DNA of 64,000 nucleotides from a virus, in IMG/VR virus record IMGVR_UViG_3300005573_000001; one strand, given 5' to 3'. Below, in pieces: positions 1 through 64,000 of the stretch. A program made the position numbers and the translations under genes. Positions within the stretch are counted from its first letter, which is position 1, and the number at the start of each line of letters is the position of its first letter. Below the pieces are notes generated by a model, which worked only from the letters and a program-made list of their open reading frames with translations, did no database searches and was not told the origin of the DNA.

Positions 1-121
1 CTTAGGACTAGACCCATCCATCTTAGGACTAGACCCATCCATCTTAGGACTAGACCCATCCATCTTAGGACTAGACCCATCCATCTTAGGACTAGACCCA
101 TCCATCTTAGGACTAGACCCA
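1..121. repeat. 21-bp tandem repeat (CTTAGGACTAGACCCATCCAT) x5 plus a partial sixth copy; may continue beyond the window edge
   Basis: Perfect head-to-tail copies starting at 1, 22, 43, 64 and 85, and a 16-nt partial copy at 106; no spacers. Confidence 0.97.
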
Positions 122-202
122 CTACCCACAGACCGAGGAGGAAGTAGGTCTAAAAAGTAAGAGGAGCACAGGGGTTAACCCGACTCCGGTGGCTATATTT
201 AC

Positions 203-302
203 AAGGGAGGGGGCATAGGGAAAAAGGAGGAGAAAAACCCTATACCCCGTCCCTTAATTGCGAGTAGGTAGGGGCCCTGTGCGGACCCCTACAGGGACCC
301 CC
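203..302 (-). terminator. Two GC-rich stem-loops downstream of the 308-736 gene; probable terminator or stability elements
   Basis: Imperfect inverted repeats aagggagggggcataggg/ccctataccccgtccctt and ggggccctgt/acagggacccc immediately after the stop codon. Confidence 0.4.
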
Positions 303-307
303 AGGCC

Positions 308-736
308 TTACGCCTGGAAGTCTTCGGGTATCTCACCCTCCTCCGCCTCAACAGAGGCAGAGGCTTCCTCGAGCTTGGTATGGATGTGGCGGCAGAGAAC
401 ATCCTGTAGAGCCGGAGAAATTAAGACGTCGCGCGCCCAAACTGTCTTGCCATCCCTTTCGTACTGCCGCCCAGGGGTAGCAAGGTAGATTTCACCCGGG
501 GTCTTACTGTTAAAGACCGTCGTTGAAACCGAAACCACGAACTCCTTATCGGGTTCATCCTTCAGGCCGAAATACAGCCTGAGGAGCGCCCGGCAGGCGA
601 TCGTGGACGGAGCGGTAGGAGCAGCTGGAGCCAGAGGGACCTCGAGACGACGAAACTCGACTTTGGAGAGGTCCGGAGCAGTAGCGTACCGCGGCTGAGT
701 AGCCGCTCCCGTGGTAGACTTGGTTAAACGGAACAT
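308..736 (-). CDS. SpoVG/PC4-like nucleic-acid-binding protein with an acidic C-terminal tail (SSB-like)
   Basis: SD AAGGAGGG before the ATG at 736; segment IYLATPGRQYERDGKTVWARDV resembles the SpoVG motif FVAMPS..DG..RD; tail EAEEGEIPEDFQA. Confidence 0.5.
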   Translation of the reverse strand: MFRLTKSTTGAATQPRYATAPDLSKVEFRRLEVPLAPAAPTAPSTIACRALLRLYFGLKDEPDKEFVVSVSTTVFNSKTPGEIYLATPGRQYERDGKTVWARDVLISPALQDVLCRHIHTKLEEASASVEAEEGEIPEDFQA

Positions 737-795
737 GTATCTGTCCCTCCTTCGTATATATTTATCAACCCCCATAAAGGGGATCAATAGCGGAA

Positions 796-886
796 GTTAT
801 AGACCATGGACGGCGAGGGGCGTCAAGTTCTGTAGAGAAGGACCCTCTGTGCAGACTTGACGCACCGAAGCCGGACATGGTATAAT
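796..886. promoter_or_regulatory. Back-to-back sigmaA-type promoters. Rightward: TTGACG-N18-TATAAT with extended TG (857-886). Leftward: TTGACG...TATAAC (826-796)
   Basis: Both share ACTTGACGC.CC...GCCG..CATGGT in inverted orientation; the rightward one has TGnTATAAT. Confidence 0.65.
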
Positions 887-1080
887 GCATAAATATACAG
901 AAATCCTGTATACTCATGCCATATACTGGAAGACCTAACCCATCAACCCTAACAGGCAAGGTCAATAGAACTAGAAACCCTCTACAAGGCACTAGCGCCC
1001 CGTAGAGACTTTTATATCCCGGTACAGGTAATCACCTTACCGTAGGGATCAAAAACACTCTACAAGGCTTTAGTGCCCTC

Positions 1081-1247
1081 TAGCACCCTACAAGGGTGCC
1101 GGCACAGGACGTTAAATAAATCAGGGTGGCACGGCGCGGAAGCCCCGAGAGCCGCGAAGCGGGCGTGGGGTAGGGGCCCCACGAGGGCTTCCCGCCGGGA
1201 CGGGCCCCTGATTTATAGTCCGTAGTGCCGGCAACCGTAGGGGGCTA
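1081..1247. other. Long rod-shaped imperfect inverted repeat capped by two small hairpins (T-shaped end); candidate ncRNA or ssDNA structure
   Basis: Nested pairings tagcaccctac/gtagggggcta, gtgccggcac/gtgccggcaa, ggac/gtcc, taaatcaggg/ccctgattta and cggcgcggaagccc/gggcttcccgccg; apical hairpins ccgcGAAgcgg and cgtgggg..ccccacg. Confidence 0.6.
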
Positions 1248-1367
1248 AGGCTCCGTAACCCCCCTTTAGGACTTATAATCCTTAGGACTAACTTATACAT
1301 AACCCCCCAGTATTCATACCCCAGTACACAGAGACTATACCTACGTACTTAGGAATAACCTTAAGTA

Positions 1368-1406
1368 AGGTCTATATATATAATTATATATATACTATAT
1401 AGACCT
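1368..1406. other. AT-rich palindrome (unwinding-element-like)
   Basis: aggtctatata...tatatagacct flanking a (TA)n tract, within an otherwise GC-rich region. Confidence 0.55.
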
Positions 1407-1515
1407 AAGGTATATATGTCCAAGATACTGATAGCAACCTAGGGACAGGTAATAGCATCCTAAGAACTACACATCTAAAGGACTAACTACCAAGGTACAA
1501 CCCTACAGGAAGTAG

Positions 1516-1607
1516 TCCCCGAAGGGGGAGGTAGCAGAGTACAGCCCTGGGGGTAGCAGACCATACCCCCCGAAGGGGGGGCTAGAAGTGCATCCCCCGA
1601 AGGGGGG
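1516..1607. repeat. Three tandem Cn-GAA-Gn hairpins (cUUCGg tetraloops on the minus-strand RNA)
   Basis: ccccgaagggg at about 1517, 1566 and 1594, directly after the RNase H stop codon. Confidence 0.8.
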
Positions 1608-2183
1608 CTAGGAGCTAGAGATAGCCCTATTGCACAGGGCGTCGCAGAGCTCGTTAAAGAAATGGCCTGTATGAGCAGGGATATACTGTAGATCGCAGGG
1701 ATATTTACGGAGGATGTCCCATACTGGGCGTATAAGATCCAGGTTCTCCGGGGTCTTACCGTCAGACTTGCGCCAACCGGCAGCGGCCCACTTAGGAGCC
1801 CAGTCGCCCAAGCAGCCTAAGGCATACTTAGAGTCGGACGCGAGAACGATACGGACATCGCAATCGGCAAGAACAGTACGCACAAAGGAAGAATGCAAAG
1901 CAAGGTAAAATGCATAAAGCTCTGCATAATTATTCGTTCTCACCCCCGTATGCTTATGCCAAAGACAGACAGAAAGTATGTCCGAGGTAGGGGCAGAGAC
2001 AACCCCGTTACGAACAATAGAGACCTTATCCTGAGCAATAGGCAGGCTACGATACTTGTTTACAAAAGCCTGAAGAGCAGGCTTAGGTCCAGAGAATATA
2101 ACGGCAGCCGAGGCAGCAAGCCCAGGATTACCCCTAGAGGCACCGTCAGCATAGACTAGTAATAAATGTTCAGAATTCATCAT
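1608..2183 (-). CDS. rnhA: Ribonuclease HI
   Basis: Motifs YADGASRGNPG, TNNYAEL, SDSKY, KTPENLDL and AHTGHFFNELCD (D-E-D-D catalytic set). Confidence 0.92.
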   Translation of the reverse strand: MMNSEHLLLVYADGASRGNPGLAASAAVIFSGPKPALQAFVNKYRSLPIAQDKVSIVRNGVVSAPTSDILSVCLWHKHTGVRTNNYAELYAFYLALHSSFVRTVLADCDVRIVLASDSKYALGCLGDWAPKWAAAGWRKSDGKTPENLDLIRPVWDILRKYPCDLQYIPAHTGHFFNELCDALCNRAISSS

Positions 2184-2221
2184 AATATCGGGGCGGGATT
2201 AGACCCGCCCCTACACCTCCT

Positions 2222-3421
2222 TTAACAATATTTCTTCTTCCAGGCAGACATCTCAATACAGGAGCGCCTGGTTCTCTCTGCATAGGCGGCGGCGCGCTCC
2301 TGATACTGACGCTCCGCCTCCTCGGGGGAGATACGGGGCACAGGCTGAGAACGCTCCACAGAGGGACGCGGATTATGCCGTATATCTGGTACGACAAACT
2401 TGCCGCGCCGCACCTGGACGGCAGCATCCTCGCGGCGCATATTGTCCCAGAAGAACTCAAGGCCACCGAGACGACAGGAGGTGAACTCCCCATTCGTCTC
2501 GTAAAGAGGTAAATACCAAGCCGACCCAGGAAAGATTACTTGACCCCGAGCGTTGCGGAAGGGCTTAAAGACCCTATAAAGGCAGCCAGTACCGGCTGCC
2601 CACTTATCCACATCCGCTACAGAAGAGAAGCTAGTATGCTGGACCGGGCCCCTTACAGCCAGAGCGTCGTCAGCTATACCGCTATCCCGATACCCGACAT
2701 GCCTAACTAAGGTTTGCCCATCAACTATGCCGGAATCCAGGCAATACTTAGCCAGGTGAGAGCTAGCAGCGTCGTCCACCAGACAGCCAAAGACCTGACA
2801 CCAAGCCGTTCCCTGATACGGAGTCTTATTAGCCTCGGCAACAGAGAGGGCACGGTGATAAGTAGCAGACTGACCAGCGCCAGGCTCCCTCGGGACACGA
2901 TACAGCATAGCACAAGAGTCGCAAGAAGCAACCCTCATACGGCCATTCGCATCAGCCAACTTAGCTTTCTTAAGAGCCACAAGCTCAGCATCACGTTTTG
3001 CCACCCGGGCCATAACAAACCGGCACATAGCACCGAATAAGTTAGAAGCGGCCCAAGAGCAAGGAACGCCATACCGGCTCTGCGCCTCATGATGTGGGTC
3101 GATAGCTATAGCAAGCCCACGAAGCCCGCCACGAAGGCGCACGCCATCCACAAAGACGTCGTTAACACTCCTAAAAGTGATACGACGCCCATACAGATCA
3201 GAAACATGATTCTGATCTAGAGCGGCCATGTCGCGGAGCACTGCGGTATTAAGGTTATAAACCTTGTCAGGACCGACCAGGAGCTCCGGCGGCACAGCAT
3301 AAACTACGCCAGGGTGCTGCACTATAACAGTTACCTGAGAGAGCGTAGTCTGTTTGGGTACGAAGTAGAAGGAAGTCGTACCCAGTGTCAAGTCATCATT
3401 AGTCACTACAATCACCTCCAT
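2222..3421 (-). CDS. Hypothetical protein (399 aa)
   Basis: Long ORF overlapping the upstream gene; no motif recognised. Confidence 0.75.
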   Translation of the reverse strand: MEVIVVTNDDLTLGTTSFYFVPKQTTLSQVTVIVQHPGVVYAVPPELLVGPDKVYNLNTAVLRDMAALDQNHVSDLYGRRITFRSVNDVFVDGVRLRGGLRGLAIAIDPHHEAQSRYGVPCSWAASNLFGAMCRFVMARVAKRDAELVALKKAKLADANGRMRVASCDSCAMLYRVPREPGAGQSATYHRALSVAEANKTPYQGTAWCQVFGCLVDDAASSHLAKYCLDSGIVDGQTLVRHVGYRDSGIADDALAVRGPVQHTSFSSVADVDKWAAGTGCLYRVFKPFRNARGQVIFPGSAWYLPLYETNGEFTSCRLGGLEFFWDNMRREDAAVQVRRGKFVVPDIRHNPRPSVERSQPVPRISPEEAERQYQERAAAYAERTRRSCIEMSAWKKKYC

Positions 3422-4271
3422 TTATTTTACGCACGCGGCAGGTAGCCGGGTCAACTAAGACCAAAGTCTTACCCAACCTGCGGGCGTAATTAACACAATG
3501 GGCAGTACCGCCCGTACCGCCGTCGTATACGGCGACGACCGCATCAGCACGATCAACCATATATTGATTACGTGCCTGCAGCTTAGCAATGTGATAACCT
3601 GACTCAGGGACAACCACATAACCAGGAACAGTGTCCACCGTAGTTACCACATCAGCCCTGCTACACTGTTGCTGAAGCAGAGCCTTACTATCTGAAGGCC
3701 AGAAAGCGCCAAAGCCAGCAAAGGGCAAGGCTACCTCCAGAGTAACACCCTGTCGCCACAGTTGTGAGCAGACATCAAAAGCCATCTGATCAAGACCAAG
3801 GGCACCGCCAAAGATAAAGTGGACCTTAGGGTACTTTGCCAAATACGACTTTACGATAGATCTCAGCGCGGCCATGATGCGCCGATTCACCGGACTATTC
3901 CAGTCGTAACCTCCCAACCTAGGAGGACGATGCCCGGTAAAGCACACGACAAAACCATCACCTTGGGCCTCCAAATAGGCCTTAATGGTGTCGCCATGGC
4001 AACGCTTCGGGGCACACCAGCAGCATAAGTACAAGGCAGCAACCGCAGGATCCTTACTGGTCCGCAGCAGGCTCTGTACCGCCGCATAGAATGCCCCCTT
4101 TTCGGACATCTGAGTAGCGAAGTACTGCTCATAGAAATCGCACGCTTCGTCTCTCATAGACTCCTCACGCATAACAAAGGGATTACTAAGGAGAGCCTTC
4201 TGGTCAATGCGTACCACAACGGCGCGCAGTGACAGAGGCTCGCCGCGATGTAAGTTCCAAACTACAATCAT
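3399..4271 (-). CDS. DUF4326-like domain fused to a YspA/SLOG (DUF1273-like) domain
   Basis: N-terminal LSNPF..CCWCAPKRCHGDTI; C-terminal CFTGHRP, GGALGLDQ and RNQYMVD..VAVYDG..GGTAHCV; SD GGAGGT before the ATG at 4271. Confidence 0.8.
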   Translation of the reverse strand: MIVVWNLHRGEPLSLRAVVVRIDQKALLSNPFVMREESMRDEACDFYEQYFATQMSEKGAFYAAVQSLLRTSKDPAVAALYLCCWCAPKRCHGDTIKAYLEAQGDGFVVCFTGHRPPRLGGYDWNSPVNRRIMAALRSIVKSYLAKYPKVHFIFGGALGLDQMAFDVCSQLWRQGVTLEVALPFAGFGAFWPSDSKALLQQQCSRADVVTTVDTVPGYVVVPESGYHIAKLQARNQYMVDRADAVVAVYDGGTGGTAHCVNYARRLGKTLVLVDPATCRVRKINGGDCSD

Positions 4272-4329
4272 ACCTACCTCCATCAAATGTTAATCTTCAG
4301 ACTTACAACCAACCGACATTAAAGACCAG

Positions 4330-4656
4330 CTAACATGACTTCACCCCCTTTCGCATATAGTTTATAGCCTGTTGGAATTCCCCACGTGCCTGGAGATCCG
4401 TAACCAAGCGTTTCAGGAAGTCAAGACCAGCAGGCACCTTGACTTCCGTTTGTAACCTAGAGCCCGTACCAACAGCTGTAGGGTACGTAATATACCTACA
4501 GACAAAGTAGTCCCTATACCGCTGATAGGGCTCCACAGTATGTCCAATGAGGACCCGTGCATATCGAAGGAGAGCGTAAAGTTTACGCTCTCCAAGGTCC
4601 ACTCCACAAGAAGAGGCGACCACCTTGGCCGCCTCCCTCATCAGTATACTCTGCAT
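4330..4656 (-). CDS. Phage antirepressor KilA-C (ANT C-terminal) domain protein
   Basis: Pattern SILMREAAK..GERKLYALLR..PYQRY..YF..QTEV..GLDFL. Confidence 0.75.
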   Translation of the reverse strand: MQSILMREAAKVVASSCGVDLGERKLYALLRYARVLIGHTVEPYQRYRDYFVCRYITYPTAVGTGSRLQTEVKVPAGLDFLKRLVTDLQARGEFQQAINYMRKGVKSC

Positions 4657-4669
4657 AACTCACACCCCC

Positions 4670-5299
4670 TCAGATCGTAAACCCAGAGTGGTATCTCTGG
4701 GCAATATCCTGCCTACGCTGTAGGGCAGCAAGGAATTCATCCACTTCCCCAACGTCAGGCTCCAATGCCTCCGGTGCCCTTACGGGCACAGTTACCTCGC
4801 TACTCGAGGACTTGCCCTTCGAGGACTTGACACCAGCACGGTGCCTCGAGGACTCGCCGTCACGGTGGACGGCCGCTCTCGAGGACTCGCTACCATGTCT
4901 GGCAGCTTGCCTCGAGGACTCGCCGGCAATCGGTAAGGGACCAGACGCCTTAGCCTCTCTCAAGGACTCGTCTATAGTCTCCAAAGGCTTACGCCCTTCA
5001 GCTTGACGCCTCGAGGACTCGGCTATACGGTCACACAGCGCGATAAACATACGCTGAATGATCGGCGTCACGTCCCTACGCACGGTTTCCCATGCTTTAG
5101 TGCGTGGGAACTGTGGCATAATATACACACAGTTCTTCCCCGGCAGCAGGGTCAGTCGGTAGGCAATTCTCTTGTCGTGCCCCGGATTATTCTTATCGGG
5201 CACGACAAATAGGACATGCGACAAGGACACTAGTATGTCCTTACACGTCCCAAGGGTCTTAGGCATTGAAACCTTCAATGCCTTACTGCTTACGTACAT
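4670..5299 (-). CDS. Hypothetical protein with ESSR repeats
   Basis: ATG at 5299 overlaps the upstream stop codon; repeated TCGAGGACT between 4804 and 5019. Confidence 0.7.
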   Translation of the reverse strand: MYVSSKALKVSMPKTLGTCKDILVSLSHVLFVVPDKNNPGHDKRIAYRLTLLPGKNCVYIMPQFPRTKAWETVRRDVTPIIQRMFIALCDRIAESSRRQAEGRKPLETIDESLREAKASGPLPIAGESSRQAARHGSESSRAAVHRDGESSRHRAGVKSSKGKSSSSEVTVPVRAPEALEPDVGEVDEFLAALQRRQDIAQRYHSGFTI

Positions 5300-5700
5300 T
5301 ATTCGCTCCTTTCTTCTGAAGTGCATAGCTTGCACTTCGGTCTCCCTTGCTTATCCAGGTTTTCTATATACCTCGGACAGCTCCGACAGGCACTAATACC
5401 TGTCTCCTCCTGATACTTGACTGCCAGACGGTATATCTGGCAGCCCTTGCCATCTTTCTCGACTACCTCGCAGCAGCCGGAAAATGCTGCCGTTGCCAAC
5501 TCGGCAAACTCTTCCTGCGTGCCGACAAACATCTGGCGCAGGAATGCCAAGTTGGACTTGTAGTCACATGTGGCACAGCGTTTTACAGCCAATGCCACCA
5601 GCGCCGGAGATTCAAAGAGCTCGGGTAGCTCACTCTCCGCCGCATTCCCAAAGGCATCAACATTAATACCCTTGGCCCGCAGTAGATCCCTAATTTTCAT
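5299..5700 (-). CDS. Hypothetical Cys-rich (CxxC) protein
   Basis: SD AAAGGAGG before the ATG at 5700; CATC, CRSC and CKLC motifs. Confidence 0.7.
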   Translation of the reverse strand: MKIRDLLRAKGINVDAFGNAAESELPELFESPALVALAVKRCATCDYKSNLAFLRQMFVGTQEEFAELATAAFSGCCEVVEKDGKGCQIYRLAVKYQEETGISACRSCPRYIENLDKQGRPKCKLCTSEERSE

Positions 5701-5706
5701 TAGGGT

Positions 5707-5742
5707 TCCTCCTTTCTGCCCGCTATCCGGCGGGCGCGGTAT
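5707..5742 (-). promoter_or_regulatory. SD-adjacent H-type pseudoknot motif, copy 1
   Basis: AUACCG C GCCCGC CGGAUA GCGGGC AGAAAGGAGG. Confidence 0.7.
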
Positions 5743-5748
5743 TAACAT

Positions 5749-6036
5749 TTAATTCTTATCTTTGGCACCTCCTTGTTGGCTCTTACGCCACTCTAGGAAT
5801 TCAAGGAATTCCCTGAATTCCTTGTTGCTTAATGTACTAGGGGCCCTCTTCTTAAATAAGTAAGACGCCTCCTTAGCCACGGTCGCACCTCCCAAGATTG
5901 TCCCTTTGACAATCTCAGCGCCTAGGCCACAAGCTTCCTTTGTGACCTTTGCAGCCTTTTTGACCGTAGACGGTCCGCTGCCTCCCAACATGACCAAGAT
6001 AGTCACAATCACGACGACGGTAATTACTATTATCAT
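5749..6036 (-). CDS. Hypothetical protein with an N-terminal transmembrane helix
   Basis: MIIVITVVVIVTILVMLGG after SD AAAGGAGG. Confidence 0.75.
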   Translation of the reverse strand: MIIVITVVVIVTILVMLGGSGPSTVKKAAKVTKEACGLGAEIVKGTILGGATVAKEASYLFKKRAPSTLSNKEFREFLEFLEWRKSQQGGAKDKN

Positions 6037-6042
6037 CGTCTT

Positions 6043-6080
6043 CCTCCTTTCTCCTCGTCTAAACCGGACGAGGTCGGTTA
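6043..6080 (-). promoter_or_regulatory. SD-adjacent H-type pseudoknot motif, copy 2
   Basis: UAACCG A CCUCGUC CGGUUUA GACGAGG AGAAAGGAGG. Confidence 0.7.
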
Positions 6081-6172
6081 TTATAGCCGTTAGCACGGCT
6101 TATGTGGTGGATGTTTAAGGACATCCAGCCTATGTTTAGGGACACCCAGCCCAAGACAATCATTTAGTCGTC

Positions 6173-7849
6173 CTACGAGTTGTTAGATGGGTTAGAGTCC
6201 AGCTTCTCATAGATCATGGCAAACTGCTCTAATATAGATGTCTTCAATCCTTCAGCGTGCTGCCTGCTCTTGAAATTCTTCTCTTCGGCTTTCCTCCTGA
6301 AGTCATCTATATTATCAATAAGCCTCCATAGCCTAGGCCCAGTGACATCCCCTATAGGGTAGTAGTCATTGGTCTGTTTCGCGCTAATGAAGCGCCCTAC
6401 AATTTTCTCCTTTAGGGCAGTGAACTTGTTTTGAAACTCTTCGGCTATCCCCGTATAATCAATATTCCTAGCCTCAGCCCTACGCTTCTGCTTCTTGTAG
6501 TCTTGGAGCCGATAGGACAATGGCGGATGACATAATGAGTCATACGTGCTGTCTCTATCGCAAGAGAACTCCGAAACCCATCTACGATGATGGCATGCAT
6601 CCTGTGTTATGATATATGCCATCATATCGTTGCGCTCCGTAAGTCTCAGATCAACGTGGTCCCAGCTGCCACACATACAGTTGTAATAACTACTGTTTGG
6701 GAGGGCCTCCTTGACAATGTTGAGCCCGGGCTTGAATAATAAGCTCCTCATAACCCACCCTGCAACCACTAGAATCAACGCCATACGATCGCCGATGATT
6801 TTAGCGATGTCGGCGATCGTGTAGTATCCGCAGATAGCCGTGACAATATAAGGCTTTTGGAAGTCAAACGGCGCGGCATGCGCCGCGTATTTTAGGGCGC
6901 GCCTGTTAGATTCCAACAGTTCATGCCCCGCATTGGGGAAGATTGCTTGTATAGGTCCCTTATTCCCCGAATGTAGCACTCCTTCCTGTAGTGCCCTTGT
7001 CAGAAGAGGAGCCACCATGTCGTCTCTCCTGAGCGGGATGGCCCTCTTCTTGTGGAAGTCTAGTACCACGGGGGTAAGGGTCATCTCTGGGCCCACCAAC
7101 ATTATGTGGTACCGGCTCTTATCCACATAATGCGGGCCGTGTACATCAAGGACAAAGTCTCCGACGTACCGATTGCCATATTCGATGGAGTATTTTAGAT
7201 ATACTCCACCAATTTTAACGATCGAACATTTAAACCGGTCTCCGGTATCAATTCTCGACAGACCGTAGTACCCAAGTACCATGGCCTGTAAACCTGGATA
7301 TAACTTATCTAAGTTATTGTCCAGAGTACTATCACACCGCGGCACGGTGTGATTGTACCTGTTTTTGATACTCATATGTGACCCATTGCGGGCCACTTGA
7401 ATGTTTAAGACGCTCGTTCCATACGCATCATCCCTTTGTGGGTTCTGCGCCGGAACGATTGTCTCGGCGTTGGCGTGGATGGCAACTATGATGTGATAGT
7501 CACGCATCCTTCCGTCCAAATTATTATAGGTACATATCAGCTCGTTAGGCCGATAGTACCTCTTACACTGCATAATTTGTTCTCGGTCATCAAAGATGAC
7601 CGTCGTATACCCGGCGGCCGCGAAAGCCGCCCTAATTTCGTCCCGGGTAGCCTTACATAGCTGCCTAGGCTCTTTGTAAGAGGAGTTTATCTCCTCTACC
7701 AATGACCTCACCTCATATTCGGTGAGGTCTTTGAACACTGCTCTGGCATTGCTTGGTGTTACCAGAGCGGTCTTCAATGCCGAAGCATTGATGGGAAGGT
7801 CTCGTACGCACCTATATGCATACTGACCTATAAATTTTTTTACATTCAT
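6173..7849 (-). CDS. Hypothetical protein (558 aa)
   Basis: Long ORF with SD AAAGGA; no family recognised with confidence. Confidence 0.8.
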   Translation of the reverse strand: MNVKKFIGQYAYRCVRDLPINASALKTALVTPSNARAVFKDLTEYEVRSLVEEINSSYKEPRQLCKATRDEIRAAFAAAGYTTVIFDDREQIMQCKRYYRPNELICTYNNLDGRMRDYHIIVAIHANAETIVPAQNPQRDDAYGTSVLNIQVARNGSHMSIKNRYNHTVPRCDSTLDNNLDKLYPGLQAMVLGYYGLSRIDTGDRFKCSIVKIGGVYLKYSIEYGNRYVGDFVLDVHGPHYVDKSRYHIMLVGPEMTLTPVVLDFHKKRAIPLRRDDMVAPLLTRALQEGVLHSGNKGPIQAIFPNAGHELLESNRRALKYAAHAAPFDFQKPYIVTAICGYYTIADIAKIIGDRMALILVVAGWVMRSLLFKPGLNIVKEALPNSSYYNCMCGSWDHVDLRLTERNDMMAYIITQDACHHRRWVSEFSCDRDSTYDSLCHPPLSYRLQDYKKQKRRAEARNIDYTGIAEEFQNKFTALKEKIVGRFISAKQTNDYYPIGDVTGPRLWRLIDNIDDFRRKAEEKNFKSRQHAEGLKTSILEQFAMIYEKLDSNPSNNS

Positions 7850-7855
7850 AACTCA

Positions 7856-7888
7856 TCCTTTCTGCCCGTATAGCCGATAGCACAGCAA
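7856..7888 (-). promoter_or_regulatory. SD-adjacent pseudoknot motif, copy 3 (weaker second stem)
   Basis: UUGCUG U GCUAU CGGCUAUA CGGGC AGAAAGGA. Confidence 0.55.
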
Positions 7889-8127
7889 ATTAATTATCAA
7901 GTGCATATTGTGATCCAGAGGCGTAAGTCCTTGACATCCTTAGTCACTGTTATCCACGTGCAAAACTTGCGAATTCTGTTAATTTCGATAACAGTACGCC
8001 CAATTGTTATGGTACACTTAATGCCTATAGTATTTCCGCTCTTTACTATGCCGCTCGCGGTTAACCGTTGCGCCGGACGATAACGGGCAATCACATATAT
8101 AATGTGTACCCTAGCATACGACAGTGG

Positions 8128-8538
8128 TTAATCCCGTCGTATGTAATGCGGCTCGCGGCAATGATAGCACCGCGCCTTCTTCATGCAAGCATTGATGGCC
8201 GCATTATACATCTCTTCGGCGGCAGGATTGTCCCACTCGCCTTCCGAGAACAATGCGACCGGCTCTAATGTCGCCTCCTCGTTCGTAATAGACACAATCC
8301 TTGAAATGTCTATTACGAAATCCCCACGGTGGCGATTTGCATAGAGCACCAAATCTCCCACCGCAATGGGGATAAGCGCGTGATCGCTATTAGCAAGTGA
8401 GCCGCGCTCCTTCACGTAAATGGCACGCTTAGCGCTACCATCTGGCGAAGCAATTATCATTGCTTCCCCTGTGTTACTGTACCCCCCGCCCCGTTCCCAG
8501 AGGCATGGGGTACCCCTTTTACTTTTAGTAATTATCAT
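8128..8538 (-). CDS. Hypothetical protein
   Basis: 136-aa ORF with SD AAAGGAG. Confidence 0.8.
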   Translation of the reverse strand: MIITKSKRGTPCLWERGGGYSNTGEAMIIASPDGSAKRAIYVKERGSLANSDHALIPIAVGDLVLYANRHRGDFVIDISRIVSITNEEATLEPVALFSEGEWDNPAAEEMYNAAINACMKKARCYHCREPHYIRRD

Positions 8539-8545
8539 ATTAATC

Positions 8546-8580
8546 TCCTTTCTCCGGCATTAAGCCGTGCCGGTCGGCAG
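8546..8580 (-). promoter_or_regulatory. SD-adjacent H-type pseudoknot motif, copy 4
   Basis: CUGCCG A CCGGCA CGGCUUAA UGCCGG AGAAAGGAG. Confidence 0.7.
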
Positions 8581-8604
8581 ATGTGTGGATTGAGACTTTG
8601 AGAC

Positions 8605-9009
8605 TTAATAGACTTCATATTCGGTTGTTTGGATATTTTCTACCCACAACCTCTGCCATGCTATGAGGTCATGGGGATAGGCAAACCTCACCCCCTTCTC
8701 TTGCAAGTCGGACAATACGCCGTATGAAACGGGATACCATCCTTGCGGCTGGGTAGAGTAGTACCCAGCCGCCTCCATGACGCGTCGCATGTCCGCGAAC
8801 ACGCCATGTTTCAGCAGCTTGTCAAACTCGTCGTCGCGTACGACGACGACGATGGTTTGTTTCACGTCACCCTCAGGTGATGTTAGCTCAAACCCGCACG
8901 GAACCTCGTCCGCGAAGGCGAGCACACGATACGGAGACGTTATGTCTCCGTCGATTAGTTCCTGTGCCGCGATAAGGCACCTCCCTAATCTTGTTTTCAT
9001 AGACAACAT
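8605..9009 (-). CDS. Hypothetical protein
   Basis: 134-aa ORF with SD AAAGGA. Confidence 0.75.
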   Translation of the reverse strand: MLSMKTRLGRCLIAAQELIDGDITSPYRVLAFADEVPCGFELTSPEGDVKQTIVVVVRDDEFDKLLKHGVFADMRRVMEAAGYYSTQPQGWYPVSYGVLSDLQEKGVRFAYPHDLIAWQRLWVENIQTTEYEVY

Positions 9010-9016
9010 AATTTAT

Positions 9017-9053
9017 TCCTTTCTGCCCGCCTTTTACCGGACGGGCGCGGTAT
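9017..9053 (-). promoter_or_regulatory. SD-adjacent H-type pseudoknot motif, copy 5
   Basis: AUACCG C GCCCGUC CGGUAAAA GGCGGGC AGAAAGGA. Confidence 0.7.
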
Positions 9054-9075
9054 ATTTTTGTGGGCGGTTTGGCTA

Positions 9076-9363
9076 CTACCGCTTATTGCGCCAAGGCGCA
9101 TAGGCCTCGGCGGACATCCTGTTAGCCATTACCATGACTAACAGTCTGAAGTCAGCCTTTCGGCTGGCTCCTTTTAAAGAGATGGGCTTTTGTAAAAGCC
9201 CATCCCACGCGTAGAGATGGCCGTCACCAGTACGACCAATCGCTACCTTGTAGTCCCGTAGGACTACTTCCACACTGTGTCCAGGAGACCATGTCTTAAT
9301 GATCTCCCGGAGCGCCAACCTTACCGCCTCAGCGGCAGGTTTCACAGCATCTCTCATAGTCAT
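9076..9363 (-). CDS. Hypothetical protein
   Basis: 95 aa; translationally coupled (TAATG) with SD GAGGAG. Confidence 0.75.
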   Translation of the reverse strand: MTMRDAVKPAAEAVRLALREIIKTWSPGHSVEVVLRDYKVAIGRTGDGHLYAWDGLLQKPISLKGASRKADFRLLVMVMANRMSAEAYAPWRNKR

Positions 9364-9647
9364 TACTCCTCACCCCCTTTCTCTAAAATCGACTGGGGCC
9401 TGTACTCCCCAGTCGATACGTCATAGTGCCACAAAACGAGTTCACACCCGCACCTGTGGCACGCCCTGATCACCGCAGCAACGGCTGCGGTGAGCCCTGT
9501 GACATATAGATCTACGTGTGCGATACCACGTAGAACCTCGACGGCATGGCTATACATGCCATCAAAATTAAACACGTCCTCGATTTGCTCGAAGACGTAT
9601 CTGTCGACCGGCATCTCGTGCCGGCCCTTCACTAATCCGATTGTCAT
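9363..9647 (-). CDS. Small alpha/beta hypothetical protein (possibly CARF/Rossmann-like)
   Basis: SD AAGGAGGGG; pattern GRH...VDLYVTGL-helix-LWHYD..GEY. Confidence 0.7.
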   Translation of the reverse strand: MTIGLVKGRHEMPVDRYVFEQIEDVFNFDGMYSHAVEVLRGIAHVDLYVTGLTAAVAAVIRACHRCGCELVLWHYDVSTGEYRPQSILEKGGEE

Positions 9648-9732
9648 TTTACCCCTCCTTATTTATTTTTTGCCCTTTCGGGCATGGCAGGCGGCTTTTA
9701 CTGGGGAGCCGCCAAGAACCCGTCAGCTCCTG

Positions 9733-9876
9733 TCAACCCATTAGAGTTGACAGGAGCCAGAGAAACACTAACCCTATTCCCACAACAAATAGGAATAGGG
9801 CCCCTATCGCCCCTAGGGTTCTTTTAAACCCTAGTATGGCGACCACTATTATTAAGAGTATTATCGCCAATAACAT
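9733..9876 (-). CDS. 47-aa membrane microprotein (absent from the ORF track)
   Basis: SD GGAGGTG; MLLAIILLIIVVAILGFKRTLGAIGALFLFVVGIGLVFLWLLSTLMG, two hydrophobic helices. Confidence 0.7.
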   Translation of the reverse strand: MLLAIILLIIVVAILGFKRTLGAIGALFLFVVGIGLVFLWLLSTLMG

Positions 9877-10018
9877 CTTCTCACCTCCTCTCGCAACATG
9901 GGGGGGTGGGCTCCGATCTTTCCCAAAGCCTCCCTATATTCATACATGGTACCCAGAGAGAATATATACCCTAAGTGTCCCTATAGGCTTCCATATATTG
10001 GTATAGAGTATTATGGTC

Positions 10019-10047
10019 TTGACAAAGGTAAAGTGATAGTATATACT
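10019..10047 (+). promoter_or_regulatory. sigmaA-type promoter
   Basis: TTGACA-N17-TATACT at the point where coding switches strand. Confidence 0.85.
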
Positions 10048-10068
10048 GGGAGGTGAGGAGGTAAATCC

Positions 10069-10215
10069 ATGCAGTATACATTGAAGGAGATTGATGATGC
10101 CATTAAGGTTATAGAGACAGCTAAGGGATTAGGGCGCGCGCGTGCCATTGCAATATGGGCACTCGAGTTCCAGCGCCTTCTGTGTTTACCTACTATATAT
10201 GACGACTATGATTGA
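10069..10215 (+). CDS. 48-aa hypothetical protein (absent from the ORF track)
   Basis: SD GAGGAGGT; MQYTLKEIDDAIKVIETAK...; first ORF after the promoter. Confidence 0.65.
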   Translation: MQYTLKEIDDAIKVIETAKGLGRARAIAIWALEFQRLLCLPTIYDDYD

Positions 10216-10230
10216 GGCGAGGTAAAACAA

Positions 10231-10503
10231 GTGACAGAACGGTGTAGACAATGCGGAAGATTTACAGGTGCAGCCATATGTCAGTATAATATTAAGTCAC
10301 GTGACGGCACGTGTATGTATTACACACAAGGCGCGGCGGACGACAAGTACGGTAAATCTATGATGCTAGCAATAGACGCGGGTATACCGAGTTGCATCCT
10401 CGAGCTTGTTGTAACCGACAACGTTGCGGACACGTACTACAATATACAGCTGGTCTATCAGGCTGTCACAGAAATTAATAGGCGAGGTACTAGTAATGAG
10501 TAG
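10231..10503 (+). CDS. Hypothetical protein with a Cys-rich N-terminus
   Basis: GTG start after GAGGT; CRQC motif. Confidence 0.6.
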   Translation: MTERCRQCGRFTGAAICQYNIKSRDGTCMYYTQGAADDKYGKSMMLAIDAGIPSCILELVVTDNVADTYYNIQLVYQAVTEINRRGTSNE

Positions 10504-10807
10504 GATTATTAAGATGGATACGGTAATGATCGGCGCGACGCCGGTAGAGTTATCGTATATTATGGATGACGTCGAGGTTGTGCCGGCAAAGTACAGTATA
10601 ACCTTCAAGCCCGCCGAGGCTAATGAGGCATATGTGTATTATAGCTACGACGACAGGGAGCAAGCGCAGGATAAGTATCTTGATATACTGTGGCACCCGG
10701 AGGATTACGCCATCAGCCACTTCAGGATGCTTGGGAGGGAAGTGTATCAGCTTACTAAGATTAAGAATAAGGCACGGTCGCTAAATGTTATAAGGAGGCA
10801 AGCATGA
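10496..10807 (+). CDS. Hypothetical protein
   Basis: ATG at 10496 after GAGGT; overlaps both neighbours. Confidence 0.65.
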   Translation: MSRIIKMDTVMIGATPVELSYIMDDVEVVPAKYSITFKPAEANEAYVYYSYDDREQAQDKYLDILWHPEDYAISHFRMLGREVYQLTKIKNKARSLNVIRRQA

Positions 10808-11379
10808 CGGAGATAGTATTTATACTGGATAGAAGCGGCTCCATGTGTGGCCGCGAAGAAGAGGCAATTAAGGGTTTTAATGAGTTTGTGAGAAAACAGA
10901 GGGAGGTGCCTGGAGAGGCGCGGATTACTACGATCCTATTTGACGACCAGTATGATGTCATAGACGCGCACGCGGATATACGGTTCGTAGGTGAACTGAC
11001 TTCAAGGGAATATTACCCGAGGGGTTTCACGGCTTTGCTGGATGCTATCGGTAGGGCAATCAACGAAACTAAGGGGTTTATCAGTATACAGCCGGAATGG
11101 CTCCGCCCCGACCAGGTAATATTCGTTATAACAACAGATGGACAGGAGAATAGCAGCAAGGAGTATACATCTGCGGCGGTAAAGCAGATGATTACGGAGC
11201 AGGAGGGGCAGGGATGGAAGTTCATATTCCTGGCAGAAGATCTCAACCAAGTTGAGCAGGCTAGAGCCATGGGAATACAATACGCTACGTATACTAATGA
11301 CATTACCAGTTACGCCGCATTCTCATTTATTAACGACGCTGTAACCAGTTGCAGAACGACAACAGTAAGTAATAGTTGA
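10804..11379 (+). CDS. von Willebrand factor A (vWA) domain protein
   Basis: MIDAS motif ILDRSGSM, TALLDAIG and VITTDGQEN. Confidence 0.9.
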   Translation: MTEIVFILDRSGSMCGREEEAIKGFNEFVRKQREVPGEARITTILFDDQYDVIDAHADIRFVGELTSREYYPRGFTALLDAIGRAINETKGFISIQPEWLRPDQVIFVITTDGQENSSKEYTSAAVKQMITEQEGQGWKFIFLAEDLNQVEQARAMGIQYATYTNDITSYAAFSFINDAVTSCRTTTVSNS

Positions 11380-11393
11380 TAGGATGGGACCAC

Positions 11394-11471
11394 ATGACAT
11401 TCGCGATATTAGTGATAATCATACTGACCGCGATTACGGCGTATCACTTTGGTACGCATAGCAGGAAATAA
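11394..11471 (+). CDS. 25-aa hydrophobic micropeptide
   Basis: MTFAILVIIILTAITAYHFGTHSRK; weak SD. Confidence 0.35.
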   Translation: MTFAILVIIILTAITAYHFGTHSRK

Positions 11472-11529
11472 GGGTTATACTGGGATAGCCCCGCAGAGGC
11501 ACAACAATAAGAAGGGTGGTAAGGTTACT

Positions 11530-11763
11530 ATGATTAAGAAGGGTAACGATGGTTGTTGCGCGCATAATTACAGAAGGGGCTACTGGAATGGACATATCGT
11601 TCTTCCATCTATAACAGTGCGGGTATGTAAGAATTGTGGAGAGATACAGACGACTTGCAACTTGTTCTGGAGATGTCTCCTAGTACTGCTAATGCCATTC
11701 TGGGATAGAAGCGTGCAACTCGATATACCCGCACAGGACATTCAAGAACACTTTTTTGAGTAG
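11530..11763 (+). CDS. Small Zn-ribbon-like hypothetical protein
   Basis: CCAH...CKNCG motifs. Confidence 0.55.
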   Translation: MIKKGNDGCCAHNYRRGYWNGHIVLPSITVRVCKNCGEIQTTCNLFWRCLLVLLMPFWDRSVQLDIPAQDIQEHFFE

Positions 11764-11773
11764 GGAGCACACT

Positions 11774-11917
11774 ATGAGGACATCATACGACAGACAGGTA
11801 TTGCTAGAACAGACATTTCCCGCGCCTAAGGGCAACCGCGTGCTTGCCGCCGCGGTTGTTATCGCATCAATAAATCTGGTTGTATCGCTCATATCATTAA
11901 TCCTACTGATACATTAA
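11774..11917 (+). CDS. 47-aa protein with a C-terminal transmembrane helix
   Basis: SD GGGAG; ends VLAAAVVIASINLVVSLISLILLIH; fills the gap between neighbours. Confidence 0.55.
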   Translation: MRTSYDRQVLLEQTFPAPKGNRVLAAAVVIASINLVVSLISLILLIH

Positions 11918-11927
11918 GGAGGATAGT

Positions 11928-12140
11928 ATGACTAAGTTGTACACAACACACTGTATGCAGTGTCGTCTACTTGAGGCTACGCTTAGACAAAAGAAGATTA
12001 AGTTCGAGACGGAGGATGACTTGGAGAAAGTTATAGAATTCGCCGAAAGACACCAGATTATGTCCGCTCCAATTCTGGAGACTGACGAAGGGATCCTCGA
12101 TTATGCGCGTGCCCTTACTTGGGCAAGGGAGCACAAGTAA
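11928..12140 (+). CDS. Glutaredoxin/NrdH-like redoxin
   Basis: LYTTHCMQC (CxxC) and cis-Pro segment SAPIL; 70 aa. Confidence 0.8.
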   Translation: MTKLYTTHCMQCRLLEATLRQKKIKFETEDDLEKVIEFAERHQIMSAPILETDEGILDYARALTWAREHK

Positions 12141-12676
12141 TGAAGCGCTTAATCGCATACCTTATATACGTAATTAGACATAAGTGGTTTGTCGCTATCG
12201 AATGCTTCAAGGTTGGCATACCTTGGCGCGGGATTGTGCATGATATAAGTAAGCTGGGCATAAGGGAGTTTTGGCCGTACGCAAAATTCTTCTACGACAG
12301 CGACGGTAATAGGACAGTCAATGGAGACGCGCGCGGCTTTGATGTGGCGTGGTTCTGGCACCAAGCCCGCAACAAACACCATTGGCAATACTGGTGTATG
12401 CCTGAGGATGGAGGCAGGAGTATGAGAGCAGTAGAAATACCAGATAAGTATCGCAAAGAGATGATATGCGACTGGATTGGAGCCGGCAAGGCGCAAGGAA
12501 ATAATAATGTTAAGCTATGGTACCTAAGTAATAGGAATAAGATAGTATTCCATCCTCGCACACGTGTAGCCGTGGAGTATGAACTCGGGCTTATCAATAT
12601 GACGCGCTATATACATATAACACCTCTAGCCAATGAAGAAGTCGAGGAGATACTTAGGGAAATTAGGCGAACATGA
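12140..12676 (+). CDS. HD-like metal-binding protein (DUF5662-like)
   Basis: RHKW, HDISK, HQARNKHHWQYW and EMICDWIGAG. Confidence 0.7.
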   Translation: MKRLIAYLIYVIRHKWFVAIECFKVGIPWRGIVHDISKLGIREFWPYAKFFYDSDGNRTVNGDARGFDVAWFWHQARNKHHWQYWCMPEDGGRSMRAVEIPDKYRKEMICDWIGAGKAQGNNNVKLWYLSNRNKIVFHPRTRVAVEYELGLINMTRYIHITPLANEEVEEILREIRRT

Positions 12677-12870
12677 AGATTATTACGACCCGCAAGATAT
12701 GCAATCTCTACGGTGTTACAAGGCAGCGCGTGCAGCAGTGGCGTAATACTGGGTTGCCTTTCTATAAGACAGACAAGTTTTACTACTACGATGCCGACGA
12801 AGTTGAAGAGTGGATAAAGAAGCGGCGTACACAGTATAAGTCTTGGACTAACGGCTACCATAAGCCTTGA
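12673..12870 (+). CDS. MerR/excisionase-type helix-turn-helix DNA-binding protein
   Basis: ICNLYGVTRQRVQQWRNTGLP...YDADEVEEW. Confidence 0.8.
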   Translation: MKIITTRKICNLYGVTRQRVQQWRNTGLPFYKTDKFYYYDADEVEEWIKKRRTQYKSWTNGYHKP

Positions 12871-12895
12871 CATTCGTAAAGAGATATGATATAGT
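12867..12895 (+). promoter_or_regulatory. sigmaA-type promoter with extended -10
   Basis: TTGACA-N17-TATAGT preceded by TGn. Confidence 0.8.
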
Positions 12896-12917
12896 CAGCG
12901 TTGGGAGGGATAGCACA

Positions 12918-13004
12918 ATGATAGAAACAATACTGCTCATAGGAGAAATCATCTTACTGGCCCTTGCTATCATCAGCGGCATTGCCAACCTGCTGATGGA
13001 ATAG
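12918..13004 (+). CDS. 28-aa single-transmembrane peptide
   Basis: SD GGGAGGG; MIETILLIGEIILLALAIISGIANLLME; lies between a promoter and a hairpin. Confidence 0.6.
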   Translation: MIETILLIGEIILLALAIISGIANLLME

Positions 13005-13020
13005 CCTATCCATAACCAAT

Positions 13021-13043
13021 GGGGCTCGTTAGCCGCGAGCCCC
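13021..13043 (+). terminator. GC-rich stem-loop, possible terminator
   Basis: ggggctcg-N7-cgagcccc; weak U-tract. Confidence 0.45.
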
Positions 13044-13050
13044 CCTAATC

Positions 13051-13087
13051 ATTAAATTTCTATTAAAATTATTAAATTTCTATTAAA
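13051..13087. repeat. AT-rich direct repeat ATTAAATTTCTATTAAA x2 (20-bp period)
   Basis: Copies at 13051 and 13071, upstream of the morphogenesis operon. Confidence 0.8.
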
Positions 13088-13175
13088 TCCTTGGATTTTT
13101 AGTAGACAAATTGCCAAAATCCCGGTATTTATATATATGAGAGGGAAATTAAAGGGCATACTATGTGACTAACGT

Positions 13176-13856
13176 ATGGCAGACATTGTCTCAGCTAACG
13201 ACCAACAGCAAATACGGCAATTTGAAATTAGCATTCCAGAGGAATGGGATACAGGGGGAGTATTAGCGTCTTCCCTTTCTGCGTTGCGGAGAGGTAACTT
13301 TAGTAGTGGGCTATGCGCCAACATTCCCGTAATTTGCAAGGGCACAGAGTGCCCATACTATAAAACCTGTAGATTGCGCATTGCCGGTCAAGATATAACG
13401 CCAGTCGTAGGGCAACGCTGCCCAGTCGAAATATACGAGATTATGGGAAGGTATCAATGGTATATGGATACATTGAACGTAGACCCAACTAATCTCGTAG
13501 ATATGGGACTAATTAAGGAACTTATAGATACAGAGATACTCATAGATAGAGCAGACCGACGTCAAGCTGCGGAAGCAGACTTTCTTGAAGATGTAACCAT
13601 AGCAATTAACGAGCACGGCCGGGAGATCAGACAAAGGCAAATATCTAAGATACAGGAGTTTAAGGATAAACAGGATAAGAAGAAGCAGACAATTCTGCAG
13701 TTACTAAACTCCACTAGGAAGGATAAAGCCGTTACCAAGATACAAATCTCAGAAGACCCATCGTCACATGCCGCCAAGCTTTTGGCAAGAAAGCGTGAGC
13801 TCGAAGCCAAGGGAGAAATTATAGAGGTACGGATAGAAGATGCAGATAAAGAATGA
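13176..13856 (+). CDS. Cys-cluster protein; candidate terminase small subunit
   Basis: First gene of the late block; CKGTECPYYKTC...RCPVE followed by a helical, charged C-terminus. TerS call is by position only. Confidence 0.4.
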   Translation: MADIVSANDQQQIRQFEISIPEEWDTGGVLASSLSALRRGNFSSGLCANIPVICKGTECPYYKTCRLRIAGQDITPVVGQRCPVEIYEIMGRYQWYMDTLNVDPTNLVDMGLIKELIDTEILIDRADRRQAAEADFLEDVTIAINEHGREIRQRQISKIQEFKDKQDKKKQTILQLLNSTRKDKAVTKIQISEDPSSHAAKLLARKRELEAKGEIIEVRIEDADKE

Positions 13857-14073
13857 CGAAGTGGCACTAGGTGCAATCGAAGACTTAAATCTCTTTACCG
13901 TAGGTAAGTCTATAGAGCGTGTCCTATTCGACGGCGAGGCGGAACAAATCACAGGATACAACATCATCTTCTCTGATGGAAGCGCCCTGCTACAGATAGT
14001 CCATAACGGCCAACTCTACTGGAAATGCGCGACAAAGGAAGAAATGGACGAATTTCTGAGTAGTGGTCAATAA
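13840..14073 (+). CDS. Hypothetical protein
   Basis: 77 aa; coupled to both neighbours. Confidence 0.6.
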   Translation: MQIKNDEVALGAIEDLNLFTVGKSIERVLFDGEAEQITGYNIIFSDGSALLQIVHNGQLYWKCATKEEMDEFLSSGQ

Positions 14074-15200
14074 TGCAGGACAAAGACGCAAAAAGGATAC
14101 TACGCAACGAGTTTGAAGCAAGCAGAAGAAAATTGGAAGCACTGCTTCAAAAGGCCGACAAGACCACGTTGGACCAAGCCAGAATAGAGCGCTTGTCTGC
14201 ACACATGTCTTCATTATACGAAGAGTATCGGAGAGTTGGCGGAGAAGATTTAAAGTGGAACGGCACAACGCCGCAGACCTCTAGGGGCAAACGTGGCAAA
14301 AGGTGGGTGGCTTCAGACGAATGGGTCGCTGCCCATAAGAAGAGGCAGGAAGAATACGCCAAGGAAGCCAGCGGCATATACGCAGGAGAGCAATCCACTC
14401 CGCAAGGACAGAGGCGTGAATTCTCTGCTAGAAAGAGCCGCGCCAGGTCTGCATTCGTAAGGCGCTTCGAAGAAGTTATGGATGAGGCCTACGGCATAGA
14501 CCGGTCCGAGTTTGTTACTGAATTCACTACTCCCTTCAGCAAGGCATTCAAGAGTGCACTAGATGCCTTCGACGCAGGTACCCGTGAGACTTACCAGACG
14601 TCCATACAGGAACTGCAGGACATCATAGAGTCCGGGAAGTTTGGGGTACATCAATGGAAATCTGGCGGGACGCCAAACTTTCAAAGCACAAGAGCTGAAT
14701 ATAGAAGGAGATTCGGTGCGAGAGATGTAACAATCACAGATAGCGCGGCTCGCACAGATGAAAACCTTAATCATAGAACTAACCGTAAGGCGCGCAATGC
14801 CGCAAAAACTGCAGCTGAGACAACGGACATAAAGAAGGACGTTACAGTAGGCAAGGTTATTAAGAGTAAAGCAATCCTGTCTGAAGAGAAGGCTGCGGCC
14901 GAGAAGACTTTCGGCAAGATCCTCAAGGGGACAGGCAAGACTCTTTGGATAGGCGGAGGACTCCTATTAGGAATAGGAACGATTGCACACTTCACAAACA
15001 AACTTTCAGATAAAGCCCGTGAAAGACACCAAGTAGCAGAGGCACGGCGCAAACAACGCAAAGAGGATGCGGGATCACGCAAATATATGTATGCCGGTAC
15101 TGACATGGACATCTCTCCTAGGGCAGCAGAAATACTCTTCGAGATGCATCAACAGCGTCTCAGGCACTATAAACAAGGTAATGCTAAATACTATAGTTAA
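14073..15200 (+). CDS. Hypothetical basic protein with one transmembrane segment
   Basis: LWIGGGLLLGIGTIAHF near the C-terminus. Confidence 0.75.
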   Translation: MQDKDAKRILRNEFEASRRKLEALLQKADKTTLDQARIERLSAHMSSLYEEYRRVGGEDLKWNGTTPQTSRGKRGKRWVASDEWVAAHKKRQEEYAKEASGIYAGEQSTPQGQRREFSARKSRARSAFVRRFEEVMDEAYGIDRSEFVTEFTTPFSKAFKSALDAFDAGTRETYQTSIQELQDIIESGKFGVHQWKSGGTPNFQSTRAEYRRRFGARDVTITDSAARTDENLNHRTNRKARNAAKTAAETTDIKKDVTVGKVIKSKAILSEEKAAAEKTFGKILKGTGKTLWIGGGLLLGIGTIAHFTNKLSDKARERHQVAEARRKQRKEDAGSRKYMYAGTDMDISPRAAEILFEMHQQRLRHYKQGNAKYYS

Positions 15201-15211
15201 GGAGCGATAGA

Positions 15212-15835
15212 ATGCCAAAACTTTCTGGAATTGGGAAGGTTCTAAGTGGTGCCTTTAGGAGTCTCGGCGACTTGGACTGGGGTGCTATTGCTCGACGCGC
15301 AGCTATCGGCGCAGGAGTTGGCGGCATAGTCAATGCAACTAGAGAGAAGATACAAGGTGGCAGCTTCTCTGGCGGGGCCGTACGCGGTGCAATGTATGGC
15401 GGCCTTATCGGTGGCGCGGTAGGTATCGGAAAAGAGCTGAAGGCAATTGGAGCAGACAAACTTAAGGAAATAGCGGATGCTGCGGTAGACGCACCAGCAA
15501 TACTAAGCAGCGGAAAGACAAAGTTTTCGCAAGTGTTCCATAAAGATATATGGGAATCCTTTGGAGAGGTTGGACGTAGTAAAGTACTCAGCAGAGCCAT
15601 TGCCGGTGCAGCTATTGGAGGCGGCATAGGCGGTATACGTAGTGCGGCCGAAGGACAAGGTTTCGGCTCTGGCTTTGTTGGCGGCGCTGTTATAGGCGGT
15701 GTCATAGGCGGAGCATCCGGTTACGCAGGTGCATACGCAGACCTAATCGATCCCACGCGTCCACAAGGGTTCCAAGGGGCTCTCAAGACAGTAAGCAAGC
15801 AGCTAGTCGCCCTAAAGAGGATCAACGCAATCTAG
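15212..15835 (+). CDS. Glycine-zipper membrane protein
   Basis: Duplicated GxxxG arrays (AIGAGVGG...GAMYGGLIGGAVG; AIGGGIGG...GGAVIGGVIGG). Confidence 0.75.
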   Translation: MPKLSGIGKVLSGAFRSLGDLDWGAIARRAAIGAGVGGIVNATREKIQGGSFSGGAVRGAMYGGLIGGAVGIGKELKAIGADKLKEIADAAVDAPAILSSGKTKFSQVFHKDIWESFGEVGRSKVLSRAIAGAAIGGGIGGIRSAAEGQGFGSGFVGGAVIGGVIGGASGYAGAYADLIDPTRPQGFQGALKTVSKQLVALKRINAI

Positions 15836-15847
15836 GGGGTGTAGACT

Positions 15848-16174
15848 ATGGGACTCACAAGACGTGGCGCAGTAATGAGAACGCTTTTCCGTCAGGAAGA
15901 GGCGTCAATAAATAACTTATTTACTGGCGTTAGACTAAGAGGCGTCTGGAGCAAAACTATGGTAGTTGGCGGGTTGCTTCTTGGCGGACTCATGAGTATG
16001 AAGGAAAACTATATAAATACTCCTCGTAATAGTAATGTAGTCAACTATGGAAATTTACCTATGCTAAGTTACGACGCGGTACCAAATAGAAGCCGCCTTA
16101 CTGGCAGCAGAGATTTGGGCGCGACTGGAGAGATAGTCTTCGGACTTAATAGCGCGAGGAGAGGTGGTCTGTAA
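15848..16174 (+). CDS. Hypothetical protein with a hydrophobic segment
   Basis: MVVGGLLLGGLM; SD GGGGGTG. Confidence 0.7.
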   Translation: MGLTRRGAVMRTLFRQEEASINNLFTGVRLRGVWSKTMVVGGLLLGGLMSMKENYINTPRNSNVVNYGNLPMLSYDAVPNRSRLTGSRDLGATGEIVFGLNSARRGGL

Positions 16175-16668
16175 TGTCTGCACTAGGTGACACTATTAGG
16201 GCCGGAGAGGCCAAAGAAGCGGCAAAGGATGTTACAGGTAAGTTAACTAAAGAAGTCCTAAAGAGTCATAATTTCGGAAAGAATTTACTTGTTACAAGTG
16301 TCCTTAGTACTGTAGGCAATCTTATAGAAGGAGAAAGCCCAGGACGCGCCATAGCACAAGGTGCATTAGCAGGTATTAAGTTTGGCGTAATAGGAGCAGT
16401 ACTGCCAGGTTTCTTCGGAACACAGATAGCTTTTCAAGTAGGCAAAGCTCTCGGTGGCTTATACTTCTCTTTGAACCGTAGGGGCAGGGAACTGCGTACC
16501 ATACGGCAAGACAAGAATAACTTCAACTGGAATTTCGTCGATACTGAGCAGGCTTATACTATGAGGCAAGCAGCAGTACAGGCAATACAGGCAAGCAAAT
16601 TAAACGCCAGGTCTGCACTAGGTGGGGAGGCACGGCTGATGCACCTTGGCATACCTGGAAGGTGGTAA
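16174..16668 (+). CDS. Gly-rich hydrophobic hypothetical protein
   Basis: Coupled (TAATG) to the upstream gene and to the terminase. Confidence 0.7.
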   Translation: MSALGDTIRAGEAKEAAKDVTGKLTKEVLKSHNFGKNLLVTSVLSTVGNLIEGESPGRAIAQGALAGIKFGVIGAVLPGFFGTQIAFQVGKALGGLYFSLNRRGRELRTIRQDKNNFNWNFVDTEQAYTMRQAAVQAIQASKLNARSALGGEARLMHLGIPGRW

Positions 16669-19091
16669 TGGTGGCGGACACAGTAGAAAAGTTTACGCAA
16701 GAGGAACTTGAGTTACTTGAGATACTGAATGATCCCGTTCTCTGGGCACAAGTAGAACTTGGTGAGGAACCTCGATGGTATCAGGCAGAAATACTGAGGG
16801 ATCCAAGCAAGCGTAAGGCCGTTAGATGCGGAAGGCGAGTAGGCAAGTGTATATGGCGTCTGTCGGAAATAGAAACGGAAGATGGGCCAATGACTGCCGA
16901 AGAACTCTATAAGCTTGCACCAGAGCGGCGTCCAGCCATCCTTACATGTGACGAATCAAGTCTGACAATTACTAAAACCGCCAACTATAGCATCTTCGAT
17001 AACAGTATAAAGCCAGTTTACAAGATAACTACCAATACGGGCCGCGTAAACTATGCTACAGAGAACCACCCGTATCTTACCATAAATAACAACGAGACAT
17101 CATGGGTATGTATCCAAGATATGAAGCTTGGAGACCACATAGCTGTCCCGGCATCCTATGAAGGCCTAATTAACGGGATTCCGATAGGCACAGAGACAGC
17201 CGCTGCGCTCGGTATGTCATTCTCTGGTAATAAAGCCGTGCCGAAGTCTGTTATGTCCGGGACTTCAGCCGACATAGCAAGCTTCCTTGCCGCGTACTGG
17301 CATAACAACGGATGGAACTCCGGCAAGACATATGGATGTGGCACAGACTCATATCGGGCGGCTAAAGACATCCAGCATTTGCTCTTGAGAGTTGGTATGG
17401 TATCCCACATTGAGAATACAGGCGCGGCTGGCTGGTACGTAATCATAGATGACCCGGAGTGTATCTATAAACAATCCCGCTCTGTGAGCCCAGGTATTCT
17501 GTGGGATCAGGTAGTATGTATTGAGTATATCGGCGAACAGCAGACATACGACTTGACTGTCGAGGAAACACACACGTTCATATCCGATGACATCATATCG
17601 CATAATACGTGGACGATGTGTACACACATGTTGTGGTTTGCATACACCCATGCTAATAGCGAACAACTGGTGGTAGCCCCTTATGAAGCACAGATCGCAG
17701 TAATCTTCGATCAGTTACGTACCCTTATCAACAAGTCAGACCACTTGGTTAACTCCCTAGCCGGCAGTAAGCGTAGCCCACAAGAGATTAGACTTAAGAA
17801 TGGTGCGAAGATAAAGGGCTTTACCGCTGGCACAAAGTCCGGTGCAGAAGCAGGCTCGATTCGCGGTCAGAGAGCCGACTGGATATACATGGACGAGGTC
17901 GACTATATGACCGACAAGGACTTCGAAGCAGTCTACGCGATAGCAATAGAGAGCCCGGAAATCGGCGTGTGGGTAAGTTCAACTCCTACTGGCCGCAGGG
18001 GCAAGTTCTATCACATCTGTACTGACCCAGATTCTGTGTGGAGGGAGTTCCACTATCCAGCCATGGTTAACCCGCTATGGACCGATAGTATGGAACAAGA
18101 ACTAAGGCGGACATTTTCCCAAGTCGGATATGAGCACGATGTACTAGCTGAATTTGGAACCGAGATGGTGGGCGTCTTTCCTAAGGATAAAGTAGATGCA
18201 GCCAGAACAAAGTATAACTACGTTACACACCGGCCGCCGCAAGCCTCGCACGTATGCATAGGAGTAGACTGGGACAAGTATGGAGCGGCAAGTCAAATCG
18301 TAGTAACCGGATGGATCCCGAATAAAAATAAGCCCGACACAGGTAAATTCAGAGTGCTCGATAGGGAAGAGATTCCAAAGAGCCAATTTACACTGACGGA
18401 GGCGGTAAATAAGGTAGTAGAACTTAACGCTGCCTTTAACCCCGACTTCATTTATATAGACCGAGGCATGGGCGAATACCAACTCGAAACATTTCACATC
18501 TACGGCATGGAGCATCCAGAAACCTGTCTGAACAATCGCTTGAAGGGAATCCAATTCTCCGAGACTAAGGAGTTTATCGATCCGTTCACCAAGTTGCCGG
18601 ACAAGAAACCCATCAAGGTCTTTATGGTAAACCATACGCAGATCCTTCTGGAAGAGGGGCTTGTGGAAATCAATGATTCCGATGAGATACTATGGCGTCA
18701 GCTATGCGATTATCAGGTAACGAAGATAACGGACAGGGGATTGCCAAAGTATACGTCAGAAAATGAACACGCGCTCGATGCCATGATGCTATCTCTTCTA
18801 GCATTTGCATTAGAGATACCCGAACTTACAGACATCATCGTACAGCCGTCATTTAAGGCTCCTGTACATACTATAAAACTGAAGCACCCTAATATATTCA
18901 GGGGCTCGGTCAGTCAGCCGCGAAATTATCATGATCAGAACGATTATGGTGAGAAAGAATTTGAGAAGATGGTCGAGGTACCATTAGGCACTACCAGCTA
19001 TAGAGTCCAACAAAAGTTCAAAAAGCGCATGGTAGGCTGGTCGGATAGAGGAGGCTATGGCAATCCAATGCCGAAGCGTAGAACATGGTAA
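16668..19091 (+). CDS. terL: Terminase large subunit (intein-containing)
   Basis: Q-motif WYQ, Walker A GRRVGK/T split by the intein, Walker B IYMDE, motif III SSTP, RNase H-like nuclease IGVDWD...HALDA. Confidence 0.93.
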   Translation: MVADTVEKFTQEELELLEILNDPVLWAQVELGEEPRWYQAEILRDPSKRKAVRCGRRVGKCIWRLSEIETEDGPMTAEELYKLAPERRPAILTCDESSLTITKTANYSIFDNSIKPVYKITTNTGRVNYATENHPYLTINNNETSWVCIQDMKLGDHIAVPASYEGLINGIPIGTETAAALGMSFSGNKAVPKSVMSGTSADIASFLAAYWHNNGWNSGKTYGCGTDSYRAAKDIQHLLLRVGMVSHIENTGAAGWYVIIDDPECIYKQSRSVSPGILWDQVVCIEYIGEQQTYDLTVEETHTFISDDIISHNTWTMCTHMLWFAYTHANSEQLVVAPYEAQIAVIFDQLRTLINKSDHLVNSLAGSKRSPQEIRLKNGAKIKGFTAGTKSGAEAGSIRGQRADWIYMDEVDYMTDKDFEAVYAIAIESPEIGVWVSSTPTGRRGKFYHICTDPDSVWREFHYPAMVNPLWTDSMEQELRRTFSQVGYEHDVLAEFGTEMVGVFPKDKVDAARTKYNYVTHRPPQASHVCIGVDWDKYGAASQIVVTGWIPNKNKPDTGKFRVLDREEIPKSQFTLTEAVNKVVELNAAFNPDFIYIDRGMGEYQLETFHIYGMEHPETCLNNRLKGIQFSETKEFIDPFTKLPDKKPIKVFMVNHTQILLEEGLVEINDSDEILWRQLCDYQVTKITDRGLPKYTSENEHALDAMMLSLLAFALEIPELTDIIVQPSFKAPVHTIKLKHPNIFRGSVSQPRNYHDQNDYGEKEFEKMVEVPLGTTSYRVQQKFKKRMVGWSDRGGYGNPMPKRRTW
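16848..17606 (+). mobile_element. Intein (253 aa) in the TerL Walker A motif; degenerate LAGLIDADG endonuclease
   Basis: Starts with Cys (CIWRLSEI); block B TENHP; ends YDLTV..HTF..ISHN followed by Thr. Confidence 0.92.
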
Positions 19092-19249
19092 CTCACTGGA
19101 GTGGGCTATATAGTAAGGGGAGTTGAAAGACTCTCCATCGCCTCCTAAGCAGCTATCACGGCTACTTAACCCTCTCATTTCCCCACTCCTATATGGTGGC
19201 CCTTGGGGCACCTTGGGCCACCACACTTCCTTAAAGGAGAATACCAACT

Positions 19250-19570
19250 ATGATGCCAATGGTAACAAAGTTTACTACTACTAGTGAAAACTATGACTTG
19301 CTGCAAGACAGTGAGGTTCTTAACAAAATAGCCGATGTTATGGGAAAGGGGGCCGCGGAAAAGCTAAGTCTGGGCATATCTATCAGGTGTAGCGTTGAAA
19401 TCAAGATGGTTCTTGTAGAAGAGGAGGATACCACTACGCTCATAATCAACGGTGGCAGCTCTGAACAGGACCTAGTTGACGGCACCACATGGAGCTCGTA
19501 TGGTCCAAGAGACTTCTACTCGATAGTTGTAAAGGACTCGGGCAAGACTGGATATATAACAATCCACTAA
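19250..19570 (+). CDS. Hypothetical protein
   Basis: SD AAAGGAG; 106 aa. Confidence 0.7.
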   Translation: MMPMVTKFTTTSENYDLLQDSEVLNKIADVMGKGAAEKLSLGISIRCSVEIKMVLVEEEDTTTLIINGGSSEQDLVDGTTWSSYGPRDFYSIVVKDSGKTGYITIH

Positions 19571-19576
19571 TTACTG

Positions 19577-20806
19577 ATGATAAGCGAGTTAGATAGACAA
19601 TTAATTAAATACAGGGCATACATTCACTATACCAAGCCCGAGTTGAATCCAATCAACAACGTTCCTTACAGCCAGGTTACTACGTCGGCGGCAGTTCTTT
19701 ACGCCGACAAGCCGAGTGATACCGTAAGGACAATGCAAAGCCTACTTACCAAAGCTAACAGGTTGCTTAAGGCGTTAGACCCAAATGGAAGCATCGGTAA
19801 GATTATAAACAACAATGGGCACACCCTATATAACATTAGGCAAGTTGAAGACTTTGTTCGCAGCGTAAGAGGCATAGATGGCGACGTCAAGGCGGAATTA
19901 GCCATAGAGCTTTACGACATAGCAGCCTATATGTCCTACCTGCTCAACTTCGCCCTTGACGCTTATGCAAGCATACTAAAGTTCGAGCGTACAGGAAACA
20001 TCGACGCGGATATGCGCGCATATGAGGCGGCAGAAGAAGAATTTATAAACCTCCTCATATCATACGACAAGAGTATCGAATCTAAGAAGATAGAAGTCAA
20101 GGGTTTGTTACGCTCCAGGATACCGGCAAACGACCCCAAGGTACTATCCGTACAAGCAGAGCAGATTACGATGGAGGGCCGGCTGGACGAGTTACGTAAA
20201 CATTCGTCCATGCTTTCTGAGCTCACTACAATAGCGAACGAGCAGTTCCTAAAGGCAGACAAGATAGTAGACGACATTGCGTGGTACGTAAATCAAGACC
20301 AGACCGACATTACGGAGTCCCTAATATCTACGCTAAGCGAGTATCCCGATAATATATCTGCAGTTATCCCAACGCTCAAGACCAACATATACTACTCATT
20401 TGCAACAGAGAACCACTCAATCAATGAGGAGACAAACAAGAGCCTATCGTCCGCTAATAAGGATTCACTTAAGGGTGTTATGGATACGATAGTAATCGAT
20501 TCGGCGGCGGTCAGCACGCATAGTTATAAGTCCTTAGTGCAGCTCGCCAAGACAGCCAACAGCGGGTTAGTTGGTAAACACATACTGCAGGGCGCAGTAG
20601 CCGCCAATAGATTACTGGAAAGTCACGCATTACAGCTGCATACCGGCGGTAGCGAATATATCGTGATGAAGCGTAATATAGTAAAGGCCATTATCAACAA
20701 ACAAGAAGCAAGACATATATATCAAACACTTAGCAAGATCGAGAACCTTGCTCAAGATAATAATCTTACACTAAGCCAGTTAGCACAAAGCATAACAAAT
20801 ATGTAG
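19577..20806 (+). CDS. Hypothetical helical protein, probably virion-associated
   Basis: 409-aa ORF within the head gene cluster. Confidence 0.7.
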   Translation: MISELDRQLIKYRAYIHYTKPELNPINNVPYSQVTTSAAVLYADKPSDTVRTMQSLLTKANRLLKALDPNGSIGKIINNNGHTLYNIRQVEDFVRSVRGIDGDVKAELAIELYDIAAYMSYLLNFALDAYASILKFERTGNIDADMRAYEAAEEEFINLLISYDKSIESKKIEVKGLLRSRIPANDPKVLSVQAEQITMEGRLDELRKHSSMLSELTTIANEQFLKADKIVDDIAWYVNQDQTDITESLISTLSEYPDNISAVIPTLKTNIYYSFATENHSINEETNKSLSSANKDSLKGVMDTIVIDSAAVSTHSYKSLVQLAKTANSGLVGKHILQGAVAANRLLESHALQLHTGGSEYIVMKRNIVKAIINKQEARHIYQTLSKIENLAQDNNLTLSQLAQSITNM

Positions 20807-20814
20807 GAGATCAA

Positions 20815-21705
20815 ATGGCGATTAATCCAGCAGAATTAGAAGCAAGACTCCAGCAGTACTTGCACCAAGTAGGATTAAACTATGAGATACCTCAGGATAT
20901 AGCCCTGATAGAGTTACAGAGGATTAATGCGGAGCCACAGGATACACGGAATAAAATAGTCGTGCGTAGGACCCTTTCGTTAGACGGGCCGGCGATGATT
21001 ATCCCACTATATGATGTGCACTTTGGCCACAACAAGAGCAACCTAAGAAAACTAATGGCAATCGCAACGCTGATACTCAAGACGAAGGATTGCTATACGT
21101 TCATAGGCGGCGACTTATCTGAAACCGCTACAAGAACCTCAATAGGCAAAGGCATGTTTGACGAAGTAGCCCATATAAGGGAACAACTGAAGTTTATGAA
21201 GACCATGCTAAAGCCGCTTGCCGATGCAGGCAAGGTCTTATGCGCAGTTAGCGGAAACCATGAGCACAGGGTAAGCAACCTGCTAGGCATAGATCCGTTA
21301 GAGATATTATGCGACAACCTAAAAATCCCCTACTGTGAATATCAGGGGTATATGCTACTCACGGTTGGTAACCAAGTATACGAAGTATTCTGTCATCATG
21401 GAGTAAGTGGCGGCCGGACTGTCGGGGCAAAGATGAACGCCGCAATGAAATTTAACCAGGTAGCCGTTGCAGACTTGTACATAAGCGGACATACTCACAT
21501 GAAGGAGAGCTGTTACGATAAGATATTTATCTTCGATAGGGAGACAGGGGAACTACGCGAAAAAATAAGACATTATGTTATAGCGAGCTCATTCCTAGAA
21601 TACTTTGGGTGCTATACAGAAATGCAGGCACTCGTACCGGCAGTAACGGGGGCTACCGCAATACAACTGATGGACACGACTAAGGAAATTAGGATCACGA
21701 AATAG
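20815..21705 (+). CDS. Calcineurin-like metallophosphoesterase
   Basis: DVHFG, GGDLSE, GNHE, HHG and GHTH motifs. Confidence 0.9.
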   Translation: MAINPAELEARLQQYLHQVGLNYEIPQDIALIELQRINAEPQDTRNKIVVRRTLSLDGPAMIIPLYDVHFGHNKSNLRKLMAIATLILKTKDCYTFIGGDLSETATRTSIGKGMFDEVAHIREQLKFMKTMLKPLADAGKVLCAVSGNHEHRVSNLLGIDPLEILCDNLKIPYCEYQGYMLLTVGNQVYEVFCHHGVSGGRTVGAKMNAAMKFNQVAVADLYISGHTHMKESCYDKIFIFDRETGELREKIRHYVIASSFLEYFGCYTEMQALVPAVTGATAIQLMDTTKEIRITK

Positions 21706-21715
21706 AGGGTACCAA

Positions 21716-23791
21716 ATGAATCTATGGGACATGGTAGTAAGAATCTTTAAACCAGTGCCGTCCGAAATAGTATTGGAGGCTAGGAAAGACGTTACTCCAA
21801 TCGGGTCAACAGTCAAGTTTGTTGGATATGCGACCGACTATACGTCGAGAAGTCAATTTATCTATCCAGAAGATTTTGACTTCGACGAGATAGAGACGGC
21901 ATACAATACGGATTCATATCTAAGGCAAGCTATTGATAAGATCGTAGACCTAATATTTAAGGCGGGTTACACCATCACAGGTAAAAACCAGCAAGCGGTC
22001 GACTACATTAATATGCGCCTGCGCATTATGGCTATAGCTACCGGTATCCCAACCAAGCAGTTCTTCGTAAATATAGCCGAAGATTTAGTCCTATTCCATA
22101 ACGTATTCATCGTTAAGGCAAGACAAAGTGGCGATTACCAGTATCCAAGTGGGCTAAGGGTAACCGGTATTAATGGCGGCAAGCCCATTGTAGGGTACTT
22201 TGTTCTCCCAGTATCCACGATAGCCATAAAGAAAACAGAGACCGGGGTTATTACAGGATACCAGCAATCGGCTCCGAGCGTCGGCAAGAGCTTAGTCTTT
22301 AAGCCGGAGGATATAATCCATATCTATGCCGACAAGCCTCGTGGAAAAACATACGGTGTACCGTTCGTTTGGCAAGCGCTAGATGACATCAAGCTCTTGC
22401 GGCAAGTCGAAGAACTTGTGGCGCGTCTAATCTATAAGAATATATTCCCACTAATACATTACAAGGTAGGTAATACTCAGGCTGGGCAAGGTGGTACGCC
22501 CGGGGAAATAGAAGAGGCGGCACAAAATCTACACTCTATGCCAATAGACGGCGCACTAGTTACCAATGAGCGTCACCAGATTGAGATAGTTGGTTCTGAG
22601 GGCAAAGCCCTTGATGCATATAATTATTTAAAGTATTACGAGGAGCGCGTCTTCACGGCATTAGGTGTGTCAGAAACCCTAATGGGCCGTGGGAGCACGG
22701 CAAATAAGTCTACGGCCGACAATCTTACGGCGCAAGCCAACGACCGCATAAAGGCATACCAATCCATAATGGAAAGCTTCGTAGACGACAGTATTATTAC
22801 GGAATTGCTCTATGAAGGCGGATTTGATCCAATAGCAAAGCCTGAAGATATGGTCTACTTTAGATTCAAGGAGACCGACATAGACAACAGGACTAAGCTT
22901 GAGAACCAGGCGCTGCAGAAATGGCTGAGTAATGCTATCACATTCGAGGAGATGCGTACGGAGATTGGCATGGACGTCGCTGCACAGGAAGATAGGCTCT
23001 ATGTCAACATGATCGGCTCTGCGAATGCAGAAAATAAAGCCGCCATAGCTAATCTGGTGTCACCACAAAACCAGCACACTACAAAGCATAGCCTCGAGAC
23101 TCTTCACGAGTATGAGAGGACACAGTTGCAGTTAGGCGCTATTGCCTCAGAGTATAAGGGCATTCTACTTAAAACCTGGAACGATACCCAAGCAGACATC
23201 ACAGACCTGATTAGGCAACGCTATATGAATGGGAAGAAAGACTACCGTAGTTTCTCCCCTAGTGAGATCAATCTGGTATGCATGCTCTCGACAAGCATCA
23301 TCAATGCCAGGTATGAAGCGCTTATCGGTCCGGTTGTCAAGATGGGCATACAGGACGCCCAAGACCAGTCTGGCAAGACGTCCACCATGAATGCCGGTTC
23401 CATTATGATGGTTAGCAAGCACGAACATGAGAACCTGCTTCGTAATCTCTTCTCAGGAGATATTACGACCCACCTAGCCAAGGTGATACGTGACGCAACT
23501 GACGAAAATATAACTTCGCTCATAATGGGAGCATTTAAGTCGCTGGAATACAAGCTAGATCTCTTAGCTATATATGATGTATATCACACGTATAATTATG
23601 CATTTGGTCGCACCGCAGTTAGTATGAAGCTTAAGAAGGCCTTCGTTAACACCTCTAATGAGAGTTGTGAAACCTGTCAGAGGGTAAGCAGTGTCCCACT
23701 GACATTAAATCTAACTGGCATCCCGCCACTGCACTATGGGTGTAAATGTATCCTAACGCTAAATGATCCCAACAAGGAAGGAGAGCAATAA
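21716..23791 (+). CDS. Portal protein with a C-terminal MuF/gp7-like head morphogenesis segment
   Basis: Position; portal-like segments PEDIIHI, YGVP and ALGVS..LMG; C-terminal CETC...PPLHYGCKC. Confidence 0.8.
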   Translation: MNLWDMVVRIFKPVPSEIVLEARKDVTPIGSTVKFVGYATDYTSRSQFIYPEDFDFDEIETAYNTDSYLRQAIDKIVDLIFKAGYTITGKNQQAVDYINMRLRIMAIATGIPTKQFFVNIAEDLVLFHNVFIVKARQSGDYQYPSGLRVTGINGGKPIVGYFVLPVSTIAIKKTETGVITGYQQSAPSVGKSLVFKPEDIIHIYADKPRGKTYGVPFVWQALDDIKLLRQVEELVARLIYKNIFPLIHYKVGNTQAGQGGTPGEIEEAAQNLHSMPIDGALVTNERHQIEIVGSEGKALDAYNYLKYYEERVFTALGVSETLMGRGSTANKSTADNLTAQANDRIKAYQSIMESFVDDSIITELLYEGGFDPIAKPEDMVYFRFKETDIDNRTKLENQALQKWLSNAITFEEMRTEIGMDVAAQEDRLYVNMIGSANAENKAAIANLVSPQNQHTTKHSLETLHEYERTQLQLGAIASEYKGILLKTWNDTQADITDLIRQRYMNGKKDYRSFSPSEINLVCMLSTSIINARYEALIGPVVKMGIQDAQDQSGKTSTMNAGSIMMVSKHEHENLLRNLFSGDITTHLAKVIRDATDENITSLIMGAFKSLEYKLDLLAIYDVYHTYNYAFGRTAVSMKLKKAFVNTSNESCETCQRVSSVPLTLNLTGIPPLHYGCKCILTLNDPNKEGEQ

Positions 23792-25200
23792 TGAAACACG
23801 ATTTACAAGAACTCGCTGAACTGAAGAAAAACAAAGTAGTATATGAAAACTACACCATAGATTTTCAGATAGATAATGAAGCAAAGGAGTTTATAGTTAA
23901 TAAGCTTAATGAGTCTGCGGAGTCTACCCCTATATCGATCATGCCTAGGATTGCAGCGATCCATGCAGGTATGACGGAAAACCACAACTTTTATTCTAGT
24001 GCGGAGCTGATGGGTGAGAACGATCCCGAGACTGAAAGATACACCGGCATACATAGTTGGACCCGTCCCTATGAAAAGCCAATACTCAAGAACCATGATA
24101 CCGATTCAGAACCGCTGGGGCGCGTAAAGGGTGCTTGCTTTGTGACACATGGTGCAACGCCATCCAGCCAAGACCATGAAGTTATAGTTGCAGAAATCGT
24201 AGACCAGGATGCAATAGTCAAGTTTCTTGACGGAAGGTACCAGACAGTCAGTATCGGCAGCAGGGTTGAGAAGATGATTTGCAGTATATGTGGTACCGAC
24301 ATTGTAAGCGAAGAATTCTGCGGTCACTGGAAAGGTAAAACATACGATGGTGCGCTGTGCTACTACATTCCTAAGGGAATAACACATATAGAGTGCAGTG
24401 TAGTCAATGTACCGGCAGACCGTAAGGCGCGCGTCATATCGATAAACGCCGAGAGTTACGCCAAGGTTGGAGAGAGCATGGTCAACCTGAGTAAGTCACC
24501 GACATCTAAGGAATTCGTACTCCAGGAATCCGAGGCAAGAACTATAGGACTCATTACGGAAAATTTACAAGGAGGCAAACAACCTATGGACAACCAAGAC
24601 CTCAAGGACAGCCTTGAAGAGTCTGAGGCTATTGTCAAAGGTCAGCAACAGGCGACGCCACCTGAGGAAAACGTAGATGTCGCGGTACTTCAAGCTCAGA
24701 ATGAAGGGCTTAAAGGTCAGGTAGCAGCTTTGACGACAGAGAAGGCGACTCTTGAGGCAGACAAGGCCGCCCTTACCGAACAGGTCGCTGCGCTTACGGC
24801 TCAGGTAAACACGCTCACATCTGAGAAGAATGTCTTAGTACAGGAAAAGGCAAGTCTCGAACAGGAGAAGATCAGATTACTGGAGACCAATACCAAACTT
24901 GCGTCGCAGGCACATGTGGCGCTTGCCGGACAAGTTGCGGACCTCAAAATAGCCATGGGCCTCATTCAGCCGAGTGAAAGAGAGGCCGCGTTGGCGGTGC
25001 TACTTAACCGCTCTGACGAGTCCCTCAACGATACTCTGTGTGACCTTAAGGCAATGCCGAAAGTTGCGACAATACCTGAAAAGGTGTTAAACCCGGGTTC
25101 AGACGTCAAGACGACGGCAACCCCCAAGAGGACCAAAGAAGAAATAATAAAACAAGGCCAACAAATTCTTATGAATCAGTTTAAGAGAATGGGCCACTAA
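23791..25200 (+). CDS. Prohead protease fused to a coiled-coil scaffold
   Basis: KPILKNHD, GRV, TVSIG, CSICG..CGH and ECSVVNVPAD; heptad-rich C-terminus. Confidence 0.85.
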   Translation: MKHDLQELAELKKNKVVYENYTIDFQIDNEAKEFIVNKLNESAESTPISIMPRIAAIHAGMTENHNFYSSAELMGENDPETERYTGIHSWTRPYEKPILKNHDTDSEPLGRVKGACFVTHGATPSSQDHEVIVAEIVDQDAIVKFLDGRYQTVSIGSRVEKMICSICGTDIVSEEFCGHWKGKTYDGALCYYIPKGITHIECSVVNVPADRKARVISINAESYAKVGESMVNLSKSPTSKEFVLQESEARTIGLITENLQGGKQPMDNQDLKDSLEESEAIVKGQQQATPPEENVDVAVLQAQNEGLKGQVAALTTEKATLEADKAALTEQVAALTAQVNTLTSEKNVLVQEKASLEQEKIRLLETNTKLASQAHVALAGQVADLKIAMGLIQPSEREAALAVLLNRSDESLNDTLCDLKAMPKVATIPEKVLNPGSDVKTTATPKRTKEEIIKQGQQILMNQFKRMGH

Positions 25201-25218
25201 TCTAAAGGAGGAAAACTT

Positions 25219-26418
25219 ATGCCATTGTTCCCAAATCCTACTGTCTCGTATGAGGGTAGGAGCCAAACAAATCTCGAGATAGCATCTGGCTTTACTTTCA
25301 CGCAGAAATACCTCCCTGCTGCGTCCGAAGCAGTAAAGTTCCAGTATGCTTTCGCCCCGACGGACAATAAGGACGTCGTAATCCCAAAGGGCAAAGTCGT
25401 GTCCCTTGCGGGCATGGAATGGGATGCATTTTCAGGGCATTACTATCCGGCGCTCAAGATATGCGAGAGCGACGAAATACCTATCGGGGTTAATGCCTAC
25501 AACGTTTACAAAAGGATCCGTGACGTCGATCCGGGCAATTTGCCTTTAGTCCTTACGAACTCTGTCATCGAGGTACCAGTATTTGCTGAAAGCACCGATG
25601 CGGCTGCGATCAAGTTCGGAGCTGCGGTTGCTGCTACGGCAGATAGCATACTTGGTAAACTCGTCGGTTCGAATGACGACGGCAACATTGTTGCTCTGAG
25701 CACCAACTACCATCTTGCCATAGGGCAGTGTGTAGCGATTGAGACCGACGTCCCGATGGAAGGATTCCTGCAGTACTTCCTGGAGCAGAACGACACTCAG
25801 CTCTGGCAGCAGATCAAACAGACCATGAATGCTCCGAGCGCCGGTATTAGTGTAAGCACGGGTCAGTACGACATAGCGCAGTATCCATACTACGCAACTA
25901 CAAAACCGATTCGCGGTTGGGCTGAAGGCATCCAGATGCTGACGGATGGATTCTTCCGTGCTAAGAAACAGGTTACGGGTATCTCTATTGACAACTACGA
26001 CTTCGGCACCACGCCCGCGCTGTATACTTCGTCTGACGACCAATATCAGCAGATTACTAGCTACAAGACAATGGGTCCTGTAACTATTAACGACAGCAAT
26101 CCTGATACGATAACGGTCGCTTCCGATTATCGCGGTGCTGCGCTGAGGGTTATCTTTAAAGACCAGCTCGCTCTCGATGATCCCGGTGTGACCGTATATA
26201 TCGCAAACTCCGCAGGCACAGGGTGGGATACAGTCGACTCTTCGAATGTCCATGTAGATCTGTACAATAACGCCGTAACGGTGTACTTTACCTCTGCTAT
26301 TACCGCAAAGCGTATCAAGTTCACGGCTAACCTGCTTATAGATCGCACACCTGGCATTGCAACCAACGCCGACTGGGCAAAGTGTATCGGTTTAGCTCGC
26401 ATCAAGCTGACGAAGTAA
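25219..26418 (+). CDS. Capsid decoration/minor head protein
   Basis: Lies between protease and capsid genes; VVIPKGKVV beta-rich pattern; strong SD. Confidence 0.6.
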   Translation: MPLFPNPTVSYEGRSQTNLEIASGFTFTQKYLPAASEAVKFQYAFAPTDNKDVVIPKGKVVSLAGMEWDAFSGHYYPALKICESDEIPIGVNAYNVYKRIRDVDPGNLPLVLTNSVIEVPVFAESTDAAAIKFGAAVAATADSILGKLVGSNDDGNIVALSTNYHLAIGQCVAIETDVPMEGFLQYFLEQNDTQLWQQIKQTMNAPSAGISVSTGQYDIAQYPYYATTKPIRGWAEGIQMLTDGFFRAKKQVTGISIDNYDFGTTPALYTSSDDQYQQITSYKTMGPVTINDSNPDTITVASDYRGAALRVIFKDQLALDDPGVTVYIANSAGTGWDTVDSSNVHVDLYNNAVTVYFTSAITAKRIKFTANLLIDRTPGIATNADWAKCIGLARIKLTK

Positions 26419-26448
26419 GGCTAGAAAGGTAAAGGAGGAAAATCTACT

Positions 26449-27606
26449 ATGAAGATTAGTGCTGAGCAAAAACAAAGCCTCGTAGAGCTTGTCGAGGCTC
26501 TTAACGGCAAACCGTTTATCGTCTCTGATGAGCGTTTGGAGATCGAGGACGATAGAAGAATAACCGTTAAGGAGGCTCTCTCCAGTGCTGATGCCTCTAT
26601 ACTCATCCCGCGCACGATCTCTACGATCATGATGGAGGCCGCCGAACCAGAGTATTTGGCGACCAAATTCCTGCAGAGGATAGAATTAACACAGGGCAAC
26701 TCAATGGAGTTTATAAACTTTGGAGCGATCAGGGCCTTCGACATACCCGAAGGCTCCGCGTATCCAGAACAGTCCCTGGACGCAACGAAGTTCGGGGCAG
26801 CGACCACCAACGTACGCATCACGAAGGTTGGTCTTAAGGTCGCGATTACTGAGGAGCTCGTAAATGACTCCCGCTGGGACGTCATTGCGATGCACCTTAA
26901 GGCGGCTGGCCGTGCTATGGCCCGCAAGAAAGAAGAGAAAGTGTTCCAGAGCTTCAGGCAGCATGGACACGTAGTGTTCGACGGAGACGATTCGAGCGCT
27001 GCTCTGCAGCCGAGCGGTCGTGGCTGGGATGGAGCCAAGAATGGTACGTTGACGGCTGAAGACTTTATTGCCATGTGCACGAGCATTATGGCTATGGGGT
27101 TCACTCCGACAGACGTCATCATGCACCCACTCTGTTGGGCGCTGTTTGCGAAGAACCAGTTCATCAATGACCTGATGGGAACCGCTGCGTTTGGCGGCGG
27201 CGTTGCCGTTGGTCCGCTTGACGCGGGTCAGGCTCCAAGGTCCACATACCTTGGACAGGGTGTAAACTTCGGGCTTCCCGTAAAGGGACTCAAGCTTAGC
27301 TTCTCACCATGGGTACCGTTCGATGAAGTTAACAAGAAGTTCGACGTATTCATAGTCGACAGAAATAATGTAGGTGTGATCCTTGTGAAGGACGACATGA
27401 CAACCGAACAGTTCGTAGACCCCGAAAAGGACATCTTCAACCTGAAACTCAAAGAGCGCTATGGTATAGGTATCCTCAATGGTGGTTACGGTATTGCGGT
27501 AGCGAAGAACATAGCCTTCAAGAAGACCTGGACTGTTCCAGAGCGTCACTTTGTTGCTATGGATATGCCTGCTGACATGACCAGCGAAGAGATGGACGTC
27601 ATATAA
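26449..27606 (+). CDS. Major capsid protein (HK97 fold)
   Basis: Position, strong SD and downstream terminator; KVGLKVAITEELVNDS, MARKKE, VIMHP and KERYG patterns. Confidence 0.85.
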   Translation: MKISAEQKQSLVELVEALNGKPFIVSDERLEIEDDRRITVKEALSSADASILIPRTISTIMMEAAEPEYLATKFLQRIELTQGNSMEFINFGAIRAFDIPEGSAYPEQSLDATKFGAATTNVRITKVGLKVAITEELVNDSRWDVIAMHLKAAGRAMARKKEEKVFQSFRQHGHVVFDGDDSSAALQPSGRGWDGAKNGTLTAEDFIAMCTSIMAMGFTPTDVIMHPLCWALFAKNQFINDLMGTAAFGGGVAVGPLDAGQAPRSTYLGQGVNFGLPVKGLKLSFSPWVPFDEVNKKFDVFIVDRNNVGVILVKDDMTTEQFVDPEKDIFNLKLKERYGIGILNGGYGIAVAKNIAFKKTWTVPERHFVAMDMPADMTSEEMDVI

Positions 27607-27615
27607 TGTGACTAT

Positions 27616-27646
27616 AAGGGGGATAGGGTAATCCCTGTCCCCCTTT
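27616..27646 (+). terminator. Intrinsic terminator after the major capsid gene
   Basis: aagggggataggg-taat-ccctgtcccccttt. Confidence 0.75.
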
Positions 27647-27667
27647 ACAAGTACAAGGAGGATACAC

Positions 27668-28279
27668 ATGGCTTACTTTAAGTTAATTCCAACGACTGAT
27701 GGAATTGAAGCCATAAGGAGAAAGGTATCATCTGTTCAGAAGAGGCCGACCATTGCTATGTACGACCCATTAAGCGGTATTACGCTAAGGGCGTTGCGCA
27801 GTGGGGAAGAGTTCATCAAGCTAGATGCCAATGCTAATATGAGCACTATATTGCGTTGGTATAAGGCTGGCTACCTCACGTTTACAGGCGACCATCCGTT
27901 TGCTCCAACTTGGGTAGACGAGCCTACTGCAACCGGTGTCCTTGACGAGGACAACAATGCGCTAATCACCATTAGTGCGAGTATCAGCAAGGATGGTACT
28001 ATTTACTTTATGGTTGTACCCGGAGGTTCTGATCCCCCAACTATAGAACAGCTCGTTGCGCAGGATGCATACGGCGAAGTAACAGAGGTCACATGTGGTA
28101 CTAATGACCCGGAAACTTCTACTACCGAGCTTAGCGTCAACGTCAGTAGCGAGTACATCGTTCCCGGCGGCGAATATGATATATACCTTATTGCAGAGGA
28201 TACAGAAACGCCGACGAGTAGGATGGGGGAAATGTATAGCATAACAGGTGTAACAGTGCCCGAAATAGAGGGCCCGTAA
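27668..28279 (+). CDS. Virion accessory protein with an acidic beta-rich (Ig-like) C-terminus
   Basis: Follows the capsid gene; shares a DPLSGIT motif with the next gene. Confidence 0.55.
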   Translation: MAYFKLIPTTDGIEAIRRKVSSVQKRPTIAMYDPLSGITLRALRSGEEFIKLDANANMSTILRWYKAGYLTFTGDHPFAPTWVDEPTATGVLDEDNNALITISASISKDGTIYFMVVPGGSDPPTIEQLVAQDAYGEVTEVTCGTNDPETSTTELSVNVSSEYIVPGGEYDIYLIAEDTETPTSRMGEMYSITGVTVPEIEGP

Positions 28280-28302
28280 TAAGCTAAAGGAGTGGAAATA
28301 GA

Positions 28303-28671
28303 ATGAGCGCATACGTAGAGATTTCCCCTTTTATGCGCAGCAAGAAGTGGACAGACCCATTGTCTGGGATAACTTTCTCCGCAGACCAGAAGAAAATATT
28401 TATCCCTGACGGTGTAGATACTACTAATATAGAGAGGTACATCATACTGAACTATTTAAGTGTAGTATCTGGTGACATCAAGTCTTGCGCAAAGAAGGAG
28501 GCAAAACCTGCGGCAGAAAAGAAGCCGTCAGCTGTGGCCTCTCAGCCTGAAGTACCAACTGGGGAGCCACCAAAGGAAGTAGTAAAGGTGTGCAAGATAT
28601 GTGGGGCCCAATTCACATCGCAAGGCCCGCTACTTACGCACTATAGGACGATGCACCCCAAAACTAAGTAA
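28303..28671 (+). CDS. Small protein with a C-terminal C2H2 zinc finger
   Basis: CKICGAQFTSQGPLLTHYRTMH matches C-x2-C-x3-F-x5-L-x2-H-x4-H. Confidence 0.75.
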   Translation: MSAYVEISPFMRSKKWTDPLSGITFSADQKKIFIPDGVDTTNIERYIILNYLSVVSGDIKSCAKKEAKPAAEKKPSAVASQPEVPTGEPPKEVVKVCKICGAQFTSQGPLLTHYRTMHPKTK

Positions 28672-28679
28672 GAGTAAAG

Positions 28680-30248
28680 GTGAGAGAGTTGTATACTGGA
28701 GCGCCGATAATCACAGCAGTCAGTCCTCGCAACGGTGCGACAAGCGTATCGTACTTGGATAATAAAATCAGGATTACGTTCAGTAGCAACATGGCTTACG
28801 ATGTGGAAAACCATCAGGACCTACATCGTGTTACTGACCCGAACTATGTCTATGTTACGGCGACGGGCTTAGGCGGCAATACTACTCTGGTATCTGGCAA
28901 ACTCTCGTACGATGCATTTAGCAAGACCGTCACATTCGAGAGTACAAGCAGCTTTGCCCCAAGCACCGAGTACAGGATTTATGTGCTCGGCAGTAACAGC
29001 CCAAACGGCGGCGTACAAGACATTAGGGGAAATACCTTAGAGAGTACGTACATATCAATTTTTAAGACGGACGCAGTACTTGTCGGGAGCCCAGTAACGG
29101 TGGCTCCAGTAACTCGCTCAACAATAAACTCTATCCCATCATTTGTGTGGGAACCCGTAGAAGTCAATAATACCGTACTGACCAATTATACATTACAGGT
29201 AAGTACGCATATGGACTTCTCAGACTTGGTTTTTAGTGTCAGCGATACATTTGAGATAGACGAGGATGGCCAAATCTCATACGACCCCGACATAACCCTT
29301 GATGACAGGACTATATACTTCTGGAGAGTAAGGGTTGACGGGGGCGAATGGAGCGAAACATCCCAGTTCTACTATACGGAAGAGACTAACACGCCTAGCG
29401 CAAGCACTACATCTATCGTCGGCAGCATACCTGTAAACAACTCTTACAACGATAGTATAACGACGTGGCGCATCAAGTTGTCTGAGACCATGTCATTGGA
29501 AGACATCGAAGATAATATCGTTATATATGAAGGCAAGGTAACAAGTGCCGATATTGCTAACGCGGACTTAGTTCCACTAACGGAAGTACCTGGGACGTGG
29601 AGCGGCGCTACGGAAGAAGACCCTATAGTGTTTATCTTTACGCCATCCATAGGGTTCGTAAATGGTACTTCCTATACGCTGGTAGCGTCGGGCTCCATAG
29701 AGGAAACGTACATCACCTTTACAAAGGACACGGATACATTATATGCAGACCCGTCGACAGTCCTTGGTAGCCTGAGCGAATACATAACAATAGACCCGGA
29801 TGTTCTAATTACCACCATACGTAGCATCAGTACGGAAGCTAGAGAAATCATGGAGAACATCCTAGAAGAGCAGCATTCCACGCTAGTCATAGATTGGACG
29901 ACCCCTCCGCTTTATATAGCGAACTATGTCAAGTATAGAGTGCAAGAAGCAATCCTAACAGAAAAATACTTATCAATGTCTGCCGATGCGCAAAGGGTAA
30001 CATTAGCAGACTTTGATGTGTCAAATACATATACTCCTCAAGACTTACTAGGGTTACTGAAGGCAATTCAGGGACAAGTAAGATACTACTTGGATACGAT
30101 GTACAATCAAGCATTCAAAAGAGTAGGTAGCAAGGTCGTAAGTTACAGAGACGGTTCCGAGGTAGGAGCGGGATACCCAGACTACTTCGTGCGTTCTATC
30201 GTCAGTACGTCAAGGCCTAACACTCCTGTAAACCAAGACACCACATAA
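28680..30248 (+). CDS. Ig-like/FN3 repeat protein with a probable C-terminal head-tail adaptor domain
   Basis: Big_5-like start (PIITAVSPRNGATSV..IRITFS), FN3-like YFWRVR..EWSE, helical C-terminus. Confidence 0.65.
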   Translation: MRELYTGAPIITAVSPRNGATSVSYLDNKIRITFSSNMAYDVENHQDLHRVTDPNYVYVTATGLGGNTTLVSGKLSYDAFSKTVTFESTSSFAPSTEYRIYVLGSNSPNGGVQDIRGNTLESTYISIFKTDAVLVGSPVTVAPVTRSTINSIPSFVWEPVEVNNTVLTNYTLQVSTHMDFSDLVFSVSDTFEIDEDGQISYDPDITLDDRTIYFWRVRVDGGEWSETSQFYYTEETNTPSASTTSIVGSIPVNNSYNDSITTWRIKLSETMSLEDIEDNIVIYEGKVTSADIANADLVPLTEVPGTWSGATEEDPIVFIFTPSIGFVNGTSYTLVASGSIEETYITFTKDTDTLYADPSTVLGSLSEYITIDPDVLITTIRSISTEAREIMENILEEQHSTLVIDWTTPPLYIANYVKYRVQEAILTEKYLSMSADAQRVTLADFDVSNTYTPQDLLGLLKAIQGQVRYYLDTMYNQAFKRVGSKVVSYRDGSEVGAGYPDYFVRSIVSTSRPNTPVNQDTT

Positions 30249-30258
30249 GGGGCACACT

Positions 30259-30771
30259 ATGAACCTAAGGGCTCAATTCCAATCCCTTTTGAACCAATAT
30301 GGACACTACGTCTTACTTCTAAGAAAGGATAACACTAAGAAATGTTCATGTTGGAACGACAGCTACGGAACGGCAGATAAGACGTGCCACCATTGTCTAG
30401 GGCTTGGATACCTATTCACACTAGAGAAAATCAAAGTAAGGACTAGATTAGCGTCAAGCAGGCCCGAAACTGTGGCAAGAATCGTCAGGAGTCTTCCTCC
30501 GGCGGATATCCTGATAGAAAGCAGGTTGTTCTTCACATTCTACAACGTTACGGCTCAGTCCGGCGATTTGATTATTACCGTAGACTGGAATGGAGATAGG
30601 CCGATAATAGGCGATTACACAGTAGTATACGAAGTTGGGTATACTGAACCGGAACGCGGATCTCACGGGCGAATAGAGTTCATGAAGATATTCTGCAAAG
30701 CAGACCCAGTAGAGCATACATTCAGACTGCAAGATATAATAGCAAGATATAACGCGGAGCATGCCTCATGA
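30259..30771 (+). CDS. Head completion/closure protein
   Basis: Position; CSCW...CHHCLGLGY zinc-binding motif. Confidence 0.55.
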   Translation: MNLRAQFQSLLNQYGHYVLLLRKDNTKKCSCWNDSYGTADKTCHHCLGLGYLFTLEKIKVRTRLASSRPETVARIVRSLPPADILIESRLFFTFYNVTAQSGDLIITVDWNGDRPIIGDYTVVYEVGYTEPERGSHGRIEFMKIFCKADPVEHTFRLQDIIARYNAEHAS

Positions 30772-32537
30772 CAGTGCGATTAGACTCGGTATTCAGACCT
30801 ATATCATATAGCGACCTTAATCGCAAAGTAGCCATCATAGGGTTATCAAATCACGGTCCACTGCTTACGCCAGTAGTAGTTTCATCTCTGACACAAGTCG
30901 CTAGGATATTCGGCTCCAACGGACAAATTTATGAAACATATATGGCGGCTACTGCCGTCGGTGTAACGGAAGCCGTTATCGTCAGGGTGAATGGGACACA
31001 TGCTACCCTCGACATCCTAGACAAAGACGATGCCGTGGCCATGTCCATAACTAGTATAGACGCATGTGATGCCGCAAATAGCCTTAGTGTCAAAATTACC
31101 AACAGTGATGGACGGGTCTCATTTGTACTATCAAGCGGCAATGTAACCTTATATACCGTAACGCTAGACGCCATCACGCCTATAGGCACTCTGGCCAGTA
31201 ATATTAACAAAACCTCTATTGCAAACCAAAACGGCATATACGTCTACTCATATAGCAACGGCATCATAGGGAACTTAACTGAAATCGATACCACGCTTAG
31301 CGGTGGCAGCACGCAGGCCAATATCGAGGACGATGCCCTGTATATCAACCTGCAAGTAGCTCTCAACATAGTGGGAGCACTTGGCTGCGAGACGATATGT
31401 ATTCCGTGTGTCAACTACCTATATAACATGGGATTAGTAGACAACATATCTAAGACATATTTCGGAGTCATAGAACAGTTTTGCGAGAACATGTACAATA
31501 GCGGTGCCCCCACCATCTGCGTAATCAACGTCGAAGACCCCGGGGCCTATGGAGCTATCATATACGACGCGGAGAGCCCGCTACTAGAATACCAAGCTTA
31601 TGTGGACTCCGAGTGGGCGACGATAGAAACCGTTACAAACGGCGACGGCTATATAGTAGTAGACGATACACATAGAATAGTGTGCACCATACCGGCCACA
31701 AACTTCAGCGTAAATTACTTGGCGTGCCCGGATGGCGGTAGCTTTAGCATCTCATATGATGGCGGCACAACCTTTTCGCCAAGCATAAGTACTGACAGTG
31801 AGACAAGTACGCCGCTTGCAACCATGGGTGGCAATAGTACTTTAGATAACAAGAGTATATACATAGTAGCCGATTCTGGTACGGTGCTCATTAAGAGTAT
31901 ATCGTGCGAGATTATAACAGATTCAAGTACGGCAGCCCTTATCTCTATGGTAGAAGACGCAGTAAGTAAGTATAGTCTATCGCCATATGTCGTGTCCGTA
32001 TACAGCACAGTAACCGTGCCAGGAGTGTCTAATCCAGGCAACGCGGGCGTAGGGTTAGTTGGCGCAATAATCAACAAATCCCCGCTATCCGACAGCATAA
32101 CGAACAAATCCCTTTCTAATAGTCTCATAAGCGACAGTTTACTGGGAACAGAAGATGCGTTAGCCCTGGCTCGAGTAGGAATTACAACCTTTACAAGGAC
32201 AATCAGGAGAGGGATAGTCGTAGGGTATAGCGTTACTACCTTAGGTCTCGACAATATATTGGGCAGCATTAAGAATGTACGTATAGTAAATTCAACGGTA
32301 CGCGACCTATCTAATGCCTATGACTATATTAGCAAGGAGTACCCCATAGTTGACTTGTCAACAGTAAGAGACGTCAACAAGGCCATCCTTGATAGGAAGC
32401 TTAGCGACGGCACTATAGCCGACTATTCGTTCAAGGTGTACTCGCTCTCGGATGAACCAAACCATATCTACTCTGACATCAACATAGTACCATATGGGGA
32501 GATAACACAAGTATCGGCTACTATCAAGGTATTATAG
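30768..32537 (+). CDS. Tail sheath-like protein (paralog 1)
   Basis: Sheath-type N-terminus VAIIG..GPLLTPV..IFG; C-terminus NVRIVN...INIVPYGE parallels 33153-34616. Confidence 0.65.
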   Translation: MTVRLDSVFRPISYSDLNRKVAIIGLSNHGPLLTPVVVSSLTQVARIFGSNGQIYETYMAATAVGVTEAVIVRVNGTHATLDILDKDDAVAMSITSIDACDAANSLSVKITNSDGRVSFVLSSGNVTLYTVTLDAITPIGTLASNINKTSIANQNGIYVYSYSNGIIGNLTEIDTTLSGGSTQANIEDDALYINLQVALNIVGALGCETICIPCVNYLYNMGLVDNISKTYFGVIEQFCENMYNSGAPTICVINVEDPGAYGAIIYDAESPLLEYQAYVDSEWATIETVTNGDGYIVVDDTHRIVCTIPATNFSVNYLACPDGGSFSISYDGGTTFSPSISTDSETSTPLATMGGNSTLDNKSIYIVADSGTVLIKSISCEIITDSSTAALISMVEDAVSKYSLSPYVVSVYSTVTVPGVSNPGNAGVGLVGAIINKSPLSDSITNKSLSNSLISDSLLGTEDALALARVGITTFTRTIRRGIVVGYSVTTLGLDNILGSIKNVRIVNSTVRDLSNAYDYISKEYPIVDLSTVRDVNKAILDRKLSDGTIADYSFKVYSLSDEPNHIYSDINIVPYGEITQVSATIKVL

Positions 32538-32544
32538 GAGCACT

Positions 32545-33099
32545 ATGGAAGCACTAAATTATACGGGTTTTATGGAGCTGGTTAAGGCTCAGCTATACAA
32601 AACCTTTGGCAGTAAGGCTGTTCAATTTACAGCCGCTTACCCTAAAAAGCCTCTAGATAATGTGCCAATCATAACTCACCACATGCAAGCGCGGCCCGCT
32701 AAAGTTGGCAGAGACACTACAGAGCTTAAGGCAAGGCAGCGTACTAGTGAGTTAGTAGACGGCAAAGTCAAAGAGGTGTGGGGCAAACTCAAGGATGCAT
32801 ACATAACCTTCGAAGTATGGTGCCAGAACGCAGAGGAAGCAGATAGGTGGGTTGAAATCTTTGAAACCTTTTTCGACGAGAATATCGGATATTTCAAACA
32901 GAATGGTGTCGTTGAAATCACATGGATCGGCAATAACAGCGACCAGTCTACAGATCGCTGGGAAGTAGACCTAGTACATAGGTCAGTAGAGTATGTATGT
33001 AGATTTGAGACCACATATACTAAAGAATCTGAACCTATCGCAGGGGTAACGCCCGAAATAGTTCACCCACAACGAAGGTCCACCAAGATTCTAAGGTAA
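32545..33099 (+). CDS. Tail terminator/completion protein
   Basis: Position before the sheath; PIIT...ITFEVW..NAEEADRW pattern. Confidence 0.55.
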   Translation: MEALNYTGFMELVKAQLYKTFGSKAVQFTAAYPKKPLDNVPIITHHMQARPAKVGRDTTELKARQRTSELVDGKVKEVWGKLKDAYITFEVWCQNAEEADRWVEIFETFFDENIGYFKQNGVVEITWIGNNSDQSTDRWEVDLVHRSVEYVCRFETTYTKESEPIAGVTPEIVHPQRRSTKILR

Positions 33100-33152
33100 G
33101 CGCTGCAGATAAGCAGATTTACATAATCAACAAATAACAAGGAGGAAAAATT

Positions 33153-34616
33153 ATGACTTATAACAATCTTCCAGGAATTCATACACTCTTGAGAGATGGC
33201 GGACTAGTTATCGACAGGCCAGGCGCGCAAACACAGAGCGTCCTTATTATCGCATGTACTGGAACAGCTTTAACTGGCGAAGATACGCAAGAGTGTAAAC
33301 CTGTATGGGTGTCTAACGAAGCAGCATGGGAAAGGCAGGGCTTCGGGAGCGCGTCCATTAAAAATATTGCGTATACAGCCTGGAGGGAAGCTATTAATAC
33401 CGGATGTCAGGATGTAAGGGTGCTCACCGTATACGGAAACAACGGAGCAGACAAATATGAAAACCTGCACAAAGTATACAAGGGCCTCGAGGACTATGAC
33501 GTTGACATTATAGCACTTACGGGCGTTTACGCGGACGACGATGTTGGAAGCCCAACGTTCAATCAAGACTATGACCAAGTAGATTATTGTTCAGTCGGTG
33601 CTAATGAGGTAGACGTAGTAGGTGAAACGCCAGATGGTGACATTGACGGTACGAATACGGTCTTCACCTTGGCTCATACGCTGATTGTTCCAGGGTCAGT
33701 TGTACTCACGAAAACTACAGGAGGCACCTCGGTTACACTTGTCGAGGTCAACAACCTGACTGATGCGAGTGCAAACGCTTATAAGGTAAACTACATCGAC
33801 GGGTCTATCGAAGTCAAGACGGCACCGACCGACGATCCTGAACAGTCGCTTACAGTATCATATGCATACTACGACGCTACGAGGAGTTTTGCCGCACAGC
33901 TCAACGGGTTCCTGAACATAGTATCGCAGAGAACGAGCCAGACGCTTGGTGTAATCGCGTTGAAGCCTTCAGATGACAATGACCTTCTGACGGTAAGAGA
34001 TTACGTTGCCAACTTACCGACGCAGATATACAGTGGACTGCTCCAAGTCGTAGGCGGGCCCGAGTGCATTGCTAAGGATAATTCTGGGAATGCTTACGCT
34101 ACTAGCGGCGTAGCTTCCTATGCGGGTTTAATTAGTACGCTGTCCCCACAATCCGGCCCAGTATACAAGATACTGCCGGGCATCTTTGGACTCACGTATA
34201 CCCTTTCGCCAGCCCAGCAAAGCATCATACTTAATAAGAACATAGTATGTTTCATAATGAGGAATGGACAGGTAAGGGTTTTGGACGGGGTTACGACAGC
34301 CGGTGCCGATAGCGACTATAGACGTCTCACGACGGTAAGGATAGTCAACGAGTTGATTCAGGGGATACGTTCCATCGGAGAACCATTCATTGGCGAGCCG
34401 AACGACTTGCCACATAGAAACGCGCTTGACGCCAAGATCAAGGCCCTTAGCAAAGCCATGGTCAGCGCAGGTGCGCTTGCCGGCGCTTCGTGCGTAATCA
34501 AAGCCACTAACGAACAGGTAATCAACGGTAATATGGAAATTCAACTAGACATTGTACCGGCCAGCGAGACGTTGAGAATCTCTACAACGATCGCCCTAAG
34601 GCCGAGTATAGCCTAA
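33153..34616 (+). CDS. Tail sheath protein
   Basis: MTYNNLPGI start; RRLTTVRIVN, FIGEPN and LDIVPASETLRI; strong SD. Confidence 0.88.
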   Translation: MTYNNLPGIHTLLRDGGLVIDRPGAQTQSVLIIACTGTALTGEDTQECKPVWVSNEAAWERQGFGSASIKNIAYTAWREAINTGCQDVRVLTVYGNNGADKYENLHKVYKGLEDYDVDIIALTGVYADDDVGSPTFNQDYDQVDYCSVGANEVDVVGETPDGDIDGTNTVFTLAHTLIVPGSVVLTKTTGGTSVTLVEVNNLTDASANAYKVNYIDGSIEVKTAPTDDPEQSLTVSYAYYDATRSFAAQLNGFLNIVSQRTSQTLGVIALKPSDDNDLLTVRDYVANLPTQIYSGLLQVVGGPECIAKDNSGNAYATSGVASYAGLISTLSPQSGPVYKILPGIFGLTYTLSPAQQSIILNKNIVCFIMRNGQVRVLDGVTTAGADSDYRRLTTVRIVNELIQGIRSIGEPFIGEPNDLPHRNALDAKIKALSKAMVSAGALAGASCVIKATNEQVINGNMEIQLDIVPASETLRISTTIALRPSIA

Positions 34617-34638
34617 GGAAAGGTAAGGAGAAAGAACT

Positions 34639-35259
34639 ATGCCACAGTCCCAATATACGAGAAGTTATACGTCGTTTGGCGGCGTAGACATTGTAGCGAC
34701 ATTCAACGGAAGAGTCATCGGAGAACTCCAGGCTATTACATACTCTGTTACCAGAGAAAAAGCGCCTATCTACACAATGGGCAGCCCCGACCCGAGGTCT
34801 TTCAGCAGAGGCAAGCGCGGCATCGCGGGCAGCCTAGTATTTACTGTACTCGATAGGGATGCCTTCTACAACCTTAAGGGCGAGGCCGCAACCTTTTATA
34901 CGGCATATGCCAACACTTACGATCCGTCTCAGACAGAGGCCGGAATCTACGTACCGAGATACGTGTATACAGAGGGCGGATGGACTAACCTCATGCAATC
35001 GAGGGTAGGCGACGGGGTAACAAACCCGGCGTTGGCAAACTTGTTCTCGGCATCGGAAGCTATATACGCAGATCAGATCCCGCCATTCGACATAACGATT
35101 ACAATGCAGAATGAGTACGGCCAGGCGGCGAGATTGAGCATCTACGGTGTAGAAATCCTGAACGAAGGCTCTGGAATGAGCATCGACGATCTTACAACGG
35201 AAAAGGCGTGCACTTATGTTGCACGTGGTTTGTCACATTTGACACCAGTAACGCAGTAA
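34639..35259 (+). CDS. Tail tube protein
   Basis: Directly follows the sheath and is followed by a terminator; SFGGVDIV..GELQAITYS..RGIAGSLVF..PPFDITI. Confidence 0.8.
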   Translation: MPQSQYTRSYTSFGGVDIVATFNGRVIGELQAITYSVTREKAPIYTMGSPDPRSFSRGKRGIAGSLVFTVLDRDAFYNLKGEAATFYTAYANTYDPSQTEAGIYVPRYVYTEGGWTNLMQSRVGDGVTNPALANLFSASEAIYADQIPPFDITITMQNEYGQAARLSIYGVEILNEGSGMSIDDLTTEKACTYVARGLSHLTPVTQ

Positions 35260-35281
35260 CACGTGGTTTTACACGAAAGGC

Positions 35282-35311
35282 AGGGCGAGGTTTAATTTAT
35301 CTCGCCCTTTA
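35282..35311 (+). terminator. Intrinsic terminator after the tube gene
   Basis: agggcgag...ctcgccct followed by TTT. Confidence 0.7.
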
Positions 35312-35328
35312 TTATATCGAGGGAAACT

Positions 35329-35679
35329 ATGAAAAGTTACACAGCAGAGTACAAGGCGGGGCCGCAGAGTGAAATCCTCGCTAAATTAGGCAACTTCGTA
35401 TTCGGAGAAATCAGCAGCATAAAGTTCCAGCTTATGGAGAATGGAGCCGTAGGAGAGCTATGCTTCAAGGTAATATACAAGGAACTAATCGAGAACGATA
35501 TTATGCCTATGTTCGATATATGTATCTTCACCGAAGACTCCGGGACAATCTATCAATGCCACCTAAATAACGTAATGCTTAGTTGCGGTAAGACCGTAAC
35601 AACGAACGAAGTAGGGTGTGGGCAAAACTACGTCTTTGCCGCACTTGAAGCCGAATATACACCAACGCATAGGGGGTAA
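35329..35679 (+). CDS. Short, divergent tube-like paralog
   Basis: VFGEISSIKF and MPMFDICI echo the tube motifs GELQAITY and PPFDITI. Confidence 0.5.
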   Translation: MKSYTAEYKAGPQSEILAKLGNFVFGEISSIKFQLMENGAVGELCFKVIYKELIENDIMPMFDICIFTEDSGTIYQCHLNNVMLSCGKTVTTNEVGCGQNYVFAALEAEYTPTHRG

Positions 35680-35685
35680 GACATA

Positions 35686-36963
35686 ATGCAGTCTGCCTAT
35701 AGTAAAACATATAGCACCTTCTCTGGTGCAGACATAGTAGCCACCATCACACTGCCCGGCGGAAAACCCGTAGTGCTAGGCGAAATACAAACTATCTCCT
35801 ATAGTATACATAGGGATAAGTTTCCAGCACGCACCTTAGGACGTATTAACCCTAAGGGGTATTGTTTGCCAGAGTCAGAGCGTGTATACGTAAGAGAAAA
35901 GGGATACGTCTCAATCAAGGACGTAGAAGTCGGCGACAGTATACAAATAGATGTCCATGGATTTGGCAGCGTTGTAAACAAGTACGACAATGGGATTAAA
36001 CCATGTTATCGCCTTGAGTTAGAGAATGGATACCACCTTACTGCAAGTTATGACCACCGTATAATGACCCAGAACGGGTGGAAAGAAATGCAGGACATCA
36101 ATATTGGCGACCGCATATATGTGTGTACGTCGACACCCTCGCCCGACGATGCGCCCCTTAGCGATGATATGCTGCTTACGGTGGCGGGCTTTATAAATCC
36201 CGAGAATGAATGCGAGCACATCCCACAGGAACTGCTCAGAAACCTTAGTAAGCGACAGGTAGAAGTATTCTTGAACGGGCTTCTTCACACCGTCCCATAT
36301 TGCACAAAGTCTAAACGGCTCGCCGAGGACATAAGGTTTCTGCTTTCTAAGATTAGCATGGAGTGCAAGATAGAAGGAGAGTGTAGTATTACCGACATCA
36401 AGCCGCCGGCAGACACCTTTAGGGTAGTAACTGGCATCGCGCCTGCCGGAGAGCAACGCGTCTACGATATAACCGTAGATAACGTGCATAGCTTTATATG
36501 CAACCACATACTCGTCCATAACTCATATGGCGGCAGGACTATAGGGGGTTCGCTCATATTCACGGTCTTTAACAAGAATGTTCTAAAGTCTGTAATAGAA
36601 GAAGCATTCAGTAGTAACGCGTTAGGACAACTGGACTTTAGCAAGTTCAACAATAACGAGGAAGAGTACCTTATCAACGAGATGTACTACAGGATGTTGG
36701 CTGACGAAATGCCCCCGTTCGACGTCACAATTACCTTTGCCAACGAATATGGAAATACGGCTCAGCTCACAATCTCCGGGGTAACTATAATAGACGAAGG
36801 ACAAGTAATGTCTATAGAAGATATGGTAACCGAGAATACGATGTCATACCAGGCCCTTGACATAACTCCGATGCTGGAGTTAGGGCAGCTTTCTTTCAGC
36901 GAGAACAATGGACTCTATATGACCAAATTCACACCGTATATCCCATTCGATATGAAAGATTAA
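35686..36963 (+). CDS. Tail tube-like protein (intein-containing)
   Basis: Exteins TFSGADIV..GEIQTISYS..RTIGGSLIF..MPPFDVTI align with 34639-35259. Confidence 0.8.
   Translation: MQSAYSKTYSTFSGADIVATITLPGGKPVVLGEIQTISYSIHRDKFPARTLGRINPKGYCLPESERVYVREKGYVSIKDVEVGDSIQIDVHGFGSVVNKYDNGIKPCYRLELENGYHLTASYDHRIMTQNGWKEMQDINIGDRIYVCTSTPSPDDAPLSDDMLLTVAGFINPENECEHIPQELLRNLSKRQVEVFLNGLLHTVPYCTKSKRLAEDIRFLLSKISMECKIEGECSITDIKPPADTFRVVTGIAPAGEQRVYDITVDNVHSFICNHILVHNSYGGRTIGGSLIFTVFNKNVLKSVIEEAFSSNALGQLDFSKFNNNEEEYLINEMYYRMLADEMPPFDVTITFANEYGNTAQLTISGVTIIDEGQVMSIEDMVTENTMSYQALDITPMLELGQLSFSENNGLYMTKFTPYIPFDMKD
35863..36522 (+). mobile_element. Intein (220 aa) in a tail tube paralog
   Basis: Starts CLPESERV; SYDHR block B; ends VYDITV..HSF..LVHN followed by Ser. 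Confidence 0.92.
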
Positions 36964-36983
36964 CCTAATGGAGGAAGCAGCCA

Positions 36984-39191
36984 ATGCAGTACTATTCCCC
37001 ATACGCCAGATCGATAGAATACAAGAATAGCTCTAAGATTGAGACATCACAAGGTGTTATCAGCGGCGGCACTACTAATCACTTCAGATATGGACCAGAA
37101 TATTTTAGCGGTACCAATGCATACATCTACTTCGGCGACATATTAGTCGACGAGATATTCTCGTTACAATTCACACTAACCGAACAAGTCCAACCTATAT
37201 ATGGATACAACTCATATACAGCCGATGCGTGGGCATATGGGCAACGGCTGATCCAGGGTACATTCGACATATACTATAGGGATTCCGGGTATATCTTTAT
37301 CCTACTTGAGGAAGTAAAGAAAAGATATGATGCAGGAAAGGTAAGCACTAGTTTCTTTAGTGCCATAGAGTCACCAGAGGAAATGACGCTGGAAGCCCTG
37401 CTTGCCGCAGCCGCCCAAGGCGACAGCAAGGCGTTCGATAAGATTGCCAGCCAGTTCGAATCGATGTTATGGGGTAATGCCGTAGCCGACCCTGTCTTCA
37501 ACGACAGGAATATGTACGCACACAACAACCCATATTTTTATTCAACTAGGAACTTTAATAGCTTGCAAAAAGCCGGGTTTGATGTTATAATAACGTATGG
37601 GAGCGAAGCTAAGAAACAGATACAGGAGAAGACAAAGCTTGACTCAAGGTTTCAGCCAGTTACGGCTATAGAGACTATAAACGGGGTCAGGCTGCAGGCA
37701 GTCGATAAAATCATAGACGCTACGGGAACTCCAATCTTTGAGCGCTATACATTTCTAGCGGAAGACTTAAACCGTTCCATCAGGGCAACCTCTGGAAGTA
37801 CCCAGAGCTCTCAGAATACCGATAATACGTACAAGGAAGCACTCAAACCACAAACCACGCCTTACACCAAGGTGTCCAAGGGTACAACTGGAGCATGGGC
37901 TGAATTGGCCGAGGCAACGCTTAACGAAATCCTATGCAACGAGATATACGCATGCAGTAAGGATAAGAACTATACTTCGGAAATGCTCACAGCCCTAGGT
38001 AGCAGCCCATACAAAGTCCTGCCAATCGACGGTTCATTCGGAGATAAAGACGTAACATATACAAAGGCTATGAGCAAGTATTTTGCAACCATATATGGTT
38101 CCGGGTCGTTATATGGTGGCAATGGATATTTTGACGACACCACTTGGTCTGTCTGTAAGCAACGCAATATAGACTCGCTAGCCAAGGATGCCACCATGCC
38201 GATAACGGGCATAGGCGACATTCAATATATACCCCCTATGGCAAGGGGCAGCAAGGGATATTATGCAACAAAGCTGCAGAATGCCATCAATGCATGGGTA
38301 GACATGGTTCTTACCAACAACGCGATAGGGTCAATCTCAATGCAAAAGTTCCTTAGTGAACTGGATAAAGCCGGGCTAGGTAACACCTTTACTACTTCAT
38401 GTAAAGTGAAGGTCGACGGAGACTTTGGCACAGGAACTGCAACGGCGCTCAAGAAAGTTTATATATGGCTGAAGACCTTTGGCGCACTCAGCTATGCTTC
38501 CTTGGTAGATAAGGAAAAGGTATGGGGGGATTCGCTGGAGAAGTCTGCGGCTAAGTACCTTGGACAATATCTAACCAACGTATCACTTAATATGAGCAAC
38601 TCCGCTACAGTAACTACGGTACAGGCTGCACTCAACGAATGGGCAGACGCCCATAATAGGGAAGGCGGCAAGTATGCGCTTGTTCCGATTACCGGCAAGT
38701 ATGACGACAAGACTAAAGCACTACTGACATCATTTAAGACTAGCCTAAATATAACAGACCCAACCCCATGTGGGGAGTCAACATACGAGAAACTCAAAGC
38801 TTATATATATGACTATGAGCATAATATGGATACAATCAAAGATAACCCCTTTAGAATCCCGCCTATGGCTAACGGTAGTAAGGGTAAATTTGTTGTCTCC
38901 CTGCAGAATATCATTAATTCCTACTTCACCGCAATAGGCGGAAAGATAGACTACATAAACACGGAGGCCCTAGAAAATGGTTATAAGGCCCTTCCGGCAA
39001 GCAGGAGTATAACAGTAGACGGTACTTACAGTGCTACTGTAGCAGACATTATAGAGACGTTATCCTGGTATTACGTCAACAGTGAACACGAAGTACACAA
39101 AATAGCCGCGTCCGATATGGGCAACGGCGGAAATAACAAGGATATTTGTAGAGCCCTCATTGAGAAGCTCTACTATGAAATTAATCTATAG
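36984..39191 (+). CDS. Tube-like N-terminal domain fused to peptidoglycan-binding repeats
   Basis: EYFSGT..PIYGYNS..GQRLIQGTF; repeated GSKG..LQN...VDGDFG.GT motifs. Confidence 0.7.
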   Translation: MQYYSPYARSIEYKNSSKIETSQGVISGGTTNHFRYGPEYFSGTNAYIYFGDILVDEIFSLQFTLTEQVQPIYGYNSYTADAWAYGQRLIQGTFDIYYRDSGYIFILLEEVKKRYDAGKVSTSFFSAIESPEEMTLEALLAAAAQGDSKAFDKIASQFESMLWGNAVADPVFNDRNMYAHNNPYFYSTRNFNSLQKAGFDVIITYGSEAKKQIQEKTKLDSRFQPVTAIETINGVRLQAVDKIIDATGTPIFERYTFLAEDLNRSIRATSGSTQSSQNTDNTYKEALKPQTTPYTKVSKGTTGAWAELAEATLNEILCNEIYACSKDKNYTSEMLTALGSSPYKVLPIDGSFGDKDVTYTKAMSKYFATIYGSGSLYGGNGYFDDTTWSVCKQRNIDSLAKDATMPITGIGDIQYIPPMARGSKGYYATKLQNAINAWVDMVLTNNAIGSISMQKFLSELDKAGLGNTFTTSCKVKVDGDFGTGTATALKKVYIWLKTFGALSYASLVDKEKVWGDSLEKSAAKYLGQYLTNVSLNMSNSATVTTVQAALNEWADAHNREGGKYALVPITGKYDDKTKALLTSFKTSLNITDPTPCGESTYEKLKAYIYDYEHNMDTIKDNPFRIPPMANGSKGKFVVSLQNIINSYFTAIGGKIDYINTEALENGYKALPASRSITVDGTYSATVADIIETLSWYYVNSEHEVHKIAASDMGNGGNNKDICRALIEKLYYEINL

Positions 39192-39200
39192 GAGTAGAAT

Positions 39201-39626
39201 ATGGCAAAGAAATCACCATTGATTCCAGAAGAAGAAGTAACTGCAACTCCGATGGTTACACCAGAGGATGACACGGCCTTCTACAATGAGAAGGGGGAGG
39301 AACTGCTGTTCCAAAACGGCCCGACGCTTACCGAAGTCGAAGAGTGGAAGCGCAGGTATACTAACATATATGTTACCGACTTTGAGAACGGTGACGTATA
39401 TATATACAGGCCACTTACACGCAAGGAATGGAAAGAGATACGCAACATACAGAATGCCGACCAGCTTTACCAAGAAGAGCGTATATGCGACACAGCCGTA
39501 ATATGGCCCAAGACAGATATAAACAAGTTTAGGATTCATGGGCCTGCGGGAGTTCCTACGGTTCTCGCCGAGCAAATACTTGAAATATCTGGGTTCATTC
39601 CTAACGTATCCGGCGTAAAACTATAA
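39201..39626 (+). CDS. Tail assembly chaperone 1
   Basis: Position before the tape measure; YRPLTRKE..EERIC..AGVP..LAEQI. Confidence 0.65.
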   Translation: MAKKSPLIPEEEVTATPMVTPEDDTAFYNEKGEELLFQNGPTLTEVEEWKRRYTNIYVTDFENGDVYIYRPLTRKEWKEIRNIQNADQLYQEERICDTAVIWPKTDINKFRIHGPAGVPTVLAEQILEISGFIPNVSGVKL

Positions 39627-39645
39627 AGTGTAGGGAGGTAACTTT

Positions 39646-40230
39646 ATGACCTCTCGAGAACTTCTCCTCTCCAGAATCCCAGAATCAAAACTAGCCGAGT
39701 GGCTGGAAAAGTATAGGGATATATTTATCGTGGAGAGCGGAGAATACGCTTACATGTGTAGGCCTATCTCGTATGCGTCTCTCATGTTGATAGACAAATT
39801 CGGCGGCGATGACAGCGCTAAAGAGGATGCTATCTGCGCAGAATGTGTCCTTTACCCACCGATAGAAAACGTTAACAACCTCCCAGCTGGTATTCCGACA
39901 GCTATCGCCCGTAGCGTACTAGAGCGATCATGTTTCCTAAGTGAAAAGTATGCAGAGGAAATACTGAAGGAATTTAGGGAGGATATGAAAAAGGCTATCA
40001 ATCAGTTCATCGCCGTCACTGCGTATGCCTTCAAGATAGACATGGAGGAACTGGAGGAATGGCCAATAAATAAGCTTATCAAGTACTATACCCGTGCCGA
40101 GTGGATACTGCAGCAAATTTATGGCGGCGGGGAACAGAGTACACGGCAGGAAGGTAGTATAGAAGACTTCCCAGAGCTCAAGGCAGAGCAGGCTTTTTTA
40201 AGCGGAAAGTTGCACCCAAAGAAAGGGTAG
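39646..40230 (+). CDS. Tail assembly chaperone 2 (paralog with a C-terminal extension)
   Basis: CRPIS..EDAIC..AGIP..IARSV aligns with chaperone 1. Confidence 0.65.
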   Translation: MTSRELLLSRIPESKLAEWLEKYRDIFIVESGEYAYMCRPISYASLMLIDKFGGDDSAKEDAICAECVLYPPIENVNNLPAGIPTAIARSVLERSCFLSEKYAEEILKEFREDMKKAINQFIAVTAYAFKIDMEELEEWPINKLIKYYTRAEWILQQIYGGGEQSTRQEGSIEDFPELKAEQAFLSGKLHPKKG

Positions 40231-40234
40231 GCGG

Positions 40235-43200
40235 ATGAACAAGTATCAGGCATACTTGAACAGGGAATACCTGAATACACGAGCACGGGCCACCCGTCAG
40301 CGCCATAACAGAGAAGAATCAAGAGAGAGATTTGCCAACATAGTTGGCAGTCTAGCTACCGCAGCCGGGATAATCGGCGGCGTCTACTTAGTGCGCTCTG
40401 GAAAGCTTGGAGACCTGCTTGGTGGCACACTAGGAGAAGGGCTCTCTCGTAATATAGGCAGTGTCAAGCGCGGGGTGGCAGCCGTCGACTCTGCAATACA
40501 GGCCATCAGTGCCGGCATTAGGGAGCGGGGACTTCTTAAATTTCTCGGTGGCGAAAGCACAGAGTATATAACAAAGAAGTTTGGCCGCATCTATGCAGGA
40601 ACGCTGCGTAAAACAAGTACCGCGCTCTCCGGCACAAGCACTATGATAGAAAACATGGCCAAGAGCTTCGAGCGCATAAGTAGTAGTGCGGAAAAGTCTA
40701 TTATATCCCATGCACGCCTGAATACTATTATAGACAGCGTAGAGAAGCAATTCGGCTCCGAGGTCGGGGCATCGTTCAAGGCGAGTGCTCTGGGTGCGCT
40801 ACAGTCAAGCAAGAACCAAGGGCTCTTTGATACACAAAGCCCCGAACAGTTACTCAAGAAGATAAAGTTAGACAAGAGGATTAGCGCTGAGCAACAGAAG
40901 CAAATCTTTGAACATATACAAGGGTTATACAATAGCGGAGCTCTTAGCGACGGGAACCTTATGAGCCCTGCCAGCGTTAAGGAGCAGGCTGAAAAATTCC
41001 GCCAAGCTATACTGAAGGGTGCCATAGAGACACTAACCCCCAAGAAAGAAAGTATCATGGCTAGGTCTATTCTGGCAAGTGGGGGCAGATACGCAACAGC
41101 CAAGGACATCATAGATAATCCCGACCTAATCCTCAATGAGTCGAGGTTTTTCGGCGTAAGGGAACGGGGTATTAGTAGGGCTAAGGAGTCAATCAAGACG
41201 GGACAGTCGGCGTCTAAGCTAGTCCATGAACAGGTGAGAAGGTTCATCGACGAGATGGTGGCTAACGGTGCGGACCCAAGTAAGATTATAATAGACCCTG
41301 GGGTGCTTATAAATAAGGCCGGAGAAGTAGTAGATATACGCGGACTACAAGATGTGTCCCGCCGCGCCATAAGTTATCTAAGTAATAAGTTTGCTATACC
41401 TTTCGTCAACATAAACCCACTAAATCTGTTACACTTCAATGCACAGGAAGCTGCCCGCGAGGCCCCTATGATGACCGAGCTCTTTCGTGGCGAGTTTCAG
41501 CCCGTAATTACCGGCACGCGCACAAGAATGGAAGAGACACTAGTTCGCGTCGGCAGTAAATTATACAACTATTCTGGCGAAGTAGTATCTAAGATACAAG
41601 GAGGCTACCTTACTTCTAATAGATATGGTACTCAGAAGGAAATTCTAGAGGCCATGGCTGCTGTTGGGGAGACACCAAACCAGGGAATATTACAGGAAGT
41701 CTTGGATATAGGCGGCCAAAGGAGAACATCGGAAATTAGACGGGCTATAGGGTTTTTCAGGAAATTCAACGACCCCGACTGGTTGCCAAATAAGTTACGC
41801 GACATAGAGGATGAATATAAGGTATGGAAAGGTACTAAGGGGGCAGAGTTTCCAAACAGGCGACCTAACGAGGCCATAAGACAACTCTATAGCATATTCA
41901 ATCGCCATGCAGATACGCTAGATACGGATACAATAGAGAGCCTGTCAGGCAAATTAATGGATGTCTTTAAGGGTGTCGGATTCACACCCGAAGACTTTAT
42001 GATGGAGACAGAAGAGGATGTTATGCTTACTCTAAGTAAGTATATATCCAGCAATTATGTCAACCATAACAACCTTATTGATAGACAACTTATTGCGGCT
42101 GCTAAACAGTTTAGGGAGAACCCAGAGGCATTCTTTAAGACAAAGGAAGCTGTCTACAGTCAGGGACCTCCGTTCAATGCCGCAGAGAACCTGCAGTTCA
42201 AAGGCACGTTTCTGCGCACAAAGGTTGGCCGCGTAAAGAGGCAACTACAGCAGCAGTTTTTACAGAAGCTAGCCGATTCGGGTAACTTGCAAGAGTCCGC
42301 ATTAGAAAGCCTTGACGCGTTGCAGCAGCATAAGGTAAATGACCTTCTCACCCTGAACTGGCTCAACGGCTTGCAGTATGACATAAAGAATAATACAGGC
42401 AGACAGGCTGAGAAGATATTCGCAGACGTATGGGCGAATCCCGAGAGCGAAATAAGGTATGCTAAGAATTATACAGAATCAATAAGGCGTAATGTCCGCA
42501 AGTACAACTCGCGTTTCAGTAGTTGGGTCCTTCCGCAGACAGAGACCAGCGAGTTTGGAGACCAACCGTATCTATGGGTTAACAAAGCCGTAAATCCATT
42601 CAAGGCAACCCTCGAGGCTATAAACGAATCCCTCACGAGCGGGAAGAATATGCTTGACGCCATTAAGGAGGCTACAGCAGGCACGTTTTCCCAATTCTTC
42701 GCAGGCCGCAAGAATTTACGCGACGTGACTACGGCGACAATGTTCCCATATTACTTTATGTACCGCCTCAACACTGGGATAAGCACGGTAGGACTAGGGC
42801 TGTCAGAGCATAATATGGGAAGCGCACAGCAAATATTCGCCAACTTACTCGCCAGGCGTTACGGTGCTACCATGCTAGCTCTAGGACTAGCCTCGTATCT
42901 AGCCTATGAAATTGGCAATGCTACTGGTAAGAAACCACAGGATGTCGCGGCCGGTGCTTACGTAAATATGACGCTTGGCATGGCCAAGGTCAAGGACATT
43001 TTCGGTATTACAAACCTCTCTAAGTGGACGTCCAACCTATTTCCAGGATCAGAGCGTCTATGGCAGAACCCAATCGGGGCCGCCATAAAGTACGGCACAT
43101 TCGGGTTAATAGGTGACGACCGGAGCATGGAAGAACTCAAGCGCTATTACCAGAAAGGAAGCGACCCTATTCGAAGTGGCCGTTGGTGGGGCATCGGGTC

Positions 43201-46200
43201 TACGACAGAGTTCCGCGGCTGCCTCACTCCAGAGTCCAAGATACAATGTAGGGGCGGTATGGTAAGCGCAAAAGACATCCGGTTTGGAGATCTGGTACTA
43301 ACGAAGGATGGAACATACCACCCGATAACTGCCATAATTCCAAGAGACACCGCAGAAACAATCTATAAGGTTACTACTATACTGGATGATAGCGAAACAG
43401 TATGGCTTACCGGCAATCATCAAGTACTTGCCATACACACCGGCCATACGCCAGAATGGGTGCCTGTAGAGAATATTACACTTAACGACTATATGTTGTA
43501 CCCCATACCAAAGGGAAACAACGACAGCGATACAATATCCATTGGTGGCACGGTGCTTACCGTTAACAAGTCGCTAGGTAGATTAGTCGGGCTATATACC
43601 GTCACAGGACACTGTGAAACAGGTACGGCCAGCATCTTTAAAAGCCTGGTACCTGGAGAGAATCAACAAAGCAGACACTTGTCCAATACTATAATGGATT
43701 TGTCAAACCTGGACTTCTGGCTTGGCTTTATCGAGGCATTTGAAACAACGAGTATCGAAGTCGCGAACTATCGGCTAGCTAAACAAATACAACATATTCT
43801 TCTAAGGCTCTATATCGTCGCGTCAATATCAACGTCGAATAATGCATACAGAATAGATTATAGTAGCAATAATGGGCTTTATAAGTGGGCAGACGACGAT
43901 ACGCTGGCTGTCGCTATCAAGTCTATAGGGACCGCCTATTACAAGGGGGTAGTGTATGACTTCTCGGTAGATACAGAGCCAAGCTTTGTATCATCCGGTT
44001 ACATTATGCACAACTCAAAGATCTCATACTTTGCGCCAAACTGGTACCGTCGCATGAAGTCAGATTACATGATGACGGACGTAGGGTACGGATCAGAGAG
44101 TGAGTATTGGGCTAACAACTGGCTCCCAACGCCGCGTAACCCGCTTGGACCAATCAAGACAATGATACTTGACCCAAACCATTGGCAGCGTAAACACCTA
44201 AAGGATAGGCCAGCAGCTGTTATAGGCGGAGTCCAAGAATTGCAACAGATACCCCTTGTGGGGCCATTGCTTGACACTACAATCGGTCGAGTCTTAAATC
44301 CACGCAGGCTGCGTGCAGGGTATGCCAGGGCCCACAGGCAATATATCAATAGGATTAACGAAGAGATAAAGGCACGCTACGAACAAGAGAGTCAAGGTGG
44401 GTACTACGAAGTACAGCCAGGTGGCGGCCTAGTTCCTGTCGCAGTCCCCGACGTAATAGAAGCCGGAGACGAGGACATAGTTCCCGCAACAGGCTTAAGG
44501 CCTGGTTACTACGGACGCAACGTGTCAGTTAGTGGTATCCATATCACCGACGAAGTAGCGGACAGCAGGCGGCGCGGGATGGGATATGGTGCAGCCCTAT
44601 CAACCTCAGAACTAAGCGACATCAACGCTAGCTTCACCGCAGGGTCTCGCGTAATACCTATTAGTCCTGCTGCAATGCTCAACTCCATTATGTCTAATGA
44701 AGACTATATGGACGCTTTCCTGCCGACTACTAATCCAAGCAGCGTTTCATACCGGCTTGGCGAAGCTAAGTATAGCCTGACTGAGTTAGCCGGCTTATAT
44801 GGATTCACATTTAATATGTTGTTCGGCGGGGAGGGAGCTGCCTCTGGACCCGTCTTACAGTATGGCGGGGATGCATGGAGCATACAAAGAGCCTTCTGGG
44901 ATATGGGGCTTGGAGGATTCCCGGGAGAACTATCAGAGATAGGACGTAGGTTCATACCGAAGAAACGTACGGAGAGACAGTGGAGTCCGTTCAGGAATAC
45001 GATGCCAGAATGGCTGCCTATGGAGTTTCAATATGGAGACCCCTTTACTAAGATAGCACGTGGAGAAGCGAGACTACCCGGCAGCGGATACGAAAGCCTT
45101 AACCAGCTCCATCCAGATATGTTCGGCGAATATGGAGCAATCGACAGATTTAAGATACTCGCCGATATAGCTCCATACTCGGAACAATACAAATATTACA
45201 GCAAGATACTTACCCTATACAACCAAGCCGGGCTGCTTTCTGACGAAGAAAAGGAAGACATACGGGAAATCAAGCATCAGGTCCATCAGCAGAAACAACG
45301 CTATGACATGACGCCGTATAAGTTTCTATATGCTCACACGCAAAGACATAAGGTCAAGATTAAAGAGGTTATTGATGACATTACGTTCATAGCGGAAGGG
45401 TATGCTCATCCAATGAGATTGGCTGGCATAACCATGCCGCCACAATCGGATACCAGTCCCGGAGCACAAGAGGCAAGAGAATACCTCAGGTCGGTTATTC
45501 GTGGCGGCGCAACCATATGGATAGAAACCGACGCAGACCCGCTCTTCGCTGTCCGCGGCGACGTGATGCAGACTATGAGGGTAGCAGTCTTCGACCAGCA
45601 CGGCGAATCTGTATCCAGTAAGTTGGCACGTACCAAATGGGGCGGCCAGAAGGGCGTAGTCAAGGCTGATTACAAAGATACGAGAGCGACTACAGTACGT
45701 GCGTTATATAGCAAGGGCGAGATAACGGTAGGTAAGGTTTGGGAGCTGTTAGTACACCGTAATAACCCATTCAACAATAAGTTTATGCAGGTACGTAGTC
45801 CATACGAACAATACGTTCGAAGGATGGTATACGGCAAAGACTTTAGAACGTGGCAACACCCAATTAAGGGATTCATACAACCTATTATAGACACCAACGC
45901 GATGCGCAACCCAATACTGGCTACGGCAGTGGGTGCACTCGGAGGATCTCTATTCGGAAGGCGCGGGCAAACCGGGGCCAAACTAATAGGGGCCATTATC
46001 GGCGGCGCTATTATGGGCGGGGCCTCATCTCTACGCGCAATTAACGAGACATGGAATAGAATAACCAAGAGATCCGACTATACGTGGATACCGAAACGCC
46101 GCAGACTAGAACGTGAAATCAACGAATACTTTGATAGACTAACATATATAAAGTATAAGGGCCTATACGAGCGAGCCAGAGAATTGGCTCGCAAGGAAGA

Positions 46201-47035
46201 AGGCGTAGACGTAGAAGAACTAGCCAAGTCTGCTCGAGGCGGCAAGGCAATCAGCAAGCGCAGGAGAAAGGCGTTAGAAGCGCGTAAACGTTGGGTATAT
46301 ACCAATATGGCAAACCCGCTAAACGATCCAGACGTCTGCAAGGCGGAGCTTCAGGCAATAAACGAGGAACTTGGAGAAGTCAGCGGAGACACCGCTAAGA
46401 AGTTATATAGGCTTGGGCCTCTTACTATGAAAGCGCTCGAATTCAAGGGTATATACGAATCCACCCTATATGGCGCGACACCTAGCGGAGACTTACAGAA
46501 GATAATAAGGGCCCTCCCAAAAACAGAGCGTGACTTCTTCTCCGGTTTCCTAACGTCGCCTCCAGAAGAACGAGAGAAAATACTACGAGTAGTTCCTCAG
46601 AACGAACGTAGGTTCCTGCAGGCAATGTGGGGTCTAAAGCCAGACAAGGTGAAGTCAAACGAAGAGTATTTCATGTACCACAACTTGCCGGGACCCCTAT
46701 GGGAGGGCTGGAAGCCAGACGTCTCACTCGAGGCTATCAAGCTAAATACAGCCAAGGCAATGGGCTTGGACGTATCAGACCTAGGCTTTTACCCAAGCGA
46801 TGTCAGCGAGGCTAGAGGAGCTGGGAAGGTTTACACTGGCAAGGGGCTAAACTGGTTCAGCTTCGGCAAGCTACACGGGGTCCTTAAGGGCCTTGGACTA
46901 AAGAAGATAGACATCAAATCTTACCTCGGAAATACGCCGCTTTACGATACACAGGTAGATATAGAGGTCGAGTATGACCGTAAGAACGATATAATTAAGT
47001 CAATGAATGATAACTATAGATCCCTGTTCAGGTAG
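40235..47035 (+). CDS. Tape-measure-like giant protein with an intein and a degenerate thermonuclease-like domain
   Basis: Follows the chaperones; 2266 aa, helical with several hydrophobic Gly/Ala segments. Confidence 0.7.
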   Translation: MNKYQAYLNREYLNTRARATRQRHNREESRERFANIVGSLATAAGIIGGVYLVRSGKLGDLLGGTLGEGLSRNIGSVKRGVAAVDSAIQAISAGIRERGLLKFLGGESTEYITKKFGRIYAGTLRKTSTALSGTSTMIENMAKSFERISSSAEKSIISHARLNTIIDSVEKQFGSEVGASFKASALGALQSSKNQGLFDTQSPEQLLKKIKLDKRISAEQQKQIFEHIQGLYNSGALSDGNLMSPASVKEQAEKFRQAILKGAIETLTPKKESIMARSILASGGRYATAKDIIDNPDLILNESRFFGVRERGISRAKESIKTGQSASKLVHEQVRRFIDEMVANGADPSKIIIDPGVLINKAGEVVDIRGLQDVSRRAISYLSNKFAIPFVNINPLNLLHFNAQEAAREAPMMTELFRGEFQPVITGTRTRMEETLVRVGSKLYNYSGEVVSKIQGGYLTSNRYGTQKEILEAMAAVGETPNQGILQEVLDIGGQRRTSEIRRAIGFFRKFNDPDWLPNKLRDIEDEYKVWKGTKGAEFPNRRPNEAIRQLYSIFNRHADTLDTDTIESLSGKLMDVFKGVGFTPEDFMMETEEDVMLTLSKYISSNYVNHNNLIDRQLIAAAKQFRENPEAFFKTKEAVYSQGPPFNAAENLQFKGTFLRTKVGRVKRQLQQQFLQKLADSGNLQESALESLDALQQHKVNDLLTLNWLNGLQYDIKNNTGRQAEKIFADVWANPESEIRYAKNYTESIRRNVRKYNSRFSSWVLPQTETSEFGDQPYLWVNKAVNPFKATLEAINESLTSGKNMLDAIKEATAGTFSQFFAGRKNLRDVTTATMFPYYFMYRLNTGISTVGLGLSEHNMGSAQQIFANLLARRYGATMLALGLASYLAYEIGNATGKKPQDVAAGAYVNMTLGMAKVKDIFGITNLSKWTSNLFPGSERLWQNPIGAAIKYGTFGLIGDDRSMEELKRYYQKGSDPIRSGRWWGIGSTTEFRGCLTPESKIQCRGGMVSAKDIRFGDLVLTKDGTYHPITAIIPRDTAETIYKVTTILDDSETVWLTGNHQVLAIHTGHTPEWVPVENITLNDYMLYPIPKGNNDSDTISIGGTVLTVNKSLGRLVGLYTVTGHCETGTASIFKSLVPGENQQSRHLSNTIMDLSNLDFWLGFIEAFETTSIEVANYRLAKQIQHILLRLYIVASISTSNNAYRIDYSSNNGLYKWADDDTLAVAIKSIGTAYYKGVVYDFSVDTEPSFVSSGYIMHNSKISYFAPNWYRRMKSDYMMTDVGYGSESEYWANNWLPTPRNPLGPIKTMILDPNHWQRKHLKDRPAAVIGGVQELQQIPLVGPLLDTTIGRVLNPRRLRAGYARAHRQYINRINEEIKARYEQESQGGYYEVQPGGGLVPVAVPDVIEAGDEDIVPATGLRPGYYGRNVSVSGIHITDEVADSRRRGMGYGAALSTSELSDINASFTAGSRVIPISPAAMLNSIMSNEDYMDAFLPTTNPSSVSYRLGEAKYSLTELAGLYGFTFNMLFGGEGAASGPVLQYGGDAWSIQRAFWDMGLGGFPGELSEIGRRFIPKKRTERQWSPFRNTMPEWLPMEFQYGDPFTKIARGEARLPGSGYESLNQLHPDMFGEYGAIDRFKILADIAPYSEQYKYYSKILTLYNQAGLLSDEEKEDIREIKHQVHQQKQRYDMTPYKFLYAHTQRHKVKIKEVIDDITFIAEGYAHPMRLAGITMPPQSDTSPGAQEAREYLRSVIRGGATIWIETDADPLFAVRGDVMQTMRVAVFDQHGESVSSKLARTKWGGQKGVVKADYKDTRATTVRALYSKGEITVGKVWELLVHRNNPFNNKFMQVRSPYEQYVRRMVYGKDFRTWQHPIKGFIQPIIDTNAMRNPILATAVGALGGSLFGRRGQTGAKLIGAIIGGAIMGGASSLRAINETWNRITKRSDYTWIPKRRRLEREINEYFDRLTYIKYKGLYERARELARKEEGVDVEELAKSARGGKAISKRRRKALEARKRWVYTNMANPLNDPDVCKAELQAINEELGEVSGDTAKKLYRLGPLTMKALEFKGIYESTLYGATPSGDLQKIIRALPKTERDFFSGFLTSPPEEREKILRVVPQNERRFLQAMWGLKPDKVKSNEEYFMYHNLPGPLWEGWKPDVSLEAIKLNTAKAMGLDVSDLGFYPSDVSEARGAGKVYTGKGLNWFSFGKLHGVLKGLGLKKIDIKSYLGNTPLYDTQVDIEVEYDRKNDIIKSMNDNYRSLFR
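43220..44014 (+). mobile_element. Intein (265 aa) in the tape-measure-like protein
   Basis: Starts CLTPESKI; TGNH block B; ends VYDFSV..SF..IMHN followed by Ser. Confidence 0.92.
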
Positions 47036-47042
47036 GTAAAAC

Positions 47043-50000
47043 ATGGCAGATAATAGACTCGACAAGATTAAGATACATGGGATTACGTATGTAAGGTCAG
47101 ACAAGCTAAGAACGATAGCTGTAACGCCCAAAGCAGCGCCCTTCAGCGATATACAAGAGAATAAGGTAGATGAGGTTTTCAGCAAGCTGCAAGCTGCAGA
47201 CAAGAACGCAGCCATGTTAAATTCGCCTATGCATCAAATTAATGCTAACGTAGACTTTGGGCGACCTGATATAACGTATCGGAATTACTGCAACATCTAT
47301 GAGAACGGCGGCCAAGTATTCGCGTTCGACATCGAGGGCAACAACACTATTATTGGCGGCATAAAGCAATTTGGTGTAACAGAGATTGGTATACATGGAT
47401 ATAAGGTCCCAGCTAAGGCTATGCGTCAGTCTGAGTCAATAACAAAGAGTAGTAGCTGGAATGCGGCAGTCAGGCTTTCGTCGCCACAGGCGGCATACTA
47501 CAAGAAACTACTGGATAGCGGGGACTTTGCTAGCTTATCTGAAGGAGACGCATGGGCCATATCCACCTTGGCTTCGTATAGCGGTGCCAAGTTTGGACCT
47601 GATGGCAGTATCGTCTCTAAAGGTCCGATACGCGTTTCTCCCAGACACGTAAGGGAATGGCTAGAATCAAGCGCATCTAACGTCAGAGCTGCCCGTGCTG
47701 GCTTAGAGGCGCTTCAGAGACATGGCTTGCCATTAAGTCAGGCTGCCGCACAGGTAAACAAGTATATAGCCGATAATACGCTACCAGGAATGCCAGTATT
47801 CTCGCTTGGGCAGGGCAGCAGGGGGTTTGACCTTCCGATACTACAGCGCGCAGGATTTAATTTACCGACCGATCATATAGACATGTTGGAGCTTATGACG
47901 CAGTCAAAGGAAGCTCCAGAGATACTACGTGGCGCTGCGGACCACATAGTTATGAACTATAGCTTGTCGTCATATGCTAAATCGGTTCTTGGACATGAAG
48001 AAACACACTCGGCTGCCGCAGACGCGGAACTAGTCGGTACCCTGTTTGAGAGAAGTATCTATAAAACAGACAGGCTTAGTCTTGGAAAGAAGAAACCAAT
48101 CAGACAGATGTTCGCAAACCCAGTAGGGGCAGCCATCGAGGCCGATAAGCTATACGCACTGCGCAGCGCATCGACATCCGACGGCAAGGTCCTCTTCGGC
48201 GGTGTCTGGGAGAATGTCAGTAAAAGTAAGAATGGCGAAATCAAGTGGCGACTTAATAAGTATAATACATACCCTGTTAGTAAATATAGTATGTATAGTG
48301 CCTATACATACGATATGCCTGTAAGCGCCATACCTAAAGATATGGCCAGTAAACTAGCCGAGGAACATGGAATTGCGTCTGACGAAACGTTGAAAGTATT
48401 AAAGCTTACTGAACACGGCGGCGACTACGTGTCGCGAATGGTGTTTAGGAACCAAGATGACTTGGAGGGGTTTATACAGCACACCTTTGGACGCCCACCA
48501 AAGAATGGGGCCGCGACAGTAGAGCGACAGGCCCACATGATAGACCAAGCACGTAGACAGTATATCAATACATGGAGCGATGTCGCCAAGTTTACGAAGT
48601 ATACTAAGGCCAGTCAGATACTCAAAAAATACGTAGATACTATGAGTGCGGCTGGAGAAAGATATAGTATACCGACGTTCAATACGATCGACGAGATGGT
48701 GTCTTACTGGAACGACGTCGTAAAGAAAGTTGGCGGCAAAAATCCTCTGAACACAAGGTCTCAAATCAGGGACTTTATCATGCTAGGAGATAGGTATGTA
48801 TCTGAAGCAATGGTTAGAGGGGAGCTTCTCAACGAGCTTCCAACCCTTGAGGACTCATACAGCAAACAGGTAGCGGTACGCCGGCTGTATCACGAACTAA
48901 AGTCGGCTGGCGCACTGCCAAAACCAACTGGAGTTCCATACGCGTCCAAGGCATTTATCCTTAATGTAGACGAGGAGCTTGGAGAGCAGTATTATACCGT
49001 GCTTAATCGCTGGAACAAGCGTGACTTAATACGAGGAATAAACAACGCCATCTATGGTTCAGGTGCAAAGAACATCGGAGCTGTAAATCGAAGAGCTAGA
49101 CTAATCGTTCAAGAACTTGCAGATAGAGGAGTCGTTGACCAGTCTGTAGCTAAAACGTTGCTTGACATGACTACAGGTAGAGGTATCGTAACGCCAACAT
49201 ATATATCCAGCAAATTAGCTTATGCAATCCAACATGGTCCCAGCCAAGATATGCCTAATGGCGAAATCCCTGAAACAATAATGGGGATACCAGTAAGGGG
49301 CACAGTAGAGGACGTACGCAGCAGAATCCGCACAAGAGCTGCCAACGGCGCAGTAGAAAGGGCATTATCCTTTACAAGGCAATTCACCTCCGGTCCCGCC
49401 TCAGGTACAGGTAAACTTACACCAGAAGGTGAGGCAATACTCGAGAAGTATCAGAGTAGGGTTACCAAGAGGCTTAAAGAGAGTCTCGGGGTTACCGGTA
49501 ATATCGGAGAAATAGTAAAGACTAAGACTGGAGCTCGTATCATGATCTCGGTTCCTAATATGAAGGACGAGGTCAATAAGCTCATGGAAAACTGGGGAAG
49601 ACACGGCTTCAGTACTACGCTATCATATGATAGGACGTCCAACACGCTATTAGTTGCCGCGCAACGAAAGAGCATACAAGGCGCTACAGATATAGCGGAG
49701 ACGATCTCTAGCGGAAAGGTCGTTAGGTTTGCCATACCCTTAAGTCATGCCGAGGGATACTATACGATAGGCGGAACACGTAGAATGGCTCCTTTCTTCC
49801 TAAAGGAGGCCAAAGGCACAACACATCGGTTCACGGACATGTCCGTAGAGCTTACACGAAGGTATGCAAACTACGCTAGACTTGTCGCAGAAAAACTAGA
49901 GAGCGGCGCTAGCTATACTGAAGTTAATAATATGATACAGTCACTTCCAGGCAAGATGTTTATGGAAATGACAAACTTGGACTCCGACCTTAAGACTACA

Positions 50001-53000
50001 ATCAGTAGAAGCGGCGACTGGATGAGAACTAAGGCCATCTTCTTCGGCGATGTGAGCTCTTTTGGCAAGCCATGGAAAGACATCGGTTGGGACAAGAAGA
50101 TGGCAGCCAGGGAGCTTAGCGAGATGATGTGGAAAACCTACGGCATAACAACAGTTCCGTTCCGCGAGTCAGGGGCCGGACACAGTATGGGTATTCTCTA
50201 TGACCTTGTCAAACATACAAGGATTGGGCAAGAGCACATGACGCTCTATAGTCCCACTTTCTGGCAGACTGCCAACATCCTGAATGCCGGCGAGTTCAGA
50301 GTCAAGGGTGGGTATACCACTATAGAGGAGGCAATAAAAAACAACGAAAATATATTATTAGAGAAAAGCGGCAAGCTTGGCGAATATGAGCGCCCGCTCC
50401 TAACAGCATTCGAGCAAAAGCAGGAGCGTACCGGTAGCGCCAAAAGGTTTATGCTTAAGACGGTATACATGGAAGACGCTATGCTTCACGAGCTTGGATT
50501 AAAGGAAAGCGTATATAAGGGTAATATAATCGTCGACAAAGACGTAGCAAAGATTTTAGTGGCTACCGGCCATACGAAGAAGTATAAGATTCCATGGGAA
50601 AACTTAGACCCGGAAATACAGGCCAGGTTAGCTACAGAAGAATACAGCGGGTCAAGGTTCTTAGAGTTAAGCCCTAAAAGAAATGGCGGATACGTATATA
50701 ATGGCAATAGAATGGTCACGGTTGGCAAGGTGGCATCAGAAAGCATCGCGTCCAACATCTCAGACCCGACAAACTATAGACCGATAACTCATAAGCTCTC
50801 AGGAGACGTATATACACACATCGAATACGACAAGCGTACGCAGACGTTAATGCTTAGGACCATATACGACACAAGTACCGCCAGCAAACTGTTTGCGGGA
50901 TCTGATAAGGTCATGCCAACATTCGTAGACATGAACCCAATCATATTGCGGGCACGGGAGAAATTTGGTATAGACCTCACCGGTGTAAGGGCTATCACCT
51001 CCGCTTCAGAAATAACCAAGAAAGGAGCATGGGATACGCCCGTCGCATCATGGATGCTTTATGGTATAAAGAGCGGGGTAGACAGAGGTATAGAACTACC
51101 AGAAATACAGAAGTCACTAAGGACGCACTTTGGACTCAAGACAACAATCGACTCACGCGGCAGACTCATCAGTAGAGGGTACGACTTTAGGCTTGCCAGT
51201 AAATTCGAATCAGACGAAGCAAGGTGGGCAAACTGGTTTAAGAGCATGGGCATGAGCATGGACGATGCTCTGCTCAAGACCACAAGCGGGAACGAGCTCT
51301 TTATGGGATACACAGAATTCGGTATGAGCGACGTGTTCCGCTATATGCGCGCCTATGGGAAAACTCTCGACGAGGCTAACAAAGGCATATACTTCGGTAA
51401 ACGTGAACTAGACGCACTTAGGAAATTAAAATCAGATATTACAGACAACATAAGCTATCGTGGTGCCGAACAGACAATAGCATACATCCAAGGTGAAATC
51501 CAAAGAAGTCCCGAATTTCGCAACGTTAAGCCATCTCAGTGGGGTTCATTGTGGTACTCTCCATTAGAAAGTCTATATAAACAAGACCCAACTGTATCTA
51601 TAGTTACAGATACGATGACCGGTGAGGAAATCGGAAAGAGAATACTGCGCAGCGGTCGTGTCTTCAATAAGAAGGGCGGACCAGAAACCTTAGTATATAG
51701 CAGGGGGTCTTACATTCCAAACCTGCCGGAAGGCGTAAGGGCAATACCGGTAAGTGAGTTACACTCTATAGAGGGTACACTTAATATGGGGGAACCAATT
51801 CGGACACACGTAGGTGACGCAGTGTCAGATATTGGTAGAGTCATCAAGGGTACCGTCTACGACCCGCGGCTCGCCGGCAAAAGCGGAGGATGGCACTTAG
51901 AGCTACCGTTCCCGGTAACAGTCGGGGATGAAATGGTACGAAAGACAGTATCAACTATGTATATGATAGGAGCTCAGGAGGTAAGGGGTCGGATATTCAA
52001 CAACGACGCACTAAGAATAGCAGATGCCCTTGTCGGAGCCATCAATACCTTCCAGAACCCCGAAGCGGCGGCAAGTGAAGTGACAAGAGCCAGAGAGAGG
52101 ATCCCGCAATTAGTCAACCAGTATTACGGAGAGGTTTGGCGTCAGATATTCAGCAAGGATAGCAAGCTGTATGAAGAGTTCCTCGGTGGATATGTAGGTA
52201 GGTCTGCAATACTCACTCCTAAAACAGAAAACGTCCTAAGCAACCTTGCCGAGAGCAACACGGTAAAAATCTCAAGACAGGCTGCGGCGACAATGCTTGA
52301 AGGCATAAGTCAGGCAGACCAAATTATGAGGGAGATGGAACATGGCGAAGGAATACCAAGTTTAATGGGCAGGGAGCCGATATTTCATAGGGGTGCCCAA
52401 AGTTATGTCAGAACCAAGATAGACCCTAACATTGAGAAGAACGTAATCATGCTGACAGTCGGACAGGAATATATAGCACAGGCAGATAACGATGGCGACC
52501 CGATAAGACTGAAGCTGCTACTCGGACGCAATCCTGACAAGTATATAGAGAACCTTCATACAGCAAGGGAATGTGTCGATAGGCTCCTTGCTACTAACCC
52601 GAGTCAAGCGGAGTTCAACAAGCGGCTGCAACAGGAACTGTACAGGTACCGCAATAATGCAGATATGCCCCTCATAATAGAATCCATACTCAAGGAGCGC
52701 GCCGCCAAGAGAAACACAGATGCCGTTACGCTACTAATAGCCGGCGAAGAAACATCTAAGGTATCTACTAATATGCTTAAGAAGGCTCGGGAGCAGAAAG
52801 AACAATGGGACTATATTAAGTCAGCCAGGTCTAATAAGACACCCGAGATGCGGCAATTAGAGATGATGATTGCCAGCGAACAGAATATGGCCAAGGAGCT
52901 CTACATCGGTCGCATGAGTAACATTAACCTTAGGATAAAGACCTTTGTAGACTACGTTAACGAGTATGGTTCCGACGCTATAACGGTAGGCAAGTATGTA

Positions 53001-54260
53001 AAGAACACATTAGGACTAGCGACAGCAAGCGCCTCAATAGATAGTTACAGCAACGTATTTAAGGCCCTTAGCGACACTGCCTCCACTCAAGCGGAGCTCC
53101 TGTACGACGCAGCCAGTAAAATCGGCGGAGGTATGGAGAGCAACGTTGTTACAGACCTTAATAAGAAAATCATGCAACACCTTGGAGAGGGAACTACTCA
53201 AGAGGAAGTCCGCAGACTATACGACAAGCTAGGCAGTCTATTCGATGCATATCAGAGTGGCGGATGGAAAGAGGGCAACAGGCTACGTCAAGAGTTCCTA
53301 AAGTTGACCCCAGAGCGTGCGCTGTCCATCGATATGCAGTCTATAACACTCAACGGGCAAATCGACGACATCAGGAACAGACTGGTTGACGTATACGGTG
53401 CTGGCAACAGAGACGAAATAGAGAGCACCATTAAGAAGTTCTTCAGTATTAGTGGTTCTAATATGACGCTCGGCGACTATATTGACTATATAGATAAACA
53501 ATACAGCACCATAGAAAGTAGTATGAGCGCGCTTGGCGATAGCATGAAGCAGGTCTTTGGACAGCATATGCCGTTTATGCATGGTAGAGAAAGCGCAACC
53601 GGTACTACCGCGCTCATCGCCGCAGCACAGATGGAAGGCAATATGCCTGTTGTAATGTCCCCCACAGACTTCCGTAATCTACAAAGCTTTATAGGTAAAA
53701 GTAGTGAACACATAGCCGAAGTTGAGGAAACCTTAAGGTATAGGGCGAACATAGCAAGCGCAGCTATGAGGGAAGCAAGTACAGAGGCCAAGATAACCAA
53801 TGAAATTGTGTCAGACAGTGCACGGGTAATGGCTGATGACATACTAAAATCCAGACAGCGCAAAATTAACGTACCAGGCGGCAAACTGATTGGCGGCGTT
53901 ATGGCAGCCAGTCTTGCAGCTGCATTGTTTGCAGGAGAACCAGAAGAAAAGACAAGTGGTCAGGCACAAGCCGAAGACGTGCAAGGCACATACAAAGAAT
54001 TAGACCCTTCACTATTGCCGCCGTCCTCTCTAGGTACTGGTCCCACAGCAAGAATAACAACTAATACAGGGGTGTCACGCATACATATAAGCGTAAGCGA
54101 TCCCAAAGGCATAAGCCAGGCGCAGCTCAATCGAATCGTAGAACAGTACGTGAGGACCCCAAGGATATACAACTCACGTAAGGATAACTCTGCCAGGATC
54201 GACAGGCAGTGGACGGAAGATAAGATAAGAAAAGCTATGACCTATGGGTATACATTTTAA
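47043..54260 (+). CDS. Giant virion protein: DEDDh 3'-5' exonuclease domain plus single-chain two-barrel (beta/beta'-like) RNA polymerase
   Basis: Exonuclease D96/E98 (FDIEG), D263 (GFDLP), H322/D327 (HSAAAD). RNAP-like motifs in canonical order: SKLFAGSDKV, YFGKRELDAL, KLYEEFLGGYVGRSA, MGREPIFHR, QADNDGDPI. Confidence 0.8.
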   Translation: MADNRLDKIKIHGITYVRSDKLRTIAVTPKAAPFSDIQENKVDEVFSKLQAADKNAAMLNSPMHQINANVDFGRPDITYRNYCNIYENGGQVFAFDIEGNNTIIGGIKQFGVTEIGIHGYKVPAKAMRQSESITKSSSWNAAVRLSSPQAAYYKKLLDSGDFASLSEGDAWAISTLASYSGAKFGPDGSIVSKGPIRVSPRHVREWLESSASNVRAARAGLEALQRHGLPLSQAAAQVNKYIADNTLPGMPVFSLGQGSRGFDLPILQRAGFNLPTDHIDMLELMTQSKEAPEILRGAADHIVMNYSLSSYAKSVLGHEETHSAAADAELVGTLFERSIYKTDRLSLGKKKPIRQMFANPVGAAIEADKLYALRSASTSDGKVLFGGVWENVSKSKNGEIKWRLNKYNTYPVSKYSMYSAYTYDMPVSAIPKDMASKLAEEHGIASDETLKVLKLTEHGGDYVSRMVFRNQDDLEGFIQHTFGRPPKNGAATVERQAHMIDQARRQYINTWSDVAKFTKYTKASQILKKYVDTMSAAGERYSIPTFNTIDEMVSYWNDVVKKVGGKNPLNTRSQIRDFIMLGDRYVSEAMVRGELLNELPTLEDSYSKQVAVRRLYHELKSAGALPKPTGVPYASKAFILNVDEELGEQYYTVLNRWNKRDLIRGINNAIYGSGAKNIGAVNRRARLIVQELADRGVVDQSVAKTLLDMTTGRGIVTPTYISSKLAYAIQHGPSQDMPNGEIPETIMGIPVRGTVEDVRSRIRTRAANGAVERALSFTRQFTSGPASGTGKLTPEGEAILEKYQSRVTKRLKESLGVTGNIGEIVKTKTGARIMISVPNMKDEVNKLMENWGRHGFSTTLSYDRTSNTLLVAAQRKSIQGATDIAETISSGKVVRFAIPLSHAEGYYTIGGTRRMAPFFLKEAKGTTHRFTDMSVELTRRYANYARLVAEKLESGASYTEVNNMIQSLPGKMFMEMTNLDSDLKTTISRSGDWMRTKAIFFGDVSSFGKPWKDIGWDKKMAARELSEMMWKTYGITTVPFRESGAGHSMGILYDLVKHTRIGQEHMTLYSPTFWQTANILNAGEFRVKGGYTTIEEAIKNNENILLEKSGKLGEYERPLLTAFEQKQERTGSAKRFMLKTVYMEDAMLHELGLKESVYKGNIIVDKDVAKILVATGHTKKYKIPWENLDPEIQARLATEEYSGSRFLELSPKRNGGYVYNGNRMVTVGKVASESIASNISDPTNYRPITHKLSGDVYTHIEYDKRTQTLMLRTIYDTSTASKLFAGSDKVMPTFVDMNPIILRAREKFGIDLTGVRAITSASEITKKGAWDTPVASWMLYGIKSGVDRGIELPEIQKSLRTHFGLKTTIDSRGRLISRGYDFRLASKFESDEARWANWFKSMGMSMDDALLKTTSGNELFMGYTEFGMSDVFRYMRAYGKTLDEANKGIYFGKRELDALRKLKSDITDNISYRGAEQTIAYIQGEIQRSPEFRNVKPSQWGSLWYSPLESLYKQDPTVSIVTDTMTGEEIGKRILRSGRVFNKKGGPETLVYSRGSYIPNLPEGVRAIPVSELHSIEGTLNMGEPIRTHVGDAVSDIGRVIKGTVYDPRLAGKSGGWHLELPFPVTVGDEMVRKTVSTMYMIGAQEVRGRIFNNDALRIADALVGAINTFQNPEAAASEVTRARERIPQLVNQYYGEVWRQIFSKDSKLYEEFLGGYVGRSAILTPKTENVLSNLAESNTVKISRQAAATMLEGISQADQIMREMEHGEGIPSLMGREPIFHRGAQSYVRTKIDPNIEKNVIMLTVGQEYIAQADNDGDPIRLKLLLGRNPDKYIENLHTARECVDRLLATNPSQAEFNKRLQQELYRYRNNADMPLIIESILKERAAKRNTDAVTLLIAGEETSKVSTNMLKKAREQKEQWDYIKSARSNKTPEMRQLEMMIASEQNMAKELYIGRMSNINLRIKTFVDYVNEYGSDAITVGKYVKNTLGLATASASIDSYSNVFKALSDTASTQAELLYDAASKIGGGMESNVVTDLNKKIMQHLGEGTTQEEVRRLYDKLGSLFDAYQSGGWKEGNRLRQEFLKLTPERALSIDMQSITLNGQIDDIRNRLVDVYGAGNRDEIESTIKKFFSISGSNMTLGDYIDYIDKQYSTIESSMSALGDSMKQVFGQHMPFMHGRESATGTTALIAAAQMEGNMPVVMSPTDFRNLQSFIGKSSEHIAEVEETLRYRANIASAAMREASTEAKITNEIVSDSARVMADDILKSRQRKINVPGGKLIGGVMAASLAAALFAGEPEEKTSGQAQAEDVQGTYKELDPSLLPPSSLGTGPTARITTNTGVSRIHISVSDPKGISQAQLNRIVEQYVRTPRIYNSRKDNSARIDRQWTEDKIRKAMTYGYTF

Positions 54261-54272
54261 GGAGTACTATAC

Positions 54273-57200
54273 ATGTCAAACAGCGATAATGTACTAAGTC
54301 AGGCAGAATTCAGTAGTAGCGCAGTTAAGGCGTTTCAAAAAGCACATGCACAGGATAATATCAACTATCAATTTGAGATGTTTCCAGGAGGAATCAATCC
54401 CGATCCGTCTGGCACCAATGGCGTACGAATTACAACACCAGAGTGTCTGTACGGCAAGGTCGTAAAGGTATACGACGGCGATACCTTCGATATTGAATTG
54501 TACGCAGTAAGCGAAGGATTGCAACTCTGGATTAATGGTGGTTTGGAGGACCCGTTCCTGTATGACACCGCTAGTAACAAGCACATATACTATACAGTCC
54601 GGTTAGTTGGCATCGACTGCGCCGAGTTAAAGAGCACATCTAATAGTGAGGAGAAGAATAGAGAATATCTCTATTATCTTGGTATACGCGATACAACGGA
54701 TACCCTATCTCGCATGTACGATCTAGCCGAAGAAGCTAAGGCTGCTACTGCTAAGATGGTCCTAAACAAGATGGTAGTCGTCTGGCTAGAAAATGACGTT
54801 GCGGCACCACACCATGTAGACACACATGGGAGACTAGTCGGATGCGTATACGTACCGTTAACCAAGGGTAACAATGGTAGCTCAAAAGACTACCCAGAAT
54901 GGAATCAGATAGGTATCAATGTAAATACGACCTTGCTTGCCACTAAAACCAAGATATTTGAGCATGAGAACCCTGACACTCGTCTGGCAAAGATCTCTAT
55001 CTATTTGGATAGTAGCAATAACGAGCTCGTAAGCCGTTTTCCGATAGCAGCATGGGCTAACTTAGGCATGAAACCTGGAGAACAGCAGACTGATGAAGTC
55101 GATACAGAGCTTAACAGGATGATTGATAAGTGGCTCGAAGCTATAAGCGTCAGTGAACGTGGTGGGGTTTATATAGGGTCTGACGGAACCCTATGGGGGC
55201 ACAAAACAGAAGGAGACAACATCGTATGTAAGGAAATAATAGCTGGTGGTAAGGACGGCGTTACGTTTGGCACTAGAAGGTTTGTACAGGACGACATATG
55301 GGTTAATAATCTAAATCCAATACCAGCAGCCGAGGACGAGGCAGAACTATCGTCCAAAGGCTATAAATTAGACCTTCAGGACATACCTGGTATCAATCAA
55401 TATGGATATGTCGATACTCGCGTACGTATCGGAGACACAATCCTTACAGTTCCTCCTTTAGCAATCCGTGTGCGTAACGTAACACAGAGTACTAAGGTTA
55501 ATACGTTGCGTAATAATAGCTCGATGCAAACTCAGTCCGGTTACGTAAACACAGTAGTCGAAATGGAACTATTCTTTCACGACCTTGAGTCGATTAATGG
55601 CATCGAGATACCTAACCCATTCCAGAATGCCGACTTCACATTCAAGGATGGCGTACCACCGATATTAACGGAGAGATGGAAGAATCCCTACGCCATCAAT
55701 GGTCTGCGCAGTCTAATCGCCCAGTTTAAGAAGGCTCCATTCCTCCCTATATATTGTGAATACCTAGAGGATGCCCATGAAATCGGGGCGGTCGCACTAG
55801 AGTCAATCAACGTAAGTACAGTGCCAGGATTCCCGAACTGCCTAATGGCTACGCTAGTTATGACTGCGTTCGACTGGAACACATACTTAATAGATTGTGC
55901 CGACTTCGGAGACAAATTCAACTGGCCTATCTTCAGGTGGTATTACCAGCATTGTATGCAGCCAAGTAAGAACAATAAGGGGTACGACACCTTTACATAC
56001 CTTCCAGCCATCGGCAAAGACAATACTACTAGTGATAAGATCAGCTTCTATATAGCAGACGAAGGGGTCCTTGCGGCGCGTCTTTGGGCTATAAAGGAGA
56101 TGCGTAACTATATATCGCCTCTTGACTTTAAGGAACAGTCTAAGGACAAGACAGTAGCATTAGGACAAATGCAATACGACGGCATCACTATTAACAGTGC
56201 TATAGACCAAGCTAATAGGTTCAAACAATGGATAGCAGAGACTACAGACACGAACCGGCGCGGGAATGCACAGGTAGTGCCCGACTTTCGGTGCGCAGGA
56301 ATGTCGGCAAATGACCCACCGGTGCACCTACCAACCACCTATGGGCAAGTATATCATATTTTAACTGGGGGCGGCAAATATCCGTTCAATATGATGCCGC
56401 CATCAATTAATCGTGACGGCAATGTCGTATTCGAACAGTTTGCCGGCAGGTTGTGCGTCTCTACATACCTAGGATGTCCTGTTGAGAATTTCTATGACAT
56501 GTTCGGCAATCCGATCAACTTGTATAGCTATAACACCCGTCCCAGTCCATATCAGATATTCACTGGCCATTATGCAGACTACTTAAAGCATCTTGGAAAG
56601 AGCGCATGTGCGGAAGACGTAGCAAAGATGTTACCAGAAGCGGTCTGGGCTAAATACTTTACAGAAATGATGGAGTATGTGTATGGCAAGAATGCGACGG
56701 ACTACTACTTTGTCATTAACGGCATGTTGCCTACAAGGTTATATGATCTTACAGATACGGGGATAGCCATGGGCTATGCTCTCGACTCGGTGTTTAACAA
56801 TATAGCATTCATCAAGTTTGTAGGGATGAACAAGATACAACTACTATATGACTCAGCTAATTCTAAGATTACTGAAACCACTAGGAAGAATATTGACGAT
56901 AACCCTTATCTTCTAGCGCAAGGCGGCGGTATGATGTACATACCGCTCTATGCCGAGATTAACTCCGTCATTATAGAAGGGAGTAAGTACGTATTCATTG
57001 ACATACCCAGCAATGAGGAAAGCGCAGGGTGCGTACGTGTAGTCGCCGCAATACCGCTTGGAGACGACGTTATATGTGCCCAACTAAAGAGAGCAGCCAA
57101 ATACTACGACGAGTCTATCCAGGGATATAGTAACTTTATCAATTACATGAATAAATTCTATGAGAGTGACGAGTCGGATCTCCCAATGCTACTCGCTGTA

Positions 57201-60200
57201 ACTAACGACAAAACAAAGAGTAGCGACCCAAACTATAATACATACTTTATGGATGCAGAGGCGCTATCAGTAGACGTAACGCTCGAAAACGTATTCGCCA
57301 CACAGCAACTCCAAGAAATGCCATCGCCAACGATACAATACTTAGGCAGTCAAGACGGCTATATCAATATAGTCTATCAGACCAACAATATGAACGATGT
57401 CAAGGCGCTTCAAAGGTTATTTTCGACATCACAGCGTATAGCTCGGGACTACAGAATCGCAATTAGTTCAGCCTTCTTAGGCATCGAGAATAGCTTTATC
57501 AACATGATGGGCATAAACCATTGTCTAGTTGATAGGTTCGAGGTGTCAACGATAGCCGGATTTCCTGGCAGCTACAGCATTGCCCTTGCACTCGTCGCAT
57601 TCGACAAATCACAGAGGCGGCGCGAAGAACTTGCGAATATGCCGCTTGCGCCGGATATGGACGAAGATACCACTGTAATGGACTATAAGCTGCAGACTTC
57701 CACAGCAAAGAAGGAAATGTTGCAGAGGATGCAGGCATATAACCTTAAACCTAATAGCTCAAGCGACGACGTAATAAAGAGGATGCCGTTCCTAGGACTA
57801 TTTAGCTTCGTGTCACAGAATGACGACAAACTTAAGAGCGCTATATTCCAGTATAAGCTGCAGACGCAGGAAGTCTACCCAGACCTGGAGCTGCCGACGT
57901 GGGAGGAATTCGCATGCGCCATTCCATACTTGAACTGCGGAATAAAGAGTATAGAGGAGTATAATGATAAACTACAGACGTTTACGGAAGCACCTATAGC
58001 GCAGGCGCGCGGCAAATACGTCGACCCCGACTTCTACATTAAGTGTGACATCACATTCAGTATGGAGACGATAGGGGAGATGTTCGATAATAATACAAAG
58101 GCTATGTTGCTCAAGGATACCTATGGAGCTAGAGCAGCCGACATTGCGCCTGCAGTCAGCATAACTAACGCATTAGGACGTAGCGATGCGTCCGACGAGA
58201 TGCAAGTCCCATATGTATCCTTCAACGATCAGTTCGCATATATGGATTCTGTACAACGTGACGTAGCCGGCCAAATTCAAGCTATAGAAGAACAGAACAG
58301 GAAGGAAGCTTACAATATAGAGCCCGCATCGACCGTAACGGTAGCTATGTGGGCCAACATAGAGCAAGGTGGGTGTGAGTTTAATATGATAGACCCGACA
58401 CCCGACCAAAAGAATTCTGGAGATGAGACATACAGCGAAGACCTATCTATTAGGCCAGAAGGCGATGGCGGAATCCTGAAGCGCATGTTCTCCGACTCCA
58501 ACTTCAATGGCTTCACTAAGGAACCTGGCTTTAACAAGATATACGACAAGCTTCTCGACAGCGAGGTTAACGAGTTATACGCAAAGATACTTGAGGCCGA
58601 GGTTGACAAAACGGTCATTAAGGAACCTACAGACGACGAAGTGGACATCTTTATAGAGGGCATGGCGGCACAACTGTTCCGTACGGTATCCATAGTAGAA
58701 GACGACGGCAACTTAAGCCAGGTCGCTCTTACGCCTAGTACGTGGAAATTTAATCACACGGAATACACACTAAGAACTGGCAACGACGTAGCAAGCGGGT
58801 TCATCATAGAAAGTGCATCTGCTGCTAAAGGAAAGAACAGCTGGACATATGGACAAAGGACCGTTTCGGCACCCCAAATAACCGTACGTAAGGTAATCAA
58901 TGCGTTCAAGGCTATCCTAGATATTGGAAGTCAATGGGATCAATTCATGCAAAACCCCTACCTCGTGCGTAATCAGAAAACACATGTACCCAGAGTAAAA
59001 CTTTACGACGCAGAACACATCGTCACCTACGATGATGGTAGTATCAAAATAGGTATGGCCCAAGTCTGCACTAACTGGGACGTAATCGAAGACGAAGAGG
59101 ACATCGCCAGGCTGGCATGGGACTGGCAATTTAACGTATTCTGCGGATTCAAGAGGTTCATACAACTATTATACAAGAATGCTACTCATGGTAACCATTC
59201 GCATGAAGCATATGCTTGGCCGCTCGATTACGCTATGGCTCAGTACTGGGATATTGACAACGACCTGAATAGTAACATGTACATTCAGACACGCAACAAG
59301 ATGATTAGTAAGTATGGACAAAGGCGTGCTGCTATGGCCAACTTCAGCCATCTAGTTACACAGGGCGTTGCGCACCAAGTACAGGAAGAGTTAGCCATTA
59401 AGCTATATGAACACAACGGCGTAATAGGACAAAGTACAGTACATAATGGCATCTTACTACCCGAACTAAAGTATGCAGACAACTACGTCGGACGGTACAA
59501 CGAGGAAATAAACCTATCTGGAAGCGAATACAATGTAGACATCCAAGAGTGGAGTAAGTTACACGAGGCACTAATAATGGACCGTGCACAAATTGGTGCG
59601 CACATATTACCGCGACTCCCTGTCTTAGAAGTTGGATTCTCTACTAACACAAGCTCCCCCGAACACCTGTCTGTCCCATATATTAGCGCGTTTGCAAGGA
59701 TTGCAGTATTTCAGGCACTAAGCGACTACATCCATAAGGATACTAAGAGAGTAGAGGCAATACAAAATCTAACTAGTGCAATCAATAGCGTACATAGCCT
59801 TATTAGTGTAAGTGAAATTCCGCCCACCGAGAAGGAAAAGAGTATAAAAAAGGTAAGAGATGCTATATTAAACTTGTATAAAACCGATCCAACACTCTTT
59901 GCGTTGTTCATGTACGAGAGCGAAGCATTGCGCGGAGACTGGATTGTGCGCACAGGGAGCGGAGCAACCACAAGTTATATTACAGTACCAATGAGAAGGG
60001 CCGAAGACGGGACCTACAAGACAATATATATCCGGTATGGTATCAATATAAATCCAACTGTCTCACCGAACATGACAATTCCAGCAACGTATATGGGACA
60101 AGAAAATGTAGTAGAGAGCGACTTGGGACCCATAGACATATCGGCATGCAATTATAAGCCAGAGGACGACCAAGTAGTCTTTAAGTGCAGTGTCGACAGC

Positions 60201-63074
60201 GTAAAGTTGATTAAAATTTTCAGCGATGCTGGTCTCGACATAAACGAGCCTCGTAAGACGTATGACTACGAGGAGACTGAGTTTTTACAAAAGCTACGTA
60301 ATGTCACCGGTATCACGAAGTGTTTTAAAGTAGAGATAGTTAAGGAAAAGGATATAGCCAACGAAGAGTATAAGCAGGCATCTAACACGGTATTGACTCA
60401 AAGCATGAGCGTTGCGCACTTTGTGCCGTCAGACGTATTCAGTGACACAGAGTCTTACCAGCGTACCTTTACAGACATGTTCTCGTATGACCATCGGGGC
60501 AGATTACTGCGTGCCTTCCCGACGTTCCAGATGTTCTTAATAGATGAAGGACGATGGGCTATTAACACAAAGCTTTGGGACAACATGTATGGTTACCAGG
60601 CTATTACCAGCATAGACGTAGTCAGGGACAGACGCATGGCCGCAGACACAGCCGTAATACAAATGACAAACCTATACAGCAGTTTGTCAACCAAAGACAA
60701 TAGGTTCCGCGACCCAAGTTGGAGTTACGACCTGCTCAACATGTTCAAGAGCGGACAAACCTTAAAGGTTGTTACAGACTTTATAGGCATAACCACGGAT
60801 GAAATACTCCAAGTACGCCGGCAGCATATAGACAGTATGATGCTCAAACCAGGAGCCCGCATACACTTGCGTATAGGATATGGTTCCAACGCATGTAATC
60901 TTCCTATTGTCTTCAATGGGACCATATCAGAAGTAGACTTACAAGAGGTAGTTACGATAGTAGCACAGGGTGATGGCATAGAGCTATGCAACAAGATGGC
61001 GGGCATTGAGAACACCAACGACAAAGGTTTTATGACAGGTGCCGCTACAGTACGTGAAACGATATGTGAAATTATGACAAGCAGGGGCAGTTGGTTTAAG
61101 GACGCTATTAATCTGCTCACCCAGGGGTTAGTATGGCGCGGGCATCCATTTGGCATAGCACATTTCGGACAAGAGGGCAAGGTACCTGATGCTCTCCTGA
61201 TACCAAGGGTATTCCGTGGACCAAGCGATGACTTTGGCGAAGCCGGAGCCAACGTTTACTCAGCCAACGGAGACGACTGTTACAACAGATGGACTAGTGG
61301 TAGCAGAAAGGTACAGCTAGACAACACTCCAAGCTATATCACGTGGGGAATAAGGCAACTTGGCGGCGACCCCAACGCAAAAACTAGGGACAATAAAGAT
61401 TTAAAGATTAAGATATACAAGCGGGACAAAACCCCATGGGACGTATTTCAGACCTTAGCTGCGGCATGCCCTGATTTCATCTGCGCTGTAGAACCATTCG
61501 AGTTGCGCAGTACACTGTTCTTTGGCAGACCAAACTATGGCTTAGCATACAAGTATGGGTACCTATATGCCTTCAGTAGGGATATTCCGAGCGATCCCAA
61601 TAATGATAAGTCACCCCCTGCAGACCCAGAGTTACGTATGCTAGTTCCGGTAGTAGCGCACGAATACAGGAAGCCCTTTGTACAGTATCATATCTTTAAC
61701 AGTATGATGGATATAATTAATAATAAGATTAAGGCTACAGACATCGGTATGTATACTAACGTACGTGTGTCCTACGGAGGCGTCAGTAAGGATGCCGGCA
61801 CGTTGACGGAAACCATATCTCTGGATGACGACATATTTACGCAGCACCAGAAGACGGCGATTGTAGAGGTAGGTATTGCCAAGGACGACCTACTTGGAGA
61901 CTTAGCTATCAATTACTTTACGCAAGAACTGCATGCGACTAATGCCGGGGCATCGGCACTAGCTGATTTTTGTAAGAATATGTACGACGGCGAGCTGGTT
62001 GTAATGGGATACCCGAGTATAAAGCCCCACGATAAGATATACATCGACGACACGTATAACGAAATGCAGGGACTTGTCGGTGTCAAGCGCGTAATACACC
62101 ACTTCTCATTCGAAACTGGCTTCATTACAAGCATATGCCCCGACTGTATCGCTATCATAGACGACCCGATCGAATCCGCAAGAATCAACTATGTTACGGC
62201 TGCCATCAGTGGAATAGTAGGTGGATTTATCGCCAGAAGAGTTGGTATGTCGCTTATGAGCAGCTTGGTCGGTAAATTGTTTGGACGCGCCTTTATGCGC
62301 AGGCCAGACGAGGCAGCCGGCGAATACGGCGAAGGCATCTTCTGGAAACTATATTCAAAGGCAGGAACATGCGCGAAGGAAGAGGCACAGGAGCGCGTTA
62401 AAATTATACTTGATGCTGTGCGCAATGAAGCGGGAGAGTATAAGGGAATAAAGAAGAGCCGGTATAGCCTCAAGCGAGTAATTGAAGCTATGGAAAATAA
62501 CAAGGGCTACTTTATGGACGCAGACGCATATATGAAAACATACGAAGAAGCCCTGAAGGTTACAAAGGACGTTGAAAAGGCAAGCGCAATAGCGGAAGAG
62601 GCCAGCATAAGCAAATTCCTCAAGTTCTTCAGACAGGTCGATAAGATCGCTGACGTTGCACGGGAGGGCGGCACGATAGCAAGGCTTGGAGGCAAGATAC
62701 TCAAGACAGCTAAAGCAATTATTACGGCCATAGATGCCAGCACGCTTGTCGGCCTAATAGCCTCAATAGGCATCAGTATAGCATGTTCATATCTGACTGA
62801 GTTCTATAGGCGTTGGTTAAGATATAGGCAAGCCGTAATCTTATTCCCTGTCAAATTGCATGGTAAAGCCTTAACAGCTGGTATTAACGGACACATGGGG
62901 TGTGTTTATGGAGACCCGATGGGCGTCCTTGATAAAGTATTGTATAAAGACTTGGAAGGCCTCAATGACTTTGTCATCAACTTCCTCGGCGGCGGCGACG
63001 ATGTTGACGTTTCCGCAAGGTATAGAGTAACTAACCCAGAAGAATGGGTTAACACCAGGGAAACGCAGGGATAG
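54273..63074 (+). CDS. Giant baseplate/hub protein with an N-terminal thermonuclease (SNase) domain and a degenerate transglycosylase-like domain
   Basis: VVKVYDGDTF, VRLVGIDCAE and DTHGRLVG; hub-like IHLRIGYGSN..VFNGTISEV and IKPHD..VKRVIHHFSFETGFIT. Confidence 0.75.
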   Translation: MSNSDNVLSQAEFSSSAVKAFQKAHAQDNINYQFEMFPGGINPDPSGTNGVRITTPECLYGKVVKVYDGDTFDIELYAVSEGLQLWINGGLEDPFLYDTASNKHIYYTVRLVGIDCAELKSTSNSEEKNREYLYYLGIRDTTDTLSRMYDLAEEAKAATAKMVLNKMVVVWLENDVAAPHHVDTHGRLVGCVYVPLTKGNNGSSKDYPEWNQIGINVNTTLLATKTKIFEHENPDTRLAKISIYLDSSNNELVSRFPIAAWANLGMKPGEQQTDEVDTELNRMIDKWLEAISVSERGGVYIGSDGTLWGHKTEGDNIVCKEIIAGGKDGVTFGTRRFVQDDIWVNNLNPIPAAEDEAELSSKGYKLDLQDIPGINQYGYVDTRVRIGDTILTVPPLAIRVRNVTQSTKVNTLRNNSSMQTQSGYVNTVVEMELFFHDLESINGIEIPNPFQNADFTFKDGVPPILTERWKNPYAINGLRSLIAQFKKAPFLPIYCEYLEDAHEIGAVALESINVSTVPGFPNCLMATLVMTAFDWNTYLIDCADFGDKFNWPIFRWYYQHCMQPSKNNKGYDTFTYLPAIGKDNTTSDKISFYIADEGVLAARLWAIKEMRNYISPLDFKEQSKDKTVALGQMQYDGITINSAIDQANRFKQWIAETTDTNRRGNAQVVPDFRCAGMSANDPPVHLPTTYGQVYHILTGGGKYPFNMMPPSINRDGNVVFEQFAGRLCVSTYLGCPVENFYDMFGNPINLYSYNTRPSPYQIFTGHYADYLKHLGKSACAEDVAKMLPEAVWAKYFTEMMEYVYGKNATDYYFVINGMLPTRLYDLTDTGIAMGYALDSVFNNIAFIKFVGMNKIQLLYDSANSKITETTRKNIDDNPYLLAQGGGMMYIPLYAEINSVIIEGSKYVFIDIPSNEESAGCVRVVAAIPLGDDVICAQLKRAAKYYDESIQGYSNFINYMNKFYESDESDLPMLLAVTNDKTKSSDPNYNTYFMDAEALSVDVTLENVFATQQLQEMPSPTIQYLGSQDGYINIVYQTNNMNDVKALQRLFSTSQRIARDYRIAISSAFLGIENSFINMMGINHCLVDRFEVSTIAGFPGSYSIALALVAFDKSQRRREELANMPLAPDMDEDTTVMDYKLQTSTAKKEMLQRMQAYNLKPNSSSDDVIKRMPFLGLFSFVSQNDDKLKSAIFQYKLQTQEVYPDLELPTWEEFACAIPYLNCGIKSIEEYNDKLQTFTEAPIAQARGKYVDPDFYIKCDITFSMETIGEMFDNNTKAMLLKDTYGARAADIAPAVSITNALGRSDASDEMQVPYVSFNDQFAYMDSVQRDVAGQIQAIEEQNRKEAYNIEPASTVTVAMWANIEQGGCEFNMIDPTPDQKNSGDETYSEDLSIRPEGDGGILKRMFSDSNFNGFTKEPGFNKIYDKLLDSEVNELYAKILEAEVDKTVIKEPTDDEVDIFIEGMAAQLFRTVSIVEDDGNLSQVALTPSTWKFNHTEYTLRTGNDVASGFIIESASAAKGKNSWTYGQRTVSAPQITVRKVINAFKAILDIGSQWDQFMQNPYLVRNQKTHVPRVKLYDAEHIVTYDDGSIKIGMAQVCTNWDVIEDEEDIARLAWDWQFNVFCGFKRFIQLLYKNATHGNHSHEAYAWPLDYAMAQYWDIDNDLNSNMYIQTRNKMISKYGQRRAAMANFSHLVTQGVAHQVQEELAIKLYEHNGVIGQSTVHNGILLPELKYADNYVGRYNEEINLSGSEYNVDIQEWSKLHEALIMDRAQIGAHILPRLPVLEVGFSTNTSSPEHLSVPYISAFARIAVFQALSDYIHKDTKRVEAIQNLTSAINSVHSLISVSEIPPTEKEKSIKKVRDAILNLYKTDPTLFALFMYESEALRGDWIVRTGSGATTSYITVPMRRAEDGTYKTIYIRYGININPTVSPNMTIPATYMGQENVVESDLGPIDISACNYKPEDDQVVFKCSVDSVKLIKIFSDAGLDINEPRKTYDYEETEFLQKLRNVTGITKCFKVEIVKEKDIANEEYKQASNTVLTQSMSVAHFVPSDVFSDTESYQRTFTDMFSYDHRGRLLRAFPTFQMFLIDEGRWAINTKLWDNMYGYQAITSIDVVRDRRMAADTAVIQMTNLYSSLSTKDNRFRDPSWSYDLLNMFKSGQTLKVVTDFIGITTDEILQVRRQHIDSMMLKPGARIHLRIGYGSNACNLPIVFNGTISEVDLQEVVTIVAQGDGIELCNKMAGIENTNDKGFMTGAATVRETICEIMTSRGSWFKDAINLLTQGLVWRGHPFGIAHFGQEGKVPDALLIPRVFRGPSDDFGEAGANVYSANGDDCYNRWTSGSRKVQLDNTPSYITWGIRQLGGDPNAKTRDNKDLKIKIYKRDKTPWDVFQTLAAACPDFICAVEPFELRSTLFFGRPNYGLAYKYGYLYAFSRDIPSDPNNDKSPPADPELRMLVPVVAHEYRKPFVQYHIFNSMMDIINNKIKATDIGMYTNVRVSYGGVSKDAGTLTETISLDDDIFTQHQKTAIVEVGIAKDDLLGDLAINYFTQELHATNAGASALADFCKNMYDGELVVMGYPSIKPHDKIYIDDTYNEMQGLVGVKRVIHHFSFETGFITSICPDCIAIIDDPIESARINYVTAAISGIVGGFIARRVGMSLMSSLVGKLFGRAFMRRPDEAAGEYGEGIFWKLYSKAGTCAKEEAQERVKIILDAVRNEAGEYKGIKKSRYSLKRVIEAMENNKGYFMDADAYMKTYEEALKVTKDVEKASAIAEEASISKFLKFFRQVDKIADVAREGGTIARLGGKILKTAKAIITAIDASTLVGLIASIGISIACSYLTEFYRRWLRYRQAVILFPVKLHGKALTAGINGHMGCVYGDPMGVLDKVLYKDLEGLNDFVINFLGGGDDVDVSARYRVTNPEEWVNTRETQG

Positions 63075-63087
63075 TAGGAGGACCTAT

Positions 63088-64000
63088 ATGTCAATAGAAG
63101 TAATGAAAGAATTCTGGGAGTATCTATATCCACGGGTAAATAGGGACATATATATTAATGGAGCACAAGGACATCAAGCGTCAGACGAGTATATTAGAAA
63201 GCATGAGGGCAGTGAAAATAACCATTACAACCGTACAGTAAAGTTGCTAAAAAAGCGCTTAAAGGCCGGCATCAAACAGGAGGATATTCATGCTTTCGAT
63301 TGTTCTGGTCTTGGCTGCAAATTCTTTCTAGAAAAGAAGCTTATCAAGAGAGACTCAACAGCCAGTACGCTATTCCACGGTTATTGTAAGGAAATAACCA
63401 AAGAAGATTTACTGGCTGGAGATATGGTATTCCGTAGGCATAAGGGTAGAGTACACCACGTTGGATACGTCACACCATACGGAGTAATAGAAAGCGCAGG
63501 ACACGACTCTGGCGTTATTGTAGGCCATAAGTGGTATTGGAATGTCTACGGTAGACCGAAGTTCTGGAAGGACGATATAGAAGCATATAATTGTAAGCCG
63601 CAGTATACTTATACGTCCATTCCTGGGTATACCCCCGCGACATCTAGTTCATCGGATAGTAGCACAGACAGCAGTAGCACAGACGACAGTAAAGACTATT
63701 CGTGGTGCAACAGCAACGTCAGTAACCTTCAGGTAAAACAAATAGCCCATATGATCTCGGGCGCTGAGGGTAAGGAAGGCTCTTGTCGCTGGGACGATGG
63801 TAACTGCCTGAGTGTAGGTATGTTACAGTGGCACGGCAATAGAGGCAGAGACCTCATCAAGGAAATAGAAGAGGAGGATTCGTCACAAACACAAGTTTTA
63901 GATAACGGGGGCGTTAGGAGTAGGTCTGAAAGTTGGTCCGACTACATCCCGCCAGCTGGTAGCCAAAGGGACGCTATCGAGTCCGTTATGAAGAGCGATG
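63088..64000 (+). CDS. NlpC/P60 peptidase with a Ser-rich linker and a probable lysozyme-like second domain (truncated by the window end)
   Basis: My own translation from the ATG at 63088 (SD AGGAGG): AFDCSGL, AGDMVF, HHVGY, then SVGMLQWHGNRG; no stop before 64000. Confidence 0.8.
   Translation, partial: MSIEVMKEFWEYLYPRVNRDIYINGAQGHQASDEYIRKHEGSENNHYNRTVKLLKKRLKAGIKQEDIHAFDCSGLGCKFFLEKKLIKRDSTASTLFHGYCKEITKEDLLAGDMVFRRHKGRVHHVGYVTPYGVIESAGHDSGVIVGHKWYWNVYGRPKFWKDDIEAYNCKPQYTYTSIPGYTPATSSSSDSSTDSSSTDDSKDYSWCNSNVSNLQVKQIAHMISGAEGKEGSCRWDDGNCLSVGMLQWHGNRGRDLIKEIEEEDSSQTQVLDNGGVRSRSESWSDYIPPAGSQRDAIESVMKSD

Follow-up and report, generated by a model that had tools for sequence, protein, structure and literature searches.

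A pseudoknot module set flush against ribosome-binding sites between phage genes

A run of leftward genes in a large uncultured phage carries the same ribosome-binding sequence with a small foldable segment directly upstream, which raises the question of whether this segment is an RNA structure and, if so, what it might do between genes. The DNA that we analyzed, here called the window, is a 64,000-nt stretch of IMG/VR virus record IMGVR_UViG_3300005573_000001. Within it, AGAAAGGA occurs 10 times against an expectation of 2.65 ± 1.63, a count reached by 0/100 shuffles, and six of the ten copies lie on the minus strand at 5307-9024, each 6-9 nt 5' of a start codon. As a ribosome-binding site, AGAAAGGA is unusually long. 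An earlier note on this DNA had described five minus-strand copies of a covarying pseudoknot. The motif sites were found where it had placed them, and four of them, before the genes starting at 9009, 8538, 6036 and 5700, are intact H-type pseudoknots, whereas the fifth, before the gene starting at 7849, is a remnant.

Read 5' to 3', each intact copy consists of a short stem (S1, 3-5 bp) that pairs the 5' flank with the hairpin loop, a 1-nt loop 1, a GC-rich long stem (S2, 6-7 bp), an A/U loop 3 of 3-4 nt and AGAAAGGA, with zero spacer between the 3' arm of S2 and AGAAAGGA. The window was searched, with filters off, using a covariance model (R1) of the long stem and the conserved letters. This search gave four significant matches with E-values of 1e-11 to 7e-5, i.e., 9017-9054, which was included in the R1 seed, and 8546-8581, 5710-5743 and 6045-6081, all three from outside the seed. 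The Rfam check suggested in the earlier note returned no match to the element at any threshold; the module is an RNA family without an Rfam counterpart.

Copy A (9017..9051; minus strand, as are all the copies described here) joins an intact pseudoknot to the ribosome site, with AGAAAGGA at 9017-9024 and the start codon at 9007-9009. Its S1 pairs 9048-9051 with 9036-9039 and its S2 pairs 9040-9046 with 9025-9031, loop 1 being 9047 and loop 3 9032-9035; this seed member scored 51.8 bits with R1. The ORF upstream of copy A ends at 9076 with tandem stop codons, two in frame. Copy B (8546..8578; AGAAAGGA 8546-8553; start codon 8536-8538), which is not a seed member, scored 31.4 bits (E 3.7e-6) and has S1 at 8575-8578 and 8564-8567, S2 at 8568-8573 and 8554-8559, loop 1 at 8574 and loop 3 at 8560-8563; its outer S1 pair is G-C, as opposed to A-U in copies A and D. 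Copy D (6045..6079; AGAAAGGA 6045-6052; start codon 6034-6036) has an S1 of up to 5 bp (6075-6079 with 6062-6066), loop 1 at 6074, loop 3 at 6060-6061 and an S2 (6067-6073 with 6053-6059) that is fully paired although most of its positions differ from copy A; also from outside the seed, it scored 26.7 bits (E 7e-5). In copy E (5710..5740; AGAAAGGA 5710-5717; start codon 5698-5700), the short stem claimed by the earlier note keeps its pairing but is only 3 bp long (CCG/CGG; 5737-5739 with 5727-5729), the outer position being an A-A mismatch. Its S2 pairs 5730-5735 with 5718-5723, loop 1 is 5736 and loop 3 is 5724-5726; R1 gave 29.4 bits (E 1.3e-5) and the fold had a z of -3.0 against shuffles. 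When the four copies were aligned, every cell of S1 and S2 held a standard pair, as compared with only 30-44% pairing in slid registers, and both sides had changed in 5/7 long-stem pairs and in one short-stem pair.

Two further minus-strand copies of AGAAAGGA lack the knot. Copy C (7856..7886; AGAAAGGA 7856-7863; start codon 7847-7849), the fifth pseudoknot of the earlier note, contains a 4-bp hairpin (7873-7886), a UAUA linker and a 5-nt relic of the S2 3' arm (7864-7868). As a pseudoknot it had an R1 E of 3.2 and a fold z of +0.34, no better than shuffles, and its long stem could form 3 bp at most. The GCUG/CGGC pair that had been read as a covarying short stem is instead this small hairpin; the segment 7869-7886 is homologous to 6082-6099, with 89% identity (family D11). 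The junction between arm and ribosome site is common to copies A, C and E (family D1), and copy C looks like a deletion remnant that retained the 3' arm and the ribosome site. Copy F (5307..5338), whose AGAAAGGA at 5307-5314 is a sixth site that the earlier note overlooked, lies within the 3' end of the upstream ORF, with its start codon at 5297-5299. It is a plain hairpin with an 8-bp stem (5331-5338 with 5318-5325), a loop at 5326-5330 and a 3-nt spacer before AGAAAGGA; flank-loop pairing was absent and the R1 E was 1.7.

Pattern scans of viral contigs yielded several hundred loci, across which the covariation claimed for both stems is much stronger than within the window. In a set of 24 elements with a 7-bp S2 and an 8-nt loop, chosen regardless of the short stem (flank and loop were left free), 81% of short-stem cells were paired and both sides had changed in 4/4 pairs, compared with 23-49% pairing for the whole structure in slid registers. 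Flank-loop helices of at least 4 bp were present in 84 of 148 unique elements, as against 42 ± 4.4 (maximum 57) when flanks were permuted. The short stem occurs as more than 10 sequence types in the same register, including a compensated one-pair expansion, and with the same search pattern the knot form was found in 30/81 viral but only 5/117 cellular elements (37% vs 4%; Fisher p = 3.5e-9). The classic H-type geometry also stands: loop 1 is 1 nt in 47 of 60 family elements, there is no inter-stem spacer, the second stem has 6-7 bp, and loop 3 is 3-4 nt of 60% A and 30% U. Covariation in the window and across viral loci, including sets unselected for the short stem, bears out the proposal of a dispersed cis-acting RNA element. 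Counts of G-U versus A-C did not single out the folding strand. The covariation is compatible with S1 and S2 forming together, or they may alternate. In nested folds, the flank CC is able to pair with the GG of the ribosome site, an alternative that, if formed, would hide this site.

The sequence AGAAAGGA(GG) complements the last nucleotides at the 3' end of 16S rRNA of the Firmicute type (...CCUCCUUUCU-3'). In the window, AGAAAGG-type sites, which are shifted 5', occur only in a run of seven successive leftward genes, the other genes having GGAGG-centered sites; the first gene of the run, starting at 9363, has its site at 9376..9382 (minus strand) and no knot. On the plus strand, only 1 of 33 genes has a site beginning with full AGAAAGG, the typical site there being centered on GGAGG. 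When the tail was left free in the search, 9 of about 17 tails carrying a ribosome site had an AGAA start flush against the knot. Knot and AGAAAGGA are nevertheless separable, the same core also occurring with 2-3 nt spacers or other ribosome sites. Conversely, AGAAAGGA is a common knot-less ribosome site in several phages that bear knots elsewhere, and end-to-end stacking of helices is therefore not the whole reason for the knot.

In the family, the spacer between cistrons is wholly filled by the knot, which begins 5-11 nt past the preceding stop codon in 40/57 elements, with a peak at 7-8 nt; AGAAAGGA lies 6-9 nt from the start codon in 52/60. This tight stop-to-knot spacing is not kept in the window, because the distances for the four intact copies are 24, 27, about 95 and 8 nt, the last being the gap between copy E and the stop codon at 5749-5751. 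The knot of low-GC phages begins 1-6 nt past the stop, ahead of AT-rich leaders of about 20 nt that have no ribosome-site motif. Including these phages, the core lies 1-12 nt after stop codons whatever follows. Downstream lie small genes (median about 76 aa) that are unrelated to one another: RecT, anti-restriction, Arc-like and mostly unknown. The module of copy A shares 34 of 38 letters with one in an unrelated contig whose flanks are unrelated, and a compensatory change in S1 accounts for two of the four differences. The knot was absent from the close phage relatives examined. The terminase is nearest to those of jumbo phages of Bacillus and Moorella. In cellular genomes, elements of the knot type belong to Oscillospiraceae and other Bacillota, and elements are also present in complete phage genomes of 41-78 kb.

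The earlier note had offered a translational enhancer or operator, an exonuclease block or a processing site; a gene-specific sensor is excluded by the comparative data, which narrow the likely function to that of a generic module between genes. We favor, at about an even chance of being right, a portable between-gene mRNA leader that would present the ribosome site on a helix end and shield the message, a model whose functional steps we infer from comparative sequence data only. From the upstream stop codon to the following ribosome site, the RNA folds into a compact H-type pseudoknot, which would leave zero single-stranded spacer between cistrons. The last knot helix could stack end to end with the mRNA-rRNA helix, since the former ends exactly where the latter would begin. 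A rigid helix end would thereby keep the ribosome site single-stranded and insulated from upstream RNA, and the small ribosomal subunit would capture it strongly. By analogy with Firmicutes, in which 5'-leader sequence complementary to 16S rRNA (STAB-SD) binds 30S subunits and blocks RNase J1 (PMC4113751; PMC5737220), knot and bound subunit might also shield the downstream cistron from 5'-to-3' decay. Such a module would serve many unrelated small genes, mostly early or accessory, and would move between phages as a unit.

Several features of placement suit other explanations. That the knot core keeps its distance from stop codons even ahead of leaders without a ribosome-site motif, and fills the whole inter-cistron spacer, is what would be expected of a stand-alone nuclease barrier or end-defining element, like an xrRNA or a REP-like stabilizer, with ribosome-site adjacency a matter of genome economy only. 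It would stop 5'-to-3' (RNase J) and/or 3'-to-5' (PNPase, RNase R) exonucleases at cistron boundaries, and each cistron would therefore survive as a separate stable message. Pseudoknots are indeed the active principle of viral exonuclease-resistant RNAs (PMC11702639). We nonetheless consider a barrier rather unlikely: the loop of known xrRNAs pairs downstream to form a ring round their own 5' end, whereas here it pairs with the 5' flank, so that a 5' exonuclease would meet the 4-bp stem first and unzip it. Moreover, the literature searched documents no bacterial or phage xrRNA, and the flush-AGAA preference of Firmicute-type phages would be left unexplained. The tight spacing also means that the knot may serve the upstream cistron or termination instead. 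A knot that meets the terminating ribosome might promote re-initiation at the ribosome site nearby, block post-termination sliding, or cause read-through or frameshifting; the 7-8 nt peak is the spacing of recoding pseudoknots and puts the knot at the mRNA-channel entrance of a ribosome on the stop codon, and folding shortens the path from stop codon to ribosome site. Even so, this has only a slim chance of being correct, as downstream starts are spread without bias over the three frames relative to the stop (18/20/14), upstream stop codon usage is ordinary (TAA 24, TGA 22, TAG 6), two in-frame stops precede copy A, the window distances vary, and the terminating ribosome would already partly unwind a knot lying as close to the stop (1-6 nt) as in low-GC phages.

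Restriction of AGAAAGG-type sites in the window to seven consecutive genes would suit a class tag or operator, in which knot and AGAAAGGA mark early messages for joint on/off switching by a trans-acting phage factor, such as a repressor protein, a RegB-kind endonuclease or a small RNA mimicking the 16S 3' end. Class-wide control at early ribosome sites has T4 precedents in RegB (PMC1702504) and the gene 32 operator. Such a tag seems improbable to us, given that no AGAAAGGA-complement hairpin occurs outside the elements in the 64-kb window (about 110 kb of genome lie beyond it), that a protein would find no loop or stem sequence shared by the whole family, except for AGAAAGGA, that AGAAAGGA is a general ribosome site in other phages, and that one common regulator is unlikely for the hundreds of unrelated phages carrying the module. 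Unrelated phages that are identical in the module alone fit recombination at shared linkers (PeSL: PMC2839356), but any shared module could bring about recombination as a by-product, and we regard a DNA-level element, i.e., a PeSL-like gene-shuffling linker or a hairpin promoter for a virion-carried RNA polymerase as in phage N4, as very improbable. No meaning in DNA is known for flank-loop pairing with loops of pseudoknot length, all elements are sense-oriented and flush with the ribosome site, the gap from stop codon to knot is too small for a promoter, the stems are without the U-tract of terminators, and elements occur in the complete 41-78 kb genomes, which may or may not encode a virion polymerase. 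Equally improbable is a plain stable hairpin beside a strong ribosome site, its flank-loop complementarity being inherited sequence without structural role. Common descent could account for part of the pairing signal, ACCG and CGG being present in many members, and hairpins flush with AGAAAGGA do exist (copy F and others). Against this stand the more than 10 complementary sequence pairs in one register with their compensated insertion, the excess of pairing in the unselected set over slid registers, the viral over cellular enrichment of the knot form, and the clustering of loop lengths where an H-type knot is sterically possible.

Among known pseudoknots, that of phage T2 also spans a 7-bp second stem with a loop 1 of just one nucleotide. 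The gene 32 operator of T4, T2 and RB69 (PMC535899; structure PDB 2TPK, PMC6007934) is, like the leader described here, a small (about 28 nt), coaxially stacked pseudoknot in a phage mRNA leader, 5' of the ribosome-binding site. The earlier note had likened the present element to it, a likeness that does not extend to type: downstream of the gene 32 knot, gp32 polymerizes on >40 nt of unstructured UUAAA/UAAA repeats, and that operator serves one autoregulated gene, whereas here the knot touches the ribosome site with no such tract, many unrelated genes are served, and Pfam found no single-strand-binding protein downstream of the knots. The preQ1-I riboswitch has conserved letters in its ligand pocket, accompanies genes of queuosine metabolism and pairs its 3' tail with the loop, masking the ribosome site. 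It too is a very small H-type pseudoknot at a ribosome-binding site (Rfam RF00522), but our element has no Rfam match, pairs through its 5' flank, varies in its letters and precedes unrelated genes. Class 3 xrRNAs (PMC11702639), likewise compact, viral and of about the same size, are also pseudoknots whose definition rests on fold rather than sequence; besides their opposite loop pairing, they are described for eukaryotic RNA viruses and Xrn1, with none known for phages.

Small repeated regulatory cassettes between non-essential early genes, common to different phages and likely points of recombination, are known as PeSL in T4-type phages (PMC2839356); these combine a sigma-70-like promoter with a terminator stem-loop, whereas our element leaves too little space for a promoter, lacks a U-tract and joins a pseudoknot directly to the ribosome site. 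The SAS/ESAS of cluster K mycobacteriophages (PMC3203893) are also conserved motifs at the translation starts of a gene subset, with an inverted repeat immediately upstream in about half of cases and a suspected translational role. They differ in motif, host phylum and element size, and the ESAS arms, repeats of 17 bp, keep their sequence within a genome, in contrast to stems that covary freely and a second, knot-forming stem. From the same host phylum come the STAB-SD and related 5' stabilizers of Firmicutes (cry3A; hbs; the SP82 polypurine stabilizer). They share with our element a purine tract complementary to the extreme 16S 3' end, which in STAB-SD recruits the 30S subunit and so blocks RNase J1 (PMC4113751, PMC5737220). 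STAB-SD, however, is without a pseudoknot, lies far from the start codon and has no initiation role, whereas here the stabilizing effect is putative and the tract is a working ribosome site, 6-9 nt from the start.

In the minus-strand sequence between 5400 and 9300, the same pattern was present upstream of the genes starting at 9009, 8538, 6036 and 5700, i.e., a 4-nt flank, one nucleotide, a stem of 6-7 bp, a short A/U linker, the second arm of the stem and AGAAAGGA. The loop of the 6-7 bp stem opens with the complement of the flank, as in an H-type pseudoknot, and in the window copies the second arm runs into AGAAAGGA without a spacer. We built a covariance model (R1) from the long stem and the conserved letters; run over the whole window with filters off, it recovered exactly four significant copies, namely A (9017-9051), B (8546-8578), D (6045-6079) and E (5710-5740). 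Standard pairs fill all cells of both stems in these copies and six pairs are changed on both sides, i.e., both stems covary; slid registers of the same copies gave only 30-44% pairing. The earlier note had counted five pseudoknots. Four of these stand as intact elements, but the copy before the gene starting at 7849 (copy C, 7856-7886) fails, with no long stem possible. Its fold was no better than those of shuffled sequences, and what had been taken for its short stem is a 4-bp hairpin in its own right, found again at 6082-6099. We read copy C as a deletion remnant.

The occurrences of AGAAAGGA in the 64 kb number 10, compared with 2.65 expected, and six of them lie on the minus strand at 5307-9024, each a short way 5' of a start codon. 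The sixth of these (5307-5314) is separated by 3 nt from a plain hairpin of 8 bp (copy F, 5307-5338). The 4-bp hairpin of copy C closes a 6-nt loop and has UAUA behind it. It is present twice on the minus strand, with 89% identity, at 7869-7886, within the remnant, and at 6082-6099, just upstream of copy D, where it runs into a TATAAT hexamer at 6082-6090. Read from the opposite strand, copy A has a T-run behind a 5-bp hairpin made of its flank and first arm (9035-9052, plus strand), a combination listed as terminator-like for plus-strand transcription.

Ribosome sites beginning with AGAAAGG were found at seven leftward genes in succession, with starts from 9363 to 5299. Among the other 42 window genes examined, the full AGAAAGG stood at the site start in one only (start 40235), and sites elsewhere in the window are typically GGAGG-centred or reach GGAGGTGAT. 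AGAAAGGA(GG) is complementary to a Firmicute-type 16S 3' end, and the window sites up to GGAGGTGAT are overlapping pieces of the complement of that end. In three complete viral genomes (G001, G002 and G004, the sources of the pattern-fetched loci L193, L157 and L187), AGAAAGGA and its complement occurred several-fold above a reversed control word; for example, the counts were 17 against 4 in the genome of 72 kb. Because of this over-representation, AGAAAGGA is a preferred general ribosome site in G001, G002 and G004. Counts of the complement of AGAAAGGA in five knot-bearing genomes showed only the common use of AGAAAGGA as a ribosome site.

The element region is part of a leftward-transcribed block (about 1-9900) that adjoins a strand switch near 10 kb. 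The window codes for terminase, portal, sheath and giant tail-module proteins, and the terminases nearest to its own belong to 0305phi8-36-like Bacillus jumbo phages and to Moorella phage MTATph1. No Pfam family was found for the four window genes downstream of knots. Also in this block, the minus-strand gene at 6173-7849 encodes a 558-aa product with no Pfam family and no solved relative. This product has more than 400 homologues at 39-46% identity, with long invariant stretches, on contigs of 90-480 kb; it is labelled an RNA polymerase subunit in two JGI records, and it looks like a conserved jumbo-phage core protein. The roughly 240 nt before this gene (7890-8127, minus strand) are the longest non-coding stretch of the block. 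The sole ORF there is weak, GTG-initiated and 65 aa long, and a promoter or small RNA might be located in this gap. A distinct hairpin with a 5-bp stem and a GAAA loop, followed by an A-run (9655-9700, minus strand), stands before a ribosome site of the ordinary AAGGAGG type, which belongs to the gene with its start at 9647. The leftward genes at 3399-4286 and 1608-2183 encode, respectively, a fusion of DUF4326 with YpsA/SLOG and a protein with an RNase H domain.

Viral contigs were scanned with the flank, loop start and tail all forced (at least 120 loci), which yielded 15 matches with perfect 6-7 bp stems of differing sequence and a rightly spaced start codon. Two further scans fixed only the five outer pairs of the long stem and the tail, leaving flank and loop free (at least 117 and at least 107 loci). 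Flank-loop helices of at least 4 bp were present in 84 of the 148 unique elements from these two scans, compared with 42 ± 4.4 when flanks were permuted, and the preferred geometry was a loop 1 of 1 nt (2 nt being next), no inter-stem spacer and a loop 3 of about 4 nt. The short stem took the forms ACCG/CGGU, GCCG/CGGC, CCCG/CGGG, GCCC/GGGC, UCCC/GGGA, CGCC/GGCG, GGC/GCC and UUGC/GCAA, as well as several 5-bp forms that include a compensated one-pair expansion. Given that MAFFT misplaces stems of unequal length and model-guided alignment scatters the loops, pairs were counted on equal-length, gap-free subsets. In 24 equal-length elements chosen without regard to the short stem, 81% of the cells of this stem are paired, and each of its four pairs shows changes on both sides; pairing over the whole structure fell to 23-49% when the registers of this set were slid. 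A second equal-length set gave 65% pairing, diluted by an unrelated family of U-loop hairpins. Counts of G-U versus A-C did not single out the folding strand. A generic knot scanner returned mostly chance matches in GC-rich DNA when run on all loci, and was applied only to the AGAAAGG-flush subset. We consider the fold to be established.

Related hairpins were seen alongside the knots. More than 30 prophage-like contigs, many of them from isolate genomes (L230-L311, e.g., L230:5682-5717), carry a distinct conserved hairpin with a U-rich 8-nt loop that is flush with AGAAAGGA and has no flank-loop pairing. A sub-family comprising L121, L133, L138, L142, L168 and about 15 more loci has the same long stem flush with AGAAAGGA and a different loop. 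L168 forms a 5-bp flank-loop helix, though with the register moved 2 nt into the loop; no pairing is obvious in the other members, and TTG seems to be the start codon of the gene.

The element is enriched in phages. When the same pattern was searched in one genome per prokaryote species, mostly ordinary hairpins were found, and the knot form made up 30 of 81 viral elements versus 5 of 117 cellular ones (p = 3.5e-9), the latter in Oscillospiraceae and other Bacillota assemblies. Five element-bearing genomes that are 94-100% complete by CheckV hold 1-4 copies each, so the four copies within 3.4 kb of the window are dense. A search of Rfam 15 at gathering scores over the whole window gave no match, and permissive E-values over 5200-9150 gave chance-level matches only, of which the single one to overlap a copy was RAGATH-10 (E = 5.2; 18.4 bits, its cut-off being 41.2). 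The element is thus uncatalogued in Rfam, and a full-text search of 8.4 million papers and preprints, outside which most subscription journals lie, returned no description of it. A compact covarying fold at several hundred viral loci, in neither Rfam nor the searched literature, represents a gap in the catalogue of cis-acting RNAs.

Between copy A and its counterpart in an unrelated contig, 34 of the 38 module letters agree, and two of the four that differ make up a compensatory change in the short stem; the flanks of the two copies cannot be aligned. The window proteins had no match among the pattern-fetched loci save one weak one, for a 94-aa product. Near-identical modules in unrelated genomes point to a role in gene shuffling between phages. 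No close DNA relatives of the window were found among sequenced phages, and viral contigs scanned with protein patterns of the 558-aa and 375-aa products yielded no relatives. At 32 related jumbo-phage loci retrieved with a profile of the 558-aa product, R1, which is GC-rich and which AT-rich versions could escape, detected no knot; the AGAAAGG site of the orthologous gene overlaps the upstream stop codon there. Cultured relatives gave the same result with this GC-rich model, no knot being found in three Bacillus jumbo phages or in Moorella phage MTATph1.

The anatomy of the family was drawn from 60 unique AGAAAGG-flush knots. Loop 1 is a single nucleotide in 47 of these, A being commoner than C or G, and loop 3 measures 3-4 nt in 51, with 60% A and 30% U. 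The element sits between a stop codon and a ribosome site: the stop of the upstream ORF lies 5-11 nt from the knot in 40 of 57 cases, and the start codon follows AGAAAGGA by 6-9 nt in 52 of 60. It is also independent of gene identity. The downstream genes are small (median about 76 aa) and unrelated, falling into 19 different PHROG families with one member each or into no family; they include a RecT-like protein, an anti-restriction protein and an Arc-like repressor, and most are of unknown kind.

A viral scan with the knot fixed and the tail free returned flush AGAA-type tails, spacers of 2-3 nt and other ribosome sites; where the contigs were low in GC, the knot was followed by some 20 nt of AT-rich leader that lacks a ribosome-site motif. 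Nearly all of the intergenic cases begin 1-12 nt past a stop codon; matches inside ORFs in high-GC DNA were due to chance. Conversely, AGAAAGGA without any knot is a common ribosome site in several knot-bearing phages. Knot and tail are separable. In the low-GC loci L473, L476, L460, L457, L530, L562 and others, the knot core stands 1-6 nt past stop codons, and the motif-less leaders behind it are in the style expected of phages with Bacteroidota-like hosts.

We propose, with moderate confidence, that the element is a leader module that pre-organises the ribosome site and shields the message, by a mechanism that we infer from its geometry. The 3' end of an H-type knot leaves from the second stem at its outer end. 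If pairing between rRNA and mRNA begins at the next nucleotide, the resulting helix could therefore stack on this stem, whose 5' end would then meet the last nucleotide of 16S rRNA. Such a ribosome site would be insulated and organised in advance, and would bind the small subunit with high affinity. A small subunit bound to a 16S-complementary sequence blocks RNase J1 in Firmicutes (PMC4113751, PMC5737220). More tentatively, the knot might be a ribosome-docking device with a continuous stack of about 20 bp (terminal helix, AGAAAGGA-16S helix and short stem), in which case bacterial translation enhancers and mRNA shields would gain a structural class not yet described, one that many phages employ as a plug-in; exonuclease-resistant RNAs (xrRNAs) may, in addition, have their first phage counterpart in this fold.

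A knot serving as a stand-alone nuclease barrier would account for a position past stop codons that holds whatever tail follows, and we regard this explanation as rather doubtful. It is unlikely that the knot is a class tag for a trans-acting regulator, as no hairpin mimicking the 16S 3' end was found in the 64-kb window. A termination-linked role appears very unlikely. We give hardly any credence to a role at the DNA level, and just as little to an incidental short stem.

Two other candidates were rejected. The stop-to-knot spacing fits that of a recoding knot, which lies 5-9 nt past its site. However, read-through and -1 frameshifting were dismissed on the basis of the frames of downstream starts relative to upstream stops, which are unbiased (18/20/14), ordinary stop codon usage and the position of copy A behind tandem stops. 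A promoter or terminator was rejected on the 5-11 nt between stop and knot in most members and the lack of a U-tract; a listing of minus-strand terminators in the window included none of the copies.

If the leader module raises translation or stability, it would explain strong, context-independent expression of short phage accessory genes, and would offer a ready-made insulating leader for expression engineering in Firmicutes. If the knot blocks RNases, exonuclease-resistant RNAs would extend from eukaryotic viruses to phages.

Several known systems share features with the element. Riboswitches such as preQ1-I differ from it in that no letters are invariant family-wide outside AGAAAGGA and no single metabolic gene set is served. 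Like STAB-SD, the element has a leader tract complementary to the 16S 3' end, here that of the Firmicute type. STAB-SD, however, lacks a knot and has no role in initiation, prolonging mRNA half-life by blocking RNase J1 (PMC4113751), whereas AGAAAGGA probably directs initiation because it stands at a normal distance from the start codon. The SAS/ESAS of cluster K mycobacteriophages likewise combine a start-associated motif, of 13 bp, with an upstream inverted repeat (PMC3203893), but the 17-bp arms of the latter keep their sequence and are not accompanied by a second stem, as opposed to the 8-nt motif and covarying 6-7 bp stems seen here. PeSLs resemble the element in their between-gene, recombination-prone character, but are built from a strong sigma-70-like promoter and, behind it, a terminator stem-loop (PMC2839356), neither of which is matched here, given the short stop-to-knot distance and absent U-tract. 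The xrRNAs are also compact viral knots; they form a ring around their own 5' end, halt 5'-to-3' exonucleases and have a loop that pairs downstream (PMC11702639), a topology that differs from the present one, in which the loop pairs with the 5' flank. The T4 gene 32 operator had been named as an example of the geometry in the earlier note, and the likeness holds for an H-type knot at the 5' edge of the leader, where covariation in both stems and the loop lengths agree. It does not extend to the more than 40 nt of unstructured, UUAAA/UAAA-rich RNA that run from the operator knot to the start and serve cooperative protein binding (PMC535899); here, the knot abuts AGAAAGGA and the start codon is 6-9 nt on. 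Moreover, the operator controls the gene of its own single-strand-binding protein, whereas the phage knots described here precede unrelated genes.

Follow-up and report, generated by a model that had tools for sequence, protein, structure and literature searches.

Virion polymerases and DnaQ-like exonucleases

One of the closest described systems is gp96 of Thermus phage P23-45, a 5002-aa siphophage protein in which a virion two-barrel RNA polymerase (RNAP), placed N-terminally, is fused to the tape measure (PMC10770324). The protein described here resembles gp96 as a single-chain two-barrel RNAP within a giant tail-module protein, with a DxDxD motif, and in its proposed injection and pre-early transcription. 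Unlike gp96, it is a myophage protein and carries about 1100 aa, including an exonuclease unit, ahead of the polymerase core. No sequence match between the two proteins was seen, and PMC10770324 and its 10 supplements mention neither a nuclease nor the phages considered below.

A second reference point is gp146 of phage 0305phi8-36, annotated as a hypothetical tape measure, an assignment made mainly from its length (PMC2147016). The annotation of gp146 reports it in virions by mass spectrometry and includes neither a nuclease nor an accessory or polymerase domain. Gene position, the C-terminal module, and an intact DEDDh domain with its accessory module are common to gp146 and the present protein. 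The differences are that gp146 lacks DxDxD and carries its nuclease internally (aa ~1215-1700, with a large insertion), behind an unrelated 1200-aa N-terminus.

Among exonucleases, E. coli ExoI, TREX1/2, Plex9, and the exonuclease domains of PolC and DinG have the same RNase H fold and D-E-D-H-D site, and with ExoI and TREX the likeness extends to the ExoII spacing and possibly to an ExoI-like accessory domain. The present nuclease departs from known DnaQ-like DNases in its 85-aa insertion, its 9-20% identity to them, its fusion to an RNAP, and its location in a tail-operon gene. Archaeal PolD (DP1-DP2) also pairs a two-barrel polymerase with a 3'-5' exonuclease. However, DP1 is a separate Mre11-like subunit rather than a DEDD enzyme, and DP2 makes DNA, whereas the family examined here keeps RNAP-type motifs and has a nuclease that outlives the polymerase.

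The initial annotation of this locus knew of no characterised two-barrel RNAP fused to a DEDDh exonuclease. The literature agrees with it, as no description of such a fusion was found in coverage that lay largely outside subscription journals. The fusion is real and conserved, and apparently undescribed in print. The additions made here are the recognition that nuclease and module form a unit, the persistence of this unit after polymerase loss, a DNase-leaning signature, and the exclusion of a role as missing epsilon subunit.

Genomic context of the fusion gene

The source is IMG/VR virus record IMGVR_UViG_3300005573_000001, from which 64,000 nt (the window) of a 174-kb metagenome contig were analysed. 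A 2405-codon open reading frame (ORF) lies in a tail operon, between an intein-bearing gp145-like gene and a hub gene:

40235..47035, + strand: upstream gp145-like virion protein, 2266 aa, containing an intein and preceded by two putative tail chaperones
47043..54260, + strand: 2405-aa ORF, predicted exonuclease, accessory module, single-chain two-barrel RNAP, and conserved C-terminal module; counterpart of 0305phi8-36 gp146
53760..54257, + strand: C-terminal module, with a glycine/alanine-rich hydrophobic helix at aa 2279-2297, common to exonuclease-only relatives
54273..63074, + strand: downstream gp147-like baseplate hub protein, 2933 aa

Both flanking genes match the 0305phi8-36 group only, namely KLEB27-3, WH1, Edson, MTATph1, 0305phi8-36 and, weakly, ME3. 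In 0305phi8-36, the gene between these neighbours is gp146. Judged from sequence, the window protein is the counterpart of gp146 in a 0305phi8-36-like jumbo myophage, with the C-terminal module marking orthology. The 47043-54260 ORF occupies a tail-module position, and presence in virions is known, by annotation, for the RNAP-less relative gp146 only. As for the tail ruler, gp145, which adjoins the chaperones, is a candidate beside gp146; a library search gave no match to a tape-measure family. The idea of a duplicated tape measure is unsupported, the gp146 C-terminal profile giving no match to gp145-like proteins.

Inteins are present in the terminase large subunit (with LAGLIDADG; window 16662-19091) as well as in the gp145-like tail protein (40235-47035). 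The N-terminus of the hub protein (window 54594-54866) resembles a Staphylococcal nuclease (PF00565) at E 0.001, below the cut-off; if real, the adjoining virion gene would encode another nuclease.

The DEDDh exonuclease domain

The N-terminal part of the ORF contains the following elements:

47301..48077, + strand: putative DEDDh 3'-5' exonuclease domain, aa 87-345, from motifs, profile, and model
47328..47336, + strand: ExoI motif, D96 and E98, conserved in 99-100%
47475..47726 (approximate), + strand: family-specific insertion of ~85 aa, mostly helical, inside the nuclease, with an invariant G220; pLDDT mostly 82-95
47814..47837, + strand: ExoII motif, D263 (nt 47829) and P265, with G258 for the usual Asn, which is present in 98% of homologs
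48006..48023, + strand: ExoIII motif, H322 and D327, with an H-D spacing of 5 in 171 of 172
48096..48917, + strand: accessory module, aa ~352-625, made up of a beta-rich and a helical domain, the latter having a conserved D-x-A-R-R helix

The initial annotation had placed a DEDDh exonuclease at 47300-48050, which is correct to within 30 nt, and the six motifs it quoted are all in frame in the ORF. In order, the sites are D96/E98, E114, D263, D280, the YSLS segment at 306, and H322/D327; the H-x4-D spacing of ExoIII is of the DEDDh type. This motif set exceeds chance. A profile made from 109 homologs, with the window protein excluded, matches aa 87-342 at 87.3 bits, and controls comprising 200 shuffles and the reversed sequence stay at or below 0.3 bits.

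The single window sequence had no match in Pfam, PHROGs, NCBIfam, or a PDB sequence search, and domain searches with it were equally empty by tblastn of phages and in protein clusters. The original domain call was therefore not a library look-up. An ESM Atlas feature match links the single sequence to a DnaQ-like cluster at 0.94, and PF00929 is recognised in 18 of 55 family members, with no match for the window sequence alone. Searched against the PDB, the family profile returns DEDD exonucleases only, with E-values from 1e-11 (best) to 1e-4. A single-sequence structural model (pLDDT 34) was unusable, and structures were compared with an alignment-based model of the domain (pLDDT 72). This model matches the S. 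aureus DinG exonuclease domain at Z 15.0 (rmsd 3.0, 172 residues), epsilon at Z 13.6, and DinG/RNase T/DnaQ-type exonucleases overall at Z 13-15.

Of the 164 homologs longer than 1500 aa, 163 keep the full set of D96, E98, D263, H322, and D327, at 11-27% identity to the window domain (about 20% overall). The ExoII Asn, kept in 98% of homologs, is replaced by Gly258 in the window protein, in that genome only. This Asn is a common substrate-binding residue and not a metal ligand, so DEDDh membership stands despite Gly258. Motifs, profile, and model together confirm aa 87-345 as a member of the DEDDh (DnaQ-like) 3'-5' exonuclease family with intact catalytic residues, and the window nuclease would presumably act as a metal-dependent 3'-5' enzyme.

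The putative two-barrel RNA polymerase core

Two elements define the C-terminal half:

50886..50909, + strand: basic pair K1282/K1289, candidate beta-type barrel residues, presumably equivalent to the beta lysines
52371..52499, + strand: beta-prime-type catalytic barrel, R1777-x-P1779 ... D1815-x-D1817-G-D1819, invariant throughout the 43 aligned rows

In the PDB, the polymerase profile finds beta-prime subunits, from phiKZ and AR9 as well as from bacteria and eukaryotes (best E 5e-4), and no matches to beta or DP2. PF00623 is found in 19 of 43 members, and the RxP...DxDxD pair is carried by 161 of the 164 long homologs, compared with 23 of 820 shuffles (2.8%). Support for the beta-side barrel comes from a conserved lysine and motif order: K1282 is kept in 27 of 31 aligned rows, and the second basic residue is K/R in the near clade and mostly Arg in homologs. 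At motif and profile level, the assignment of the C-terminal core as a putative single-chain two-barrel RNAP holds, and the N-terminal position of the nuclease relative to it, proposed from the single sequence, is upheld. In the chain, 1300-2100 residues separate the nuclease site from the polymerase site.

Three architectures at one gene position

Homologs were reached through neighbouring genes and through KLEB27-3 gp34. The samples comprise 49 loci from the upstream gene, 36 proteins from KLEB27-3 gp34, and a profile search of 1.84 billion representatives, which gave 176 clusters at 50% identity (E<=1e-30). The last sample was drawn with the nuclease module and therefore cannot show exonuclease-less polymerases, which come from the neighbour-based sample. 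One apparent case, homolog P0021, was rejected as exonuclease-less; its gene is split, in an assembly with many broken genes, and the nuclease lies in the ORF upstream.

Three architectures share the gene position, most homologs having the two-domain form. Nuclease and polymerase are fused in 160 of 164 long homologs, and cultured phages with both domains include KLEB27-3 (gp34), WH1 (gp95), and Edson (0920). A second form, seen in 0305phi8-36 gp146 and MTATph1 CDS27, has an intact nuclease, the accessory module, and the C-terminal module, and no DxDxD; a genome-wide search of these two phages found no polymerase of this kind elsewhere. The third form, in ME3 gp36 and six IMG/VR relatives, has DxDxD, and both the nuclease and the accessory module are absent. 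On the question raised at the outset, whether RNAP homologs retain the nuclease, some 160 related proteins keep the pairing, and the ME3-like sister clade has the polymerase motif but no nuclease. The ~270-aa accessory module is found wherever the nuclease is and absent where the nuclease is absent, and neither profile nor Atlas features gave it a usable match. As a new point of this analysis, the nuclease goes together with the 270-aa downstream module, not with the polymerase.

In quick, midpoint-rooted trees that use the neighbouring upstream gene as a proxy, a branch with 100% support sets the four polymerase-only forms of the reduced tree apart from the rest. The nuclease-only forms fall within the exonuclease+RNAP lineages, whose monophyly is rejected (p-AU 0.0023). 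The simplest history is that the polymerase came first, the nuclease unit was gained once, and one or two later losses removed the polymerase and left the nuclease in place. Because the nuclease was kept after polymerase loss, it may well have a polymerase-independent function, a suggestion drawn from two genomes, one with an insertion sequence (IS) in the gene. In that genome, MTATph1 (L004:15513-22869), an IS21-like pair, consisting of a transposase gene next to an ATPase-like one, interrupts the gp146 counterpart and parts the nuclease portion from the C-terminal module.

In 0305phi8-36 (L021:13129-20739), gp146 still measures 2537 aa after polymerase loss, by way of a 1200-aa N-terminal segment for which neither a homolog nor a Pfam match was found. 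Such length conservation would fit a ruler role. A YonO/RdRP-like polymerase (PF05183) is detectable only in the polymerase-less 0305phi8-36 among five genomes (L021, L004, L005, L009, and L008).

A widespread jumbo-phage lineage would have a virion polymerase with an integral nuclease that has gone unannotated under 'tape measure' or 'structural protein' labels. Natural variants exist in culture with both domains (KLEB27-3, WH1, Edson), with the nuclease only (0305phi8-36, MTATph1), and with the polymerase only (ME3). They give bench access to two questions, namely how injected enzymes act at phage DNA ends and whether a two-barrel RNAP is edited by an exonuclease.

DNA or RNA as substrate

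Among the best 60 of 61 profile matches, Plex9/TREX-like enzymes rank first (1e-11), followed by the PolC exonuclease (1e-9), ExoI (1e-8), and TREX2 and DinG (2e-6). DnaQ and PolB exonucleases also occur among these 60; RNase T appears far down (1.6e-4), and Orn, ERI, CAF1, and PARN do not appear among them at E<=0.01. Plex9.1 cuts single-stranded and double-stranded DNA (PMC10123124). The ExoII spacing N-x3-F/Y-D, as in ExoI and Plex9/TREX, is found in 158 of 172 sequences.

The structural comparison ties DNases with RNases, as DinG, REXO2, Orn, RNase T, Cap18, and 3'hExo all score Z 14-15. The alignment with ExoI covers 248 residues (6-421 of the model, 8-329 of ExoI; Z 13.3, rmsd 5.2), which is ~70 residues longer than for most other DEDDh chains and extends into the accessory module. 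The extension, part of which is modelled at low confidence (pLDDT <50 at residues 260-326 of the model), hints that the accessory module may include an ExoI-like accessory domain. From the sequence signature, DNA is considerably the likelier substrate compared with RNA.

Proposed role and alternatives

As a tentative best reading, for which we would not claim an even chance, the protein is an injected nuclease that processes the 3' ends of the incoming genome. It would be packaged in the virion and injected with the genome by a 0305phi8-36-like jumbo myophage. The N-terminal unit (DEDDh core, helical insertion, and 270-aa module) would be an active two-metal 3'-5' exonuclease working on DNA 3' ends during the first minutes of infection, most likely those of the incoming linear genome. 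The ends would be trimmed or resected, and the terminally repeated genome would then be circularised or passed to recombination. Meanwhile, the C-terminal two-barrel core would transcribe the earliest genes, the two activities being fused for co-delivery and not for editing of the polymerase's RNA.

Both injection and the genome-end target are conjectural steps, and the target is the weakest. Incoming 3' ends are proposed because nearly the whole lineage has the predicted DNase, which does not depend on the polymerase. The 0305phi8-36 genome has a 6479-bp terminal repeat, and resection could use this 6.5-kb repeat for circularisation. However, many DnaQ-family enzymes trim no more than a few unpaired bases, and repeat-mediated circularisation requires kilobases of resection. 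Further points count against the genome-end reading: RNAP loss is seen in only two genomes, the tree is that of a neighbour gene, the window enzyme is without the ExoII Asn, the ExoI extension is partly modelled at low confidence, and DNases tie structurally with RNases.

Polymerase independence fits equally a host-directed or counter-defence nuclease, which would destroy short 3'-ended host nucleic acids before phage gene expression. Proposed targets are retron or reverse-transcriptase single-stranded DNA, CRISPR prespacers, Argonaute guides, and linear oligonucleotide signals. The DNase-leaning signature, the structural tie with Cap18, Orn, and REXO2, and virion delivery, which fits the earliest stage, would also suit such a role. 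On the other hand, counter-defence genes are usually patchy in distribution, and this nuclease is kept near-universally in more than 160 diverse homologs, as a core function would be; few copies per virion are also to be expected. The idea, which the initial annotation had raised as degradation of defence nucleic acids, deserves some weight, unlikely though it is.

Mechanical coupling of the nuclease to the polymerase, either for transcript proofreading or rescue in place of Gre/TFIIS or for DNA resection that feeds the polymerase during genome entry, is an unlikely arrangement. If true, it would give the first two-barrel RNAP with its own in-chain 3'-5' exonuclease. Both forms of coupling had been suggested in the initial annotation, and both are weakened. 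In the first, the nuclease would remove backtracked or mismatched RNA 3' ends, or trim transcripts, for a stripped-down polymerase without access to host Gre. Fusion in 160 of 164 long homologs speaks for it, as does the structural tie of the RNases; RNase T accepts RNA as well as DNA, and the ExoN of coronaviruses offers a functional precedent, being an exonuclease that serves an RNA polymerase. Yet an intact nuclease persists after polymerase loss in two relatives, and the sister-clade polymerase runs without a nuclease. The profile signature is DNase-like, with no RNA-only DEDD enzymes among the best 60 of 61 matches, and 1300-2100 residues lie between the two sites. Transcript editing is, on this balance, rather doubtful.

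In the second form of coupling, the entering DNA end would be resected to give the polymerase a single-stranded template. The DNase-leaning signature agrees with this. Genes point outward at the left contig end of the window, as do those in the left copy of the 0305phi8-36 repeat, an orientation in which 3'-5' resection would leave the template strand. But the right end of the 0305phi8-36 genome has been proposed as the first to enter (PMC2147016), and the right-end copies of these genes point inward, so that 3'-5' resection there would, by our reading of the geometry, remove the template strand. The nuclease is also retained without the polymerase, and the contig end of the window is a tandem repeat that may be an assembly break. 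Template making is accordingly improbable.

A replication proofreader is very improbable, either as the missing epsilon for the phage DnaE or as partner of a DNA-making two-barrel core. DnaE is present in 16 of 16 IMG/VR records at least 90% complete, and a separate PF00929 gene in 1 of 33 records only; PMC4996933 describes PolD as a two-barrel core paired with a proofreader. Against this, all nine PHP metal ligands, the criterion for an active DnaE proofreader (PMC5636811), are intact in each of the 20 complete PHP domains of phage DnaE that were aligned, whether or not the gp146 nuclease is present, a count that leaves out eight DnaE loci without a PHP start, 0305phi8-36 among them. With the PHP proofreader site of the phage DnaE intact, the missing-epsilon role is rejected. 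As for a DNA-making core, the core keeps the three aspartates and the RNAP-invariant RxP arginine, its profile leads to beta-prime and not DP2, and the gene lies in a late tail operon. The genomes behind five of the sampled loci (L025, L032, L038, L042, and L044) each encode DnaE (Pol III alpha) twice, in separate genes, with the PHP site intact where alignable.

A catalytically idle relic or pure end-binding cap, which the missing ExoII Asn of the window copy might suggest, is hardly credible when 163 of 164 homologs retain all five catalytic residues even as identity drops to about 20%.

The left end of the window

No clear repeated promoter motif was found in window 1-17000. A perfect 21-nt tandem repeat of ~6 copies (window 1-125) occupies the extreme end of the contig and is followed by ~1.5 kb of hairpin-rich, largely non-coding DNA; the two together may represent a genome terminus, an origin region, or an assembly break. 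Near the same end, window 3399-4286 (- strand) encodes a two-domain DUF4326 and YpsA SLOG gene, and about five copies of a 13-20-nt motif, spaced by 33-66 nt, lie at window 4834-5031 within a 221-aa minus-strand ORF.
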